Positions 1 through 64,000 of a stretch of 64,000 nucleotides of DNA are shown here, piece after piece (positions within the stretch are counted from its first letter, which is position 1; each line of letters opens with the position of its first letter). The stretch covers positions 2,730,001-2,794,000 of the forward strand of contig CM119373.1 of the NCBI GenBank assembly GCA_051294905.1, written 5' to 3'. The DNA comes from Botryllus schlosseri. Taxonomy: Eukaryota. Under the pieces are notes generated by a model, which worked only from the letters and a program-made list of their open reading frames with translations, had not been told where the DNA came from and did not search any database. The translations under genes were made by a program, and so were the position numbers.

Positions 1-611
1 TTATACATTCCACAGGTAAATTCATTTGAGAACCGCATTCCTAAGACGATTTCTTCCTGATCGACTAGGCCAAAATGTTCTCGATAGAATTTGTTTCTTC
101 CTGCTTTAGATTTCAATACTTCAGGTATCAATCCCTGTTCTCTCAAGTGTTGGGATGTACAAGTGCTGCTATTGGTACTGATTGTTCTACCTACAAGAGG
201 AAAACAATTAGCACTGTTATTTGACTGGATAATATCTTCGAGTCCGGCATCACTCAATTTATGTAATGTCTGAAGTCGCAGGAATAAAGCTGCTGTTGGT
301 AAAATCGAAGTTATTTTAGAACAAGGGCCATTGTTTGATTCCTCAGCATTTCCATTTTCACCATTGGAAGCAGGTAACATATCATAGTCAGGAGGAGTAT
401 ATGCTTCACAGTGGAACAAGTCCGATTTCTTCACATTTTTATGTCTCCTTCTACAATGCCTACAGAGGTCCACATATTTTGGAAAAATTATGCCACAAAT
501 CCTGCATGATATGACCAGACTCGGATGTTGCGTATGGCGCCGCAATAAGTGTGAAGAGAGCGAATCAGCAGACCCAACAAAGGGGCACAACCAACACGCT
601 TTATTGGACAT
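1..611 (-). CDS. 5' part of a probable EnSpm/CACTA (CMC) transposase with two N-terminal C2H2 zinc fingers; runs off the window edge
   Basis: Manual translation from ATG 611 is open for 203 codons to the edge, so the ORF track misses it: MSNKACWLCPF...HLLRRH...CRICGIIFPKYVDLCRHCRRRH...AALFLRLQTLHKLSDAGLEDIIQ...LKSKAGRNKFYREHFGLVDQEEIVLG. The last two blocks resemble N-terminal motifs of animal EnSpm transposases (recalled). Confidence 0.7.
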   Translation of the reverse strand, partial: MSNKACWLCPFVGSADSLSSHLLRRHTQHPSLVISCRICGIIFPKYVDLCRHCRRRHKNVKKSDLFHCEAYTPPDYDMLPASNGENGNAEESNNGPCSKITSILPTAALFLRLQTLHKLSDAGLEDIIQSNNSANCFPLVGRTISTNSSTCTSQHLREQGLIPEVLKSKAGRNKFYREHFGLVDQEEIVLGMRFSNEFTCGMY

Positions 612-1487
612 AAAATAGCGAAAATGTCATATAATTGGATAAATGAGTGAGTAACCTGTAAAGCAAGATGCACATAACTTAGTCAAGAATTATAGTTAGA
701 TCACTAGGCATAAATCACAATTCCACCAACTTAGAGGATTAACTGATATTATGAAACTCAGTTTTGATACTACTGCAGCTTGGTGTAAAAGGCACTCTAC
801 TTATACTTCTCTCACTGCTTCTTGCTATTATAAGAACCCTCTTAACCACATAATCATAACATATCACATGTTGATATCCTTAAACGAATTACCTTCAATT
901 AAATCAATGTGTTCTCTCTTAATGCCGTTCGCAATCAAGAACCTCTCCATTCCTTCCGCCATTATGAAATCCGCGACACGTTCAACTACATCCGCAAAGT
1001 CACTGTACTGCGACTTACCGATCCGTCTACTTATGCGGTGTATTGACCTTTGACCCTGACTGAGTTCCCGCCGTTACCGAGAGAGGTGAAGCGTAAATGA
1101 GAGAGAGAGAGAGAATATATAGGGGTGTTTATTCAGTCAACAGTCAAAAGCAGAATGCACTGATAATAGCCACGCAGGTAACACTAAAAATTACTAACCA
1201 ACGTATTTCAGAATTACATGGTAATGACAATGATTGATTGATTGATTTCTTGATTGCTATACTTCTGATTTGCTACGGCAAATAGTCAATAATGAGGAAA
1301 CGCAATATAATGGAGGCCATAGTCAAAGACAATCATGTGGTGGTAATGATCAATTTATTCTGTCAGTTTGGTAGGAAGATAAAATGATAAGAGAAACGTT
1401 CACAAAACCTGGTAAATGCAAGAAAGCCACACACTAAAATAATGGAGCGACAGTGATGGAAAAGCAGTCCAATTAATGGCTTCTGAG

Positions 1488-1627
1488 CAATGTTCCCCCT
1501 TTGCTGCGCACGTGCACAATTGCGCAGAGTTACGCACACGCCACGGTTACGCACTGTTGTCTAATGGACCACGCAGTGAGTAGGTGAGCGCTTGCTGCAG
1601 ACTCATCAAAAATTAGAGGGAACATTC
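1488..1627. mobile_element. 140-bp hAT-type MITE
   Basis: Imperfect TIR caatgttccccct / agagggaacattc; exact 8-bp TSD CTTCTGAG at 1480-1487 and 1628-1635. Confidence 0.85.
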
Positions 1628-4600
1628 CTTCTGAGCTATATGTAAACGGGCTATAAAGCACGCATCACTCACAATAAAGTCGTTAATGCCGTTCAACATC
1701 TATTATGGAAATGCTGCATCACTTGAGTGGCTACATCTTACAGCTTATTTCTTCCCCTACAAATAACCCAGCGGGAGCAAACGGGCCCCAGGGTCATTGG
1801 CTTTACTGATGACGTCATGATCGGCACACGAGTGTTGGCTGTATATACCCTGCCTTTGATGATCTGGTAATCCACCAGTGACATTATGATAAGTTTTAGA
1901 AAGCAGCGTTTCCAGCGTCGACCTCACAATCCCTTTCAACCTTACTGATCTCAAAACTCGTGCGGACCAGACTATTAAAATGTATGCGTAAACTCTTTCA
2001 TATTGACCAAAGCCCGTGACAGCTGATAAGATGTGAGCAGAAGCACATATTTCGTAACTGGTTCTGATGAAGTGTGGACTTGCACATATTATGACACCAC
2101 TGCGGTGAAAGATTTCGGTCGACTTTGTGTGTTTGTCCCATATTGCATCTGTGAATGCACAATTTTGTGTCTAAATTGACGCTTTCCACTTAGAGTGTAA
2201 GTTAACATGGCAATGGAACCACTCCGAAATAGCCGTCATGGCCAGTTGTTCCTAACAAAATGACCAATTGACCATGATAATGGAAATTATATCGAGCGAT
2301 TATCCGGAACTACGCCGATTTTAAGACTAGCATTTAAATTGTATTTCCGGAATCAGGGCACCAATAGCTTTCGATTAAGATCAGTATTGTTACATTTGAG
2401 CGCTCGGAGGGCCTTGCCAACTATAGGATGACCAAGACCAATCATGCTGCTTTTAGCTGGCTCAGCAGTAGGCTTGTCTGCGTATTCAAGTGTGAGAACT
2501 AAGTTGCGCATCTATTCGTAGGTTAGTGATCTATAATCTGGGTTACGATTTGGTACAGCAGACCGAGATAGCTGTGAAGGTAAACCAGTGCTAGGAATTG
2601 CTTAAGTTGGTAATAATTGTCAGATTGACAGATTGTGCTTAAATTTATACAAGTGTTAATTAAGACTCGAAAATAAAACGTGTCAAGAGAGTGGACTTTT
2701 CTTTAGAAAGAAGAAGAAAGCAAGACAAGCAGAAATACGCCTCCCCTATGTTCACAATACATTCGTTCGCTATTTCTTGTCTTTATTATTTTTGGCCTTA
2801 TAAACGTTGAGACGGTGACGCTGAAACGCGGCGTATTATTTGTAATTATTTTTATTGACAAGATTGCTTGAACAGGAATCTATGTCGAAATTTGCTGCGG
2901 TCTACTTAGGGGGGCGGCATTTTAATCGAGAGCCAGGGGCGGCAGCACATGCTGCTACGCCAGTGACTACACGGAGATGGATATACGTGCAAAATCGCGA
3001 GTGCCATAGTAGCGAGTTTCAAAACAGCGAACGCCATAATATCGAGGCATATAAAATAATCATGGTGTGAAAACAGTGAGGGTAAAAATGGCGATGTAGG
3101 CTATTCAAAGTAACACAGTGATTCTTCACCGGGGTTCCTTGAACCAGTCTCAGGTCAGGTGTCACGCCAGAGATCAAGACAAACACTTAACTCATAAATA
3201 TGATAAATATGATAACACGCTAGTCTTGACAATTATAGGAGTGATTAGTCGTAGAATCGTGACTGAATCGCGTGCAGTTCGAAACCGACACCCGGTGTTC
3301 TGTAATACCGATTAAATCTCCAATATCCACCATATGGTTAGGCTTAGCTTGGGTTCCGAACAGTTTAGCTGATATTGCGGTTAGAATGAGGGCACTAGTG
3401 TAAGGTTCGGGCTTACTTCGGTTATTTTGAATGATTCACTATCATGACAATCGCTATTTCGAATTACAGTTTTGTTGCTTGCTGTTATGACATAACGAGT
3501 TTTGAACGAGGGCCAGACGCGTGATAGATGTCCTGACTGTATTGATTGTTATTGCATGCCTGCCATATGATTCTGTATGCCAGACCTACAATACCCGATC
3601 CTGCAATTTGCCCAGGTGAGCATGTTTCATTGTCCATTTCTATAAACCTTTAGAAATTGTTTACAGTTGACAAAGCACTAATAATTCAACCGAATATTCT
3701 ATAGATACGGACTCATATTAAAATCTTCATGATTAATTGAAAAATTGAACTGTTTTAAATTTTTTCAAATCTACCATGGCATGTTAATCAAGAAAGACAT
3801 GCGTATATCCACATTTAAATTCAAAAAATATATACGAATGAATATCAATATAACATAGAACTAAAATTGTGTTCGTTTAATATAAGTTAAGAGGTTGCAG
3901 AAACAGCATATTCAGCACTTCTTTTATAGATATTGTTCATCGCACACTATTTTAATTGATGTAAATAATTGAGTATTGATGCTACACAACCTAATCATTC
4001 ACGGGTACCAGGTGCTCTGTGTGACTTCCAAATACTGCCCTATAGCGATAATATATCGCATGTGTGTATATCATGCTGATTTACGGTTTTTACATATTAT
4101 CTTTTTGCCTAAAATATATTGCTTGAATTGACTTTGGTGTTTCATCGGCACCGAGTCTACAAAATATATAGTCGAAGAAAAACAATCAAACCAATGATAT
4201 CATTAAATGATGATGTATCCGTGTGAGAAAAGTCCGTCTTCACGGTAGAAATTATTTCCCGTTTTTTCGGGTTGATGGTTGACATTACATAATATGCTTG
4301 CATTTACCAATATCTAGTTTGACGCCACAGAACATAAACTATCGGTAATCGGCCCTATAACACGGGCAAGTCGAGGTTTATTACGGGCGAGGAAAGGTTC
4401 TGCCAGCATGTAGTTACAGACCATTTGACAGGGTTAAGCGATAGGATTATAATGGAAGTATTTGCCATCACAATGTGTCATCGGAAGCACATCTCCACTA
4501 TTTAGCACACATGTTCAGAGTATGAATAGGCGTCATCGCCAACAATGCCATGTATAATAATACCCCTATATTATAATGAGTCAAGTGTCTGAAAAATACA

Positions 4601-5200
4601 AAATTATCGTTAATGTGATGTTGAACTGGCATTGCGTTCTTTGTGGTATCGTAAAAGGTATATATTTGAGCTTTCCACATATTCCATACTCTCAAAACGT
4701 CATAATAAGCGATACTACAACACTCGACTCGACGCATATATAATCTACATAACACCACAATAATTTGGTATTTTTTTCAATCACACCGATATTTCATTAC
4801 GCTTTGTGATATTGCTGTAGTTTAATCGCGACTTCATAGATGTGACATATCCTGTGATACGAGCAATCTAGATTTCAAGGCTTACACAGTGGAAATAGTA
4901 TCGAAATTATTTATTTCTCGTTGATAAATATACTTTTATTGGCAGCAGGGTATAAATCAAAACATGAAACAAATCATCCCGTACTGATCAACTGGAATCA
5001 TTAGAAATAATACTCGTATTGGCGTCCAGTATGCTCGAATCATTATCCCAGCGATACTTTTAATTCCTGAGCCGCGCCCAGCAAAATATTCATTCACAGC
5101 CAAAACACTTGCCTGTGGCTGAATTTAGTAGGTTTGACACATCGCTTCGCTTACATATAGAATTTCACTGTGAACACCACCCGGATGTTTGTCAACATAA

Positions 5201-5265
5201 TCAATGGAATGGCTTGATCCAAACATTGAGCAATGGCTTGATCCAAACTTTGGGCAATGGCTTAG
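5201..5265. repeat. 24-bp tandem repeat, about 2.5 copies
   Basis: aatggcttgatccaaacattgagc / aatggcttgatccaaactttgggc / aatggctt. Confidence 0.75.
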
Positions 5266-5310
5266 AAAGCCTGATGTGTCACTTTGATCAAAATGGTTGG
5301 CCACTGCTGG

Positions 5311-5842
5311 TAGGGCCGGCCAACGCGTGGCCCGCGAGAGGGTTTTGAGTGGCCGGCGAGAGACCTTTGAGTGGCCCGCGAGGCAATTCTCGAAATTAGT
5401 TGGAATAAAAAAAAAAAATTACCCTGGTTATCGTCAACTTGCAGGACCAACCAAAAATTGGATTAGCCTGACTTTGGGATGTTGATGACTAAAATATCAG
5501 TTCCGACGTATTGGCGTAGCCAGGGGCCATCCACATTTTCGCAGATCTTTGTATATGACCATAAAGTAAAATATTTCTTGTTGATTTAATTGACTTGATA
5601 TTTTATTCTTTCATTAACTTTGAACAAATTTCGCGCTTGGCGCGGCTAGAACATGTTAACAGAGTTTTCATGACATAATTGTCATCGACCTTGATGTTTA
5701 GTAATATAAGGCCCTTTTTACCGTAACTTAATCTGGTTGGCTCGTATCAGTCGACTAAAAAATGTACATGGACATTCTAGTGGCCCGCGCAATGATCGTA
5801 AATCTCATGTGGTCCTTTGGCCGAAAGGGTTGGCCACCCCTG
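5311..5842. mobile_element. Charlie/Buster-type hAT MITE
   Basis: Ends tagggccggccaac / gttggccacccctg with subterminal ggcccgcg motifs; no TSD found. Confidence 0.65.
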
Positions 5843-6078
5843 ATCTAATTTATGGCCAGCCCGATATACGTTATGAACGCTACGTCAGATTCATATTTTG
5901 TAAAAATCCTAGGACAGACAAAACCAGTGAAAATAATCGTGCCAGACAATTTCTCGTCCATATAATCGAGCATGCACGGTAAAGGCTGATTCATTGGATA
6001 ATTATTAATAAAAACATCGATGAACTTGCAAAAATAAGTCGGTTTGCCACCAGGAGATGTTTATTACAGACTTTAATC

Positions 6079-6916
6079 CAGCGGTGTCCAACTCAAATTG
6101 CGTCGCGGGCCGGATTTAAGGCTTCAACTCACCCGCGGGCCGACCGGTGAACTGATTCCAAAATGTTACCTCCTGCCCTTTCTTTTCACTTGAATACTTT
6201 ATTATCAAGCATATATGGTTATTACACGGCTAGAAGGGGTTCTATTCTAGCATGTCGCAACACCTTTATTCGCGTATGATGGAATAGGCAAAATATGAAG
6301 ATTGTCCGGTTGAATACAGTTTAGAATCGATAAAACGGTGGCGCTAACGACGATATAAATTGGCATATTTTTATGCTTCATTTGCTGTGGTTGTAATCTG
6401 GCATTAACTCAGTGTATGCGCTTTGAGGAATACAAAATATTCGAGTGCAAACACGGACGTTGGAATTTGGATTATTATTAATATTATTGAATCGCAAATC
6501 GGGTTTCTCTTAAGTCCAGGAACCTAACTGGTGGGAAGTGACACAGCATTGAGATCATAGATATTCGAATTATATATTGGCGTTTTCGCTTCTGTGAATA
6601 ACTACTTTTTGATCCATTTTTCATAAAACTCAGAACTCAGTGTGCAGTTTTTGCCTTCTCGAATTAGATATAGTGAAACGACAACGCTGTGGTCGGGTGG
6701 TTATAATGTGGTCAATGAACTTTGAACATGGTCGACACTTGCAGTCTTGAAGGAATATTCAATGAACGCATTTCCTGCAAAACATTTCAACATTTGGTAC
6801 AAATGTGCTGCATAATATAAATATAGTTTCCAATCTACTAAGAATCGTTTCGCGGGACAATTGAAATCATCTTGCAGGCCCAATGCGGCCCGCGGGCTGT
6901 ATGTTTGACATCCTTG
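6079..6916. mobile_element. Charlie/Buster-type hAT MITE
   Basis: Ends cagcggtgtccaac / gtttgacatccttg, gcgggccg motifs, TSD CTTTAATC / CTCTAATC (7/8). Confidence 0.8.
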
Positions 6917-7904
6917 CTCTAATCAATCAGGATTGTGGTTTGTTATTACCCGACATCTCGCCGGCACATACTTTGAAACACTTTGCGCGAAAAACAACAT
7001 TTCCTACGAATTTCTTGAATGATCACTGATGTTTTTCGTGAATAATCTGCAGAATGAGCCTTTGCGAAGCAGCATTGTCGATGGTTTACAGGTTTTTAAC
7101 ACTCCCAAGATACAGTTATGGAAAGAAAATGATATCCTACGAGTAAGACGGTATCGTTTCACTAACGAGATTTACAGGAAACTCCCCCATCGAAACACAT
7201 ATTAATCTCATATATACGATCGGATATTGCTGGACTATCCGAGACTAATAATCTATATCCATTGTAACTGATATATACAACAGCTGCAACAGTATCAGAC
7301 GACTTGTTTTGTTTACTTTTACTTGAATATAATGATTTCCTCCAACGCAAGCCTCGGTTAGTGCAGCTATCACAGGCAGAGCATATTGCCTAACTCGAAA
7401 TAGAGAGTCGTTGACTCGTTGCTTACGACCATTAAGGAATATGCACTTTGTATGTTGTTTGGATACTGGCTCGCGAAACGAGAATTCAGTAGCTCTTAAG
7501 ACATACCTTGTACACCATGGTTTTCCACATTTTAAAATACGGGGAAGGCATTCATCTCTGTCACGAGATTTTATCACTCCGCATGTTCTGATATTCATTG
7601 TCTGGTTTAATCATGTATTCGAGGATGAACTTCTACCCTCCTCTGCATCCTTTGGCACTTCTGTCTATTAATCCATTGCATTGTAAATACATGGGTGGAA
7701 AACATTTTATTAGCAAACTGTTCATCATGATATTGGCAGCAAATCATCATCAGCACTCTTTGATGCCAAAATTTGCTTTCACACCCAATCCAATGGGCCA
7801 AACCGAGAAAAATGCACCAATCCTGATGGATATATTTACCAGGCGTATAATGGGTCATTCCTATGTGCTCAAACAACTTATAATTACCGGTTTTTGAGTA
7901 ATTA

Positions 7905-8035
7905 TAGTTCTAGTTCCAAATTTTGAAAATTAGGTAGTTGTAGTTCTAGTTGCGGATTCTGAAAATTGAGTAGTTGTAGTTCTAGTTCTAGTTGCAGATT
8001 TTAAAAAGTAAGAAGGTTTAGTTCTAGTTCCAGCT
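7905..8035. repeat. ~36-42 bp tandem repeat (agttctagttgc...aaaa), probably a MITE subterminal array
   Basis: 3-4 copies of agttctagtt(c/g)c...ttttgaaaattgagtagttgt. Confidence 0.6.
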
Positions 8036-8096
8036 AATCCGTGTCATAACTTTTTTCGTTAACTGGCGATGTCTTCATCCAAACTCTACCATAGGC

Positions 8097-8997
8097 CAGA
8101 GTTGGGATGACCCGAGACATGACTTGACTCGAGTCAGACTCGATTCACCTTTTTCGTATGACTTGACTTGGCTCGAGTCACTTTTCTAAAATGACTTGAC
8201 TTGACTCGGCGTATCATAAATGCGGATTGACTCGTGACTCGGAGCAAAATTCACGAGTCAATTTCAAGTCATCAAGTAATCGGTGTCGATAAAAATCCTT
8301 GTATCTTGAATATGTTCGGATTGTTCGCGAAACGCTGGTGATACCCTTGAAAGCGACCAATCATTCACTGATCGAGCATTTAAGTGAGCCTCGATTGTTC
8401 TCTCATAAATAAATTGATCGCAAACGGAGTGATCGAAGCTGACAGCTTACGTTGTCGTAAACTCTAGCAGTAAAGTAATAAAATATGAAAATGTATAGTT
8501 CTGTTCTCTGTTCTTACCTTTACCAAACCTCTTGTTTTATTGAAATTGAATTCGAAAATAGTTTATATTGTCCTCAACCATTAGCGCATGCTCGAATTTT
8601 ATCATATCTATTTGTAAATGGGCAATGTATTGCATCTGATCAATTCGTTTCACTATTCTCTATTATGGCTGGTAACTATAAACTGAGGCTATGCAATTAC
8701 TTACGTAGTTTAACAGTTCCACGTATATATGAGCGATATAGCGCCTTCTTGCATGTATATTTACCTCTATATTCGTTCATCGGATTGGAATCAATGACCA
8801 CTTAATCTGTATTTCAGATAGCTAGCAAATTGCAATGACGTAATCATGCTTCATACTTCAAAAAGGCAACTTGACTTGAAATGTGACTTGACTCGAATCA
8901 CTTTTGAAAATCGATTGACTAGACTTGACTCGAGTCAAAATGTGCAATGACTCGAAACTACTCGTGACTCGAAGGTAGTTACTTGATCCCAACACTG
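8097..8997 (+). mobile_element. hAT MITE family B (GACTCGAGTC/GACTT subterminal arrays), copy 1
   Basis: TIR cagagttgggat / atcccaacactg; exact TSD CCATAGGC. Confidence 0.9.
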
Positions 8998-9423
8998 CCA
9001 TAGGCCCGTGTAATGATGGTAACGGCTGAAAAAAGCATCCCTGCATCTTCAGGCATTTTTGCTCATGTTGGAGTGACGAACTTTTCCACTGTAAATATTA
9101 TTATTTCAAAAATTACTGAAGTTTCGAATTGGCTGACCTCGGCATCTACTGGTTTAAATTGAGTGAAATTTGTCGTGCAACGTGTTTTTAGGTAACCTTA
9201 TGATTTGCCGACCAAGCCGATCAAATTTTTAAAAAAATATTATTTTTTTAACCCCCCTAGTGTCCACTGTTCTATAATGGCCATAAAATCTATTACATTG
9301 ATAATAATCTGTGCATTTATGCATAGTATGCTATGCTTCGTCAGTATTTGAATGTATCTTGCAATGCGTTCAGAATTGGTAGCATTTTGAGGGATTGTTT
9401 CATGTTTGCTTGTAATGATTTTC

Positions 9424-9904
9424 TAGGGCTTGGCCCTAGTGTGATTGATTGAGTGATTCGATTCTGAATCATATATTATGCTTCGAGTCGAGTCGAGTCG
9501 AGTAATTGAGTATCATTCATTATGACGTCACAGCAGAATACAATATGTCCAAGTTGAAATATGTACCTTTTATGCCAGCACAAATAATATAATGCATTAC
9601 ATTAATGATACTTTGGTATTATTTCGACCATACCGATTGCGTTGCACTTCGTGACAATGTTGTGGGGTGATCATGTCTTCGGAAGTGTGTGATTTAAAGT
9701 AATGTTCGTGGCTTTGTACAATATGTTTCGCACGTAGTAGAAAATAGAACCGAGACCACAATTATCGTTGATAAATTAAGTTGCAATGGCGAGGAGCGTA
9801 TAATTTCAGTACTCGAAAAAAATCGTCTTTTACTACTCGACTCGAATCATTAAAATTAATACTCGATTCCAATTCGAGTACTCGAATCATGGTGCCTAGC
9901 CCTA
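9424..9904 (+). mobile_element. hAT MITE family N (TAGGGCTGGGC, TCGAGT motifs)
   Basis: Ends tagggcttggc / gcctagcccta; homologous in reverse to 49325-49838 and 59664-60156; TSD not preserved. Confidence 0.75.
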
Positions 9905-10708
9905 TTCATGACCCACATTATAAGTCGGCCCTTATTAAAGTACTCTTAGATATGTGGAAAGAAATGTGTTTGTGACGTCATGAGGAAAAGTAAAAAGACT
10001 TGCAAGTGATATACGTAAATGTTCATGCGGATATTAAATCAGTTCCAGATTGGTTTCCGGTCAATGCTAGGATTTGTTACCGTTGCTCCTTAGTTATCGG
10101 CCTCGAAGGGCGCTATCTACAAACTGGCCATTCGGGGAGCTGAGACCAAAAGTGGTTGTTTATATGCAGCATAGAAATCAGTCTTGGATATCCATTAATT
10201 AATTTATATCTATAGTTTGTACTAACATGAATACGTGGGCACGTCATTCGCTTTTGTACTAGGCGCTTTCAATGTGAAATCGTCATCAACACTCTTCCCA
10301 GACGTTCATTGGCATGGGATAGTGATTTTAGTAACCAATCAACCATAACGGCAAAAAGTTTTCGTTAGTGAGACTTATCGTAGACAAAATTATGAACGCA
10401 TGTACAACGAGTATGATGAATTTTTAAAAACCTAATGCACTACAATGACGCGCAAAGACATTTGAACGTAATTAGCTTGCGTGGAGCCTGTGAAGTATAG
10501 TAAAATAAACAGGCCATAAGCGCTAACTTCGTTTGTGTGAGCAATCTGAAAAGCAACTTTTTTTTGCTGATAGGTTGTAGGGGGCGTTTGATACCTGGAA
10601 TTTTGTCCGAGGGGCCGCTGTGTTGGACAAGTCTGGAAGCAACTGTGTTAGACCATTATGATAAAATCAAGATTGTTATGTTCGTGCCTTTTACGTTGGT
10701 ATCGTTTG

Positions 10709-11698
10709 CAGTGTTGGGATCAAGTCACTACCTTCGAGTCACGAGTCATCTCGAGTCATTGCAGATTTTGACTCGAGTCAAGTCAAGTCAATCAATTTTC
10801 GAAGGTGACTCGAGTCAAGTCAAGTCACTCGATTTTTGGAGGTGACTCGAGTCAAGTCGAGTCAAGTCAAGTCAAGTCACGAGTCAAGTCACAATTCAAG
10901 TCAAATTGAATCTTCGACGTATGAGTGATGATTCAAAGTGATAACATTTTGCCAGCTGCGTGAAAGAGATTAATTGGCCATTTAGCTTGAATCAAATAAC
11001 GAATATAAAGTTAAATATACAAGGAAAAAGGCGATGTATCGCACGCGCACACGTAGAACTTGCTAATAGAATACGTGATTAACTAGTTACATGCTACAGT
11101 CTGTTACTATCAGCCAAAATGAAGGATCGAATACGAAGCTTCGAGAAGTTTAAACAAATTGATATGGTACATACACTACCCATCTACAACACACATCCGT
11201 GAGAATATAAACGCATAAACTATATTCATTCGATTTAAATCATAGAGGAGGGTTGGTAAAGGTGAGCACTGCTCAATGTAAGCGCTGAGCCGACTAAGAA
11301 ACAGAGATACGTTTCTATTAATCTACTACTACTACGACGACAACGTAAGCCATTATCATTTCGTTTGCGGTCAATTTATTTGTGATGTAACAATGGAAGA
11401 CCAGTGGAACGTACAATAAGTGAATGACTGGTTGCTCTCACAAGTGTCAGCGCCGTATCGCGAATAATCCGAACGTACACATGATGCAATGATTTAGTCG
11501 ACACAGGTTGCTTATTGATGACTTGAAATTGACTCGTAAATTTTGCTCCGAGTCACGAGTCAATCCACATTTTTGAAGCGTCGAGTCAAGTCAAGTCAAG
11601 TCATTTTTGCAACGTGACTCGAGTCAAGTCAAGTCATACGAAAAAGTTGACTCGAGTCTGACTCGAGTCAAGTCATGACTCGAGTCATCCCAACACTG
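10709..11698 (-). mobile_element. hAT MITE family B, copy 2 (inverted, more diverged)
   Basis: TIR cagtgttgggat / atcccaacactg; reverse-complement homology to 8097-8997. Confidence 0.85.
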
Positions 11699-11864
11699 AA
11701 TTCATTTGTCTCCCATTGGTATAATATTAGTAATTCGCGCCTATCATTATTTCCTCGTGCGTCGTGAATCGTATTTATACCCTTGTGTTCTGTTGTCTAC
11801 TGTCTTTCGTTTAACTGTACTCTTGATCGTGTCGCCTTATCCTAATTTACGTTCATTCGGCCGT

Positions 11865-11985
11865 ATGTTGCTGTTGTTGTACTAAGGGTCAGCTATCTTC
11901 ATCAAGTTGAATGTTGCTGTGCCTGCTATCTTCATCAAGTTGTATGTTGCTGTTGTTACACTATTTGTCAGCTATCTTCATTATC
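11865..11985. repeat. Short degenerate tandem repeat
   Basis: Three copies of atgttgctgt...gctatcttcat(caagttg). Confidence 0.6.
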
Positions 11986-12317
11986 TGAGTGTGCTATTAT
12001 GTAATCAAAGTCATGGAACACCTGTATGAATTACAACGATTAGCCTCATTTGACATCCGATTAGACAGGCTTCTGCGCCTATAATCGGCAGCGAAGGATT
12101 CAGACTGCCGCGCACAATCACCTGTCTTAAAGTTATTCTGCTGATAATATACTGATTTCATAGTGAAACTTCGTCGTATGAGCTCGAATACGATCAGGAT
12201 GAAAAAAATGTTCCGGAATTTCCTAATTCTAGAACAGTGGTTCGGAACCTGCGTGACTTCGCGACACCCTCTCAAAGGGAAAATACTTCTCGTCACCTTT
12301 CAACACTTCGAGTACCC

Positions 12318-12520
12318 GGGGTGGCAAGTAGCGTAGTGGTACGTTGCATCATTGCAACACAAATGTGTTGACGATTCGCGTCCGACCAAGGTCCCTATCC
12401 AAAGGGCTTCTCCAAGCCATCTGATCTATACGCTTGCATCTCAGGAATCATAATAACCAATCTCGGTCTGGTGTAACTGACCATGTCGTAATGCCACGAA
12501 CACACAATAACAACGAGTAT
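12318..12520 (+). mobile_element. Possible tRNA-derived SINE
   Basis: Pol III box A-like TAGCGTAGTGG (12329-12339) and box B-like GATTCGCGTCC (12373-12383) at tRNA-like spacing; no intact cloverleaf seen; 3' end uncertain. Confidence 0.4.
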
Positions 12521-12916
12521 GATGAGTGCAAAATGCGGATGGATGAGCACTAAACATCAGATATTAAACACATGTCATGTTGCTGTTCAGCCCCTGGTTC
12601 TGAGGAGATTGGCCAGAAAAAAGGTCCACACTTCGGCCAAACCTCAACATCATGGTCGAATTCCCCGAGCTAGCACTTCCATTATCCTATTGTACGTTGA
12701 CGAGTTTGGATGCCACCGCCATTGACGGTGAAGACCCTTCCTTCAGTCGCCGTGTTCACAGTATCCTTACCAATAGAAAAGGACCCAATCAAGTACGAAA
12801 TCGACCAAGGCCGTGTGATGACTCATCAGCATGCATGATTCAGAAACAACCGGAATGGTGTGTCATAGACTACCAACTAGAATTTTGTCAGATTTGTCAG
12901 ATTATTAGGTATATAA

Positions 12917-13933
12917 TAGGGATGGTGTGAACTTGAGGTTCACGTTCGCGTTCTGTATGTGAACCTCGGAAATTTAGAGGTTCGCGTCCACAACAGAACC
13001 TTGGTAGGTTCTGCACTGTGAACCTTTCACAGTGCAGATTTTTTCATATATTACAATTTTCACTCCATTATGACATTTTTGGTTCCAATTTATTGCATTT
13101 CAACTGCGCGCCACTCTATACACGACGCTGGCAGCATAAAAAATCAACACAAAACAAGCATGCACCTTGAAAATCTAAGAGATTCTATACTTGCTTTATT
13201 ACAAAAGTTTGCTTGAAATATCCAGCTTTCCGTTTGTGAATATTCAGTGACTCTCTGCTGTGAGCTTGAACCGAAATCACACAACATCACGAGCGACATG
13301 CTGTACACGTAGTCAGCGAATGATGCTTATTTAACCTATCAATGAGATTGATATCGTGTTTTTGATGTAACAAATCTAGCAGGCATACAAGGTCAATCCT
13401 GACTTCATATGTTTACTGTATCATTAAAACCAAATTCGTGCGATTGAGGTGTTGGCTACAGCTGTATAACTTGCGACGTAGCCTAATATCGGTAGCAAGT
13501 ATAGAAACCTGTTTTACACTCTGCCCAATATCAATGTAGCAATACTCAGATGCCAAATATATTGTCCGGTCTGGCCTCGACCGTTGAGGCGTAAGCTTAT
13601 ATTCCCTGGCAACTCCTCGTCGAAATTGTTGGCAAAGCGACGGATGATATTGATTTTATGGGAGTAATATATCATTTGATTGCCTCAGTTGATACATTTA
13701 GCGACGGTTCAAACGCCAATATGTACTTCAGCATTGTGTCATTATGTGGCCCGGGTCGTCGCTAGGTATCGTGTACTTTAATATAGGCTATCACTTCATT
13801 GAAATGTAGGGTTCTAATTAGCAATATGACGTCACGTGACGTCATGAGGTTCACGTTCGCGTTCACACAGAACCTTTCAAAAAGGTTCGCGTTCACACGA
13901 ACCTGAACATTTCAGAGGTTCACACCATCCCTA
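12917..13933 (+). mobile_element. hAT (Ac-like) MITE family A, copy 1
   Basis: TIR TAGGGATGGTGTGAAC; exact TSD GTATATAA; gttcac/gtgaac subterminal motifs. Confidence 0.92.
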
Positions 13934-14082
13934 GTATATAACGAGGCCATGATTGTTTTAGGAAATCATTTTGTAGGCAAAACTTCATTCTATATTGAGT
14001 GTACAGTAGAGAGAATTACGCCGGATAAGATTATGTTTTCAATAGGAAATAATCCATCATCACGAATACAAAAGAGCCTCGA

Positions 14083-14090
14083 TATATTAA
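14083..14090 (+). promoter_or_regulatory. Candidate TATA-like element of the peptide gene
   Basis: tatattaa about 55-60 nt upstream of the putative first-exon ATG at 14144. Confidence 0.3.
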
Positions 14091-14143
14091 CCGCTTCACA
14101 TCGATCAAGACTTAGCACTGCACTGCACGATAGCACTGCAACG

Positions 14144-14452
14144 ATGCCGAAGTAAGACTGGATTGCGAGTTCCATTCTTTCATATTATGTTTATTTTATC
14201 TTCCGCAGATTCAACAAGCAGATGAGAACCACTCTGATACTTCTTGTCCTAATCGGGCTTGTCCTGCAGGGTCATTGCGGGTTTTTCAGGTGGAATTGGC
14301 GCCGCCATCCCGGCAGAAGGAGGCGCGTAGTCAAAAGGCGCGGGGGATCAGAGGCCATGAGAGAGAGCCCCATACGGGAGAATACGAATGGAACGGATAC
14401 TACGTTATGGAAGACGAAGCCAAGTGATAGTACGGCGAATCCAAGGAGCTAA
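14144..14452 (+). CDS. Secreted cationic Arg/Trp-rich peptide precursor (putative antimicrobial peptide); exons 14144-14151 and 14209-14452
   Basis: Signal peptide MRTTLILLVLIGLVLQGHC followed by GFFRWNWRRHPGRRRRVVKRRG. A 57-nt intron (gtaaga 14152 ... ttttatcttccgcag 14208) joins an upstream ATG in frame (MPKFNKQ-MRTT). A further donor gtaagt lies at 14483. Confidence 0.75.
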
Positions 14453-15084
14453 ATTAGCAAAGGCTTACTATACGAAGAATGAGTAAGTATAAAAGTTACT
14501 GATGCTCAGTCAGGTAAAATTTATCTGCGACTAGCATACAACTTCTAAATGACATCTCAAACGTTAATACCGCCTGCGACAGCTGATTCGCACTCACTTC
14601 GCACGGCTCGATATCCACGCTTGATGTCATGTAGTGTGTTGGCTGTTGGGGTATCGTTTATATTATTTTGCAGTTTCTAAATGATTTCAATCCAAACCAT
14701 CCGTAATATGCACATTAGGTTGTTCAAAATTTGGAAAATGTTTGGACTACTGCGTATCCATGGCTTATTCTGTAAATTATTGTTAAAAAAACAATAATGG
14801 TCCTGAAAGAAGCTCGCAGGAAAGCCAGTAAGATTTGTTTAAATGCGGTTAAAAGTAGCCGTCGGTTAGTGGGCGGGGAATCGAATGAAGTGGGCGATCA
14901 AACAGAAGCCAATAAACTTGATTGGTTGAAGCCCGTAATAATAAGCTACTGATTGGCTGAAATACCGACTTTGTGAAAACTGCTGGTAACGATTTCTGTC
15001 TGCTGTTGTGCAGTCGTTTCTGTTGGTGGCATTGCAGATATGATATATTGCCTTTGTTATTGTTGTCATCGAGAGTCCATAGTA

Positions 15085-16049
15085 GGGGAGATGTGGTACC
15101 GATGGATCACTGGGACCGAAAATACTTGAAACATTCTCCATGATAATTCCATGATTACACTCCGGGAATTTGTCTACAATTGCATGCTGACAGAATCTTT
15201 CCTCACATGCCAAAAAATTCGACCTGCGGGACTTATGGGGTCTGTGACGAATGATATACTTTTTAGGGGGTGTAAAGTAAATTTGGACCGACATTTGCAT
15301 TTTTCTATATCACCTTTCAGACTAACAAACCCGCCATAATTTTTGATGTGAAGTATAAGGCTTGTATCAGGGTATATAATGGCACATATTTTTCGAATCA
15401 ATACCATCCTTGGGTGGACTATTTTCAAGTCAATTACAATATTTATTGGGTGGGGGACCAATGGTATCATTGCCAAATCAAGCAAAATAGATGGGCCAAC
15501 TAATCACTTAACAACAGAAACTCGCCCACATATATAAAAGCTGTAAATCATAGTTACCTGTGGTGTTTTATCGCTATTACGAGGTATTTGAAAGTCAAAA
15601 TGTCGATTTGCGGGTAATATGTATGTGGCATTAATTTTGTAAGTTTAGGCGTAAATCAAAACATGATTTTATGCCAACATTTTTGTTGATATAATCTATT
15701 TTATTCTTGAAGGTCGCGACGAAACATTCTTCATTGGCCTGCTGTAGCTTAGCTTATAGTACACAACAAAACAAGTTAACAAATTTGAGTTTTTACGCGT
15801 ATGCCTCATAGGTCCCATGGTCGTGTGCCTTTGGACCCACCGGGTGGGGACCGATAGCACGTTCGAGCAACAAATTTTAAACGTTTATAACTATTTTTTT
15901 TTGAAAAGGTGGATATTCATGTCAATGTCCGCGATAGGTAGAGCCTGTATCGAAGTGTTGAGACAGCAAAAGATCTGATATTCCCGGCTGAAGATTTGTG
16001 GGCCAGGGATCATTTTACAATTTTTGATCCATCGGTACCACATCTCCCC
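15085..16049 (+). mobile_element. TA-flanked non-autonomous element family G (Tc1/mariner-pogo-like), copy 1
   Basis: TIR GGGGAGATGTGGTACCGATGGATCA flanked by TA; near-identical to 54295-56924. Confidence 0.85.
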
Positions 16050-16405
16050 TACAACATTGCAACCCCCTAAGATATCATCTACCAGCAGAATGTGTATAAC
16101 AGTGTTGCTATGTATTGCACAGGTGCTCTCGATGGTTGCGATACGAATAAATTAGATACATGCATCTTGCTACCTTCGACCTTTCCAAAACTTACTGATA
16201 GTGAGTGAAATTCAAAAACTTCCCACCAGTAGTCAACATCTCAGTAGTAGCCTACTTGTTGTGACTAGCCGACGTCTCACCAATAAACGAACGCATATTA
16301 CACTTTTTATTCACGATTGAATGAAGGAAAAAAGCACCATTTACAAAATATATTCCAAAAAGTACGTTGAAGATCAGGGTTGCATTGTCAGGCACAAGTT
16401 GCAGA

Positions 16406-17290
16406 TTACAGGCTTTTGATTACAGTTGACTTCCTGCTGTCTTCAACTTTCTTCCCATGCTGTTCCACAGCTTTGGAAATTTGTTCATCATGTTCCTTGT
16501 AACTCAATATGTCCTGGATGAATCTCAATTCATTACCGGCTGCATCACGACCGATGCTGCAATCAACCGAGGTAGGGATATAAAAGAGAACTAAAAATAA
16601 ATTTGAGGCGAGGCAGTAGTTCCACTTCTTCAGATTTGTAATGTAACTGATCAGCCCACATGTATGCCTACATCTTCTGAGCATACATAATTGTGCCCAT
16701 CCACTTTGCATGGTGTGTTGCACCAGGTTTGTGATGATGTACGTATATATTCACCTGCACCGAGAAGAGCAGGAGCATAAATCGTACATGGTCTGTAGCC
16801 ATCCCGTGTTAAGAAATCTTTTCTGCTCAGTAGTAGCTTGAAGTTATCAACTGTCATTGCTGCTCGTTCTTCAAAACACATAATAATAGTCATAGTCTTG
16901 AACTGCTCTTTTCTGTCAAGACCGTTTAGGCTTTTCTTAAAGTGGGCATACCATCTGATCACGCAATCTTTCGTGCAGGTTTTGAAGTGATCGCAACGCG
17001 TGTGCGTTATGCATTGTCGCAATTCTCGTTATTTTCCACACTGTCCATACATCAGCCACCACCACATTACATAGTTTACAAGTAGGGGTTGACTTAGGAC
17101 AATGCTCTTTCAGATGCAGAAAGTAACTCATTACATCTAGTATAGTAGGTAATCCCGAGCCACAGATGTAATCGCAAGTATATCCGATTAAGTACTGCTC
17201 AGATTTAGATTTCGTTCTTCGCTGCGGCATGTGTACAATCTTTCGCCGTTTTTCGTCTGCCATTACTGCAATATTGTTGCTCCAAATCAT
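16406..17290 (-). pseudogene. Frameshifted, internally deleted hATm transposase
   Basis: Three overlapping frames. N-terminal YLIG..ICGSGLPTILDVMSYFLHL..VWTVWK..IAT; C-terminal FYIP..AAGNELRFIQDILSY..DEQIS fused to VEQHGKKVEDSRKST. These match recalled hATm motifs; the catalytic core is missing. Confidence 0.65.
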
Positions 17291-17350
17291 AAACTACTGC
17301 TATCGACTCTAAAGCATTCAAAGAACACGTGTTACAGTACTACTAATGAC

Positions 17351-18616
17351 TAGAGGTGGTCATGGTCAGTAACGAAGTACTTCTACTTTTTGGAAGTACT
17401 CAAGTAGTTTTCCTCTACTTCGGGTACTTGCTCAAGTAGATCTGATTTTCTCTACTTCTACTTCTACTTCGTGATATTTTATGATCTACTTACTTACTTT
17501 TCGCTATTTTCAGTTTGTCTAGTAGAAGTAGTCTAATCCGGCAATACGAAAGATAGCCTGAGGAATGTCGAGGCTGTTTTTACGGAGTACCAACATTTAT
17601 TATTTATAAAAGTTAAGTTAAGCCCAGAAACTTTGTTGCGCCTCGCGCACAGTAGTTATGGAGTGACAAATATGTTTTCAAGAAAGTATCAGTTAGTATG
17701 ATTTAGGTACCGGATTGCTTGGCTCCGCTCAAACCGCATTCTCGCCTATATCGAATATTTCATCACCGTAAGCCTAAATATGGCCCACCATAACGTTTGA
17801 AACTACCGTTTTGCAATCTAGCAATTACCTATCATATAATAATCTAGAAGCCCATTACGTGTCTTGCTCATCTGGAAAATCCAGCTTTCCCTCCTGTTTT
17901 AGCAGATCACGTTTGAAGCTTTATGGACAAAAGACATGAAGTATATTTTCCGCTTTTTAGAAGTGGTATTTGTATTTCACTTTCAATTACGAGTATCATA
18001 CTTTCAGTTCTTTTGTCTGCAGAAGATACATGTGGAAGCATAAAAGCAAATGTAGTAATGCCTCTATTTTCCGAAAATAAAGCTACACTAACTATGACTC
18101 TTACGATCCACAATATTTTTTGATAACCTATACTAATCACGCAAAGTGATGTAACCGTATCCGATTCAACTTCTACGTATTGCTCTTTGCCTGAACTTGG
18201 AGCCGTATGATATGGGCGCCATGCCGTGATATTCCCTAAAACGGGGTCTTCTAGTAAACAAAGGGTTAGTATCGCATTTTCATATCAATAATGTAATTTG
18301 CATCCCATGATGCGAAAGAATGCTTATTCTGTCTAAAATTGATACCTCCTGGGATGCATCTATGCGAATCACGCTCTCTGCACCTTCCGCATAGCTCAAT
18401 TCGTAATTTTTGATAATCCATGCGAACGAATTGTAGGGCTGTTTTTATAACTACTTTCTTACTTTAGTAGATTTAAAGTCAGTCAATTCTACTTTTACTT
18501 CAAGTAGTTTTGGGTGGCTTATTGAAGAAGTACTTCTACTCGTACTAGAGTAGATGTTTTCGTCCCTACTTTTACTTCTACTTGACTAGCTTTTTTGACT
18601 ACTTTGACCACCTCTG
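17351..18616 (+). mobile_element. hAT MITE family E (AGTAG/CTACT arrays), copy 1
   Basis: TIR tagaggtggtca / tgaccacctctg; exact TSD CTAATGAC. Confidence 0.9.
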
Positions 18617-19028
18617 CTAATGACTCATCCACCGACAACGCGCTTGTACAGAACTAAAGCCGGTACTAACAGACTCGACCTCAGCAAAACAGACTTTCAA
18701 TTCAGTAAAGCGAAGCACCCGAATCCGAGTCAACTGTTGCAGTAATCATTGAAGCTTAGCCGATTACCCAATCAATAACCGTGCTTTCGTGATTGCCCGC
18801 CTTTTTGCAACTCTGCTGTCGGTGGCCCGCCCACTCTTCAACAACGACTTTCAAATAGAGTTGGGACTTCGGGATCAAATTTGAAATCCCGGGATTCTCG
18901 CTTCTAAATCCCGGGATTCCCTGGGATTAGAAAAGTAGTAAAATACACATACAAGGTACACAAACAACATTTATTCCTTGTAATATTGACCCAAAACATA
19001 AGAGCAGCAAGAGTATCATCGTCTCGAC

Positions 19029-20417
19029 CACGGGTCTCAAACTCAAACTTGCTCGCGGCCGTCGCGGGCCAATTTCGTAGTTTCTGATGACGCGGCGGGC
19101 CGCAGCATCAAATAGAGGTACAATATGTATCTCCAAGTATAGGCCTTATTTGACGGACCTTGCAGACTGGCATTCCATACACATTGTGAAAATGTGATTC
19201 ACAATTGTAATATTCACGTTTGCCGCGAAAAAGTCATATTTTTAAATATTTTTTTGCTTGGCATAATTTGGCAAAATAATGAGTTATAGACAGTTAGACA
19301 CCAGTGTTGGGATGACTCGAGTCACCTTTTTCGTATGACTGGACTTGACTCGAATCACTTTGCTAAAATGACTTGACTTGACTTGACTCGGCCTATCAGA
19401 AATGTGGATTGAATCGTGACTAGGAGCATAATTCACGAGTCAATTTCAAATCATCAAGTAATCGGTGTCGATCAAAAACACTGTATCTCGCATATGTTCG
19501 GATTTTTCGCCAAACGGTGGTGTAACCCGTGAGAGCGACCAATCATTTAATGATCGTGCGTTACACTGAGCCTCGATTTTTCTCTCACAAATAAATTGAC
19601 CGCAAACGAAGTGATTGAAGCTTACAACTTACGTTGTCATAAACTAGTATAGTAAAGTAAATTCTGTTCTCTGTTTTTACATAAACCAAACCTATTGTTT
19701 TATTGAAACTGAATTCGAATATATCTTATATAGTCCTCAATCATTGGCACAGGCTCAAATTGTATCAAATCGATTTGTAAATTCGTAATGTATTGCATCT
19801 TATCAATTCGTATCTATTCACTACCTTGGCTGGTAACTATAAACTGAGGTTTAGCAGTTCTACTTATATATGAGCGATACAGCGCCTTATTACGTGTATA
19901 TTTGACTCTATATTCGTTCATTGGTTCTATATCATTGACCAATCCATCTGTATTTCAGACAGCTAGCAAAATGCAATGACGTTATCATGCTTCATACTTC
20001 GAAAAGGCAACTTGACTTGAATTGGGACTCAACTCGTCACTTGACTTGACTTGACTCGACTTGACTCGAGTCACCTCTAAAAATCGAGTGACTTGACTTG
20101 ACTCAAGTCGAAATGTGCAATGACTCGAAATGACTTGTGACTCGAAGGTAGTGACTTGATCCCAACACTGCTAGAAACCATGCGAGACAACAGTTACATC
20201 ATGTCATCGCAAAAGATGTCGCGCTAACAGTTTGCAGCTAGCGGAGATATGCCACGTGATAGCGATTCGGGCTTTTGAAGTGGCTTTACAGTGAATTTTA
20301 AGTTCTCAAATCCGAAATAAGAAATTCCCAGTTAAATATTGGCGAATACTTGAAATTTCAAAATGCCGACGCAGGCTGCAAAAAATGTTCTCGCGGGCCG
20401 CGTGTTTGAGATCACTG
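19029..20417 (+). mobile_element. Charlie/Buster-type MITE family L nested in K
   Basis: Ends cacgggtctcaaac / gtttgagatcactg; degenerate TSD GTCTCGAC / TTTTAGAC; partial second copy at 39510-39770. Confidence 0.75.
19302..20170 (+). mobile_element. hAT MITE family B, copy 3, nested in L
   Basis: TIR cagtgttgggat / atcccaacactg; TSD TTAGACAC / CTAGAAAC; colinear with 8097-8997. Confidence 0.9.
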
Positions 20418-20678
20418 TTTTAGACGATCAGCCGAGTTTGTGACACTGCTTTATTACCAAAATAAGAGATATGGCGCTACGTAAGCCTTGGTAGATGCTG
20501 TTTATACCCGGGATTTTATTGGGATTAATGCCGGGATCGGGATTGCTTCAACTCCGGGATCCCGGGATCGGGATTTCCCGTAGTCACAACGCTACTTTCA
20601 AATGCATTTAAACAAATCTTACCGACTTACCTGCAAGTTTCTTTCATGCTCATCATTGTTTTTAACAATAATCTACAG

Positions 20679-21797
20679 CAGTGATCGGGAACCTTTTTTG
20701 ACCGAAGAGCCATATTGGCCTAATATTTTCAATTGCAACTCCCAAAGAGCCATACCTGTCAATCAACTGTTACGTCACAATTAGACATCCGTCACGTACT
20801 GGTAGCAGTAATATATGGGATTCGTAGTGTGCACCATATATTTCTGCCCACGTGGATAGGTGGAGGAAAACATGGTCACTACAGCAGTAGATACCAACTG
20901 TGTGATACCTTAGTGACGTGGAATTAGTGGAGGCAAGTGAGGCAGTGCTTCAGATGTCGTCAGGGATGAGTGAAGGAAAATTTTGCAACCTTCAATGGTT
21001 ATGTTTATCTTCTATTGACGTTTATGAATGACTAAATTTTCAACATTTTTATTCCCAAAATCACGGAATTATCATATTTATTGTTCGAAAATAAAGCGCG
21101 ATAAGAGAGGTAAGACTCAGATAGGCAATGGCGAGCCAAGCCTCGCCTTTGACAGTGCAACTCATCGTAAATAGCTTAGAATTTATAATAACCGATATTA
21201 TTGAAATGTAATTGTTGCGCAGAATCTAAAAATCTAAGTATTGATCAACTCCTCAAATATTACATACCTACATTTTTACGGCGGTGCTGAAAAGCTAATA
21301 ACCAATCAAGAAATAGATAGCTTTAGCGTTGTTTTGAATTTGAATTTTTAATTGTGAAAGTTACTTCCAAAAGGCATTTTATTTCTCGGTGTGGATCAGG
21401 AAGACATTGTGTATTTGAAAACTGCAAATTACTACAAGTGTCGCCATATCTGCTATTCTCTTTCGTCAATCAAGGTATCATGCAATCCAATATTTATAAG
21501 CGCACGATGGTTGGTAGATAGAATTCGCGAGTGGTGTTAGTCGACGATGCTACAGCAACTTAATTTAAAAAAAAGGGGGCGGTTTGAGCCCCTAATCCTG
21601 GATACCCCACTGTCTTGACCCCTCAAAGACATGTTTATGCCGCCACGAGAATAATTATCCTCCCTGTCATGAAAATATACTAGCAAGTTGCTGCAATATT
21701 GATAAACAAAGTACCAAATTGAAAATTTCTCAAAGAGCCATATCTTATACCCAAAAGAGCCATACATGGCTCGCGAGCCATAGGTTCCCGACCACTG
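20679..21797 (+). mobile_element. Charlie/Buster-type MITE family F (GAGCCATA motifs), copy 1, inserted in the hATm right TIR
   Basis: TIR cagtgatcgggaacc / ggttcccgaccactg; exact TSD ATCTACAG. Confidence 0.9.
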
Positions 21798-21884
21798 ATC
21801 TACAGAATAAGCCATGGATACGCAGTATTCAAAACATTTTCCAGATTTTGAACAACCCTAATGCCCAGTGCTCACATCTTAGAT

Positions 21885-23328
21885 CAGTGGTTCCCAAACT
21901 TTTTCGGTGTGAGGGCCAAATTTAGAATTTCAGAGTACGGTGGGGGCCGCACGAATACTACGGCTATGAAGCGGACCCAAACAGTCATCATGGCTATTTC
22001 GGAGTAGTTTTATTGCCCTGGCGAGTTTTAAAAACTGTACACTGTTTACCGCTACTTATCTGCTGCATTGGGTGTCCGTTGAGTGAATCAGCTTTTCTCG
22101 TCTAAACGCACGAAGCGCGAGAAATTTCTTTAATTTCATGACTGAATCGGTCAATATGATCGGGAATTGCATGTATTGCTATCAATTTTCATCTTGTCTC
22201 TGTTCACGTAATCTGATTTACCGGTAGAGCTGAGTGAGTTGTGTTTGAAAAGGTATCGGCCCCCTCAATAGGAATTAAACATCTCCGGGGGTATACCCGT
22301 TGGCAGGAACGTAACGGCACTGCGTTAATTCTTGGAGTCGCATGTTACATGCCCTAAAACTTTATATGTCTTGGTGCGTTGTGGTGCGGTCATGGCCAAC
22401 GTTGATATGCCCATTTTTATAAATCTTGCGTATTTTTTCTTGGGGAAGAGTACCCAATAATCAAGATATGGGGTGAATTGAAATAGCGCATAGCGCGAAA
22501 AATTTTTGAGGAAGTTGCATAAATTTTCAAAAAATACTCTATAATTCATGCTAATTCACGAAATAATTTTGGGCCCCCTTCGAGCTCGGCCCCCCTCAAT
22601 TGGGGGGTTTGGGGAGCGGCAGTTACGGCCCTGAATATAGGACTACCAATTATGCTGCTTTTAGCCGACTAAGCAGTATGCATCTCGGCGTATTCAACCG
22701 TGAGTTACCATAAGTCCTCTTCTAAGATGATTTGTCCTCTTTTTTAATTTTTTTAAAGTGTCCTCGGAGAACGACCAAATGTCTTCTTTTTTGAGATTTT
22801 GTCTTCTTTTTTGTGGATTCGGTTACATATAGGGCCAAATTCGACTGATATACATTAAGTCAGCATTGTGGGAACGCTACGGCGGCTATTTCGGGAGCTG
22901 GACCGGAACGTTGACCTTTTTTCAGTCAACCACCTGTTCATGTGAAAAAAAACTGTATTCTCCGGGAGTTGAGCCTCTTTTTCTTTTTTAGTCAAGCGAC
23001 CACGAAGTGGGAAAAATTTACCATTTTTTTCAGGATTTTCCTCCGGTTTTGAAAGTTATCAATACCTATTTATATCTATAGCTACTGCTCGTTCAACTGG
23101 AAAGGCATATTGCATTGAAACAGCAGTGACGTAACGTTAGCAGTCTATACTCACAACTTTCATGCCATTCTGTAATTAAAAACCACAGAGGTCAAGCCAA
23201 GCAAGAGTATTTTATAAATATAAATTTTAATTTTTGTTATAAATCGATTTCCTAATATATTTTGGGGGCCGCAAGAAGGCTGTCTGAGGGCCGCATGCGG
23301 CCCTCGGGGCCGCACTTGGAAATCACTG
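21885..23328. mobile_element. Charlie/Buster-type MITE family M (composite, with fragments of other repeats)
   Basis: Ends cagtggttcccaa / ttggaaatcactg; exact TSD TCTTAGAT. Confidence 0.85.
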
Positions 23329-24167
23329 TCTTAGATGGTCGGATTGGCACTCTTGATGCTGTAGTGGTGAATTGACTATGTCGATTTTCTTCCCCCATTA
23401 TATCACAACTGGATTTTATACTACTTTGTGCTATCCACTAGGGATGGTGTGAACGCGAGGTGAACGTTCGCGTACTGTATGTGAACCTCGGAAATTTAGA
23501 AGTTTACGTTCACAAACGAACCTTGGTATGTTCTGCAGTGTGAACGTCTTTCATATATTACACTTTTTCACTTCATCATAATGTCTTTTATTGAAATACT
23601 TTGCCTTTCGCGTTCGGACCACTCTATGCATGACGCTGGCAGCATCAAAATATCAACACTAAATGAGCATGCACCTTGACAAGCTCAAAAATATCACTTG
23701 ATTTGTTACAAAAGTTTGCTCAAATATTCCTATTCCGTTTGTGAATATTTAGTAAAGTCTCTGCTGTGAGACTGACCCGCTATCACGCAACATCATGAAC
23801 GAAATCAAAAACCGAATCCATGCGATTGGAGTGTTGGCCAACTTGTTTGTGGAGTAATATCGGTAGCAGGTATAGAAACCCGTTTCACACTCAGCTCAAT
23901 ACGAATATGACAATATCAATGTAGCAATGGTCAGATGCCGAATATGTTAGCTGGACTGGCTTGTACCGCTATAAGGTGTGAGCTTATATTCCCTTGCAAG
24001 TCCTCGTCGAAATAGTTGGCAAAGCGATGAAAGATATAGATTTTATGGGAGTATTATAGCATTTACTTGCTCCAGTTGATAAATTTGGCTACGCTTTAAA
24101 AGTCCGTATGTACTTCAGCATTGTGGCATAATGTGGCCTGAGTCGTCGCTATAAGTATCGTGTGCAT

Positions 24168-26609
24168 CAGAGGTCGGGAGCGTATGGCTCGCGAGCCATA
24201 TATGGCTCTTTTGGACGTAAGATATGGCCAAAGGTGGTCAAAGTAGTCAGTTAGAAGTAGTAGAAGTAGAGATGAATAGATCTACTCAAGTACGAGTAAA
24301 AGTACTTCTTCCATGAGCAACTTAAAACTACTTGAAGTAGAAGTAGAATTGACTGACTTTAAATCTACTCCAGTAAGCTAGTAGCTGTGAAATCGATCGT
24401 AATTCGTTCGCATGGGTTGTCAAGAGCTGCAAATTCAGCTATGCGAAAGGTGCAGAGCTTTATTCATATCGATGCATACCAGGAGGTATCCAATTTTCGA
24501 CAGCATACGCATAAGTCCGCATCATGAGATTAAGATGATAGTATTGACATGGAAATGCGATACTAATCCTCTTTCCACTCGAACTGCCAGTTTTACGAAT
24601 TATCATGGTATGGCGCACTCCCCCATATTATAAGGCATGTAGTTTTGTCGCAGAGCAATACGGAGAAGTTGTATCGGATTCGGTGTGAACACTTTGCGCG
24701 ATTAGTTTACGTCAATAAAAATTATTGTGGATTGTAAAAATGACATATTGTGTAGCTTTATTTGCGGAAATTAAAGGCATTACTACACTTGCTTTTACAC
24801 TTCAACATGTGTTCTCCTGACAAAAGAACTGAAACTAATTAGAACTCAAAGTATCTTACTGGTAATTGAAAGAGAAATTGAAATACTACTTCTAAAAGCG
24901 TAAAATGTAATTAATGTCTTTAGTCCAGAAAGTTTCAAAGGTGGTATGCTAAAACAGGTCTAAAGCTAAAAAAAAGTCAGAGTCCACTTTTACAGAGTAG
25001 GACACGCCATGGACTGCTAGATTACGATAAAAGTAAATGCTACATTGCGAAACATCAGTTTCAAACGTTATGATGGGCCATATACTGTGATGAAATATTT
25101 CATATGGGCGACAATGCGGTGTGAACGGAACCACGAAACCCACTACCTAAATTATATTCACCGATACTTTCGTGAAATTATATATGTCACTCGTTATCCA
25201 CTGTTCGCGAAGCGCGACGAAAATTCTGGGCTTTACTCAACTTTTATGAAAATTGAATGATAATACTCCGTGAAAACTGCCACGAAATTCCTCAGGCTAT
25301 CTTCCTGATTGGAAGAATAAGCTACTTCTACTTGACAAACTGAAAATAGCGAAAAGTAAGTAAGTAGATCACAAAATATTACGAAGTAGAAGTAGAAGTA
25401 GCAAAAATCAGATCTACTTGAGTAAGTACCAGAAGTAGAGGAAAACTACTTGAGTACTTCGAAAAAGTAGAAGTAATTCGTTACTGAACACCAGCATTGT
25501 GGCATAATGTGGCCTGCTTCGTCGCTATAGGTATTGTGTACATCTGTGGCTCTTTTGGGTATAAGATATGGCTCTTCGAGAAATCTTTAATTTTGCACCT
25601 AATTTATCAATATTGGAGCAACTTGGATTTTCATTACGGCGAGAATATTTATTCTTGTGGCAGCATGAAGATGTCTCTGAGAGGTCAAGTCAGTGGGGTA
25701 TCCAAGGTTAGGGAATTGCACCACCCTCTTTTCAAAATCCCCAAATTTGAGTTGCTGTCCCAGCGGCTACTAACAGCAGTCGCGAATTCGATCTACCCAC
25801 CATCGCGAGCCTAGAAATCGTGAATTGCACGATCTCTTGAGTGATGAAAAATAATATCAGACGTGGCGATACTAGTAGGACAACGCGGTTTTCAAATACA
25901 CATTGTTTTCTTGATATACACGGAGAAATAAAATGCCTTTGGAAGTGACATTCACAATTACAAATTAAAATTAAAAACAACGCCATAGCCATTTTCTTGA
26001 TTGGTAAGTAGCTTTCTAGCACCGCCGTAAAAATGTAGGTGTGTAAAACAACGTTACTTCGTATATTTTCGAAGTCGATCAATACTTGGATTTTCAGAAT
26101 CAGCGCGACAATTACATCTGATTAATATCAAAGAATATCAATTACATGCTATTTAAGATCAGTTGCGCAGTCACATGTGACGCTTGTCCCGTGTATGCCT
26201 CATCAGAGCATCGGCTCTCCTCTAGCGCTTCATCATGGAACGATAAATATGAGAATTCCGTGATTTTGGAAATTAAAATATTTAAACAATAACCATTGAA
26301 AGGTTCAGAATTTTCCTTCACTGATCCCTGATGACATCTGCGCACTGCCTCACTTACCTCCCCTAACCCCACGTCACTGACGTATCACACGGTGGGTATG
26401 TACTGCTGTAGTGACCCTGTTTGGCTCCACCAACCCATGCAGACAGAAAAATATGGCGCACATTGCGAATCCCCTATATCAGTGCTACGAATACGCCACA
26501 GATGTCCAATTGTGACGTAACAGCTGTTTGACATGTATGGCTCTTTCGGAGTTACAATTTAAAATATAGAGGCAATATGGCTCATCGGTCGAAAAAGCTT
26601 CCCGACCAC
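24168..26609 (-). mobile_element. MITE family F, copy 2 (inverted), nested in A
   Basis: Starts cagaggtcgggagc and ends ttcccgaccac followed by (ACAT)n; reverse-complement homology to 20679-21797. Confidence 0.85.
24229..25491 (-). mobile_element. MITE family E, copy 2 (inverted), nested in F
   Basis: Reverse-complement homology to 17351-18616; the right TIR is clipped. Confidence 0.85.
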
Positions 26610-28136
26610 ATACATACATACATAAATATATCACTTCACTGAAATGTAGGGTAGGAATTAGCAATATGACGCCGTGTGACGAGTGACGACATAAGTTCAC
26701 GTTCGCTTTCACACAGAACCTTTCAAAAAGGTCCGCGTCCTCATGAACCTCAACCTTTCTCAGCGGTTCGCACCATCCCTACTATCCCTGGATATTTTGT
26801 TATTTCCAGATTCTGACTTCCAAAGTCTGACGAAGAATGAGGATTACACAATTTTAAAATGAGTTGATGAAAATATATATACTTCTAGCAGCTCAGCTTG
26901 TGTCGATCATTATGCTTGCAAATAGGCTGGCTCTGGGGCAGGGACTTTCGTTCAGGGGTGGCATGTGCGGCAGTCTCTCACCTATTGTCAGGTTAAGCAT
27001 TTTGTGACATTGCTGTGAGCTGATCACGACATCTCAGAAATGACATTCTCAATAACGTACGATGTTCTGTTCTACATGTTTCGTATGCTGCTATATGATC
27101 AATTGGTTGGATCAATTAATGGTAGAAAATACTGTCGAAAACATTATTTTCGTTAAATTTACTCTTATTGGCAAGAAGCGTATAACTCAGTACAACATCT
27201 TCTCTTACTATTGGATTCGAACTATTGTGCACAACTCTACTTACCGGCGACTTTCCTCCAAGTACATCTGATCCGTATCATCAAGTTCATTTTCCTTATC
27301 CCTAAATGTTCAATTGTCCATTAATCCCTATGTACTACCAATGTAACTGATTACGTCATAGAGCATATACTCTCGTTATGGTGACTCTCGTTTCCAAATC
27401 ACATAACCATTAATCATATTCCCTGATGTCGGAACGTCGGATAGCTGCACGTCCCAATTCAACACAGGCAAAGCTCAGTTCTATTTGAATATTGTTGCTA
27501 CCGATGTAGCTTTCAATAACCTTAAATCCACTCTTAGGACAATTTCTTCTGATGAGCAAGACGACAGCAGAATAGTTACCTTCCATGATGTTTTTACAGT
27601 TCCTTGATAGTTGCAGGTAAAAGTTACAAATACAATGCATAACAAAGGTTATAAGAACAGGCGGGAAAACAACAAATCAAATTCTCATATTCAGCCCGTG
27701 AACACTTTGCGGTTCTTTCTTACGCCATTATTGACCGTGGCGCAAAAAACCAACAGGTGATAAGCGCGATTTATTTTCTTTAGATTAACAACAACAACTT
27801 TGCATTTTTTTGACCATTCCTAGTAAGGAATGATCATTTTTGACGAGTTCGTGATATTGATCTCAGGAGTTACCATTGAAATTATATATGAGAAAGATTT
27901 TGGTAACTGAGCAACCCGTAGGTATGGTAGATTCGGCCTTGCACCAGAAAATTGCGACATATCCTCGCATGTAGAAGAAAGGTTCAGATGTTACAGAGAA
28001 CTTAGAAAAATATTTGCAATTACAATCAAGAAGGTATAGAGCTAGAGTGGCAATTTTTTGGAAAATATTTCGTAAACCAGCAATTCAGCACGTCTCATGA
28101 CAACCGATTTTTCGTACATTACCCTGGGTATCCGAT

Positions 28137-29863
28137 CACTGGTCGACATTTGCCAACTTTTTTATTTATTTTTTTGAACGACGGATTGAGTTTACCTAAT
28201 TTGACGATGCTGATTCCGAATCTGCCGTCAAAGTTCACTCATCACGTCACAATTTTTCGCGAAATCGAATAAAAAATTTACTCAAAAGCGGCTGATTAAG
28301 GGCGCTTATGCCCGTTTAGGTCCGTATATGATACGAAACTCATCCTACAAAGTTCTCAACTTATTTTATTGGATTTGAGGTGTTATTATGTTAAACTAAG
28401 CCCTCCAAATAATCAGGATGCTTAGTATTTCCAAGAAATTTAGATAAAACTTTAATGAAAGAGAGTCTTTTTTTTTAAATACTAATAAGAAATGAGATCC
28501 AATTTAATATATAATGTTGGAAATACTACATTAGATCTGTCTACAAGAGCAGTATCTTAAATATTTTAAAGCCTGGTCTAAGTTGCTCCCTCATCGGCCA
28601 CTTACGTTTAATTCAATGATTTCTACTGTCCCATTCACACATAAAACAAGGATACCTTGTAGCTCTAGACAGTTGAACCAGTAGCATATTTATCAGCTAA
28701 AAATCAACGGAAATTTTACAAGTTTGAGTACTATATTCCCACTTGAGGATCAAAAGTTTCATATTCTCGCAATACCCCTTGATGCCAGTTGCACCAGCTA
28801 CATGGATCGAAGCACATTGACTTGTATTGTGCGAAAAAAGCTTTTAGGCTTGGTACATAAATAAAGAGACGCAATTCACAGTTCCAAATGTCTCTATGAG
28901 ACCTTGATCATCGATACAATAGAGTATAGACTAAAGAGGGTTCGGAGGCAAAGAGGCGTGTGTTTTCACTATCACGATGCGAATACCAAGCAACAATGAT
29001 ATCAGTACCAAGTAGGCTATATGTTTGGATTTTAATCTGGCACCTAAAATAAGAGCAGATTAATATAGCAAATTCAAATTTATAACAAAGTTATTTAGTT
29101 CAGCTTGATTCAATTTTATATAGCTGCTGTTCCCCATTACACCCATGCTGAGAAAATTCTTCAGACAAGTTGCGCAAGTCAAATTGGATATTGATCTTTA
29201 TGCTGCTTTTTGACAATGAATCCAAAAAAAAACATGAGCAAAAGTAACAATCTTTTTCGTGTCCATGTGGCTCTCTCCAAACCATTGGAACACCAAATGA
29301 TAAAGATTTTTGGCTTCAAATGCTTCACAGCCTCAATGTCGCTTTATTTTTCATTAACTGTGCTGTGAATTCCTCTTCTTTACATCGCCTAGAACTAGAC
29401 CCAGGTGAGTGTCTGATTTCAAAGACTACCTCAAGTCGTTTCGACCCCTTCCTATCTTTTCATTGTATCGCAGTATTGTGATCTTATGAAAGCAAGAAAA
29501 TATCAATAATTTGACACTGATATCAAAATCTAGGCCTAGAATACATACTTTTAACATACCTCAGTTATTTTCACCTCTACCTGACCTTAAATTGACGCCG
29601 TTACTTCTACTTCTACTGGAGTAATTGTAAGTACTTTGAGCACCTCTGATGACGTCACAATGGTTATAGCTATGACCCAACAGCAAGGAATACGTCACAG
29701 AACAGGCTGTTTTTAGCACTAAAATGCAAAATTTTAAATCACAGATCATAAAAAATCTGGACGTGATAAGAAAGAAAAACGACTTCGTTTTCGTAATCAG
29801 CGTTCGAAAATTGACTAAATAGTCATCATTTTGCTCAAAAAACAAAAATCATGTCGACCAGTG
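28137..29863 (-). mobile_element. Chapaev3 (CMC) DNA transposon relic
   Basis: TIR CACTGGTCGACA / TGTCGACCAGTG; minus-strand remnant LSFGVPMVWREPHGHEKDCYFC (~29238-29305), a recalled Chapaev3 zinc-finger motif. Confidence 0.8.
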
Positions 29864-31828
29864 TTACCGGACTACAACCGATATTGTAAGGACTATAATA
29901 ACGACAATTGGTAAGAGGTAGGGCCACTAAAACGATTGTCATGCGCCCCCTTGGCGTGATAAACCAGATTTCTGGGGGCGTCGTCCCCAAGAACCCCGTC
30001 GCGTGATTACGATGGTCAGCAAAGTTTGTGTGGCCTGGTCGCCCTACGCACCAAAAGTTTCTATAATGCATGAATGAATAGGGGGTAATTACACAAATAT
30101 AGCTATAAATTATTTATCCTCTCTGCCCACGTAATTAGATTTACCAGTTGCGCTAAGTGAGCTGTTGTCTTGGAAAATGAAGGCCACGTAATTAGAAACT
30201 AAACATAGTCGGGCGTGCCCGTTGGTGCAATTACTTTATTACATGTTCTTATTTTTTTACCTCTTGTCCGCTATATAGTCAAAAGATATTGAAACGCATA
30301 AACGAATTAAACTATTATAGTAAGCACACAATTCAAAATTGGTATTTCTTCAATGCCAAATAATTTTTCTCGGATGGATGTTATTTGTCATCTGGGGTGC
30401 AGATTGTGACGACATGATAATTCGGCACGAGCGATGTAAGCACCTATTGACAATTAGACTTATGTACATCGAAGTTTACGGTCAACATAAGGGCAGTACT
30501 CTTCGGCTAAGGTTTTGTCGCTGACGATCTTTTTCTCTGAGTCCGATATCGGCCGGAACTTCATATGTCTTCGTGCATCGTGGCGTGGTAAAAACGGCGA
30601 AATGCCTATTTCTATTGTCTATAGTTATGCGTATGTTTTCGTGGGGGAGTCGTCAATACGTGATGTGTAATTTATGTTCATTCAACAAAATAACTTAGGG
30701 CACCCTTCGAGCTGTCCCTCCCCATACCCCCGATTGGGGGTTTGGGTTTCAGCAGTTTTAATCATGGTAATAGGTCAAAGTCCAGTCGGTCTTTTCGGGA
30801 CTTTAGTATTGGAAATATTTCGCGCTTTATTCGCGCTCGGGGACTACTCGACAATAATAAACCATATAATAGTTATATGTGTTATATTCAGGGTCAAATC
30901 AAGGTTGTTGTTATAACAACAATCGGGTACGGTCCTATACCCTGTGATTAGAACCATCCCCAATTCACATCTGCAATTGACAATACTGGGGAACTAATGG
31001 TTGCCTAATAGATTTTGTTTCACTGCTTTGTGTGACTATAAGTAAGTCAACTGAGAATGGGATGCATATGTGCTCATATTGAATTTTGTACTGTACCCAG
31101 TAATTTATTTTAACATGAATGTATTCTAAACAAAGCCACTCATATTATTTAACGTTCATGTGAGGTAGTCGACCACAGCACTAGATAGTATCATCCCTTA
31201 ATATACGATGAAGAAATATACTGACAATTTAATGTTGTATCTCTCAAACACAAGTATATTTAGATATTCATTTCGCGCACAAAGCTTCAAAACATATCTC
31301 ATGTACAAGGGGGCTCTCACTCTCAAGAGTGTCAAGAATGTCGGCAGAAAGGGTTTCTATATAATCTCAAAATTTATCATTAATATATACCGCTATTTGT
31401 CTGTGTGTTGTCTTCCGTGTATTATAGTATAATTTGATTTTCTCTCGTCTCTTGTTATGACTACCGGTACGGCTGACTTTGCCTAGCGTTAATTTTTTAT
31501 TATTGTATTATTACGTCATACTTTGCCAATTTGGTTTTCGTTTGAATATCTCTCTGTATGCTTATTATTGTGCCGTTAACTCTCGATAAGGGGCACACGA
31601 AAAGTCTTCGAGTTTATAAAATCTTTACTGCCATGAATGTAGTTGTGAAAGCAATACTCAAGTTTAGTACCGCCAACCATATTTTCAGATATCATGTTCA
31701 TAAATAAACTCCAATTCCATATATAAGTATTTATCTGGACTCAAATAACTTTCCATTAATTCAATCAGATTTATGTCAACCACCGATTGTAATTTCAAAA
31801 TAATCTGTTGAAGTGTAATATTATTAAT

Positions 31829-31945
31829 CACTGGTCCACATGATTTTCGCGCCAGGACTTCTTTGGGTCAACTATACCTAATTTGTGGACGCTGAATACG
31901 AATCTGACGTTATTCTTGCTCCATCATGTCACGTTTTTGATATAT
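31829..31945. mobile_element. Chapaev3-like MITE terminus
   Basis: cactggtccacat start, plus a gacgctgaatacgaatctg..catcatgtcac block similar to 28203-28250. Confidence 0.5.
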
Positions 31946-33661
31946 TATATATGCTGAATATTTCTACTTATTCGAGGTACTCAAGTAGATTTTGGCTACT
32001 TGCAGTACTTACTGAAGTGGTAATGTTTTACAACTACTTCTACATCTACCTGACCAGTATTCTGGATGAACTAATTACTTTTGCAATTTGGTTTTTGTAA
32101 CGTAAAAAGTAGTTCAGGGATAATATTGCACCACTACCATGAGGTAAATTGTCATAAGAAACGTGTAAAATAGCCTCTGAATCAGGGTAACTGAGTATAT
32201 TTTTTCGAAGATTATACCCATGTGTAGTGCCATTATATTCATTTTGCCTTATATGCGGTGATACATCTTGCGATTTCGTATGTAGACACCTCTGACTAAC
32301 TGTTCAACGTATGCGACCACCCTCGCCCGACCAAATATACACATATATTTACTGATTTTTATTAATCCTCCGACCTTTTATTTCGTCATCCACTTGAAGT
32401 AGTTTTGACATGTCTTAGAAATAACTACTTCAACTTGTAATTGAGTAGAAATGTAAGGCGTTAATTGTTCTACTTAAGTGGCAACGCTGATCACTTCGAC
32501 CGACTCTAGTTCATAGCAAAATATTACGGCAAATCGAAATCCTCCAAAAATGTGAAGCTTTTTGTATTTAGAACTGGCGTTTAATCATGCAAAACACTAA
32601 CAAAATGTCTCGAAATTACCCGATGCTAATCTATGGCTCTGTTAGAGCATGTAAATTGTAATACGTGGTATTTGGTGTCGGCCACAAAATGACCGATGTC
32701 TAGACTGGGATTGACTGTCCTAGAACCTATGCATATTTATTTCCATTATGAAGTAACACGCACTTCAGGTTTCATGTTGAGCTGTTAGTAAGCAGTCTCC
32801 ATTCATCTGGATGTCTATAAAAGACTATGCAAAGAAGCCCTTTATATCATGGTAATAAACCAAAAGAAAAACCGTTCAGAAACAGCTTTCCTTGATTCCG
32901 ATTAAAGGTGATAGTATATGGAAACTGGAAAAGAAGAATTAGCAGTGGCCGCTCGTGACAATATCGGGTTGTGGGGCAAGGGCTGCAAGCGACTTTTTAT
33001 CAAGATGGCGTCACAATGGCGTTTTCCAACGTAAACAAGTAACTTAATAATGGTACGGTAACAGTGATTTTAACGCATGTGCCACGAGAGGTCCACCGGT
33101 GAGCTGTGACTTGAAGTGTGGCAGCTGCGTAAACGGCGTAGCCTACTGAACAAAGATTCAACATGGTTCATGTTCGTACTTGACCCGACTGCAGAAATGG
33201 AAATGACTATAACTCGAGAGATTGCGTAAGCCTTACTGGAAAGGTCAACGAGTTCGGACACATACGCAATTGTTATCTCATAGATTGGGCCTGTCATATT
33301 GAATCCAAAACATCATTCTGGAGAAGTCGGAAATTCGGTCTCCGTACAGCATAGGAGATTTTGGCCTTGAAACTGGAGACTGTAACACGACACATACGGC
33401 TTTATTACTGCTAATAGGTCTGCCGCGGAATCGCCTTTGGAAAATATATTACCGAATAAATACGTGGATGTAAGCCGTAAATTTAGTACACTGTTACATG
33501 ACATCATCGAGAAGTAGCCTCATGGCCCATTTCGGTATGGTACACTGTCATAATTAATACGAACAGACCAACACCGAATTTTGCGTAAAATTTACTGAGG
33601 AATAGGCTGATCAAGCAAATGGCTTGAAGGCCACAATTCCACGGTGAAATTGACATTGGAG

Positions 33662-34255
33662 CAGGGTTGTAATGACTCGAGTCATGACTCGACTCGAGTC
33701 TGACTCGAGTCACGATTTTATGATGACCCGACTTGACTCGAGTCATTGTATAAAAATACGGAAATGACTCGACTCGACTCGAGTCAATCTGTGTATTGAC
33801 TCTACTTGGACTCGAGTCATTGCGCATGACTCGAACCAAGTCATATGACTCGAGACTCAGACGGCCAAGACCGACATTTCATTGTAATTTCGAATATTAG
33901 TGAAGTATCCACACTTGGGATTTCGCCGATTGGTACTGGTACTTGAAAATGCGACCAGAAACTGCTAAAAATGAGGAAAATTATTATATTATAAATGCGA
34001 ACCATCCGATATCACCTGACAGAGTTATACAAAGTGGATTTAGCAAGACTTTAACTGGAAACTGGTCAGTCAACACAATGACTTGGACTCGACTCGAGTC
34101 ATAATACCATGACTCGGACTCGACCCTCTGCTGGCTAACTTGGACTCGGACTTGACTCGGTGGTGAATTGAAAATGACTCGACTTGACTCGAGTCAAAAC
34201 TATGAAAGCTAGCTTGACTTGTGACTCGGAACCTTGTGACTTAGTTACAACCCTG
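33662..34255 (+). mobile_element. hAT MITE family B2, copy 1
   Basis: TIR CAGGGTTGTAA / TTACAACCCTG; exact TSD CATTGGAG; GACTCGAGTC arrays. Confidence 0.9.
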
Positions 34256-34393
34256 CATTGGAGAATATAATATAAAAGTAAATATTTGAATGCAAACCGA
34301 GAATGTTAGTAAACTGTTTATTTAATATATCCATGATATCATCATTTCATCACCTATCTCAGTATGCAACACAGTGAACGTTACCACAGATAT

Positions 34394-35010
34394 ACACCGG
34401 CTTTGCGTGAAATCCACAATGCGTTGTAGGCTAAAGTGTCATATCAGCGCACATCTCTACCATACTCGACCTTGATAGCGAAATTACTGCCCTAATCATT
34501 GAGTAATAACCTTGAGACTTGGCATTGCGTTCGATACTAAAATCAAGACATACCGTGCAAAAGCTTATGACGGATCTAGGTAAGGAGCATCGTTAAAATC
34601 AATAGAGACCAATACCGGCTTTGCGTAAAATCTGTTAGCGATAAATGACGAGTCAGCTCTCACTTGACTTAGGAAACGAAATTACCACTAACACAGTTAA
34701 GTGACAAACTTGAAACTTGGTACAGCGTTCGATACTAACATTAAGACTTGCCGTACCAAATGTCATGACCGATCTTGGTATGGAACATCGTCAAAATCAA
34801 TGGATACCAATACCGGCTTTTGAGTAAAATCTGTTTGCGATACATGACGGATCAGCACACGCTCAACTTCGGGAACCGAATTACTACTCTAAACATCAAG
34901 CAGAAACCCTGAAACTTGTGGCAGTGTTGAATACCACCATCACGACATGACATACCAAGTTTCAAGAACTATCACGGTGTGAAACACCATCAAAATCGAC
35001 CTATACCAGC
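34394..35010. repeat. Tandem array of three ~200-bp diverged units
   Basis: accggcttt..gtaaaatc..cttgaaacttgg..gcgttcgatacta..catcgt.aaaatcaat repeated near 34396, 34614 and 34812. Confidence 0.8.
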
Positions 35011-35899
35011 AAAGGTTGACCAAACGCATATGACGGAAACCGAGTTCAGATGTAGATACGATTGTTACATCACACCTTAGGGGCACAGACCTATTGTGCC
35101 CCACTTGCTCGGTAATTTTATGAATAGGAGAGAGTAAATCACCGTTTCTTTATTGTGCGCGGCTTTGAGAGAATAGACAGTGAAAGCTTGTCATGAGCGC
35201 TACCGGGGCATGCCCCGTCTAGGCATTCGCAAAGCGAAAACACAGAAGAGAATTCGATTTTCGCAGAGACTTCGCTATATAACGGCATTTACAGGCGAAA
35301 GGACAAGAAGAATACGATTTTCGCTGTGATTTCGGTATATATAGATTGCTGTGCGTCTATAAATGGTAAACAATTGATATTGAACAGAATTGGTGGGGCA
35401 ATGCCCCAGTTGCCCTATAGGACGAGCCGCCACTGCCAAATGATATCACAGTCTTAACCATAACACGTCTAAGCAAGTATGGAAATAATTTCATCAATAG
35501 CCAATCCCATCTCCTACTGTTCTAAAAAAAACATCCGAAGACTTGATGACATCACAATTACTCCACGCTCAAGTGCTCACAAACCTGTCAAATCCAGACG
35601 GCACTGTGAAGTCACGTGATAATCTTGCGCGGTTTGATTGGTTAATAACGCTACCACCAATCCCTTCGGCCGACGGTGAAAAAATAACAATCGATCTTTT
35701 GAATTCGAGAACGATCAGTTTTTGTACATCAAAGGTGCCGCCTCGCTATAGTGAGAAAACGGCTGGGATCTCTTCTCTCCTTCACTATCTTCGCCTAGTT
35801 CGGTATTAAATACACACAATTTTGTTGACTGGATGGTGTTTGTCGACTACTAGGGTCATGTAAACCGGGTCGATATTTTTTTTTATTCCGTAACTGCCG

Positions 35900-36040
35900 A
35901 CTTGTATATAGGCCCGCTTCTTGTCGTAACCGCAAGTAACCGCAATTGAAAATATTCTTTCTGACGGGACTGATGTTGCTGTTAGTGCGAAATAATTATT
36001 GGCTAAAGTAGCAAGCGTGGGAAGTTTGGAGTTGTAGGTG
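35900..36040 (-). pseudogene. hAT (Ac/ZBED1-like) transposase C-terminal dimerisation-domain fragment
   Basis: KLPTLATLANNYFALTATSVPSERIFSIA...KKRA matches the canonical P.L..LA..YL..PATSVPSER.FS motif. Confidence 0.85.
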
Positions 36041-36999
36041 CGGGATATTAGGGTGACGGGGTTTTGTATTGTGAGTTGTGATGCAACCATGCAGCCTGGA
36101 AGCAGGTGAGGAGCATCGCAAACCTCAAACGTATTGGTCATTGTTGCCCAACCGATTAAGCATCCACACTCTCTTTCTCGTGAGCACTTGCTACCGAGCT
36201 GTTCAGACGGCATGGTTGCGTCACCATACAAAACTGCTTTACAATGCATCATTCGAGGTTGATTTTAGTGGGTCCCAGGACTACGAGCAGAATAAAATTT
36301 ATATTTCCGCAATGAGTGACGCGGTAGCTATCGATCGATACCAATTTTATCGAATTTTGCGTTCGGCAAGCCGGTCACGAATTACCGTGATATTACCATG
36401 AAATAGCCATGTGGAAAGTGTGACGTAGATCGATTTCACTTAGTCGTGAGATTTGCGTGTGTCCACACTATGGTGTAACGGTAAACAGCGGTTAGTTGAT
36501 TGATTGTTGCTAGTAAAATGCAGAAGCGCCAATTATTTTATGTTGTGCTTGTCAGGTCTCAATAATAATGTACTGTGATTGAAATTGTAATTAAGCAAAA
36601 ATTTCATCAAATTAAAGTTACAATTACACGAAAAACGCAATTAATTACATCCAGCTCAATTACAAATTACAAATCATCCAACTCTGATGTACATGATAAC
36701 TATAGCGAAAAGTCAGGCCGTATTATACCACAATGCTGAAGTAGCCTACACGACACCGACAACCACTTCTTGATAACATGCATAAAATACGAATTTCTTC
36801 GAACGTTTTCAATAACTTATTGCAATTAGTTACATATTCCTTTCACCGTACGCAACCTACTTACGTAATCATAAGTGCCGACCGTCGTTGCTGAGTTCGC
36901 AATAAGTTGCAATAAGTTCATTTAGTCACCGCTTGATTTCAAATACCGGAGGGCCGTTGCTCACGAGCGACAAGCACCAATTGAATTTTAAACAATATT

Positions 37000-37633
37000 A
37001 ATGCCACAATGCTGAAGTACATGCTGAATTTTGAAAGGTCTCCTAATGTATTATCAACTGGGCCAATAAATGCTACATTCATTCCACAAAATCAATCTTT
37101 TTCTTCGCTTTGCCAACAATTTCGACAAGTACTCGGCTAGACCGGACAGACGTTCTTAAGAGTGAAACACCGGTTTCCTGACTTCCACCAGATATTATCT
37201 CAAAAAAGTTACACACCCCAATCGGACGGATTTGGTTTTTATGATACAATAAGAACATCAAATCATGATAGATCCCGTAAGCCTTGTAGATTTTTTATAA
37301 TATGTGTTTCTTTCTTGCTATTGTGTGATTGTGGGCAAATCTCATAGCAGAGAGTCACTAAAGATTCACAAACCGAAAGCAGAATATTCCGAGAAAACTT
37401 TTGAGCTAATAATTTTTGAAATTGTCAAGGTGCATTCTCGTTTACTGATGAACTTTTCGTCATGTCGGCAGCGCCATGCGGATAGTGGTCCGAAGTTGAA
37501 ATTAGAAACATTTCATCCAAAGACGTTATAAATTATAATGGCGTGAAAAATTGTAATACATGAAAAAGGTTCACAGTGCAGAACCTATCAAGGTTCGATT
37601 TTGAACGAGAACCTCACGTTCACACCATTCCTA
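37000..37633 (-). mobile_element. MITE family A, partial inverted copy
   Basis: Ends gttcacaccattccta; internal homology to 52430-53217. Confidence 0.75.
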
Positions 37634-37804
37634 TAGTGAATACCATTCGACTTCATCATCATCATCATTGGTTTATTAGCAATTTTATCTGTTCAATACA
37701 CCACAAAAAGGCGATACAATGAAAAAATGACTTTGCCTTCAATATTCCTGGCGGAACTGCATATGCGCATAGACAAGTCAAGAAATATCCAGGAACTGTA
37801 ATAT

Positions 37805-40800
37805 CCCAGCAAACACCCGATGTCCAGTTGACTTCCTGCGGAAAAGACGCAGGACGCCCAGTGTTACTTCCCTGGAGTGGATTTGTCGACTACTAGAAGC
37901 GTCCTAAACACTTCCTGAGTTGGTCTACTATGGACGTGAAGCGACTCCATATGGACTCATTGGATCTGCTGTGGACGTGACATGACTCCCTATGGATGCG
38001 TCAGACCTACTGTGGACGCGACGTGACTCCCTATGGATATGTCATTTACCACCTGTTCTATTCCTCAGGATTACCATATCAGGACTCCCCTTCTAACCTG
38101 GTACAATTACATGGAATTCAACATCATATAAACTAACGAACTGTTTATATTGGGTTACTGTAAAACGACAATTGCAAAACAAAGCACAACATTAACTAAT
38201 GAACTATTGCTGGTAAACAAAGTTCAGGCTTACGTGAAAAATCGATCAGGAAGTCACTACGAATAAATGTGTCAGTGGGAATTTGCATGTAGCAGCAAGT
38301 TCTAAGTCAATTTTATATTACCATTACAAACATTTCAACTGAAGTGCATCATGAAATTAGAAATAAACGTGTCACATGACTTTGAAAAAGTACAACTGCT
38401 AATACAACTAAAACAGGGAAAAGCATGGAGCAATTATAAGTAAAATTTACATTGCATATTATAAAACGATGCATTATTTGCACCACATCATGTTAAGAGC
38501 GCGAGTGCGTATTCGCAATAAACTTGGTTGCAACAACAGTTTTCTTCTTGGTCTTTGTTTTGCCTGAAACATATACAACAATGTCAGCAAATCATTTGTA
38601 GAGCCACTCTGCTGACATAGCACATGAAATTTGCGTCAGAGCTGCTCTAATTTCTATTCCCTCATGCATTAATTGTGATCCGCTACTTCTACTTGTGCTA
38701 AGTGATAATTTATGACGATACTACAATGTCTACTCGAGTACGGGAGCTTCTGACGTTGTGATACAGAGTTTGAAACCCGTCAATCAAATTATATTGTGGA
38801 AACACCTCAAGTACATACTTCAGTACTTTCCAGAACTTCTACTTTACCTAAAATAGTTTTGATAAGCCATGTATATCGCTGCTTGAGTGCTTGAACCCGA
38901 GTAGAAATACATTGCGTTACTCTTACTTGTACTAGACTACTGACGCTACAAATATTTCTAATTGAGTGCTGAACATGATTTCTTTCCTTATCTCTGTTTA
39001 AAAGCATACAACTACGACATTCCTCAAGTCTCCATATTTTGACCATGTCGACACTTGGAAGTAGTTTGATGTCTTGTAAATCGCTATTTATACTATTTAG
39101 TACGGTACTAACGGTGAATACTTTGACCACCTTTATTTGGAACTTATCACCTACTACAACTAGGGCTTGCCACGAATCTGAATAGAGCAACGATAAGTCG
39201 AAACAGATGATCTTTTAGGGTACATAAATTGTATTCAACAAGAATTAGAATTCCGATTCTATGTACCACTGCGAGGCCTAAAAACATAGATTCGTCATAT
39301 CGCAGAACACGGCACATGTAGGACGTAGCTACGCACGATCGTGTGAATGACAAATGTATTGTCTCAAAGTACAATAAAATAGGAATTATCTTAAATCTAA
39401 AAAACATTCTTCGATATGATGTAGAGCCAGTATTCATTTTCTTCGAATTTGCATACGAGATAGATATTTCAACTTTTCCTTGTTCATTATGTTGTCACAT
39501 CATATAGAGCAGAGGCTTCAATTTCAAATGTGGTCGCAGGTCAATTTCCGGATTTTTGACGACGCAGCAAAATAGGGATATTCAATGTATAATTTCCAAG
39601 TAGGCCTTATTTGACGGGAGCTTGCAGACAGGCATTCCACAAACATCTCGAGAATATAATTTACTATTGTATTATTCACGTTTGACACGAAAATAATCAC
39701 AGTTTTGAATATTTCAATAAAATTATTTTTGTGCTGGGCATAATTTGTTAAAATAATGAGTTATAGAGATGATGCAATAGGATGCATCATGACATCATCA
39801 AACTCTGGGTTATACTATTTCAGTTGGTGGACCTTTGACGTGTCACAGTTGTATTTTAAAATCTACTGAAATTTGATCTGGTATCAGAGCAGTTGAGCGG
39901 TGTAGCCTAATCCGGGTTTTGATATAGTCGTGATAAGTAGGCTGTTGCTACTGTCATTACCAAAGTCAAATTAATTCAGAATTAGATGTTGGCTTCGATT
40001 ATTATTGGAACATATCAACAACTTTAGCCATAGTAATAGCATTGTTTCTTATCCTTAGCAATCGCACACTTCATGCTACTCATAAGATTTCTAGCAGCCC
40101 AAAATTTATTTTCAACACAATATCTGATGGTACCTATATTAAAATCAGATAGTCAATTCACATAAAATTGCGCATAGCACGAGAACCACAGCATATAGGT
40201 CTAATTCCACGATGCATATCGTACCACAAAAGGGTCTACGGGCCCTGTTCAAGAACCCCTGGGATAGAATAGAGCACAAAATCTTCTTTTAGAACTTTTT
40301 ACTTCATTTTGAAGTGAATTTTACAAGCCTGGTAAATGGCTAATTGTACAGTAGAAATTCAAGGCGTTGCAACTATTTAAACTCCGGTGCAAACAATATG
40401 TACTTTGACCACCAACTATGATTAAACGCTAAGAATGCCTACGCAACACCTCGACCAAATCTACTTTTTCAAACTTATTATTTGTATACTTTCCAGAAGT
40501 GCATTATCTACTTCCATTTCGAGTAGATCTAACGCAACTTTAAAGTTGTTACCTCTAGGTGTGTATAAATCCATAACATTACATCTACTTCAGTTCAAAA
40601 GATGATTACTTTCACAGCCTCTGGTTTCCATGAAGTGTATTCAATGTTTTATACCTTTTGACTTTATCCTGAGGATGACGCAGCACCGATTTTACAGCAA
40701 CGCTTGTTCCATGTGGCAGTAGTTCTTCCGAACGTTTTTGGTTCCAGTCATCAAGACATACTTTGTACAGTGTTCTTGACGTTGTTGAACACTATCAATT

Positions 40801-43260
40801 GAAGACATTGCCGATCTAAATAATCAAAGATATTATAATGTTTGTAGTGAAGCCATTTGTCAAGAAGCCAAGCCAGGAATCTAGAATATCCTGTAAAAAA
40901 AAAGACAATGAAGTTCAAGCTGGACCATTCGCACATTCTACTCACTACAATGACTAATCAGTAGGGCTGAGCACATTGGTATGGTTACTCAAATCTCGAA
41001 CGAGTATCAATTCTTATGATTCGAGCCAAGTATGTGACTATTTTCAAGACAGCCTACTGAAATTACACGCTCAGTGCCACTATAACAATGCAGTTTATAA
41101 TAAAATTATAGTTCCACCCAGCACGTTTTAGCAGCCCGATTGCGAACCACCGTCAATTGTATATTTCCGCATCATCGATGGCACTTTTTTCAGGGTAATA
41201 AATTGCTAATTAATGAAATATCATAAATCATCATATATAGTTCGTAACTTCAACTTACATAATTTAACATCTTGATCCATGAACAATGCACCACTGCGGC
41301 GCCTTCCTCTGAAGTTTAGAACTACATAACATTGCCTGTTCAATATCTAGTCTCCTGGTAGAAATGAAGTAACTTTGTATACACAAACACAGATATGTCC
41401 CATCCATATATAGTAAGAATCCATTGATAATAAGGTTGTGTTTTCTTATCGACGGCAAGATGACCAATGTGAGCAATCAGCCTTCCATAGGGCCCATCCA
41501 TAGCCTACGTTTTTGATACTGCTGCAATGTAGGCAATGTTTCCGTGTATATATACTAATATCGAAAGTTATAATCAAGCAATAAAAGTATGCACGGAGGC
41601 CGTGCCAACATTGCGGTAACATTGCCAACAACCCGTCTGCACCAGGCCATGAACATGTTAAGTTTATAGAGTTTATAATTGGTTTAGTGTTTGAGTATCC
41701 TTTGATTAGAGCGAGGTTAAATATGGGCTAACAAACTATTATAATGTTGTTCCTAAAATACCCTAAATATAAACCAATATTGCCAAAAATTCTTACATGT
41801 TCACTGAAAGCCTCAATTATTTTATTAACGCTATTATAGATGGTTATGGTTATATACTGTTGTGGAAACAAAAATGCGAAAATGGATGTTAATGTGATGC
41901 TACAATCTTCATGCATCCACAAATTCAGCAATCTCACATTCCATAAAGGAACATTCCACATTTCTGTAAGCCTATACATAACATTTCAAAATTCAGTATA
42001 TACCGCTATGTTATAAAATACCGGTACATTACTTTATGCGGCATCTGGTTTGCTGATTGGGTCCTGCAGTCCTAGGAAATCCTTGTAAAACTTTTCACAG
42101 GATGCACATGAAATGGCAAGTTATTGCTTGTGAGACATTATGGAACAGAGCACAATAAATCAGACTTCTATGATCAATACATTATCATATAGTATCAAAT
42201 GTAGCCTACTACATGAGTTACCAATTAGCAGCGGGTCGATCAATTCCGTCAGTATAGGTGATATTACAGCCGTGTCACTATAATCATATAATCGAATTCA
42301 TTATATCGCATCAGCAGTTCATGATGATCGAGACTATTGCTGTTTATTAAATATAGCACTCAAATACCAAGCTCCCTGCCCTTCCGGTACTCATGATAGA
42401 GACATCTCACAGTCCACGCTGTTAACGTTTCCAATTATGAACTAAACCATTACTGTGATAATTCGTCCCTCCGCCATTGCTACATACGGTGATCAAATTG
42501 AATTACACGCGCGGCGCATGCGCGATGCTCGCCAAATAGAAGAAGGCAGGCTTCTGGTTTTATGGTTGGATGAATCTGAAGCAACAGGCGTGTTCGACTC
42601 CATTATCGAAATAGCCGAGAGGATTGCTTACTGCGTTGTTCCGTGATTGGAATAGTCATCACAATCCCATCATGACGATTATCAAGTTCTGATATCGGAA
42701 TATTTCACATGCATTACGAGTATTTGCCCCTGATGTGGGCATTTTCGACCCAGTAATGTCACATTAAAATAAGCCACTGTGTCTCTGTATCGCACATTAT
42801 ATCGAGCCTCTTTAGCACTGTGCGACCGCAATGATCGACAGCCGGGCTTGTGAAGTTCCACGCAATGAGAAAGTCACACCATATCAACATCCACGGCTTC
42901 ACTCCACTAGATTTCACTTGTATCATGACTGTATTCAACACAACTTATTCAGCATTGACTGCAGAATAATGCACATTTGAGTTCATAGAAACGATTTCCC
43001 AGTAAGGACATCCAAATCAACTCCTGTGTTGGTGGCATCCAGGCATCACACTATTATGACATCCACTGGAATGGTCATTGGTGACTGGCATGGGAGCACT
43101 CTTAAAGTTACTTCCTCTGGGGGTCTCTTGGAGTTACATAATTGGACGTCAATTTGTGACCTACTGAGCAAGTCCTCAGTCACTAAAAGTGGGACGTGGG
43201 ACGACTGGGCACAATTGTGGACGTACCCGTAAGTCCGTGGGAGATCGGGTGTTTGCTGGG
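37805..43260. mobile_element. CACTA/EnSpm-type non-autonomous or decayed element, 5.5 kb
   Basis: Perfect 17-bp TIR CCCAGCAAACACCCGAT; 2-bp TSD AT; subterminal ggacgt/gactcc repeats at both ends, including a ~40-bp tandem array at ~37920-38040. Confidence 0.85.
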
Positions 43261-43391
43261 ATTGTATATTCATTTATATAGGTTAGATATAACAAAGATA
43301 GCAAACACGACGGTCGATAGTTATCATCTACTATAGTCATCAGCCTATAGTAATATAGACGATATATCCAACTCTCGACTCTGTAGATCCC

Positions 43392-43529
43392 TCAACAGTC
43401 TCTCATCTCAATTCTCATACTCATGTGCCCGTAATACTCCACCGGGTGAATGCGGACATATCTGGCGTTGATGGGTGGAGACAGTGCGTTATCAACGATG
43501 GTGTTTTGGTCAGAATTTGCGGAGAATGT
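43392..43529 (-). CDS. CTL-F5/8C lectin gene, last exon (F5/8 type C C-terminus)
   Basis: Acceptor ttccggattcag, phase 0; TFSANSDQNTIVDNALSPPINARYVRIHPVEYYGHMSMRIEMRDC*. Confidence 0.92.
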   Translation of the reverse strand, partial: TFSANSDQNTIVDNALSPPINARYVRIHPVEYYGHMSMRIEMRDC

Positions 43530-43918
43530 CTGAATCCGGAACACATAATAATATTAATAATGCGAATAAAGAATATTATAAGGATATTGAGGGGATATCG
43601 AGAGCTACTATGTAATATCTTACATCGTATCTAGAGGCAACAGGGAATTAAGCTACATCTGCACTGCAACGAAGGGCTGGGCCAAATCGAGTATCTGAGT
43701 GTTTCCATTCTGAATCCAGTATTAGGCTTTGAGCGAAGTCGATTATTATTCGAGGATCACTAATTTTGAGAAATGTTCAAATAGTACCTTTCATGCGACG
43801 AGAAAGAATGTAATGCCAGTTCTAGATTACAATAGTTGTATGTATGTATAGGGGGGTTGGGGTGCTTCTCGGCTAACTGAGGCCTTTTGCACCATGCCTG
43901 TTTTGTTCATTAATACAA

Positions 43919-46900
43919 CTATAAGTCTCTAGTGGACAATATAACAAAGTCTAACAGTGATTGTACCGTGTGAGGACTTTTCAATAGCGAACTAAGCGAA
44001 AGTGGGATATTGTGTCTATGTGCCGATTGAAATAGATGGGCCCTGGCTCGATCGTAGCGATTGCATGAAGTAACAAAATGCTCAAGCGTCTCTAGTTGAT
44101 TACACGTGTCGCACAGTCCCGTTTCATGAAGTCCAAGTCTATACAGATGGGCGTTTAGTCGACGATGCCCCGTTTGCATCCTAATGAGAATGGACGATTC
44201 TCTACGGGAGAGCCGCGGCATGTTCGTATGATCATCGATGCTTGAAAAAATTCGTCGATATTGCGACTCAATGTGGATTTGAGTCCAGTGATTATCCCAT
44301 TTGGTTTTGCAGAATTCGTGGATCAGGGTTCTTGCTTCGTTCGTAGATATGTCCTGTTTTTCTACGTTGTTTGGTAGATCGTTCGCTGCGTCTCGCGCCA
44401 GTTGATCAGCTCTCTCGTTGAAACCAACATTCTTGTGTCCAGGTATCCATACCATCGAAACTGCTTTCTTATTGAAGGCCAAGGCGTTGTTGCGTTCTTG
44501 TATATCGATGACGATGTTATCCGTTGTATTGGTCGTGTTGATTGCTGTCAGAGCGCTTTTGCTGTCTGAAAAAATCGTGATGTTAGAATTTGGCAAGCAA
44601 TTTACCGTAACCCAGTCCAACGCTGCTCTTATTGCAATGAGCTCTGCTGAAAATATCGACAATGCGCCCATTAGTTTCTGGTTCCAGGAGTGATTTTCCT
44701 CGTCCACGTAGAAGGCAGCTCCACATTGGTTATCGTTCTTTGACCCGTCTGTATAGATTTTTATAGAGTCAGCGTAATGATCGTCAATATACTGTTCGCA
44801 CTCTCGTTTGACGATTTCGGGATATATTATGTTCCTAATCAATGATTCGATTTTCAAGTCAATCGTGCACCTCATTGCTTTCCATGGTGGCGTTGGCAGG
44901 AGATTTCGTTTCGCTATACCGAAATTCTGAAATATAGGAGCACGTTTCGTCAGCATGTTAAATGTAATAAAATTTTCCGAGTCAGGAAAGATTTCATGCC
45001 ATGATTCCTGTGTTATTGATTGACATGGATGGGAATCGTTAGACAAAATGACCGTCCTATATGTTAAGCATGCCTGGAGATGTCTAAGGTGTATGGGCAT
45101 TTCTCTGCACGAATGTTGTAGTGCATATATCGGGGTACTTTTCATTGCTCCGCAACATATTCGGAGCGCGGTATTCTGGATAGTGGCGATGGGTCGTCTG
45201 ACGTACTTCGGGGAGAACATGTACGCTTCCATACAGTATTCGATGACCGACCTTATCAACACCTTATACAGAGTCAAGAGACAAGTTTTGGAAGCACCCC
45301 AATTAGTTCCTGACAGACAGCGCAGCACGTTCAATCTCATTGTGCATTTCTTGACCACAGCTTTGGAATGATGAGCGTAGTTCAGTCGAGAGTCAAAAGT
45401 GACTCCTAGGTATTTGTACTGCTTGACAAGAGTAATATCGGAATTGTTGAGCGTTAATTGGACGGAAGGAATTTTCCTTTTCCTCGAAAAAATTATTGCC
45501 TCGGTCTTTTTGGTATTTAGACGGAGTCCCCATTTCTTGCACCATGATTCTATTGCGGTTAATGACTCTTGGATCGCGGTTCTTATTTTATCAAACCTGA
45601 GGTCAGATTCCCAGATGCAGACATCATCTGCAAATACGTTTATATTAGTTTGAATCGTTTCGGGGAGATCATTCATCATTACGGTATACAGTAACGGACT
45701 TAACACGCTTCCCTGGGGGATGCCGTTTTCAATTTTATGACTGTCCGACAACTTATTTCCTACTCTGACCTGAAATGTGCGGTTATGTAAGAAGCTGTGC
45801 AGCCATCGCAGGAGTTTTCCGGATAAGCCCATTTTTTGCAGTTTGATTATTATTCCATCCCTCCAAACACGATCATAGGCCTTTTCGATGTCCAGGAATA
45901 CACAGATTGCGGATCTTTGATTTCCCAAGGCCTTGTATAGATCATCATGTAACGCCATCACACTATCTTTAGTTGACCTGCCATTGCGAAATGCGCTTTG
46001 AGATGGGTGGAGGAGTTTTCGGTTTTCAAGCCACCAATGAAGCCTTTTGCTGATTAGCCGTTCCATTATTTTGCACAGATTGCTGGTAAGAGCGATCGGT
46101 CTGTAACTCCATATGGAATTTAAAAATTGGCCGTTCTTCGGGATAGGTACGTTGATGGAGTGATGCCATGCAGATGGGCACTGAGCTGTCTTCCACACCT
46201 CGTTAATGGATCGTAATACACGGTCTAGACAGGAGGGTGGTAAATTCATTATCATTTGATAGCATATTCTGTCGTGGCCGGGAGCTGTATTTTTCCGAGT
46301 CTTCAGTGTTTGCATAAGTTCCGAAGTACTGAATTCTATGTTTATTCCTGTGGTGTCATCTTGCATTTCGCATAAGCGTTGATGCATTGCTTGCTTCATA
46401 GCATCGCGTCTATGTCGAAATTCTGGTTGAAGGCTATCATCACTACTGACACTCGCAAAGTAGGATGCCAGTGCATTTGCTTTGTCCTGCTCTGTTGTGT
46501 GCACTTGGTCGCCGACTTTGAGGGAGGTAATACGACTCCAGGTGCGACTTCCGCTCATGGATTTGACTACGTGCCAAACACGCGCCAAGCTTGAATTTTC
46601 AGTGAGGGAGCTGCAAAAGGTTTCCCAGTATTGCTTTTTGGCGACGAGAACAGTTTTCTTTGCTTGTGCGCGTCGACGTTTGAAGTTGATAACGTCCTCC
46701 GTGGTAAAGGTCAGCTTCATCTTTTTGAAGGCCGCACGTTTGAGGCGAAGGGATTTCGAACACTCTTTATTCCACCATGGAACAGAGCTTTTGGATATCG
46801 GTCTAGATTCCGGAATGCTCTTCACTGCGGCGTCTATAATGATACTTGATATCTCCTCCATTTTTGGAGGTGTATGGCAGGCGACGGAAAATCGCTCCCT

Positions 46901-47629
46901 GCAGAGGCTTTTGAATTTATCCCAATCCGCGCGATGAAATGACCAACTCTTCATGTATGTCTGCGAGGTATCAACCGTTACGCTGAGTTCTGTGAGCACG
47001 ACGTAATGATCACTTCCTAACAAATAATCAGTAACATCTGTTGAGACGTTGTGGGCCAGGTCTTTAGTGCATATTGTCAAGTCCAATAACGAACTATTGT
47101 CGCGAGATTGGGATGAAATGTCAATCCTGGTCGGGATAGTGGTGTTTATTACCACAAAATCCTTAGTATCAATAACATGGTAAAGATGTCTACCGCAATT
47201 GTTTATTCGGTCGCTCTTCCACAAGGGATGGTGGGCGTTAAAGTCTCCGACTATAATGCACTTTGTGGTGAAGGGGCGAAAACATCGTTCGAGGAGCATA
47301 CGCGATAGGTTGCGATTTGGAGGGATATAAACATTCAAAACAGTAATCTGGTCAAGTCTGATGGCTAGCATCTCTATTGGGTGTACACTTTCTATATCTA
47401 ATTGAACGAATGATAGATTCGATTTCACAAAGAAGCAGATGCCACCGCCATGGATGTCCCGGTCTCTCCTAACGAGGTTATAGTCTTTGATTTTAGGGGT
47501 GTACTTATTAACCAAGTGAGTTTCCTGCAGGGCGAGTAAATCAGGTTTTGTATCAAGTCTTTCTATGAAATATTTCAATTCCGGGATTTTTCTATAAATG
47601 CTCCTACAATTCCATTGAAGTATTCTTAA
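43919..47629 (-). CDS. LINE ORF2: AP endonuclease - reverse transcriptase - RNase H - CCHC finger
   Basis: LRILQWNCRS (upstream of the track's TTG start), LQETH, GDFNAHH, GSDH; RT PQGSVLSP and FADD; RNase H YTDGS, FSDS, WIPGH..NERAD; CDTC..ETLEHFVTSC. The true start is unresolved. Confidence 0.96.
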   Translation of the reverse strand, partial: LRILQWNCRSIYRKIPELKYFIERLDTKPDLLALQETHLVNKYTPKIKDYNLVRRDRDIHGGGICFFVKSNLSFVQLDIESVHPIEMLAIRLDQITVLNVYIPPNRNLSRMLLERCFRPFTTKCIIVGDFNAHHPLWKSDRINNCGRHLYHVIDTKDFVVINTTIPTRIDISSQSRDNSSLLDLTICTKDLAHNVSTDVTDYLLGSDHYVVLTELSVTVDTSQTYMKSWSFHRADWDKFKSLCRERFSVACHTPPKMEEISSIIIDAAVKSIPESRPISKSSVPWWNKECSKSLRLKRAAFKKMKLTFTTEDVINFKRRRAQAKKTVLVAKKQYWETFCSSLTENSSLARVWHVVKSMSGSRTWSRITSLKVGDQVHTTEQDKANALASYFASVSSDDSLQPEFRHRRDAMKQAMHQRLCEMQDDTTGINIEFSTSELMQTLKTRKNTAPGHDRICYQMIMNLPPSCLDRVLRSINEVWKTAQCPSAWHHSINVPIPKNGQFLNSIWSYRPIALTSNLCKIMERLISKRLHWWLENRKLLHPSQSAFRNGRSTKDSVMALHDDLYKALGNQRSAICVFLDIEKAYDRVWRDGIIIKLQKMGLSGKLLRWLHSFLHNRTFQVRVGNKLSDSHKIENGIPQGSVLSPLLYTVMMNDLPETIQTNINVFADDVCIWESDLRFDKIRTAIQESLTAIESWCKKWGLRLNTKKTEAIIFSRKRKIPSVQLTLNNSDITLVKQYKYLGVTFDSRLNYAHHSKAVVKKCTMRLNVLRCLSGTNWGASKTCLLTLYKVLIRSVIEYCMEAYMFSPKYVRRPIATIQNTALRICCGAMKSTPIYALQHSCREMPIHLRHLQACLTYRTVILSNDSHPCQSITQESWHEIFPDSENFITFNMLTKRAPIFQNFGIAKRNLLPTPPWKAMRCTIDLKIESLIRNIIYPEIVKRECEQYIDDHYADSIKIYTDGSKNDNQCGAAFYVDEENHSWNQKLMGALSIFSAELIAIRAALDWVTVNCLPNSNITIFSDSKSALTAINTTNTTDNIVIDIQERNNALAFNKKAVSMVWIPGHKNVGFNERADQLARDAANDLPNNVEKQDISTNEARTLIHEFCKTKWDNHWTQIHIESQYRRIFSSIDDHTNMPRLSRRESSILIRMQTGHRRLNAHLYRLGLHETGLCDTCNQLETLEHFVTSCNRYDRARAHLFQSAHRHNIPLSLSSLLKSPHTVQSLLDFVILSTRDL

Positions 47630-48915
47630 TTTACCTTTGAAGGCGAAGCTTGTGTGAGGTCCATTGCGATAGAAGACTCGTCGGTAGCTTGTGGCGAATT
47701 TTGTCCGCCGTACGTCCTGTGTCGGCCGATGCTTGAGGCTTCTACTCGATTGGCGGGATTTAGTTGCAATCCGGTAAATCCTATTCCAAGTTCCTTCTGA
47801 GCGGTCTCCGATATGACTTTTTCAATGTCAATTTCCTGTCCTTCGGTGATTGATTTAATTGTACTTTTCAATACGCCTGCGATAAAGCTGAACAGCGCCG
47901 ATGTTGATAAGGTTATGCTATCATTCGATGGCAATGGGTGGTTTGTGGGGATGACTTGTCGACTGATTGGAGCTGATCTTACAGCTACGTTACGATGCTG
48001 CTGGTGAAATACTTGGTTTGAGGTTTGGTTACTGCCATCCTTTTGCAATGGTGGGAATTCGTTTTCAGATAAAACATTTGGGATTTGTCTCTGTTCTTGT
48101 TCTATTCCTCTGGCAGTCCAGTAGTTGACATCGGAGTTTGCCATTATCGCGTGGATTCGAGTTTCCTGTCGATACCTATTACAACCCGCGTAGCCGGCTG
48201 AATGTGGTTGGCCACAGTTAACACAATTGGCTTGGTTCGTGCAGTTCTTGTATTCGTGATTATTACCGCATTTAGTGCACCGTGCTGAGCTACGGCAATG
48301 CTTAGCCTTATGACCGAATCTACTGCAATTGTAACAGCGCAAGGGTGGTGGGTTGTATATCCTGGTCCTGAACCGCAAAAAGCCTATATGTACGACAGTG
48401 GGAAGCATGTTCGCTGAGAAACATAGAAGAACCGATCTGCTTGGAATAACTCCGTCCTTGGAGCGGTATGACAACCTTTTGACATATATAACGTTGTCAT
48501 TCGATAGTGCTTGCCGTATTTCTTCTTCACTAAGATCCATGGGAACGTCAGAGATGACTCCGCGCATTTCCGGTGGTTTGGTTTTGTAAAGCTCCACTTT
48601 GACCTCAATCTTATTCTCCTTTGTCCCCAGATCATTACATGATAGTAGTTTGGCCACCTGTCCGCTGTTTGCACATTTTACGCAGAGATCTCCTGATGGA
48701 AGGACACGTACCTCACTGTAAGGGCCTCCTAATATCTTGATCAAATTCCTGTTGATGACCAAAGGATTTTGACGACGAATTGGCTTTGTGATACCCGTTA
48801 TGACTACAGAATGCTCATTGAATCGACTTAATCCATGAGAAGCTGACTCCTTTGGCGCAGGTTCATCAGTAGAATTTTCGGCGGGGCGTTTTACCGCCCC
48901 TCTTCCTTGTGACAT
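47626..48915 (-). CDS. LINE ORF1 gag-like nucleic-acid-binding protein
   Basis: 429 aa with three zinc knuckles: CYNCSRFGHKAKHC, CTKCGNNHEYKNC, CVNCGQPHSAGYAGC. Confidence 0.95.
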   Translation of the reverse strand: MSQGRGAVKRPAENSTDEPAPKESASHGLSRFNEHSVVITGITKPIRRQNPLVINRNLIKILGGPYSEVRVLPSGDLCVKCANSGQVAKLLSCNDLGTKENKIEVKVELYKTKPPEMRGVISDVPMDLSEEEIRQALSNDNVIYVKRLSYRSKDGVIPSRSVLLCFSANMLPTVVHIGFLRFRTRIYNPPPLRCYNCSRFGHKAKHCRSSARCTKCGNNHEYKNCTNQANCVNCGQPHSAGYAGCNRYRQETRIHAIMANSDVNYWTARGIEQEQRQIPNVLSENEFPPLQKDGSNQTSNQVFHQQHRNVAVRSAPISRQVIPTNHPLPSNDSITLSTSALFSFIAGVLKSTIKSITEGQEIDIEKVISETAQKELGIGFTGLQLNPANRVEASSIGRHRTYGGQNSPQATDESSIAMDLTQASPSKVN

Positions 48916-49324
48916 TTATAACACGCTTTTACACGTCCACTTATATCGTAGGCCCGTGTTTCCGAATGGTAAATCCTCCTTGCTTACTAATTGAAGCAGA
49001 GTACGTGCGACGCTCGTTCGGCTGACAGAAGTCGGATTGATTGAGATGGTGTTGCGGCTTACATTCGAATCTTACCTTCTCGCAATTCCACCAAGCGAAA
49101 TGAGGTTACAATAGTTATTATCTGGTATTTTGCGATAATAACTATTTCATTTTGCATTTCACTTTTTACTGAATCTTTCGTAGGCTGCGATACGGCCAAT
49201 CGAAGTTTACAGCCTTCGGTAGTGGAAAATGGTATCGAAACTATATATTTCATGCTGATGAACAACGATTATTGGCAAGAAAAGTACAATTTCAGTACTC
49301 GGAAATTCCTTCTTTCGTCACGAC

Positions 49325-49838
49325 TATCGGGCTGGGCACAATGATTCGAGCACTCGAATCTGAATCGAGTATTAATTGTAATGATTCGAAGCGAGTTGTG
49401 AAAGACGATTTTTTCGAGTACTGAAATTATACGTTCCTCGCCACTGGAAGTTATTCTATCAACGAGAATATTAGTTTCGACAGGAATTTTCAATGTTGAC
49501 GCCTTGAAACCTTGATTGGTCGTATCGTATCATACGAAACATATAGTGCAAAGCTGCTAGCGTTACTGGAACTAGCATATTTCCGAAGTCATGATCGTAG
49601 CACAACATTGTCACCAAGTGCAACAAAATCGGTGAGCTCGAAAAAATACCAAAGTATCTTTAATGTGATGAATAACAGGCATTAAATTATTTGTGGTCGC
49701 ATAAAAGGTGCATATTTGAACTTTCACATATTACCTTGTGTTGTGACGTCATAATGAGTGATTCTCGATTACTCGACTCGAAGCATATTCCGTGATTCAG
49801 AATCGAATTACTCAGGTACTCGATTTTGCCCAGCCTTA
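49325..49838 (-). mobile_element. MITE family N inserted into an oppositely oriented family N remnant (~49285-49912)
   Basis: Exact TSD GTCACGAC; the flanks rejoin to match 9800-9904. Confidence 0.85.
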
Positions 49839-50012
49839 GTCACGACTCGATTCGAATGAATAAAAATATTACTCGATTCAGATTCGAGTGCTCGAATCAT
49901 TATGCCTATCCCTTCTGCTGTATCTGCACTTTTCAAAGTAGGAGACCGGAAGTAAAAGAAGGCTAACGGAGTACAAGAATGTAGTCGATTATATATTGTC
50001 ATTTATACCCAC

Positions 50013-50179
50013 TTTATCTTCATCCAATTCTTGGTAATATTGCATTTGCGAAGTAGCATTTCCAAACGATACGTGATAACTCGTGACCCATTCGGCATAT
50101 ATTCTCCCTCCCTGGGTTACAATGCCGGTGATTGTCCTGGGAGCCAGGTAGTCGACCTGTATCCACTGGTTTTCGTTAT
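50013..50179 (-). CDS. CTL-F5/8C lectin gene, exon 5 (F5/8 type C core)
   Basis: NNENQWIQVDYLAPRTITGIVTQGGRIYAEWVTSYHVSFGNATSQMQYYQELDEDK; acceptor ctgtttag, donor gtgggt; phase 1 to 0. Confidence 0.93.
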
Positions 50180-50237
50180 CTAAACAGACATTTGAGTAGT
50201 CCGAAGTTGCTTCGATTCGACATTGATTCTATCTCAC

Positions 50238-50366
50238 TCTCGGCTGTGCACCAAGCTCCATAGGCGTTGAGAACTGCGTTTGCATTGGAACAGAGAGGAT
50301 GTACGGAAGTGGTGGATATCTGTGAAGGCATGATCGTGCCGTTGTAAAGTCCTACGTAGCACACCT
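50238..50366 (-). CDS. CTL-F5/8C lectin gene, exon 4 (F5/8 type C N-terminus)
   Basis: VCYVGLYNGTIMPSQISTTSVHPLCSNANAVLNAYGAWCTAE; 129 nt, phase 1/1; acceptor ttttctctgacag, donor gtgaga. Confidence 0.9.
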
Positions 50367-50435
50367 CTGTCAGAGAAAACGTATACTGTTGACCATACGT
50401 TTCCAAACATCCATACTCAAGCTGAATTTACATAC

Positions 50436-50640
50436 GTGGGGTCCAACACAGCACCCCGTTTTTCTTTGAAGTGGAAGATTTATCTGTGCAACTACTTTCG
50501 CTACATGTCCATTCCTGCGAAGCAGTCTCATATCTCGTATGAACGCAGTAGTTTAGGAAAATATATCCATGATCATTCGAAGAATCATTGGAATAGCATT
50601 CGGAATAGTCACAGTAGTTGCTGTTGTCTGTTTCATATGT
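50436..50640 (-). CDS. CTL-F5/8C lectin gene, exon 3 (C-terminal half of the C-type lectin-like domain)
   Basis: TYETDNSNYCDYSEC...EWTCSESSC...KKNGVLCWTP; acceptor tttctattttcag, donor gtatgt; phase 0 to 1, compatible with both neighbours. Confidence 0.85.
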
Positions 50641-51253
50641 CTGAAAATAGAAACGGAAAATGCTCAGGTCAGTAGAAATCAATGTTATATTGTGCATAAT
50701 CTACTAAGATCATAAGACTTTTTATATGCCTTATAGGATTCCTATGTCGGTTTGCATTGACTCGATCTTGGAATGTTGTGTAATGCCCGTTATCGATGCC
50801 TCATTCAAAATGCAGGCCTTTAAAAACCTCACCCAGGTTACTCATCATGCGAACCTCTAGAATCATTTTTAGCTGCGTTAATTGAGGGGAGTGAATTGAG
50901 ACCGAATTGCCTTTATGCTCTACCATATTTCCGCTTGTCGATGTCGAATATTGATCTGGACTGCTCCTCATCGACAACCAGTACAACTCCGTCAAGAAAT
51001 AGAGATCGCCGCGCTTCAAACTTCCGGCGAAAGTAACAACCGAGGTGGAAGCATTGAAGTGAGGGAGAATGAAAGCTATCTGTCTCCCATAGTACACGAA
51101 TAAGAATGATAAAACCACGAACGGTAGCGATTGTGAGCGGGCAACAATATTGATCGTTTCGACACCAGCCTATTTAGTCATAGTACGATCTTTCGCACTG
51201 TGCATTGGATTGAACCGATGCGTATACTGTTGCTGGTTTATGGTTATTAGATT

Positions 51254-51784
51254 CAGGGGTGGGCAACTTCTCAGGTCAGATATGGGAAAATGTAGTAACA
51301 CTAGGCGGGCCGAATTGCAGAATCGATACATTAATCGCATATCTATCCACCTATATTAGTAATAAATCGTATTTAATGTAAATTCCAAGCTTAAAGTATA
51401 GAGACCAAAACAGTATTTAATGAGTTTATTACCATTATTTACTTCTATAGCTGTTGAAGTCAATCAGACATCAATGGTCGATGCAAGCTGTCAACAAGTT
51501 CTTAGAACTCTGGCTGTATGTCAGATGTAGAAAACCTTAGTGAAGACTGATCATGAACATCAGTTATATTGGAACAGAGCCTTGTCTTGTTTATGTTCAT
51601 GGTCGAAAACGTTTACTCGCAAAAGTATGTGGACCCGAATAGAACAAGTAGTTTCACGACCATCGTTGTCACGTTAGCAAACTTGGATTCATTCTATGAC
51701 GCATCATAATTTTCAATACCTTCATATTATAATTTCACTTTCATGGTAGAGACTCTTTGCGGACCACTCGAAATCCCGTCCCTG
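51254..51784. mobile_element. Charlie/Buster-type element family H, deletion derivative
   Basis: Left end caggggtgggcaacttctc homologous to 54390-54520; carries a transposase remnant; right boundary uncertain. Confidence 0.7.
51460..51690 (-). pseudogene. Charlie/Buster (GTF2IRD2/SPIN-like) transposase C-terminus with two stops
   Basis: KLLVLFGSTYFCE*TFSTMNINKTRLCSNITDVHDQSSLRFSTSDIQPEF*ELV. Confidence 0.85.
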
Positions 51785-51792
51785 CTTTAAGA

Positions 51793-53393
51793 CATGGATT
51801 CCCAACCTAGGGGTTGCGACCCCATGGGGTCGCTTGACTATTCTGTGAGGTCGTGGAGACGAAATTTAAATACAAATTACTATTGCGAGAATTAAATTAA
51901 TGGGCGGCTAAAACTACATGTAAGGAATGGAAACCCGCCGAACAGGTCTCAGATCAGTCGAAGTGTCAATTTAAAGCGCTAGCAACTATAACACAAGAAT
52001 GGTATCTGTTTATCTCTATAAAGGTTATAGGGCAGTGTGAATAGAAATCTACAGGAATTTCTCATTTGAGGAAAACTACGAGTGAGCCGCTATTGCTATG
52101 TGTTAACAGTATATATACGACCAGCGCGGCTGAGTAACTTAATGCTGTGTTTCTCGTAACGCAAAATTTCACTGAGCGCTACTTGACTACGTCGATTGGG
52201 TAGAGATTAACATTCAGCATCGTTTGAAAAGACTAGGGATGGTGTGAACCTCTGAAAGGTTCAGGTTCGTGTAAACGCGAACCTTTTTGAAAGGTTCTGT
52301 GTGAACGCGAACGTGAAACTCATGACGTGACGTGACGTCATCTTGCTAACTCCAACCCTATCTTTCAATGAAGTGATAGCCTACATTAATGTACCCGATA
52401 CCTAGCGACGACTCGGGCCACATAAAGCAACAATGCTGCAGTACATATTGGCGTTTTAAACGGCGCTAAATGTATCAACTATGAGGCAATCAAAGGATAT
52501 AATAGTCCCATAAAATCAACATCTTTCGTCGCTTTGCCAACAATTTCGACGAGGACTTACCAGGGAATATACGCTTACCCCTTAACGGTCTAGGCCAGAT
52601 CGGACAATGTATTCGGTGTATGAGTATTGCTACATTGATATTGAGCAGAGTGTAAATGGGTTTCCATACTTGCTACCGATATTACCCCATTAAGAAGTTA
52701 TGCAGCAGTAGCCAACCCCTCAATCGCACGGATTTGGTTTTAATGATGCAGTAAAGATGTTGAGTCAAGATTGACCCCGTACACCTTCTCGAATTTTTAC
52801 AAAAACGATATCAATCTTATTGATTGGTTGAATAACCATCATTCGCTGACTACGTATTTCGCTCGTGATGTTGTGTGATTGCGGGTCAAGCTCACAGCAC
52901 AGACTCACTAAATATTCACAAACGGAAAGCTGGATATTTCGAGCAAACTTTTGTAAAAAAGCAAGTAAAACTTTTGAGATTGTCAAGGTGCATGTTCGTT
53001 TAGAGTTGATTTTTATTGCTGCCAGCGCCATGCATAGAGCGGTCCGCAGTTAAAATGCAATAAATTTGAACCAAAGATATTATAATGAAGTGAAAATTGT
53101 AATATATGAAAAAAGGTTCACAGTCCGGAACCAACCAAGGCTCTGTTGTGAGAGCGAACTTCTAAATTACCGAGGCTCACACACGGAACGCGAACGTGAA
53201 CGTTCACACTATCCCTAAAAAAGACCTATATATTTTGCACTTGTCTTGATAAACAGAAGTTCATAATTGCATAATTCCTGTTATTGCGCACATATTTGCC
53301 TGCTTCCCCCATAGGCCGTGGAAGGTGGGTAGTGGAACATTTTTTTGAAATCGAAATTTTGGGTCGCGACCATAAAATGTTTGGGAACCCCTG
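51793..53393. mobile_element. Charlie/Buster-type MITE family J, hosting a family A copy
   Basis: Ends catggattcccaac / tttgggaacccctg; gggtcgcg motifs; TSD CTTTAAGA / CTTCAACA. Confidence 0.75.
52234..53217 (-). mobile_element. MITE family A, copy 3 (inverted)
   Basis: TIR tagggatggtgtgaac / gttcacactatcccta; TSD GAAAAGAC / AAAAAGAC. Confidence 0.9.
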
Positions 53394-53465
53394 CTTCAAC
53401 AAAAATGAAACAGTTCGACTTTCTCATGATCATTATTTTGACAGCTACAAATTATTCGAACTCAC

Positions 53466-53680
53466 CGATGCGGTCCATATTTCAATATACGACCAATACT
53501 GAATAGTGCTAATTGCAATCCGGCACGCATTATTGAAAATGCTCATATAGAGATTAGGCGTTGAAATTGTTGCTAATTGTGTGCTATTTCTTTCGCAAAT
53601 TCTAGTCGCCTCGGTGAAATTGATGTCCCGCGTTTCCCGTAGTTTGATCAAGTAGCATCCTCCATTGAGATAGCACAATT
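53466..53680 (-). CDS. CTL-F5/8C lectin gene, exon 2 (N-terminal half of the C-type lectin-like domain)
   Basis: LCYLNGGCYLIKL..INFTEATRICERNSTQLATI..IEIWTAS matches CTL C-Y, A..C....LA.I and W motifs; donor gtgagt in phase 0 joins to give WTASTYE. Confidence 0.88.
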
Positions 53681-53765
53681 CTAAATTTGTAAAAAAAGTT
53701 ACAGCACAATTCTAAATTTGTAAAAAAAGTTACAAAACTGATATCATCGTAGAAATTGAAAATAC

Positions 53766-53831
53766 GTAGGTACGATTCATAGTAGGTGAGAGATGTAGCG
53801 TATAAGAAAATGCATCGAAGACGGGGATCAT
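53766..53831 (-). CDS. CTL-F5/8C lectin gene, probable exon 1 (frame and donor ambiguous)
   Basis: ATG 53831 in accATG context; donors gtattt (53765) or gtacct (53773); TATA 50 nt upstream. Confidence 0.45.
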
Positions 53832-53880
53832 GGTTGCAATCAGTCACTCTCAGTAGAACAGCGAATTAGTTTCACACAAC

Positions 53881-53888
53881 TTATATAA
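53881..53888 (-). promoter_or_regulatory. Candidate TATA box of the lectin gene
   Basis: TTATATAA 50 nt upstream of ATG 53831. Confidence 0.4.
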
Positions 53889-54389
53889 TCCGTGTCGCTC
53901 TTCTCCTGCTTGGGCGTTATTAGCCTTTCAGTTGATTACGCGATTTCGCGAGACTGGAAGCCAATGCTGCTGCGGATACACAGTCCACCAAATCGTCAAG
54001 TCGCGACTGTCTTGATCGTAAGCCATTTTTTTATTAATTACAATAGCTCTATCTCTTGATTGGAAGCCCGCCAGTTACATATACCGTTTCATTATATTAG
54101 TTTTGACTTGGTAATACTAAATGCGTATAAACTTCATACACTCCGGGGTTAGGAATCTGTTTCGTCAAAGTAGCCATATTTGCCCTATATTTTCATTCGT
54201 AATTCTCAAAGAGCCACATAACAACGTCGATAAAATGTGACGCCACTATTGAAAATCCGTAATGTCACCATGGCACGGTGGGATTCTGCATGTAGGGGAG
54301 ATGTGGTACCGATGGATCACTGGGACCGAAAATACTTGAAAAATTCTCCATGAAAATTCCATGATTACACTCCGTGAATTTGTCTACAA

Positions 54390-56057
54390 CAGGGGCGGGC
54401 AACTTCTCCAGTCGGCGGGCCGGATATAGGAAAATTAAATACTTGGCGGGCCGGATTGCTGAATCGATACATTATTCGCCCATTTATCCACATATACAAG
54501 GAATAAATCGTATTTAATGAATGTATTTTAACGACAGCAATGTAACTTCGAAGCCATTTCTCGCCAATAATGACGAAGACAATGTGGATTTGAGAACAGC
54601 ATTGTCATACAGGCACTACTATGTTTGCTTCTCTCTGATCGATCACCACGGTGCAATCCCTAATTAAGATTTCAAGGCGTTCGATAAGCCCTGTACTCTA
54701 AATTCACCAATATATCTCTTCATTGGGGTTTAGTACAGGTATGACCAACCTTTTTGCCATTCACGGCCGCATTTCGACTACTCGTGTATAGCCTACGGCC
54801 GCATTCCAGGGCATAGTCGTAATGAACTATCTGGACGCCAAATACACATGCTATAGTGTCCATGTCGTTTTCCGGTGAACTCCGCACTTATCCATTTAAT
54901 CACATAGGCTTACTATACGCACCGACTTCGCGAGTGGTCACTGGTGACTGGTCATGGTTATGTTATGGGCCGTACATAATCGCGCGAGGCGCGAAAATAT
55001 TTTCCGATTCAACTATGAATTTCGTCACAAATAATAGTATTTTTCATATTATTTCTCATCCGATGTCATCAGATTCAACTGTAGATTTGATGGAGGGTGT
55101 GTTTTTCGAAAATTTAGGACAAGATATCAATGATGATGCATCTTCGGGTGGAACAATTATAATTAGTCACTTGGTTGCATGCTATTATTTCTTGACCTAC
55201 CATCAAGATTGTCCGTATAGTGAGGAGTACAAGACTCCGAGTTGGTATTTCTATATGAGGCGGATCATTTTCCTCTGCTGTTCACGTCTGTACTGTGGGG
55301 CTATGATTGCAAAGGGCGCCACTATAATAAAATCGATAAACGAAGTCACATTGAATCGCGCCCAGCGCGAAGAAAATTTCAAGATTGATTAGGATCTCTC
55401 AAAAAATCGAGACTCAATTTGTAAATTCAAATTGCATGTCGACGGCCACCCGCACAAACGGTACTAATTGAATTGTCCACAAATTTCCCTTCTACGGCCG
55501 CAGGTTGGCCACCCTGGTTTAGTAGGTGACGAGATATAGCGTGGTTGTTCAACTGTGTGGCCTATTCTATCTCGATATTGAATTCATGCGGCCCGCGGCC
55601 TCTACAAAATTTGAAAGTGGCCCGCGACCCGTTTCGAGTTGGCGACCCCTGGCATAAGCGATGTCTTACAAAAGCCGAGAAGTGTGTCGTGCTACAAGTC
55701 GACGGTTACGGAATCAAAAATAAGAAATATCGGCCTAGTGTAAATGACCATTGTAATCGACAAACACCATCATTACCACAAATGACATTAGGATTGAGTA
55801 CATCGTAAATGCCGATAATGCAAGTCTTCTCGCTTCGACTAACTTACGAGTAAGCACCACCCTTGGTTCACTGCGCAGTGCGCATACAGGTGTAACATAC
55901 AGTCACTAAAATTTGACGTTTACGCAAGTAGCAGGGAATCTCTGAATACTGGGGCCGCGGGCAACATTATCATGTAATACAGAAAACTGTCCTCGGGCCG
56001 GACAAAATCACTTCGCGGGCCGGATCCGGCCCGCGGGCCGTATGTTGCCCACCCCTG
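54390..56057. mobile_element. Charlie/Buster element family H nested in G
   Basis: TIR caggggcgggcaac / gttgcccacccctg; exact TSD GTCTACAA; the empty site is visible in G copy 1 at 15172-15179. Confidence 0.92.
54736..55516. mobile_element. Charlie/Buster MITE family I nested in H
   Basis: Ends caggtatgaccaacc / ggttggccaccctg; exact TSD GTTTAGTA. Confidence 0.88.
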
Positions 56058-58765
56058 GTCTACAATTACATGCTGACAGAATCTTTCCTGACATGCATCG
56101 ACCTGCGTGAGTTATGGGGTCCGTGACGAATGTTTTACGTTTTAGGGGGTGTAAAGTAAATTTGGATCGACATTTGCATTTTTCTATACCACCTTTCAGA
56201 CTAACAAACCCGCCATAATTTTTAATGTGAAGTATAGGGCTTGTATCAGTGTATATAATGGCACATATTTTTTGAATCAATACCATCCTCGAATGGACTA
56301 TTTTCAATTCAATTACAATATTTATGGGGTGGGGGACCTATGGCACCACAGCCAAATCAAGCAAAATAGATGGACCAACTAATCACTTAACAACAAAAAC
56401 TCGCCTACATATATATAGGCTGTAAATCATAGTTACCTGTGGTGTTTCATCGCTATTACGAGGTATTTGAAAGTCAAAATGTCGATTTGCGGGTAATATG
56501 TATGTGGCATTAATTTTGTAAGTTTAGGCGTAAATCAAAACATGATTTTATACCAACATTTGAGTTGATATAATCTATTTTATTCTTGAAGGTAGCGACG
56601 AAACATTCTTCATGGGCTTGCTGCAGCTTAGCTTACATTACACAACAAAACAAGTTAACAAATTTGAGTTTTTGAGCGATGTCTCATAGGTCCCATGGTC
56701 GTGTGCCTTTGGACCCACCGGGTGGGGACCGATGACACGTTCGAGCAACAAATTTCAAACCTTTATAAATATTTCTTGAAAAGGCGGATATTCATGTAAA
56801 TGTCCGCGATAGGTAGAGCTTGTATCGAAGTGTTGAGACAGCAAAAGATCTGCTGTTCTAGGCTGAAGATTTGAGGGCCAGAGATCATTTTGCAATTTTT
56901 GATCCATCGGTACCACATCTCCCCTACTTCATAAGTTGTATGTTGAAAAGACTCGCACTGGTCGTGCTATGTAGTTGAAATCGTGGTGTCGCAGTGAGAT
57001 CGGTACATTTGCCGCGACCTGGCTATCACAAATAAACTTTCGACTAAATACCCAGCACTTCAGTGTCTATTTTCCCGCTTTCATAACTGCGATCTCTTAA
57101 ATAATTCGTGACTTAAGTAATGAGTTAAATCGGAATATCGCAAGTACTGATTATTTATCCATAAATACATTCGAATTATGTCTCTCTGAAAAGCCAGTGT
57201 TAGCTCAATTCTACAAATTGTGTTGGCGATATTCAAATTGCGGAATCTAAATCACTACCGCATCTGTCAGCTGAAACTCAGAGAATAGTTTGCACGATAG
57301 CAGACAGATCTCATTTCTAATGAAATATTAAGTATATTTGATTTCCACAAATTCGCCGTATAAATCTTCAGGAAACTTCTCAATTTTGAGACTTATATCA
57401 GTCGATAGGTTTAAGGAAGCCCACTTTCCGTGACGTAGTGCACACTTTCTGATCAACTCTTATGTAGCCTACTTTTATATAAACATTCGAATAGTAGACC
57501 ATTGAATGAGTGAATGAATGTTTCTGTTGAAAAATCACACGAAAGGTTAAAGTGGATTTGGCTTCATAAAAATCGTGCAACTTGAGACTTACTAACATAT
57601 ATTTCCCTGAGAGCCATAACAACCATACAAGAGCCTTATGTGACTCGCGAGCCATAGTCCCCGACCCCTTCCAAACATAGACAATCCGATGGAGGCGAAA
57701 CGATCAGGCACCATGCGATGTAGATCCTTATACCAATCCCCAAACCATGCGGCGGCCAACATTGCTCGCCGACACATGTGTGTGGATTGCACAATTTAAG
57801 TAGCTGGACACGAGGTGATATACCTAAAGCCCGAATCTTTACAGATAAAAACGATTGCTGTGTGGCATGACAGGCTACACGGGCACATGTTCATCCCTAT
57901 ATGGAACTGCATTAAATGTTTGATGAAAAATGGGAAATGCAATGTGACGGTGCATATTCGTCAGCTTCTCTTTCAAATGAGTCGGCATCTCATCGACGCT
58001 ATTTTACGGACCCCATTCAATCCCCAAGACTGGGCAATGCATGACCTATATGCTTTCAAGCTAATTCGTGTCTGACGTTGGATTAATTCACCAACCTATC
58101 TGGGTGCAGCTGTCTGAGTACGGGAAAAGTTGTCACAATTTGAATATTTGAGATGATGATTCATCAATCCTTGATCACCGTCTTGGGCCAAATATTTGAT
58201 TTAGCACGAATTTAAAAAGGTTTGAAGAGGCGGAGATTTTGATACATATCCAGTAGAGTTGTTCAAAAATAACGTTTTTTTCCAAATTTCAGTCGCTTGG
58301 TGATAAAATTGTCAGGTTGCCTAAAAAACGCCACATATTTTTTTCAGGGGTCTGGAGGAACCGCAGTAAACCTCCCCCCTTAAAGCTGTGACACACTGTA
58401 AACTGAAACGCGTGCATTTATGCACCTAAAAAACACACAATATTCGAATTTTTTTTTAGATGCCACATTGTGTGGTAGTGATGTATGTCATAATATTGTG
58501 TGGTCTGAAGTGGCATGTCCGTACCTATCACTGCAGAGCTCGAAATTATGTACCTGATATAACTCCACAGGCTCTCGAAACAATATTTTATTTTAAAAGA
58601 ATCAGCTTTAAAATGTACGTTAGTGCAAATTGCCGTTATAAATATGGCAATAAAAATTAAAAACAACATTTTTTTGACACAGTAAGACAGGATTTTATAC
58701 AGTAACAACAGAGCTTCTTGGAGATACAGAACTTCAATATACAAATGAATAGTATATGTTCAATG

Positions 58766-59347
58766 TTCATATTGAAATGAGCCCGAATATTTTCGGCTGA
58801 GACTAGTCAGCGGTAGTCGTCAGTAACCAGTAAAGAATTGGAGAGAACATTGTATATCAACAAAATCGTATCACAAAATATGACGTCACCAGCATGAAAT
58901 TTCGAGAGAGAGAGCGTTCAGTGCACTATTCCGATGCAGCTGGTACACGAACTCCTTCTGTTGACAGAGTTCCGGCTGGTGTATTTTGATAAGTGAACCA
59001 CAGTGTGCTAATCAAAGTACTAGAAAAACTCCCAAGTCACTCGCGAAACGCTCAATGCCAACGAAGGATATACAACAACCCAATCGCAATAGTGGAAGTA
59101 AAGGGATTAATAGCAGCGGAAATCACATGTATAAAATACACCAGCCGAAACTCTGTCAATAGGATTTCGTGTACCAGCTGGGAATAGTTCACTGAACGCT
59201 CTCTCTCTCGAAATTTCATGCTGATGACGTCATATTTTGAGATACAATTGCTGATACACAATATCCTTTCCAAATCTCTACTAGATTTGCGAACGATTAC
59301 CACTGACAAGTGTCAACAGAAAATATTCCGGTTCATTTCAATATGAA
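58766..59347. mobile_element. Foldback-type element with ~220-bp inverted arms
   Basis: 58766-58990 is an imperfect reverse complement of 59130-59347 (e.g. catgaaatttcgagagagagagcgttcagtg / cactgaacgctctctctctcgaaatttcatg). Confidence 0.8.
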
Positions 59348-59663
59348 AATACTATGTAACAGTATAAAAGAACTGGATTTGGAACTAAAGCAAAGTGTAT
59401 GTACAGTAATGTTGCCAATAAATATTGTTTCTCACGAATTGACTAGTTACATGATCAAATGATTGAATTGCCAAAAAACCATAGTAAACCAATTTCGGCT
59501 CAGCAGTATGTTATTTTGGAACAGCCTTAATGTACAGTGCCACTAAAAAACGAAAAGTTTACAAATTGAAGGCATAGCAAAAATCTAGCCACAAAAAAAC
59601 AAATTATTGTGCAAATGCAAAAAATCCAATATCTACACTACATTACATGACAAAAGAAAGCAA

Positions 59664-60156
59664 TGGGGCCAGGTACAATGATTCGAGTACTCGAATCTGA
59701 ATCGAGTAATAATTTTAATGATTGGAGTCGAGTAGTAAAATTCGATTTTTTCTAGTACTGTAATTATACGCTCCTCGCCACTGCACGTTAATTTATCAAC
59801 AATAATTATAGTTTCGATACAATTTTTCCGTGAAAGCCTTGAAACATTGACTGGCCGTATCGCAGCATGGGCGACATACAGTACAACGCTACGAACGTTA
59901 CAGAAAATATACATTTCCCAAGTCGTGATCATCTCACAACATTGTCACAAAGTGCAATGAAACCCGTATGGCCGAACAATCTTTGATGTGATCAATAACA
60001 GGCATTATATTATTTGTGGTGGCATGAAAGGTACATTTCTAAGCTTTGACATATTACTTTCTGTTATTACGTCATAATGAGTGATACTCGAATACTCGAA
60101 GCATTTTACGTGATTCAGAATCGAATCAATCAGGTACTCGATTTTGCCCAGCCCTA
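59664..60156 (-). mobile_element. MITE family N copy
   Basis: Colinear with 49325-49838; TSD GAAAGCAA / GAAAGTAG. Confidence 0.82.
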
Positions 60157-60649
60157 GAAAGTAGTAGTAGTACTAACAGTACAAGTACTTGGAGCAGGGG
60201 AGATTAATTAGCCTACATTTTCCCAATCGATTGCTGGACATTTTGATATTTTTTTCCAAAAATTGATGAACTTGTTCGACTGAAATCGCGAATTTTTATC
60301 ACCAACAAGGACACGTTGAATGAATGGCATTATTTGAAAGACCTTGGGATAACTAAGATCCCATGCGTAATAGCATGCTACGAGATCAATTATCCTCTAC
60401 GGTCTTCTTTCGTTTTCGGATCTGCGCTTGGCGGTGATGCTATTGGCCGAAATCCACGATTGTTCATCTCCATTCTCTTGACGTGCAATCAAAAGATGAG
60501 GAGGAGTCAACTTTGAAGTCGTTAAATCGACTGTATGTGCCTGGAATTAAAACAATATGTTAGCTTAAAATTATATTGCTAAATATTCACGTGCAAATCC
60601 AGAGCACATGACCAACTTCAGCTAGAAATGCTTTTATGAGACTTCTCAT

Positions 60650-61168
60650 CTGGGTTGTAATGACTTGAGTCACGACTTTCTGATGACTCGAATTGACTCG
60701 AGTCATTTTATCAAAACAAAAAAATAACTCGACTCGACTTGGATATGAGTCATTGCACATGACTCGAACCAAGTCATATGAATCGAGACCCAGACGGCCA
60801 ACAAAGACATTTCATTGTAATTTCGAAGAATACTAAAATAACCACACTATTGGCATTTCTTCTATTGGTACTGGCACTTGAAAATGCGACCTGAAACTAC
60901 TAAAAGTAAGGAAAATTAGTGTATTATAAATGCGAACCATTCGATATCACCAAACAGTGATAAAAAGTGGATTTAACAGGACTTCAACTGGAAACTGAGC
61001 AGTCAACACAATGACTTGGACTCGGACTCGAGTCATAACACCATGACTCGAACCTCTACTTGTTGACTTGAACTAGGAGTTGACTCGGTGGTGAATTGAA
61101 AATAACTCAACTTGACTCGAGTCAATCCTATAAAAGTGAGATTGAATTGCGACTTGGTTACGACCCTG
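60650..61168 (+). mobile_element. MITE family B2, copy 2
   Basis: Colinear with 33662-34255; exact TSD CTTCTCAT. Confidence 0.9.
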
Positions 61169-61782
61169 CTTCTCATACTAAAGATATAAATGTAGTTGAA
61201 TCAACGAATAGTCTGAAGGGGCACTGCACTCTAAAAATGATGTCGTCCCTAATTGAAGGGCAAACGAGAAAAATGTTAGGCCGCAGCCATTTGCTTCAGA
61301 ACGTCACCGCAATGGAGTTTCAATTTTTCAATTCAATCCACAAGAACATCACGCAGAGATCGAACTTTATATCATTGTCACCCGATGTTATGAAGGAAAT
61401 ATGTCGTACACGCCAAGGTGGTTTAGATGCGACATTCAAGGGAAGATGTTCAGTCAGGAGATTTATGTCAAAATCGGGCCTAGTGTATTCTATTTCTTTA
61501 GGACATATTTCCTTCATATTATTTTATTCGATTATAAATCGAAGCATTATTAGATGCACCAACTGTGATCAGACGCATAAATTAAATTTCTCTACATCTT
61601 CAGAATCTTAAGGGGTACCAGTGAACCACGGACCTTGTTCGATCATAAATTGTTAGTTGGTTAATCTGAAAGGGGCACTGCGCTATACAAATGATGTGGT
61701 CTCAAATTAACTCGCGGGCCGAGAAAAAATTTACTGCAACCGTTGTCTTCAGAGCGCCACCGTAATGGTGCTGAAATAAAAT

Positions 61783-61939
61783 TAGGGTTACCATACGACC
61801 TCCTTTATAAGGATTTGTACTCCTTTTTCAGGTTTTTGAAATTGTCGTCCTAGGACGCCTAAATGTCTTCCTTTTTGGCAACTCCAGTACTGTTACTGTG
61901 AAAATCCTCCTTTCCCTATTCCAAAATATGATAAACATA
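61783..61939. mobile_element. Small hAT (Blackjack-like) MITE
   Basis: Ends tagggttaccata / tatgataaacata; TSD AATAAAAT / AATTAAAT. Confidence 0.7.
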
Positions 61940-63006
61940 AATTAAATGAATTTCGCATACGACCTGTTACGCTCGAGCTTCCGCGTTTCCTAATCCGTTG
62001 CGAAATTTCTGGTGCGATAACGTCACCATCGCTTTACTCGCCCCGACTTCTATATTTTCGCAACGGGTTAAGAATGGATGACGCGCAGCCACGACAGTTG
62101 GTCTTAATACGAAAATTCTGCAGCTCCATTACGTCAAGCGCGGTGTTTAGCATAACATAATACACCTTCGTTTTGGGACGGCTCAAGAATTTCTATCATA
62201 TATAAGGATTCTATTTTATAGAACTTCTATATATATCTGAGCTGAAGCAGATCCATACTAGACAGGTAGTAAATCTTACCTGACAAAGACATATTGCACT
62301 CAAACCATGGTTCGACTTTATTTTCTTGTCTGTGAGAGGTTCTGCAGTTTGAGCAGTACATGAATTTCATTGTCTTCATTTCCCTGCAAACAAGTAGAAT
62401 CATAATAAACAGTAGAAGGACTAATAAGAATATACAGGTGAGGGAAATTCCTGCACTTCAAATGCTTTCATTCCAGCCCATCCTTTTGAAATGCCAATTC
62501 ACTAATCCGTATTATCGATGCTGCGTAGGCCTACTGCAAAATAGCGAGAATCATTTGTATGCAAAATGGGTTATCAATATCTCATGTACGCTATCGTCGG
62601 GGGTTTGATATAGCGCGTCCGCGTGCAGGCCTTACTACTGTCCGCAGAAACACTTTCCCCAAACAGTTCGTGTTTATGTATCTTTTTGATTAAAACTTAT
62701 GCCCGTGGCTGAACAAATTATGCTCGTTGCCAATGCCGAATCTGGGTATTCACGTATGACAAGCGTACCCTGTAATTGTAATTATTGCGGGTTTGCGGCA
62801 TATCTGCAATTTCTTTATCAGCATAACTTTGCCGGTTTATTGTCCAGTCCGATAAAATTGATCACTACTATGTATTTCGCACAGCGTGCTGATTTCACCA
62901 AAGTAACGATCCTTATTAGATGTACAAATTCGACCTCATCGTTAGAGACGTCGATTTCATCGCGCCTATGACTATAGCACTGTTAATTATCAAACATAAT
63001 ACCAAC

Positions 63007-63120
63007 CTCTTGATCAGTCTGCTCTCCAAAAACTTTATCAAGAGTGAGAAGCATTTCCATGTACTTCTCATGCATTTCTTCAACACTTCTATCAACAAGC
63101 AGTTGAAACTCATGCCTGAT
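63007..63120 (-). CDS. Exon-like segment of an unidentified, possibly decayed gene
   Basis: 114 nt, open in phase 0/0: IRHEFQLLVDRSVEEMHEKYMEMLLTLDKVFGEQTDQE; acceptor ttattctcaatag, donor gttggt. Confidence 0.45.
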
Positions 63121-64000
63121 CTATTGAGAATAACAACGAGTTACTCAGAGCTGTTAGTCATGAATATGCACATCAGTTAAAACAGGTTAGCCAGAGTAAG
63201 TAAATTCATCCGTATTCATTTTAAAATACATAGTTATTCACTAACTTATCTTGATACGAACAAAATTAGATTGCCTTCATTTATTCATCACAATAATTTA
63301 ATTATTATTAGCATATTGTATCACCATACCGTGCACACTTTGACAAATAAATAATTCTAGTTGTCCAATTTCATCCTCCAAGTAGTACGAAATCTCATTA
63401 ATCTAATTCTAACCTAATTAGTTGAAAGTTTCTATACTCTTTTATTTCTCATCATATTCACTGTTCTTCTGAAAATGCCTAATTGATCATGGTATTTGGT
63501 AGTGAGCTAACAAAAATATCCGCCTCGTGCAACATCACGTCCAACTTTCAGCTATGGTGCACAGACGCTAACCAATCTCATGCTCCTTCCTATGAAGTAG
63601 ACTTGAATTTTGCAGGATTCCCTTGTCATTCATAATTTCTGTCAATTTTCAAGTTTTTGCAAATTGAGCAAAATCTTATTTGAAAAAAAATGCGCTTTAA
63701 TTCTAATATAATTCAATTTGGAAGAGCTTAAAATTTTCTATAGTTGTCCAAGCCTGGTACAGTGTACACATGTCGTGTAATAGGAAAACAGTGTATATAT
63801 TAATGCAATAGGAAAATACATAGGCAATACAATTTTCAATTTGCCGAGGCACACAAACAATTTCATTTTACTGATTTTCAAAGTTATGACTGCAACTCAA
63901 AGTCATCTTTAAGTAATGAAAGAACTCACCAGTCTAATATCTTGCAGCATCGGAAAGCTCTTCAAATTTTCAGCAACGCCACCGAATTGTAGCACCTTCA

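Follow-up and report, generated by a model that had tools for sequence, protein, structure and literature searches.

C-type lectin-like domains (CTLDs) and F5/8C (FA58C, discoidin) domains are known to co-occur in larger proteins. The Fugu protein DEC-205-FUSE carries CTLDs and FA58C in one predicted chain, as the gene described here does; unlike this gene, it has about 2000 residues, up to 15 well-conserved CTLDs and an LCCL domain, and the accessible text of that report presents it as a prediction without cDNA support (PMC514892). Drosophila Uninflatable likewise holds one CLECT and two FA58C domains in a single protein, yet according to the available portion of its description it is a giant transmembrane protein with CUB, CCP, HYR and EGF arrays (PMC3340373). 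Chimeras of a CTLD with an F-type lectin domain, from Hydra, Drosophila (CG9095/furrowed) and teleosts, also join a CTLD to a jelly-roll domain, and the CTLD of CG9095 also lacks sugar-binding residues; their jelly-roll, in the text available, is of the fucose-binding F-type (PMC5712786), whereas here it is factor V/VIII C-like. TC14 of Polyandrocarpa misakiensis is a small tunicate C-type lectin with non-standard calcium ligands, but it is reported in the accessible text to keep a Glu-Pro loop and to bind calcium and galactose (PMC3293724). Here the corresponding region holds no proline; moreover, TC14 is single-domain, and exon A of the present gene gave no match to it in a PDB search. A minimal pair of a CTLD and an F5/8C domain with a tunicate-type lectin was not found in the literature searched, and PMC8878817, PMC3269628 and PMC7460484 held nothing to the point. 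Pairs of CTLD and F5/8C domains may occur in other invertebrate genomes and may be listed in architecture tables for amphioxus, sea urchin or cnidarians.

The gene lies on the minus strand of a 64,000-nucleotide stretch of the Botryllus schlosseri genome (the window, to which all positions refer). We put at about 60% the probability that it is functional and encodes a small two-domain recognition protein that is soluble and probably secreted.

Gene model and 5' end

A preliminary description had proposed five exons joined through GT-AG introns with consistent phases into a frame of about 284 amino acids. All five were found where it had placed them, and when joined they read openly through 283 residues to a terminal stop codon. 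The exons, designated A to E in order of transcription, and the sequence behind them are as follows.

53466..53680, minus strand, exon A: probable N-terminal half of a divergent long-form C-type lectin-like domain, with C2, C8, C28, C52 and W68
50436..50640, minus strand, exon B: probable C-terminal half of the lectin-like domain, a proline-free six-cysteine loop region ending in GVLC
50238..50366, minus strand, exon C: start of the F5/8C domain, assigned by position, with C142, C165 and C179
50013..50179, minus strand, exon D: middle of the F5/8C domain
43392..43529, minus strand, exon E: end of the F5/8C domain, with the final Cys and the stop
42343..43391, minus strand: probable 3' UTR, reaching the first AATAAA at 42348

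An AG acceptor precedes every exon and a GT donor follows the first four (GTGAGT, GTATGT, GTGAGA and GTGGGT for exons A to D), giving introns of 2825, 69, 58 and 6483 nt. Since exon A ends in phase 0 whereas exon C, which is in frame with phases 1-1, starts in phase 1, the intervening exon must have a length of 3n+1. Candidate stop-free AG..GT segments of that phase and of 60-400 nt were enumerated between exons A and C and passed through a simple splice-site filter of our own making. One of the 59 passed, 50640-50436, which is exon B. Since the sole passing candidate is the exon already in the model, the five-exon arrangement is more than chance. The exon with extra cysteines, described earlier as the third, exists as described and is the second of the five listed; it counts as third only when a first exon at 53831 is included. 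The gene is a case missed by ORF-based annotation.

Counted from exon A on, the protein is acidic, of about 32 kDa, and has five N-glycosylation sequons. Its maximum 19-residue hydropathy is 0.91, with no membrane segment in exons A-E. A membrane receptor was ruled out, as the five exons contain no hydrophobic segment.

The listed exons hold no start codon and exon A opens in phase 1, so an upstream exon is needed. Two features just upstream bear on it.

53766..53831, minus strand: candidate first exon, with an ATG at 53831 and an A at -3
53672..53734, no strand assigned: perfect 31-nt tandem duplication (Tandem Repeats Finder, 2.0 copies, 100%)

The ATG at 53831 is a candidate start, with a TATA-like box at about 53881-53888, some 55 bases upstream. 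The 31-nt duplication doubles the acceptor of exon A, so that AGs end at both 53712 and 53681, and two routes lead into exon A: donor 53765 with acceptor 53712 (a 54-nt intron, resembling the 58- and 69-nt introns of the gene) and donor 53773 with acceptor 53681 (a 93-nt intron). Through the 54-nt intron, it is solely the 31 added bases that put the ATG in frame. Neither leader from this ATG, by either of the two open splice routes, is clearly hydrophobic as a signal peptide would be; the frame shifted by one base after the ATG reads basic and then hydrophobic. This arrangement may reflect a frameshift since compensated or a slip in the assembly; alternatively, the segment would be an internal exon and the first exon would lie elsewhere. 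Among 251 open ATG..GT combinations, four other hydrophobic candidates passed the filter, one of them at 58669. Read in one frame, the minus-strand segment 53846-53766 has a pair of cysteines with the spacing seen where a lectin domain begins. A branch-point-like CTAAT and an AG stand before it at 53849/53847; it is a possible internal phase 1-1 exon or a remnant.

The five exons may alternatively be the 3' end of a longer mosaic, with other domains upstream and partly outside the window. Exon A opens in phase 1 without a start codon, the segment 53846-53766, with its two cysteines, would be an internal phase 1-1 exon behind the CTAAT and AG at 53849/53847, the relatives of exon A are multi-domain proteins (710-1437 aa), and the published proteins with CTLD and FA58C are large. 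However, no Pfam family scored above cut-off in 89 minus-strand frames of 35 or more residues between 53.7 and 64 kb, tblastn with the gene and two CTLD relatives turned up no additional exon of either domain type in the window, and the TATA-like box and good ATG context lie just upstream. We regard a longer mosaic as improbable. Hidden extra lectin or F5/8C exons within the introns were likewise sought by tblastn and by a Pfam scan of frames, and none was found.

The lectin-like and F5/8C domains

The preliminary description had called the N-terminal part an atypical C-type lectin. Exon A was searched against 1.84 billion representatives, and all three library matches were CTLD proteins carrying Lectin_C; these relatives are multi-domain proteins of 710-1437 aa. 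The best was Styela clava XP_077974709 (LOC144430564, P0001; E 1e-8, 27% over four stretches). Against a profile built from three of the four repeats of that protein, exon A scored 27.3 bits, a value reached by none of 926 scored shuffles. The Atlas lead for exon A was Lectin_C (0.94, the family being found on 11% of members), and a PDB search gave a weak LY75 alignment (E 0.9). These matches fit an N-terminal CTLD half made of strand 1, helices 1-2 and strand 2. In Pfam, exons scanned one at a time gave no match to Lectin_C, and Xlink came up at E 0.02. On the Styela profile exon B was at chance level: its 0.3 bits were equalled or exceeded by 295 of 956 scored shuffles. It also found nothing in Pfam, the Atlas or pairwise BLAST, and its closing GVLC is its only sequence link.

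Exons A and B were also modelled as two chains, and the pair scored 0.67 against 0.13 for the best control. Of 78 solved complexes 51 reach the mark for such scores, as do 2 of 108 mismatched pairs; on eukaryotes the figures are 39 of 65 for solved pairs that lack a like complex and 2 of 126 for unrelated pairs. Contact agreement between runs was at least 59%, with partner pLDDT of at least 42. The surest modelled contacts were C28-C136 (0.7 A expected error), strand 9-12 with exon B residues 62-66, and W68 with the last strand. The predicted C28-C136 contact and the pairing of first and last strands follow the C1-C4 closure of CTLDs as given in the accessible part of PMC9965136, and this modelled closure would place WTAS at the WIGL-like position. 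In the same model exon B had pLDDT of 42-48 and its loop region was uncertain, including the five further cysteines at 81, 86, 103, 117 and 122, among which a C2-C3 disulfide at the base of the long loop would be sought. One-chain folds were of low confidence (pLDDT 44.5 for exon A with a five-row alignment, 30.7 for Styela P0007). The two-chain pass may reflect likeness to solved lectins, by which halves of one domain can score well. Exons A-B thus very probably belong to the CTLD superfamily: the matches of exon A and the closing of the A+B model bear out the first description of this part as a C-type lectin, while exon B brought no sequence support by itself, and the second half of the fold rests on the modelled A+B closure.

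The repeats of the uncharacterised Styela protein XP_077974709 are divergent CTLDs (Lectin_C E 5.6e-9), and like exon B they end in GV[LV]C and have no EPN/QPD. Unlike the present gene, the Styela protein starts with a signal peptide and a coiled stretch, followed by four lectin domains in tandem, with no F5/8C domain; its repeats do not have the extra loop cysteines of exon B, whose match to them was not significant.

WTAS in place of WIGL, and the absence of EPN/QPD and WND, were confirmed in the translated exons by motif search, as the preliminary description had it. EPN, QPD and QPN, and equally WND or W-x-D, were absent from the spliced protein. No proline occurs between residues 42 and 138, that is, in the long loop, which indicates that the usual calcium/sugar site is absent. 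By these motifs, exons A-B are not a classical C-type carbohydrate-recognition domain. The long loop is rich in Asp, Glu and Asn, and sugar motifs of invertebrate CTLDs vary, according to the accessible part of PMC9965136; a non-standard calcium site may therefore exist.

The F5/8C half was clear in Pfam, the check that had been proposed for it: exon D matched PF00754 positions 33-80 (32.8 bits, E 8.4e-8) and exon E positions 86-127 (31.9 bits, E 1.7e-7), each above the gathering cut-off of 28.2. Their solved relatives are factor V and VIII C domains, lactadherin, retinoschisin, neuropilin and discoidin, with 42 distinct PDB sequences matched by exon D and 52 by exon E. On these matches the predicted protein is an F5/8C family member. 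Exon C alone gave no Pfam or PDB match and was assigned by position, before PF00754 position 33, as the missing first third of the domain. C142 and C283 stand at the domain ends, C283 aligning with the terminal Cys of factor VIII C domains, and a C142-C283 disulfide bond is likely. Loop 3 has Ile/Tyr at the place of an aromatic or hydrophobic pair in factor V. Loop 1, the other site of the exposed hydrophobic spikes of phospholipid-binding C domains, falls in exon C, for which the PDB search gave no alignment.

The motif for fucose binding in F-type lectins is His...Arg-x-Asp...Arg/Lys. An F-type fucose lectin was ruled out, as neither of the two forms of the motif that we considered matches.

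The searches turned up no relative that shares the two-domain layout. Searches against longer proteins gave 47 candidates for exon A and 2 for exon D, and a search of the Styela repeats against shorter proteins gave 814; none of these candidates was scored, so that each is weak evidence of absence. A metagenome scan returned 0 of 169 stretches with exon A and 1 of 98 with exon D, a weak 24-residue match at 50% in L001.

The last intron and RNA evidence

The last intron is for the most part an intact LINE, which the preliminary description did not mention.

43838..49105, minus strand: intact full-length LINE of 5268 nt in the last intron, on the gene's own strand
47626..48915, minus strand: LINE ORF1, 429 aa, two CCHC pattern matches, no Pfam match
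43919..47821, minus strand: LINE ORF2 frame, 1300 aa from stop to stop, with predicted AP endonuclease, reverse transcriptase, RNase H and C-terminal CCHC

ORF2 matched PF14529, PF03372, PF00078 (E 1e-42) and PF00075 and has FADD and CCHC motifs. By its predicted domains, the element is an APE-type non-LTR retrotransposon with RNase H, probably of the I-like group. It is flanked by an 11-nt target duplication (49116-49106 and 43837-43827) and has a short TACA-repeat tail; without it, the intron would be about 1.2 kb. The element has other copies, since contigs of runs X1 and X23 matched it with about 2-6 differences in every 100 bases. The insertion is probably recent, and the intact LINE can serve as a recent-insertion marker to distinguish haplotypes of this gene. 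Short interspersed repeat families, which occur elsewhere in the window, fill introns and the upstream region at 49162-49912, 52232-53228, 56058-56928 and 59662-61157.

Reads of four runs that share one species label (X1, X4, X8 and X23, X1 being putatively RNA) were aligned at a likeness of at least 88%. In X4, 53 reads joined 43527 to 50013 with two letters between, which is the D-E junction. RNA-seq junction mapping, proposed earlier as a check, thus recovered D-E; A-B, B-C and C-D were absent from the 15 of 306 joints and the 12 of 209 between-letter entries shown. The D-E reads differ from the window by one letter, which changes the first codon of exon E, and need not come from the LINE-bearing allele. 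By rough arithmetic on 666-base bins, X4 depth was 32-70 per base over exons C-D and about 47 over exon E and the UTR; the latter figure comes from the bin 43100-43765 and so takes in the UTR as far as 43100. The exon B bin had depth 0, where about 15 would be expected as the bin mean, and exon A showed no excess depth with X8 as the repeat baseline. The exon B bin was also 0 in X8 and X23, in which the gene is nearly silent. In X1 the same bin had depth 2.63, at most about 8.5 over exon B, and contig sequence was present; one X1 contig links 43427 to 50011 across a stretch that does not align, which is what a diverged relative would give.

Because X4 gave no exon B reads, its transcript is probably that of a diverged allele or paralogue. 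Most simply, this relative would have a similar tail joined to a head that is diverged or different, a pattern that weighs against the A-E model being expressed as written in that animal.

The same reads could mean that exons A-B and C/D-E belong to separate transcripts, the F5/8C exons being used with a different head and the fusion existing on paper only: exons D-E and the UTR had about 47-57 reads per base in X4, with 0 over exon B and no excess over exon A. However, the introns that separate exons B, C and D measure just 69 and 58 nt and their phases match, and exon B contains no stop and has no other acceptor partner. Since reads less than 88% alike went uncounted, a diverged allele explains the exon B gap equally well. 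Separate transcripts are, in our view, highly improbable.

A second alternative is that the copy in the window is a decaying allele or paralogue, silent or mis-targeted, with a related copy expressed instead. This reading rests on the fresh sense-strand LINE, the duplicated acceptor and the lack of a usable signal peptide. The LINE is intact, lies on the gene's strand and puts four AATAAA signals inside the intron. The frame shifted by one after ATG 53831 is the more signal-peptide-like, and splicing of one 54-nt intron would connect this frame to exon A; it is the 31-nt duplication that puts the present ATG in frame, a one-in-three chance event. The X4 reads, besides differing in the first codon of exon E, leave exons A-B uncovered. 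Against decay, all 283 codons are open, all four introns have good splice sites, X1 has contig sequence over the exon B bin, and the true first exon may be elsewhere, given the other hydrophobic ATG..GT candidates, including that at 58669. We consider a decaying copy unlikely, and a functional gene remains our preferred reading.

Because the tail was seen in X4 and the head was not, a further possibility is that the gene belongs to a polymorphic family of tunicate recognition proteins in which the tail is constant and the head varies; these would be calcium-independent, diversifying binders in an invertebrate chordate. Alleles or paralogues would share the F5/8C core exons and the 3' UTR at a likeness of at least 88%, the lectin exons would diverge past recognition or be swapped, and the long loop would be rebuilt as a proline-free, cysteine-stapled surface. 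We consider this unlikely.

Genomic neighbourhood and proposed role

The preliminary description had seen a hint of a defence-gene neighbourhood, which the scan did not bear out. None of 123 frames of 62 or more residues in 1-43390 matched an immune family, in a scan that would miss short exons; a defence-gene cluster is not supported. The only match above cut-off in that region was a hAT transposase remnant at 35809-36264 on the minus strand (PF05699, E 2.8e-5). A peptide gene at 14222-14452, 29 kb off on the plus strand, has a hydrophobic start and an Arg/Trp-rich basic stretch and no Pfam match. We take it to resemble an ascidian antimicrobial precursor. An overlapping frame that ends at 14427 has an acidic tail, as such precursors do, so a frameshift is possible at 14222-14452.

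Two exon-like segments with good splice sites and no Pfam match above cut-off lie at about 62280-62382 and 62990-63120 on the minus strand, where depth and many variants in the aligned runs suggest a repeated element or another gene. Downstream, minus-strand frames at 41731-41985, 38810-39214, 26145-26384 and 25236-25445 look like exons of a further gene, with no Pfam match. Three diverged copies of a 199-nt unit occupy 34422-35008.

The earlier proposal of a small, probably calcium-independent two-domain protein thus survives in its CTLD fold, F5/8C domain, solubility and missing canonical calcium site; its defence context was not supported. As a functional recognition protein, the product would pair the F5/8C domain with a lectin fold and would be secreted; its binding loop may be stapled by disulfides, and the two domains could bridge two surfaces. 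C-type lectins of tunicates take part in immunity, both those that bind sugar and those that do not, according to the accessible part of PMC5465252, and FA58C repeats recur in marine adhesive proteins in the portion of PMC10057474 available. We rank innate recognition first among possible roles, with about half of the weight, and a matrix, tunic or adhesion role second.

The gene is probably a real, modest variant on familiar parts. If it is ordinary, it adds one more shuffled lectin architecture in tunicates. If the head should prove hypervariable, it would belong to a family of soluble binders relevant to the recognition of microbes or of self and non-self; tunicates are the invertebrates nearest to vertebrates, so a variable binder family there would matter more.
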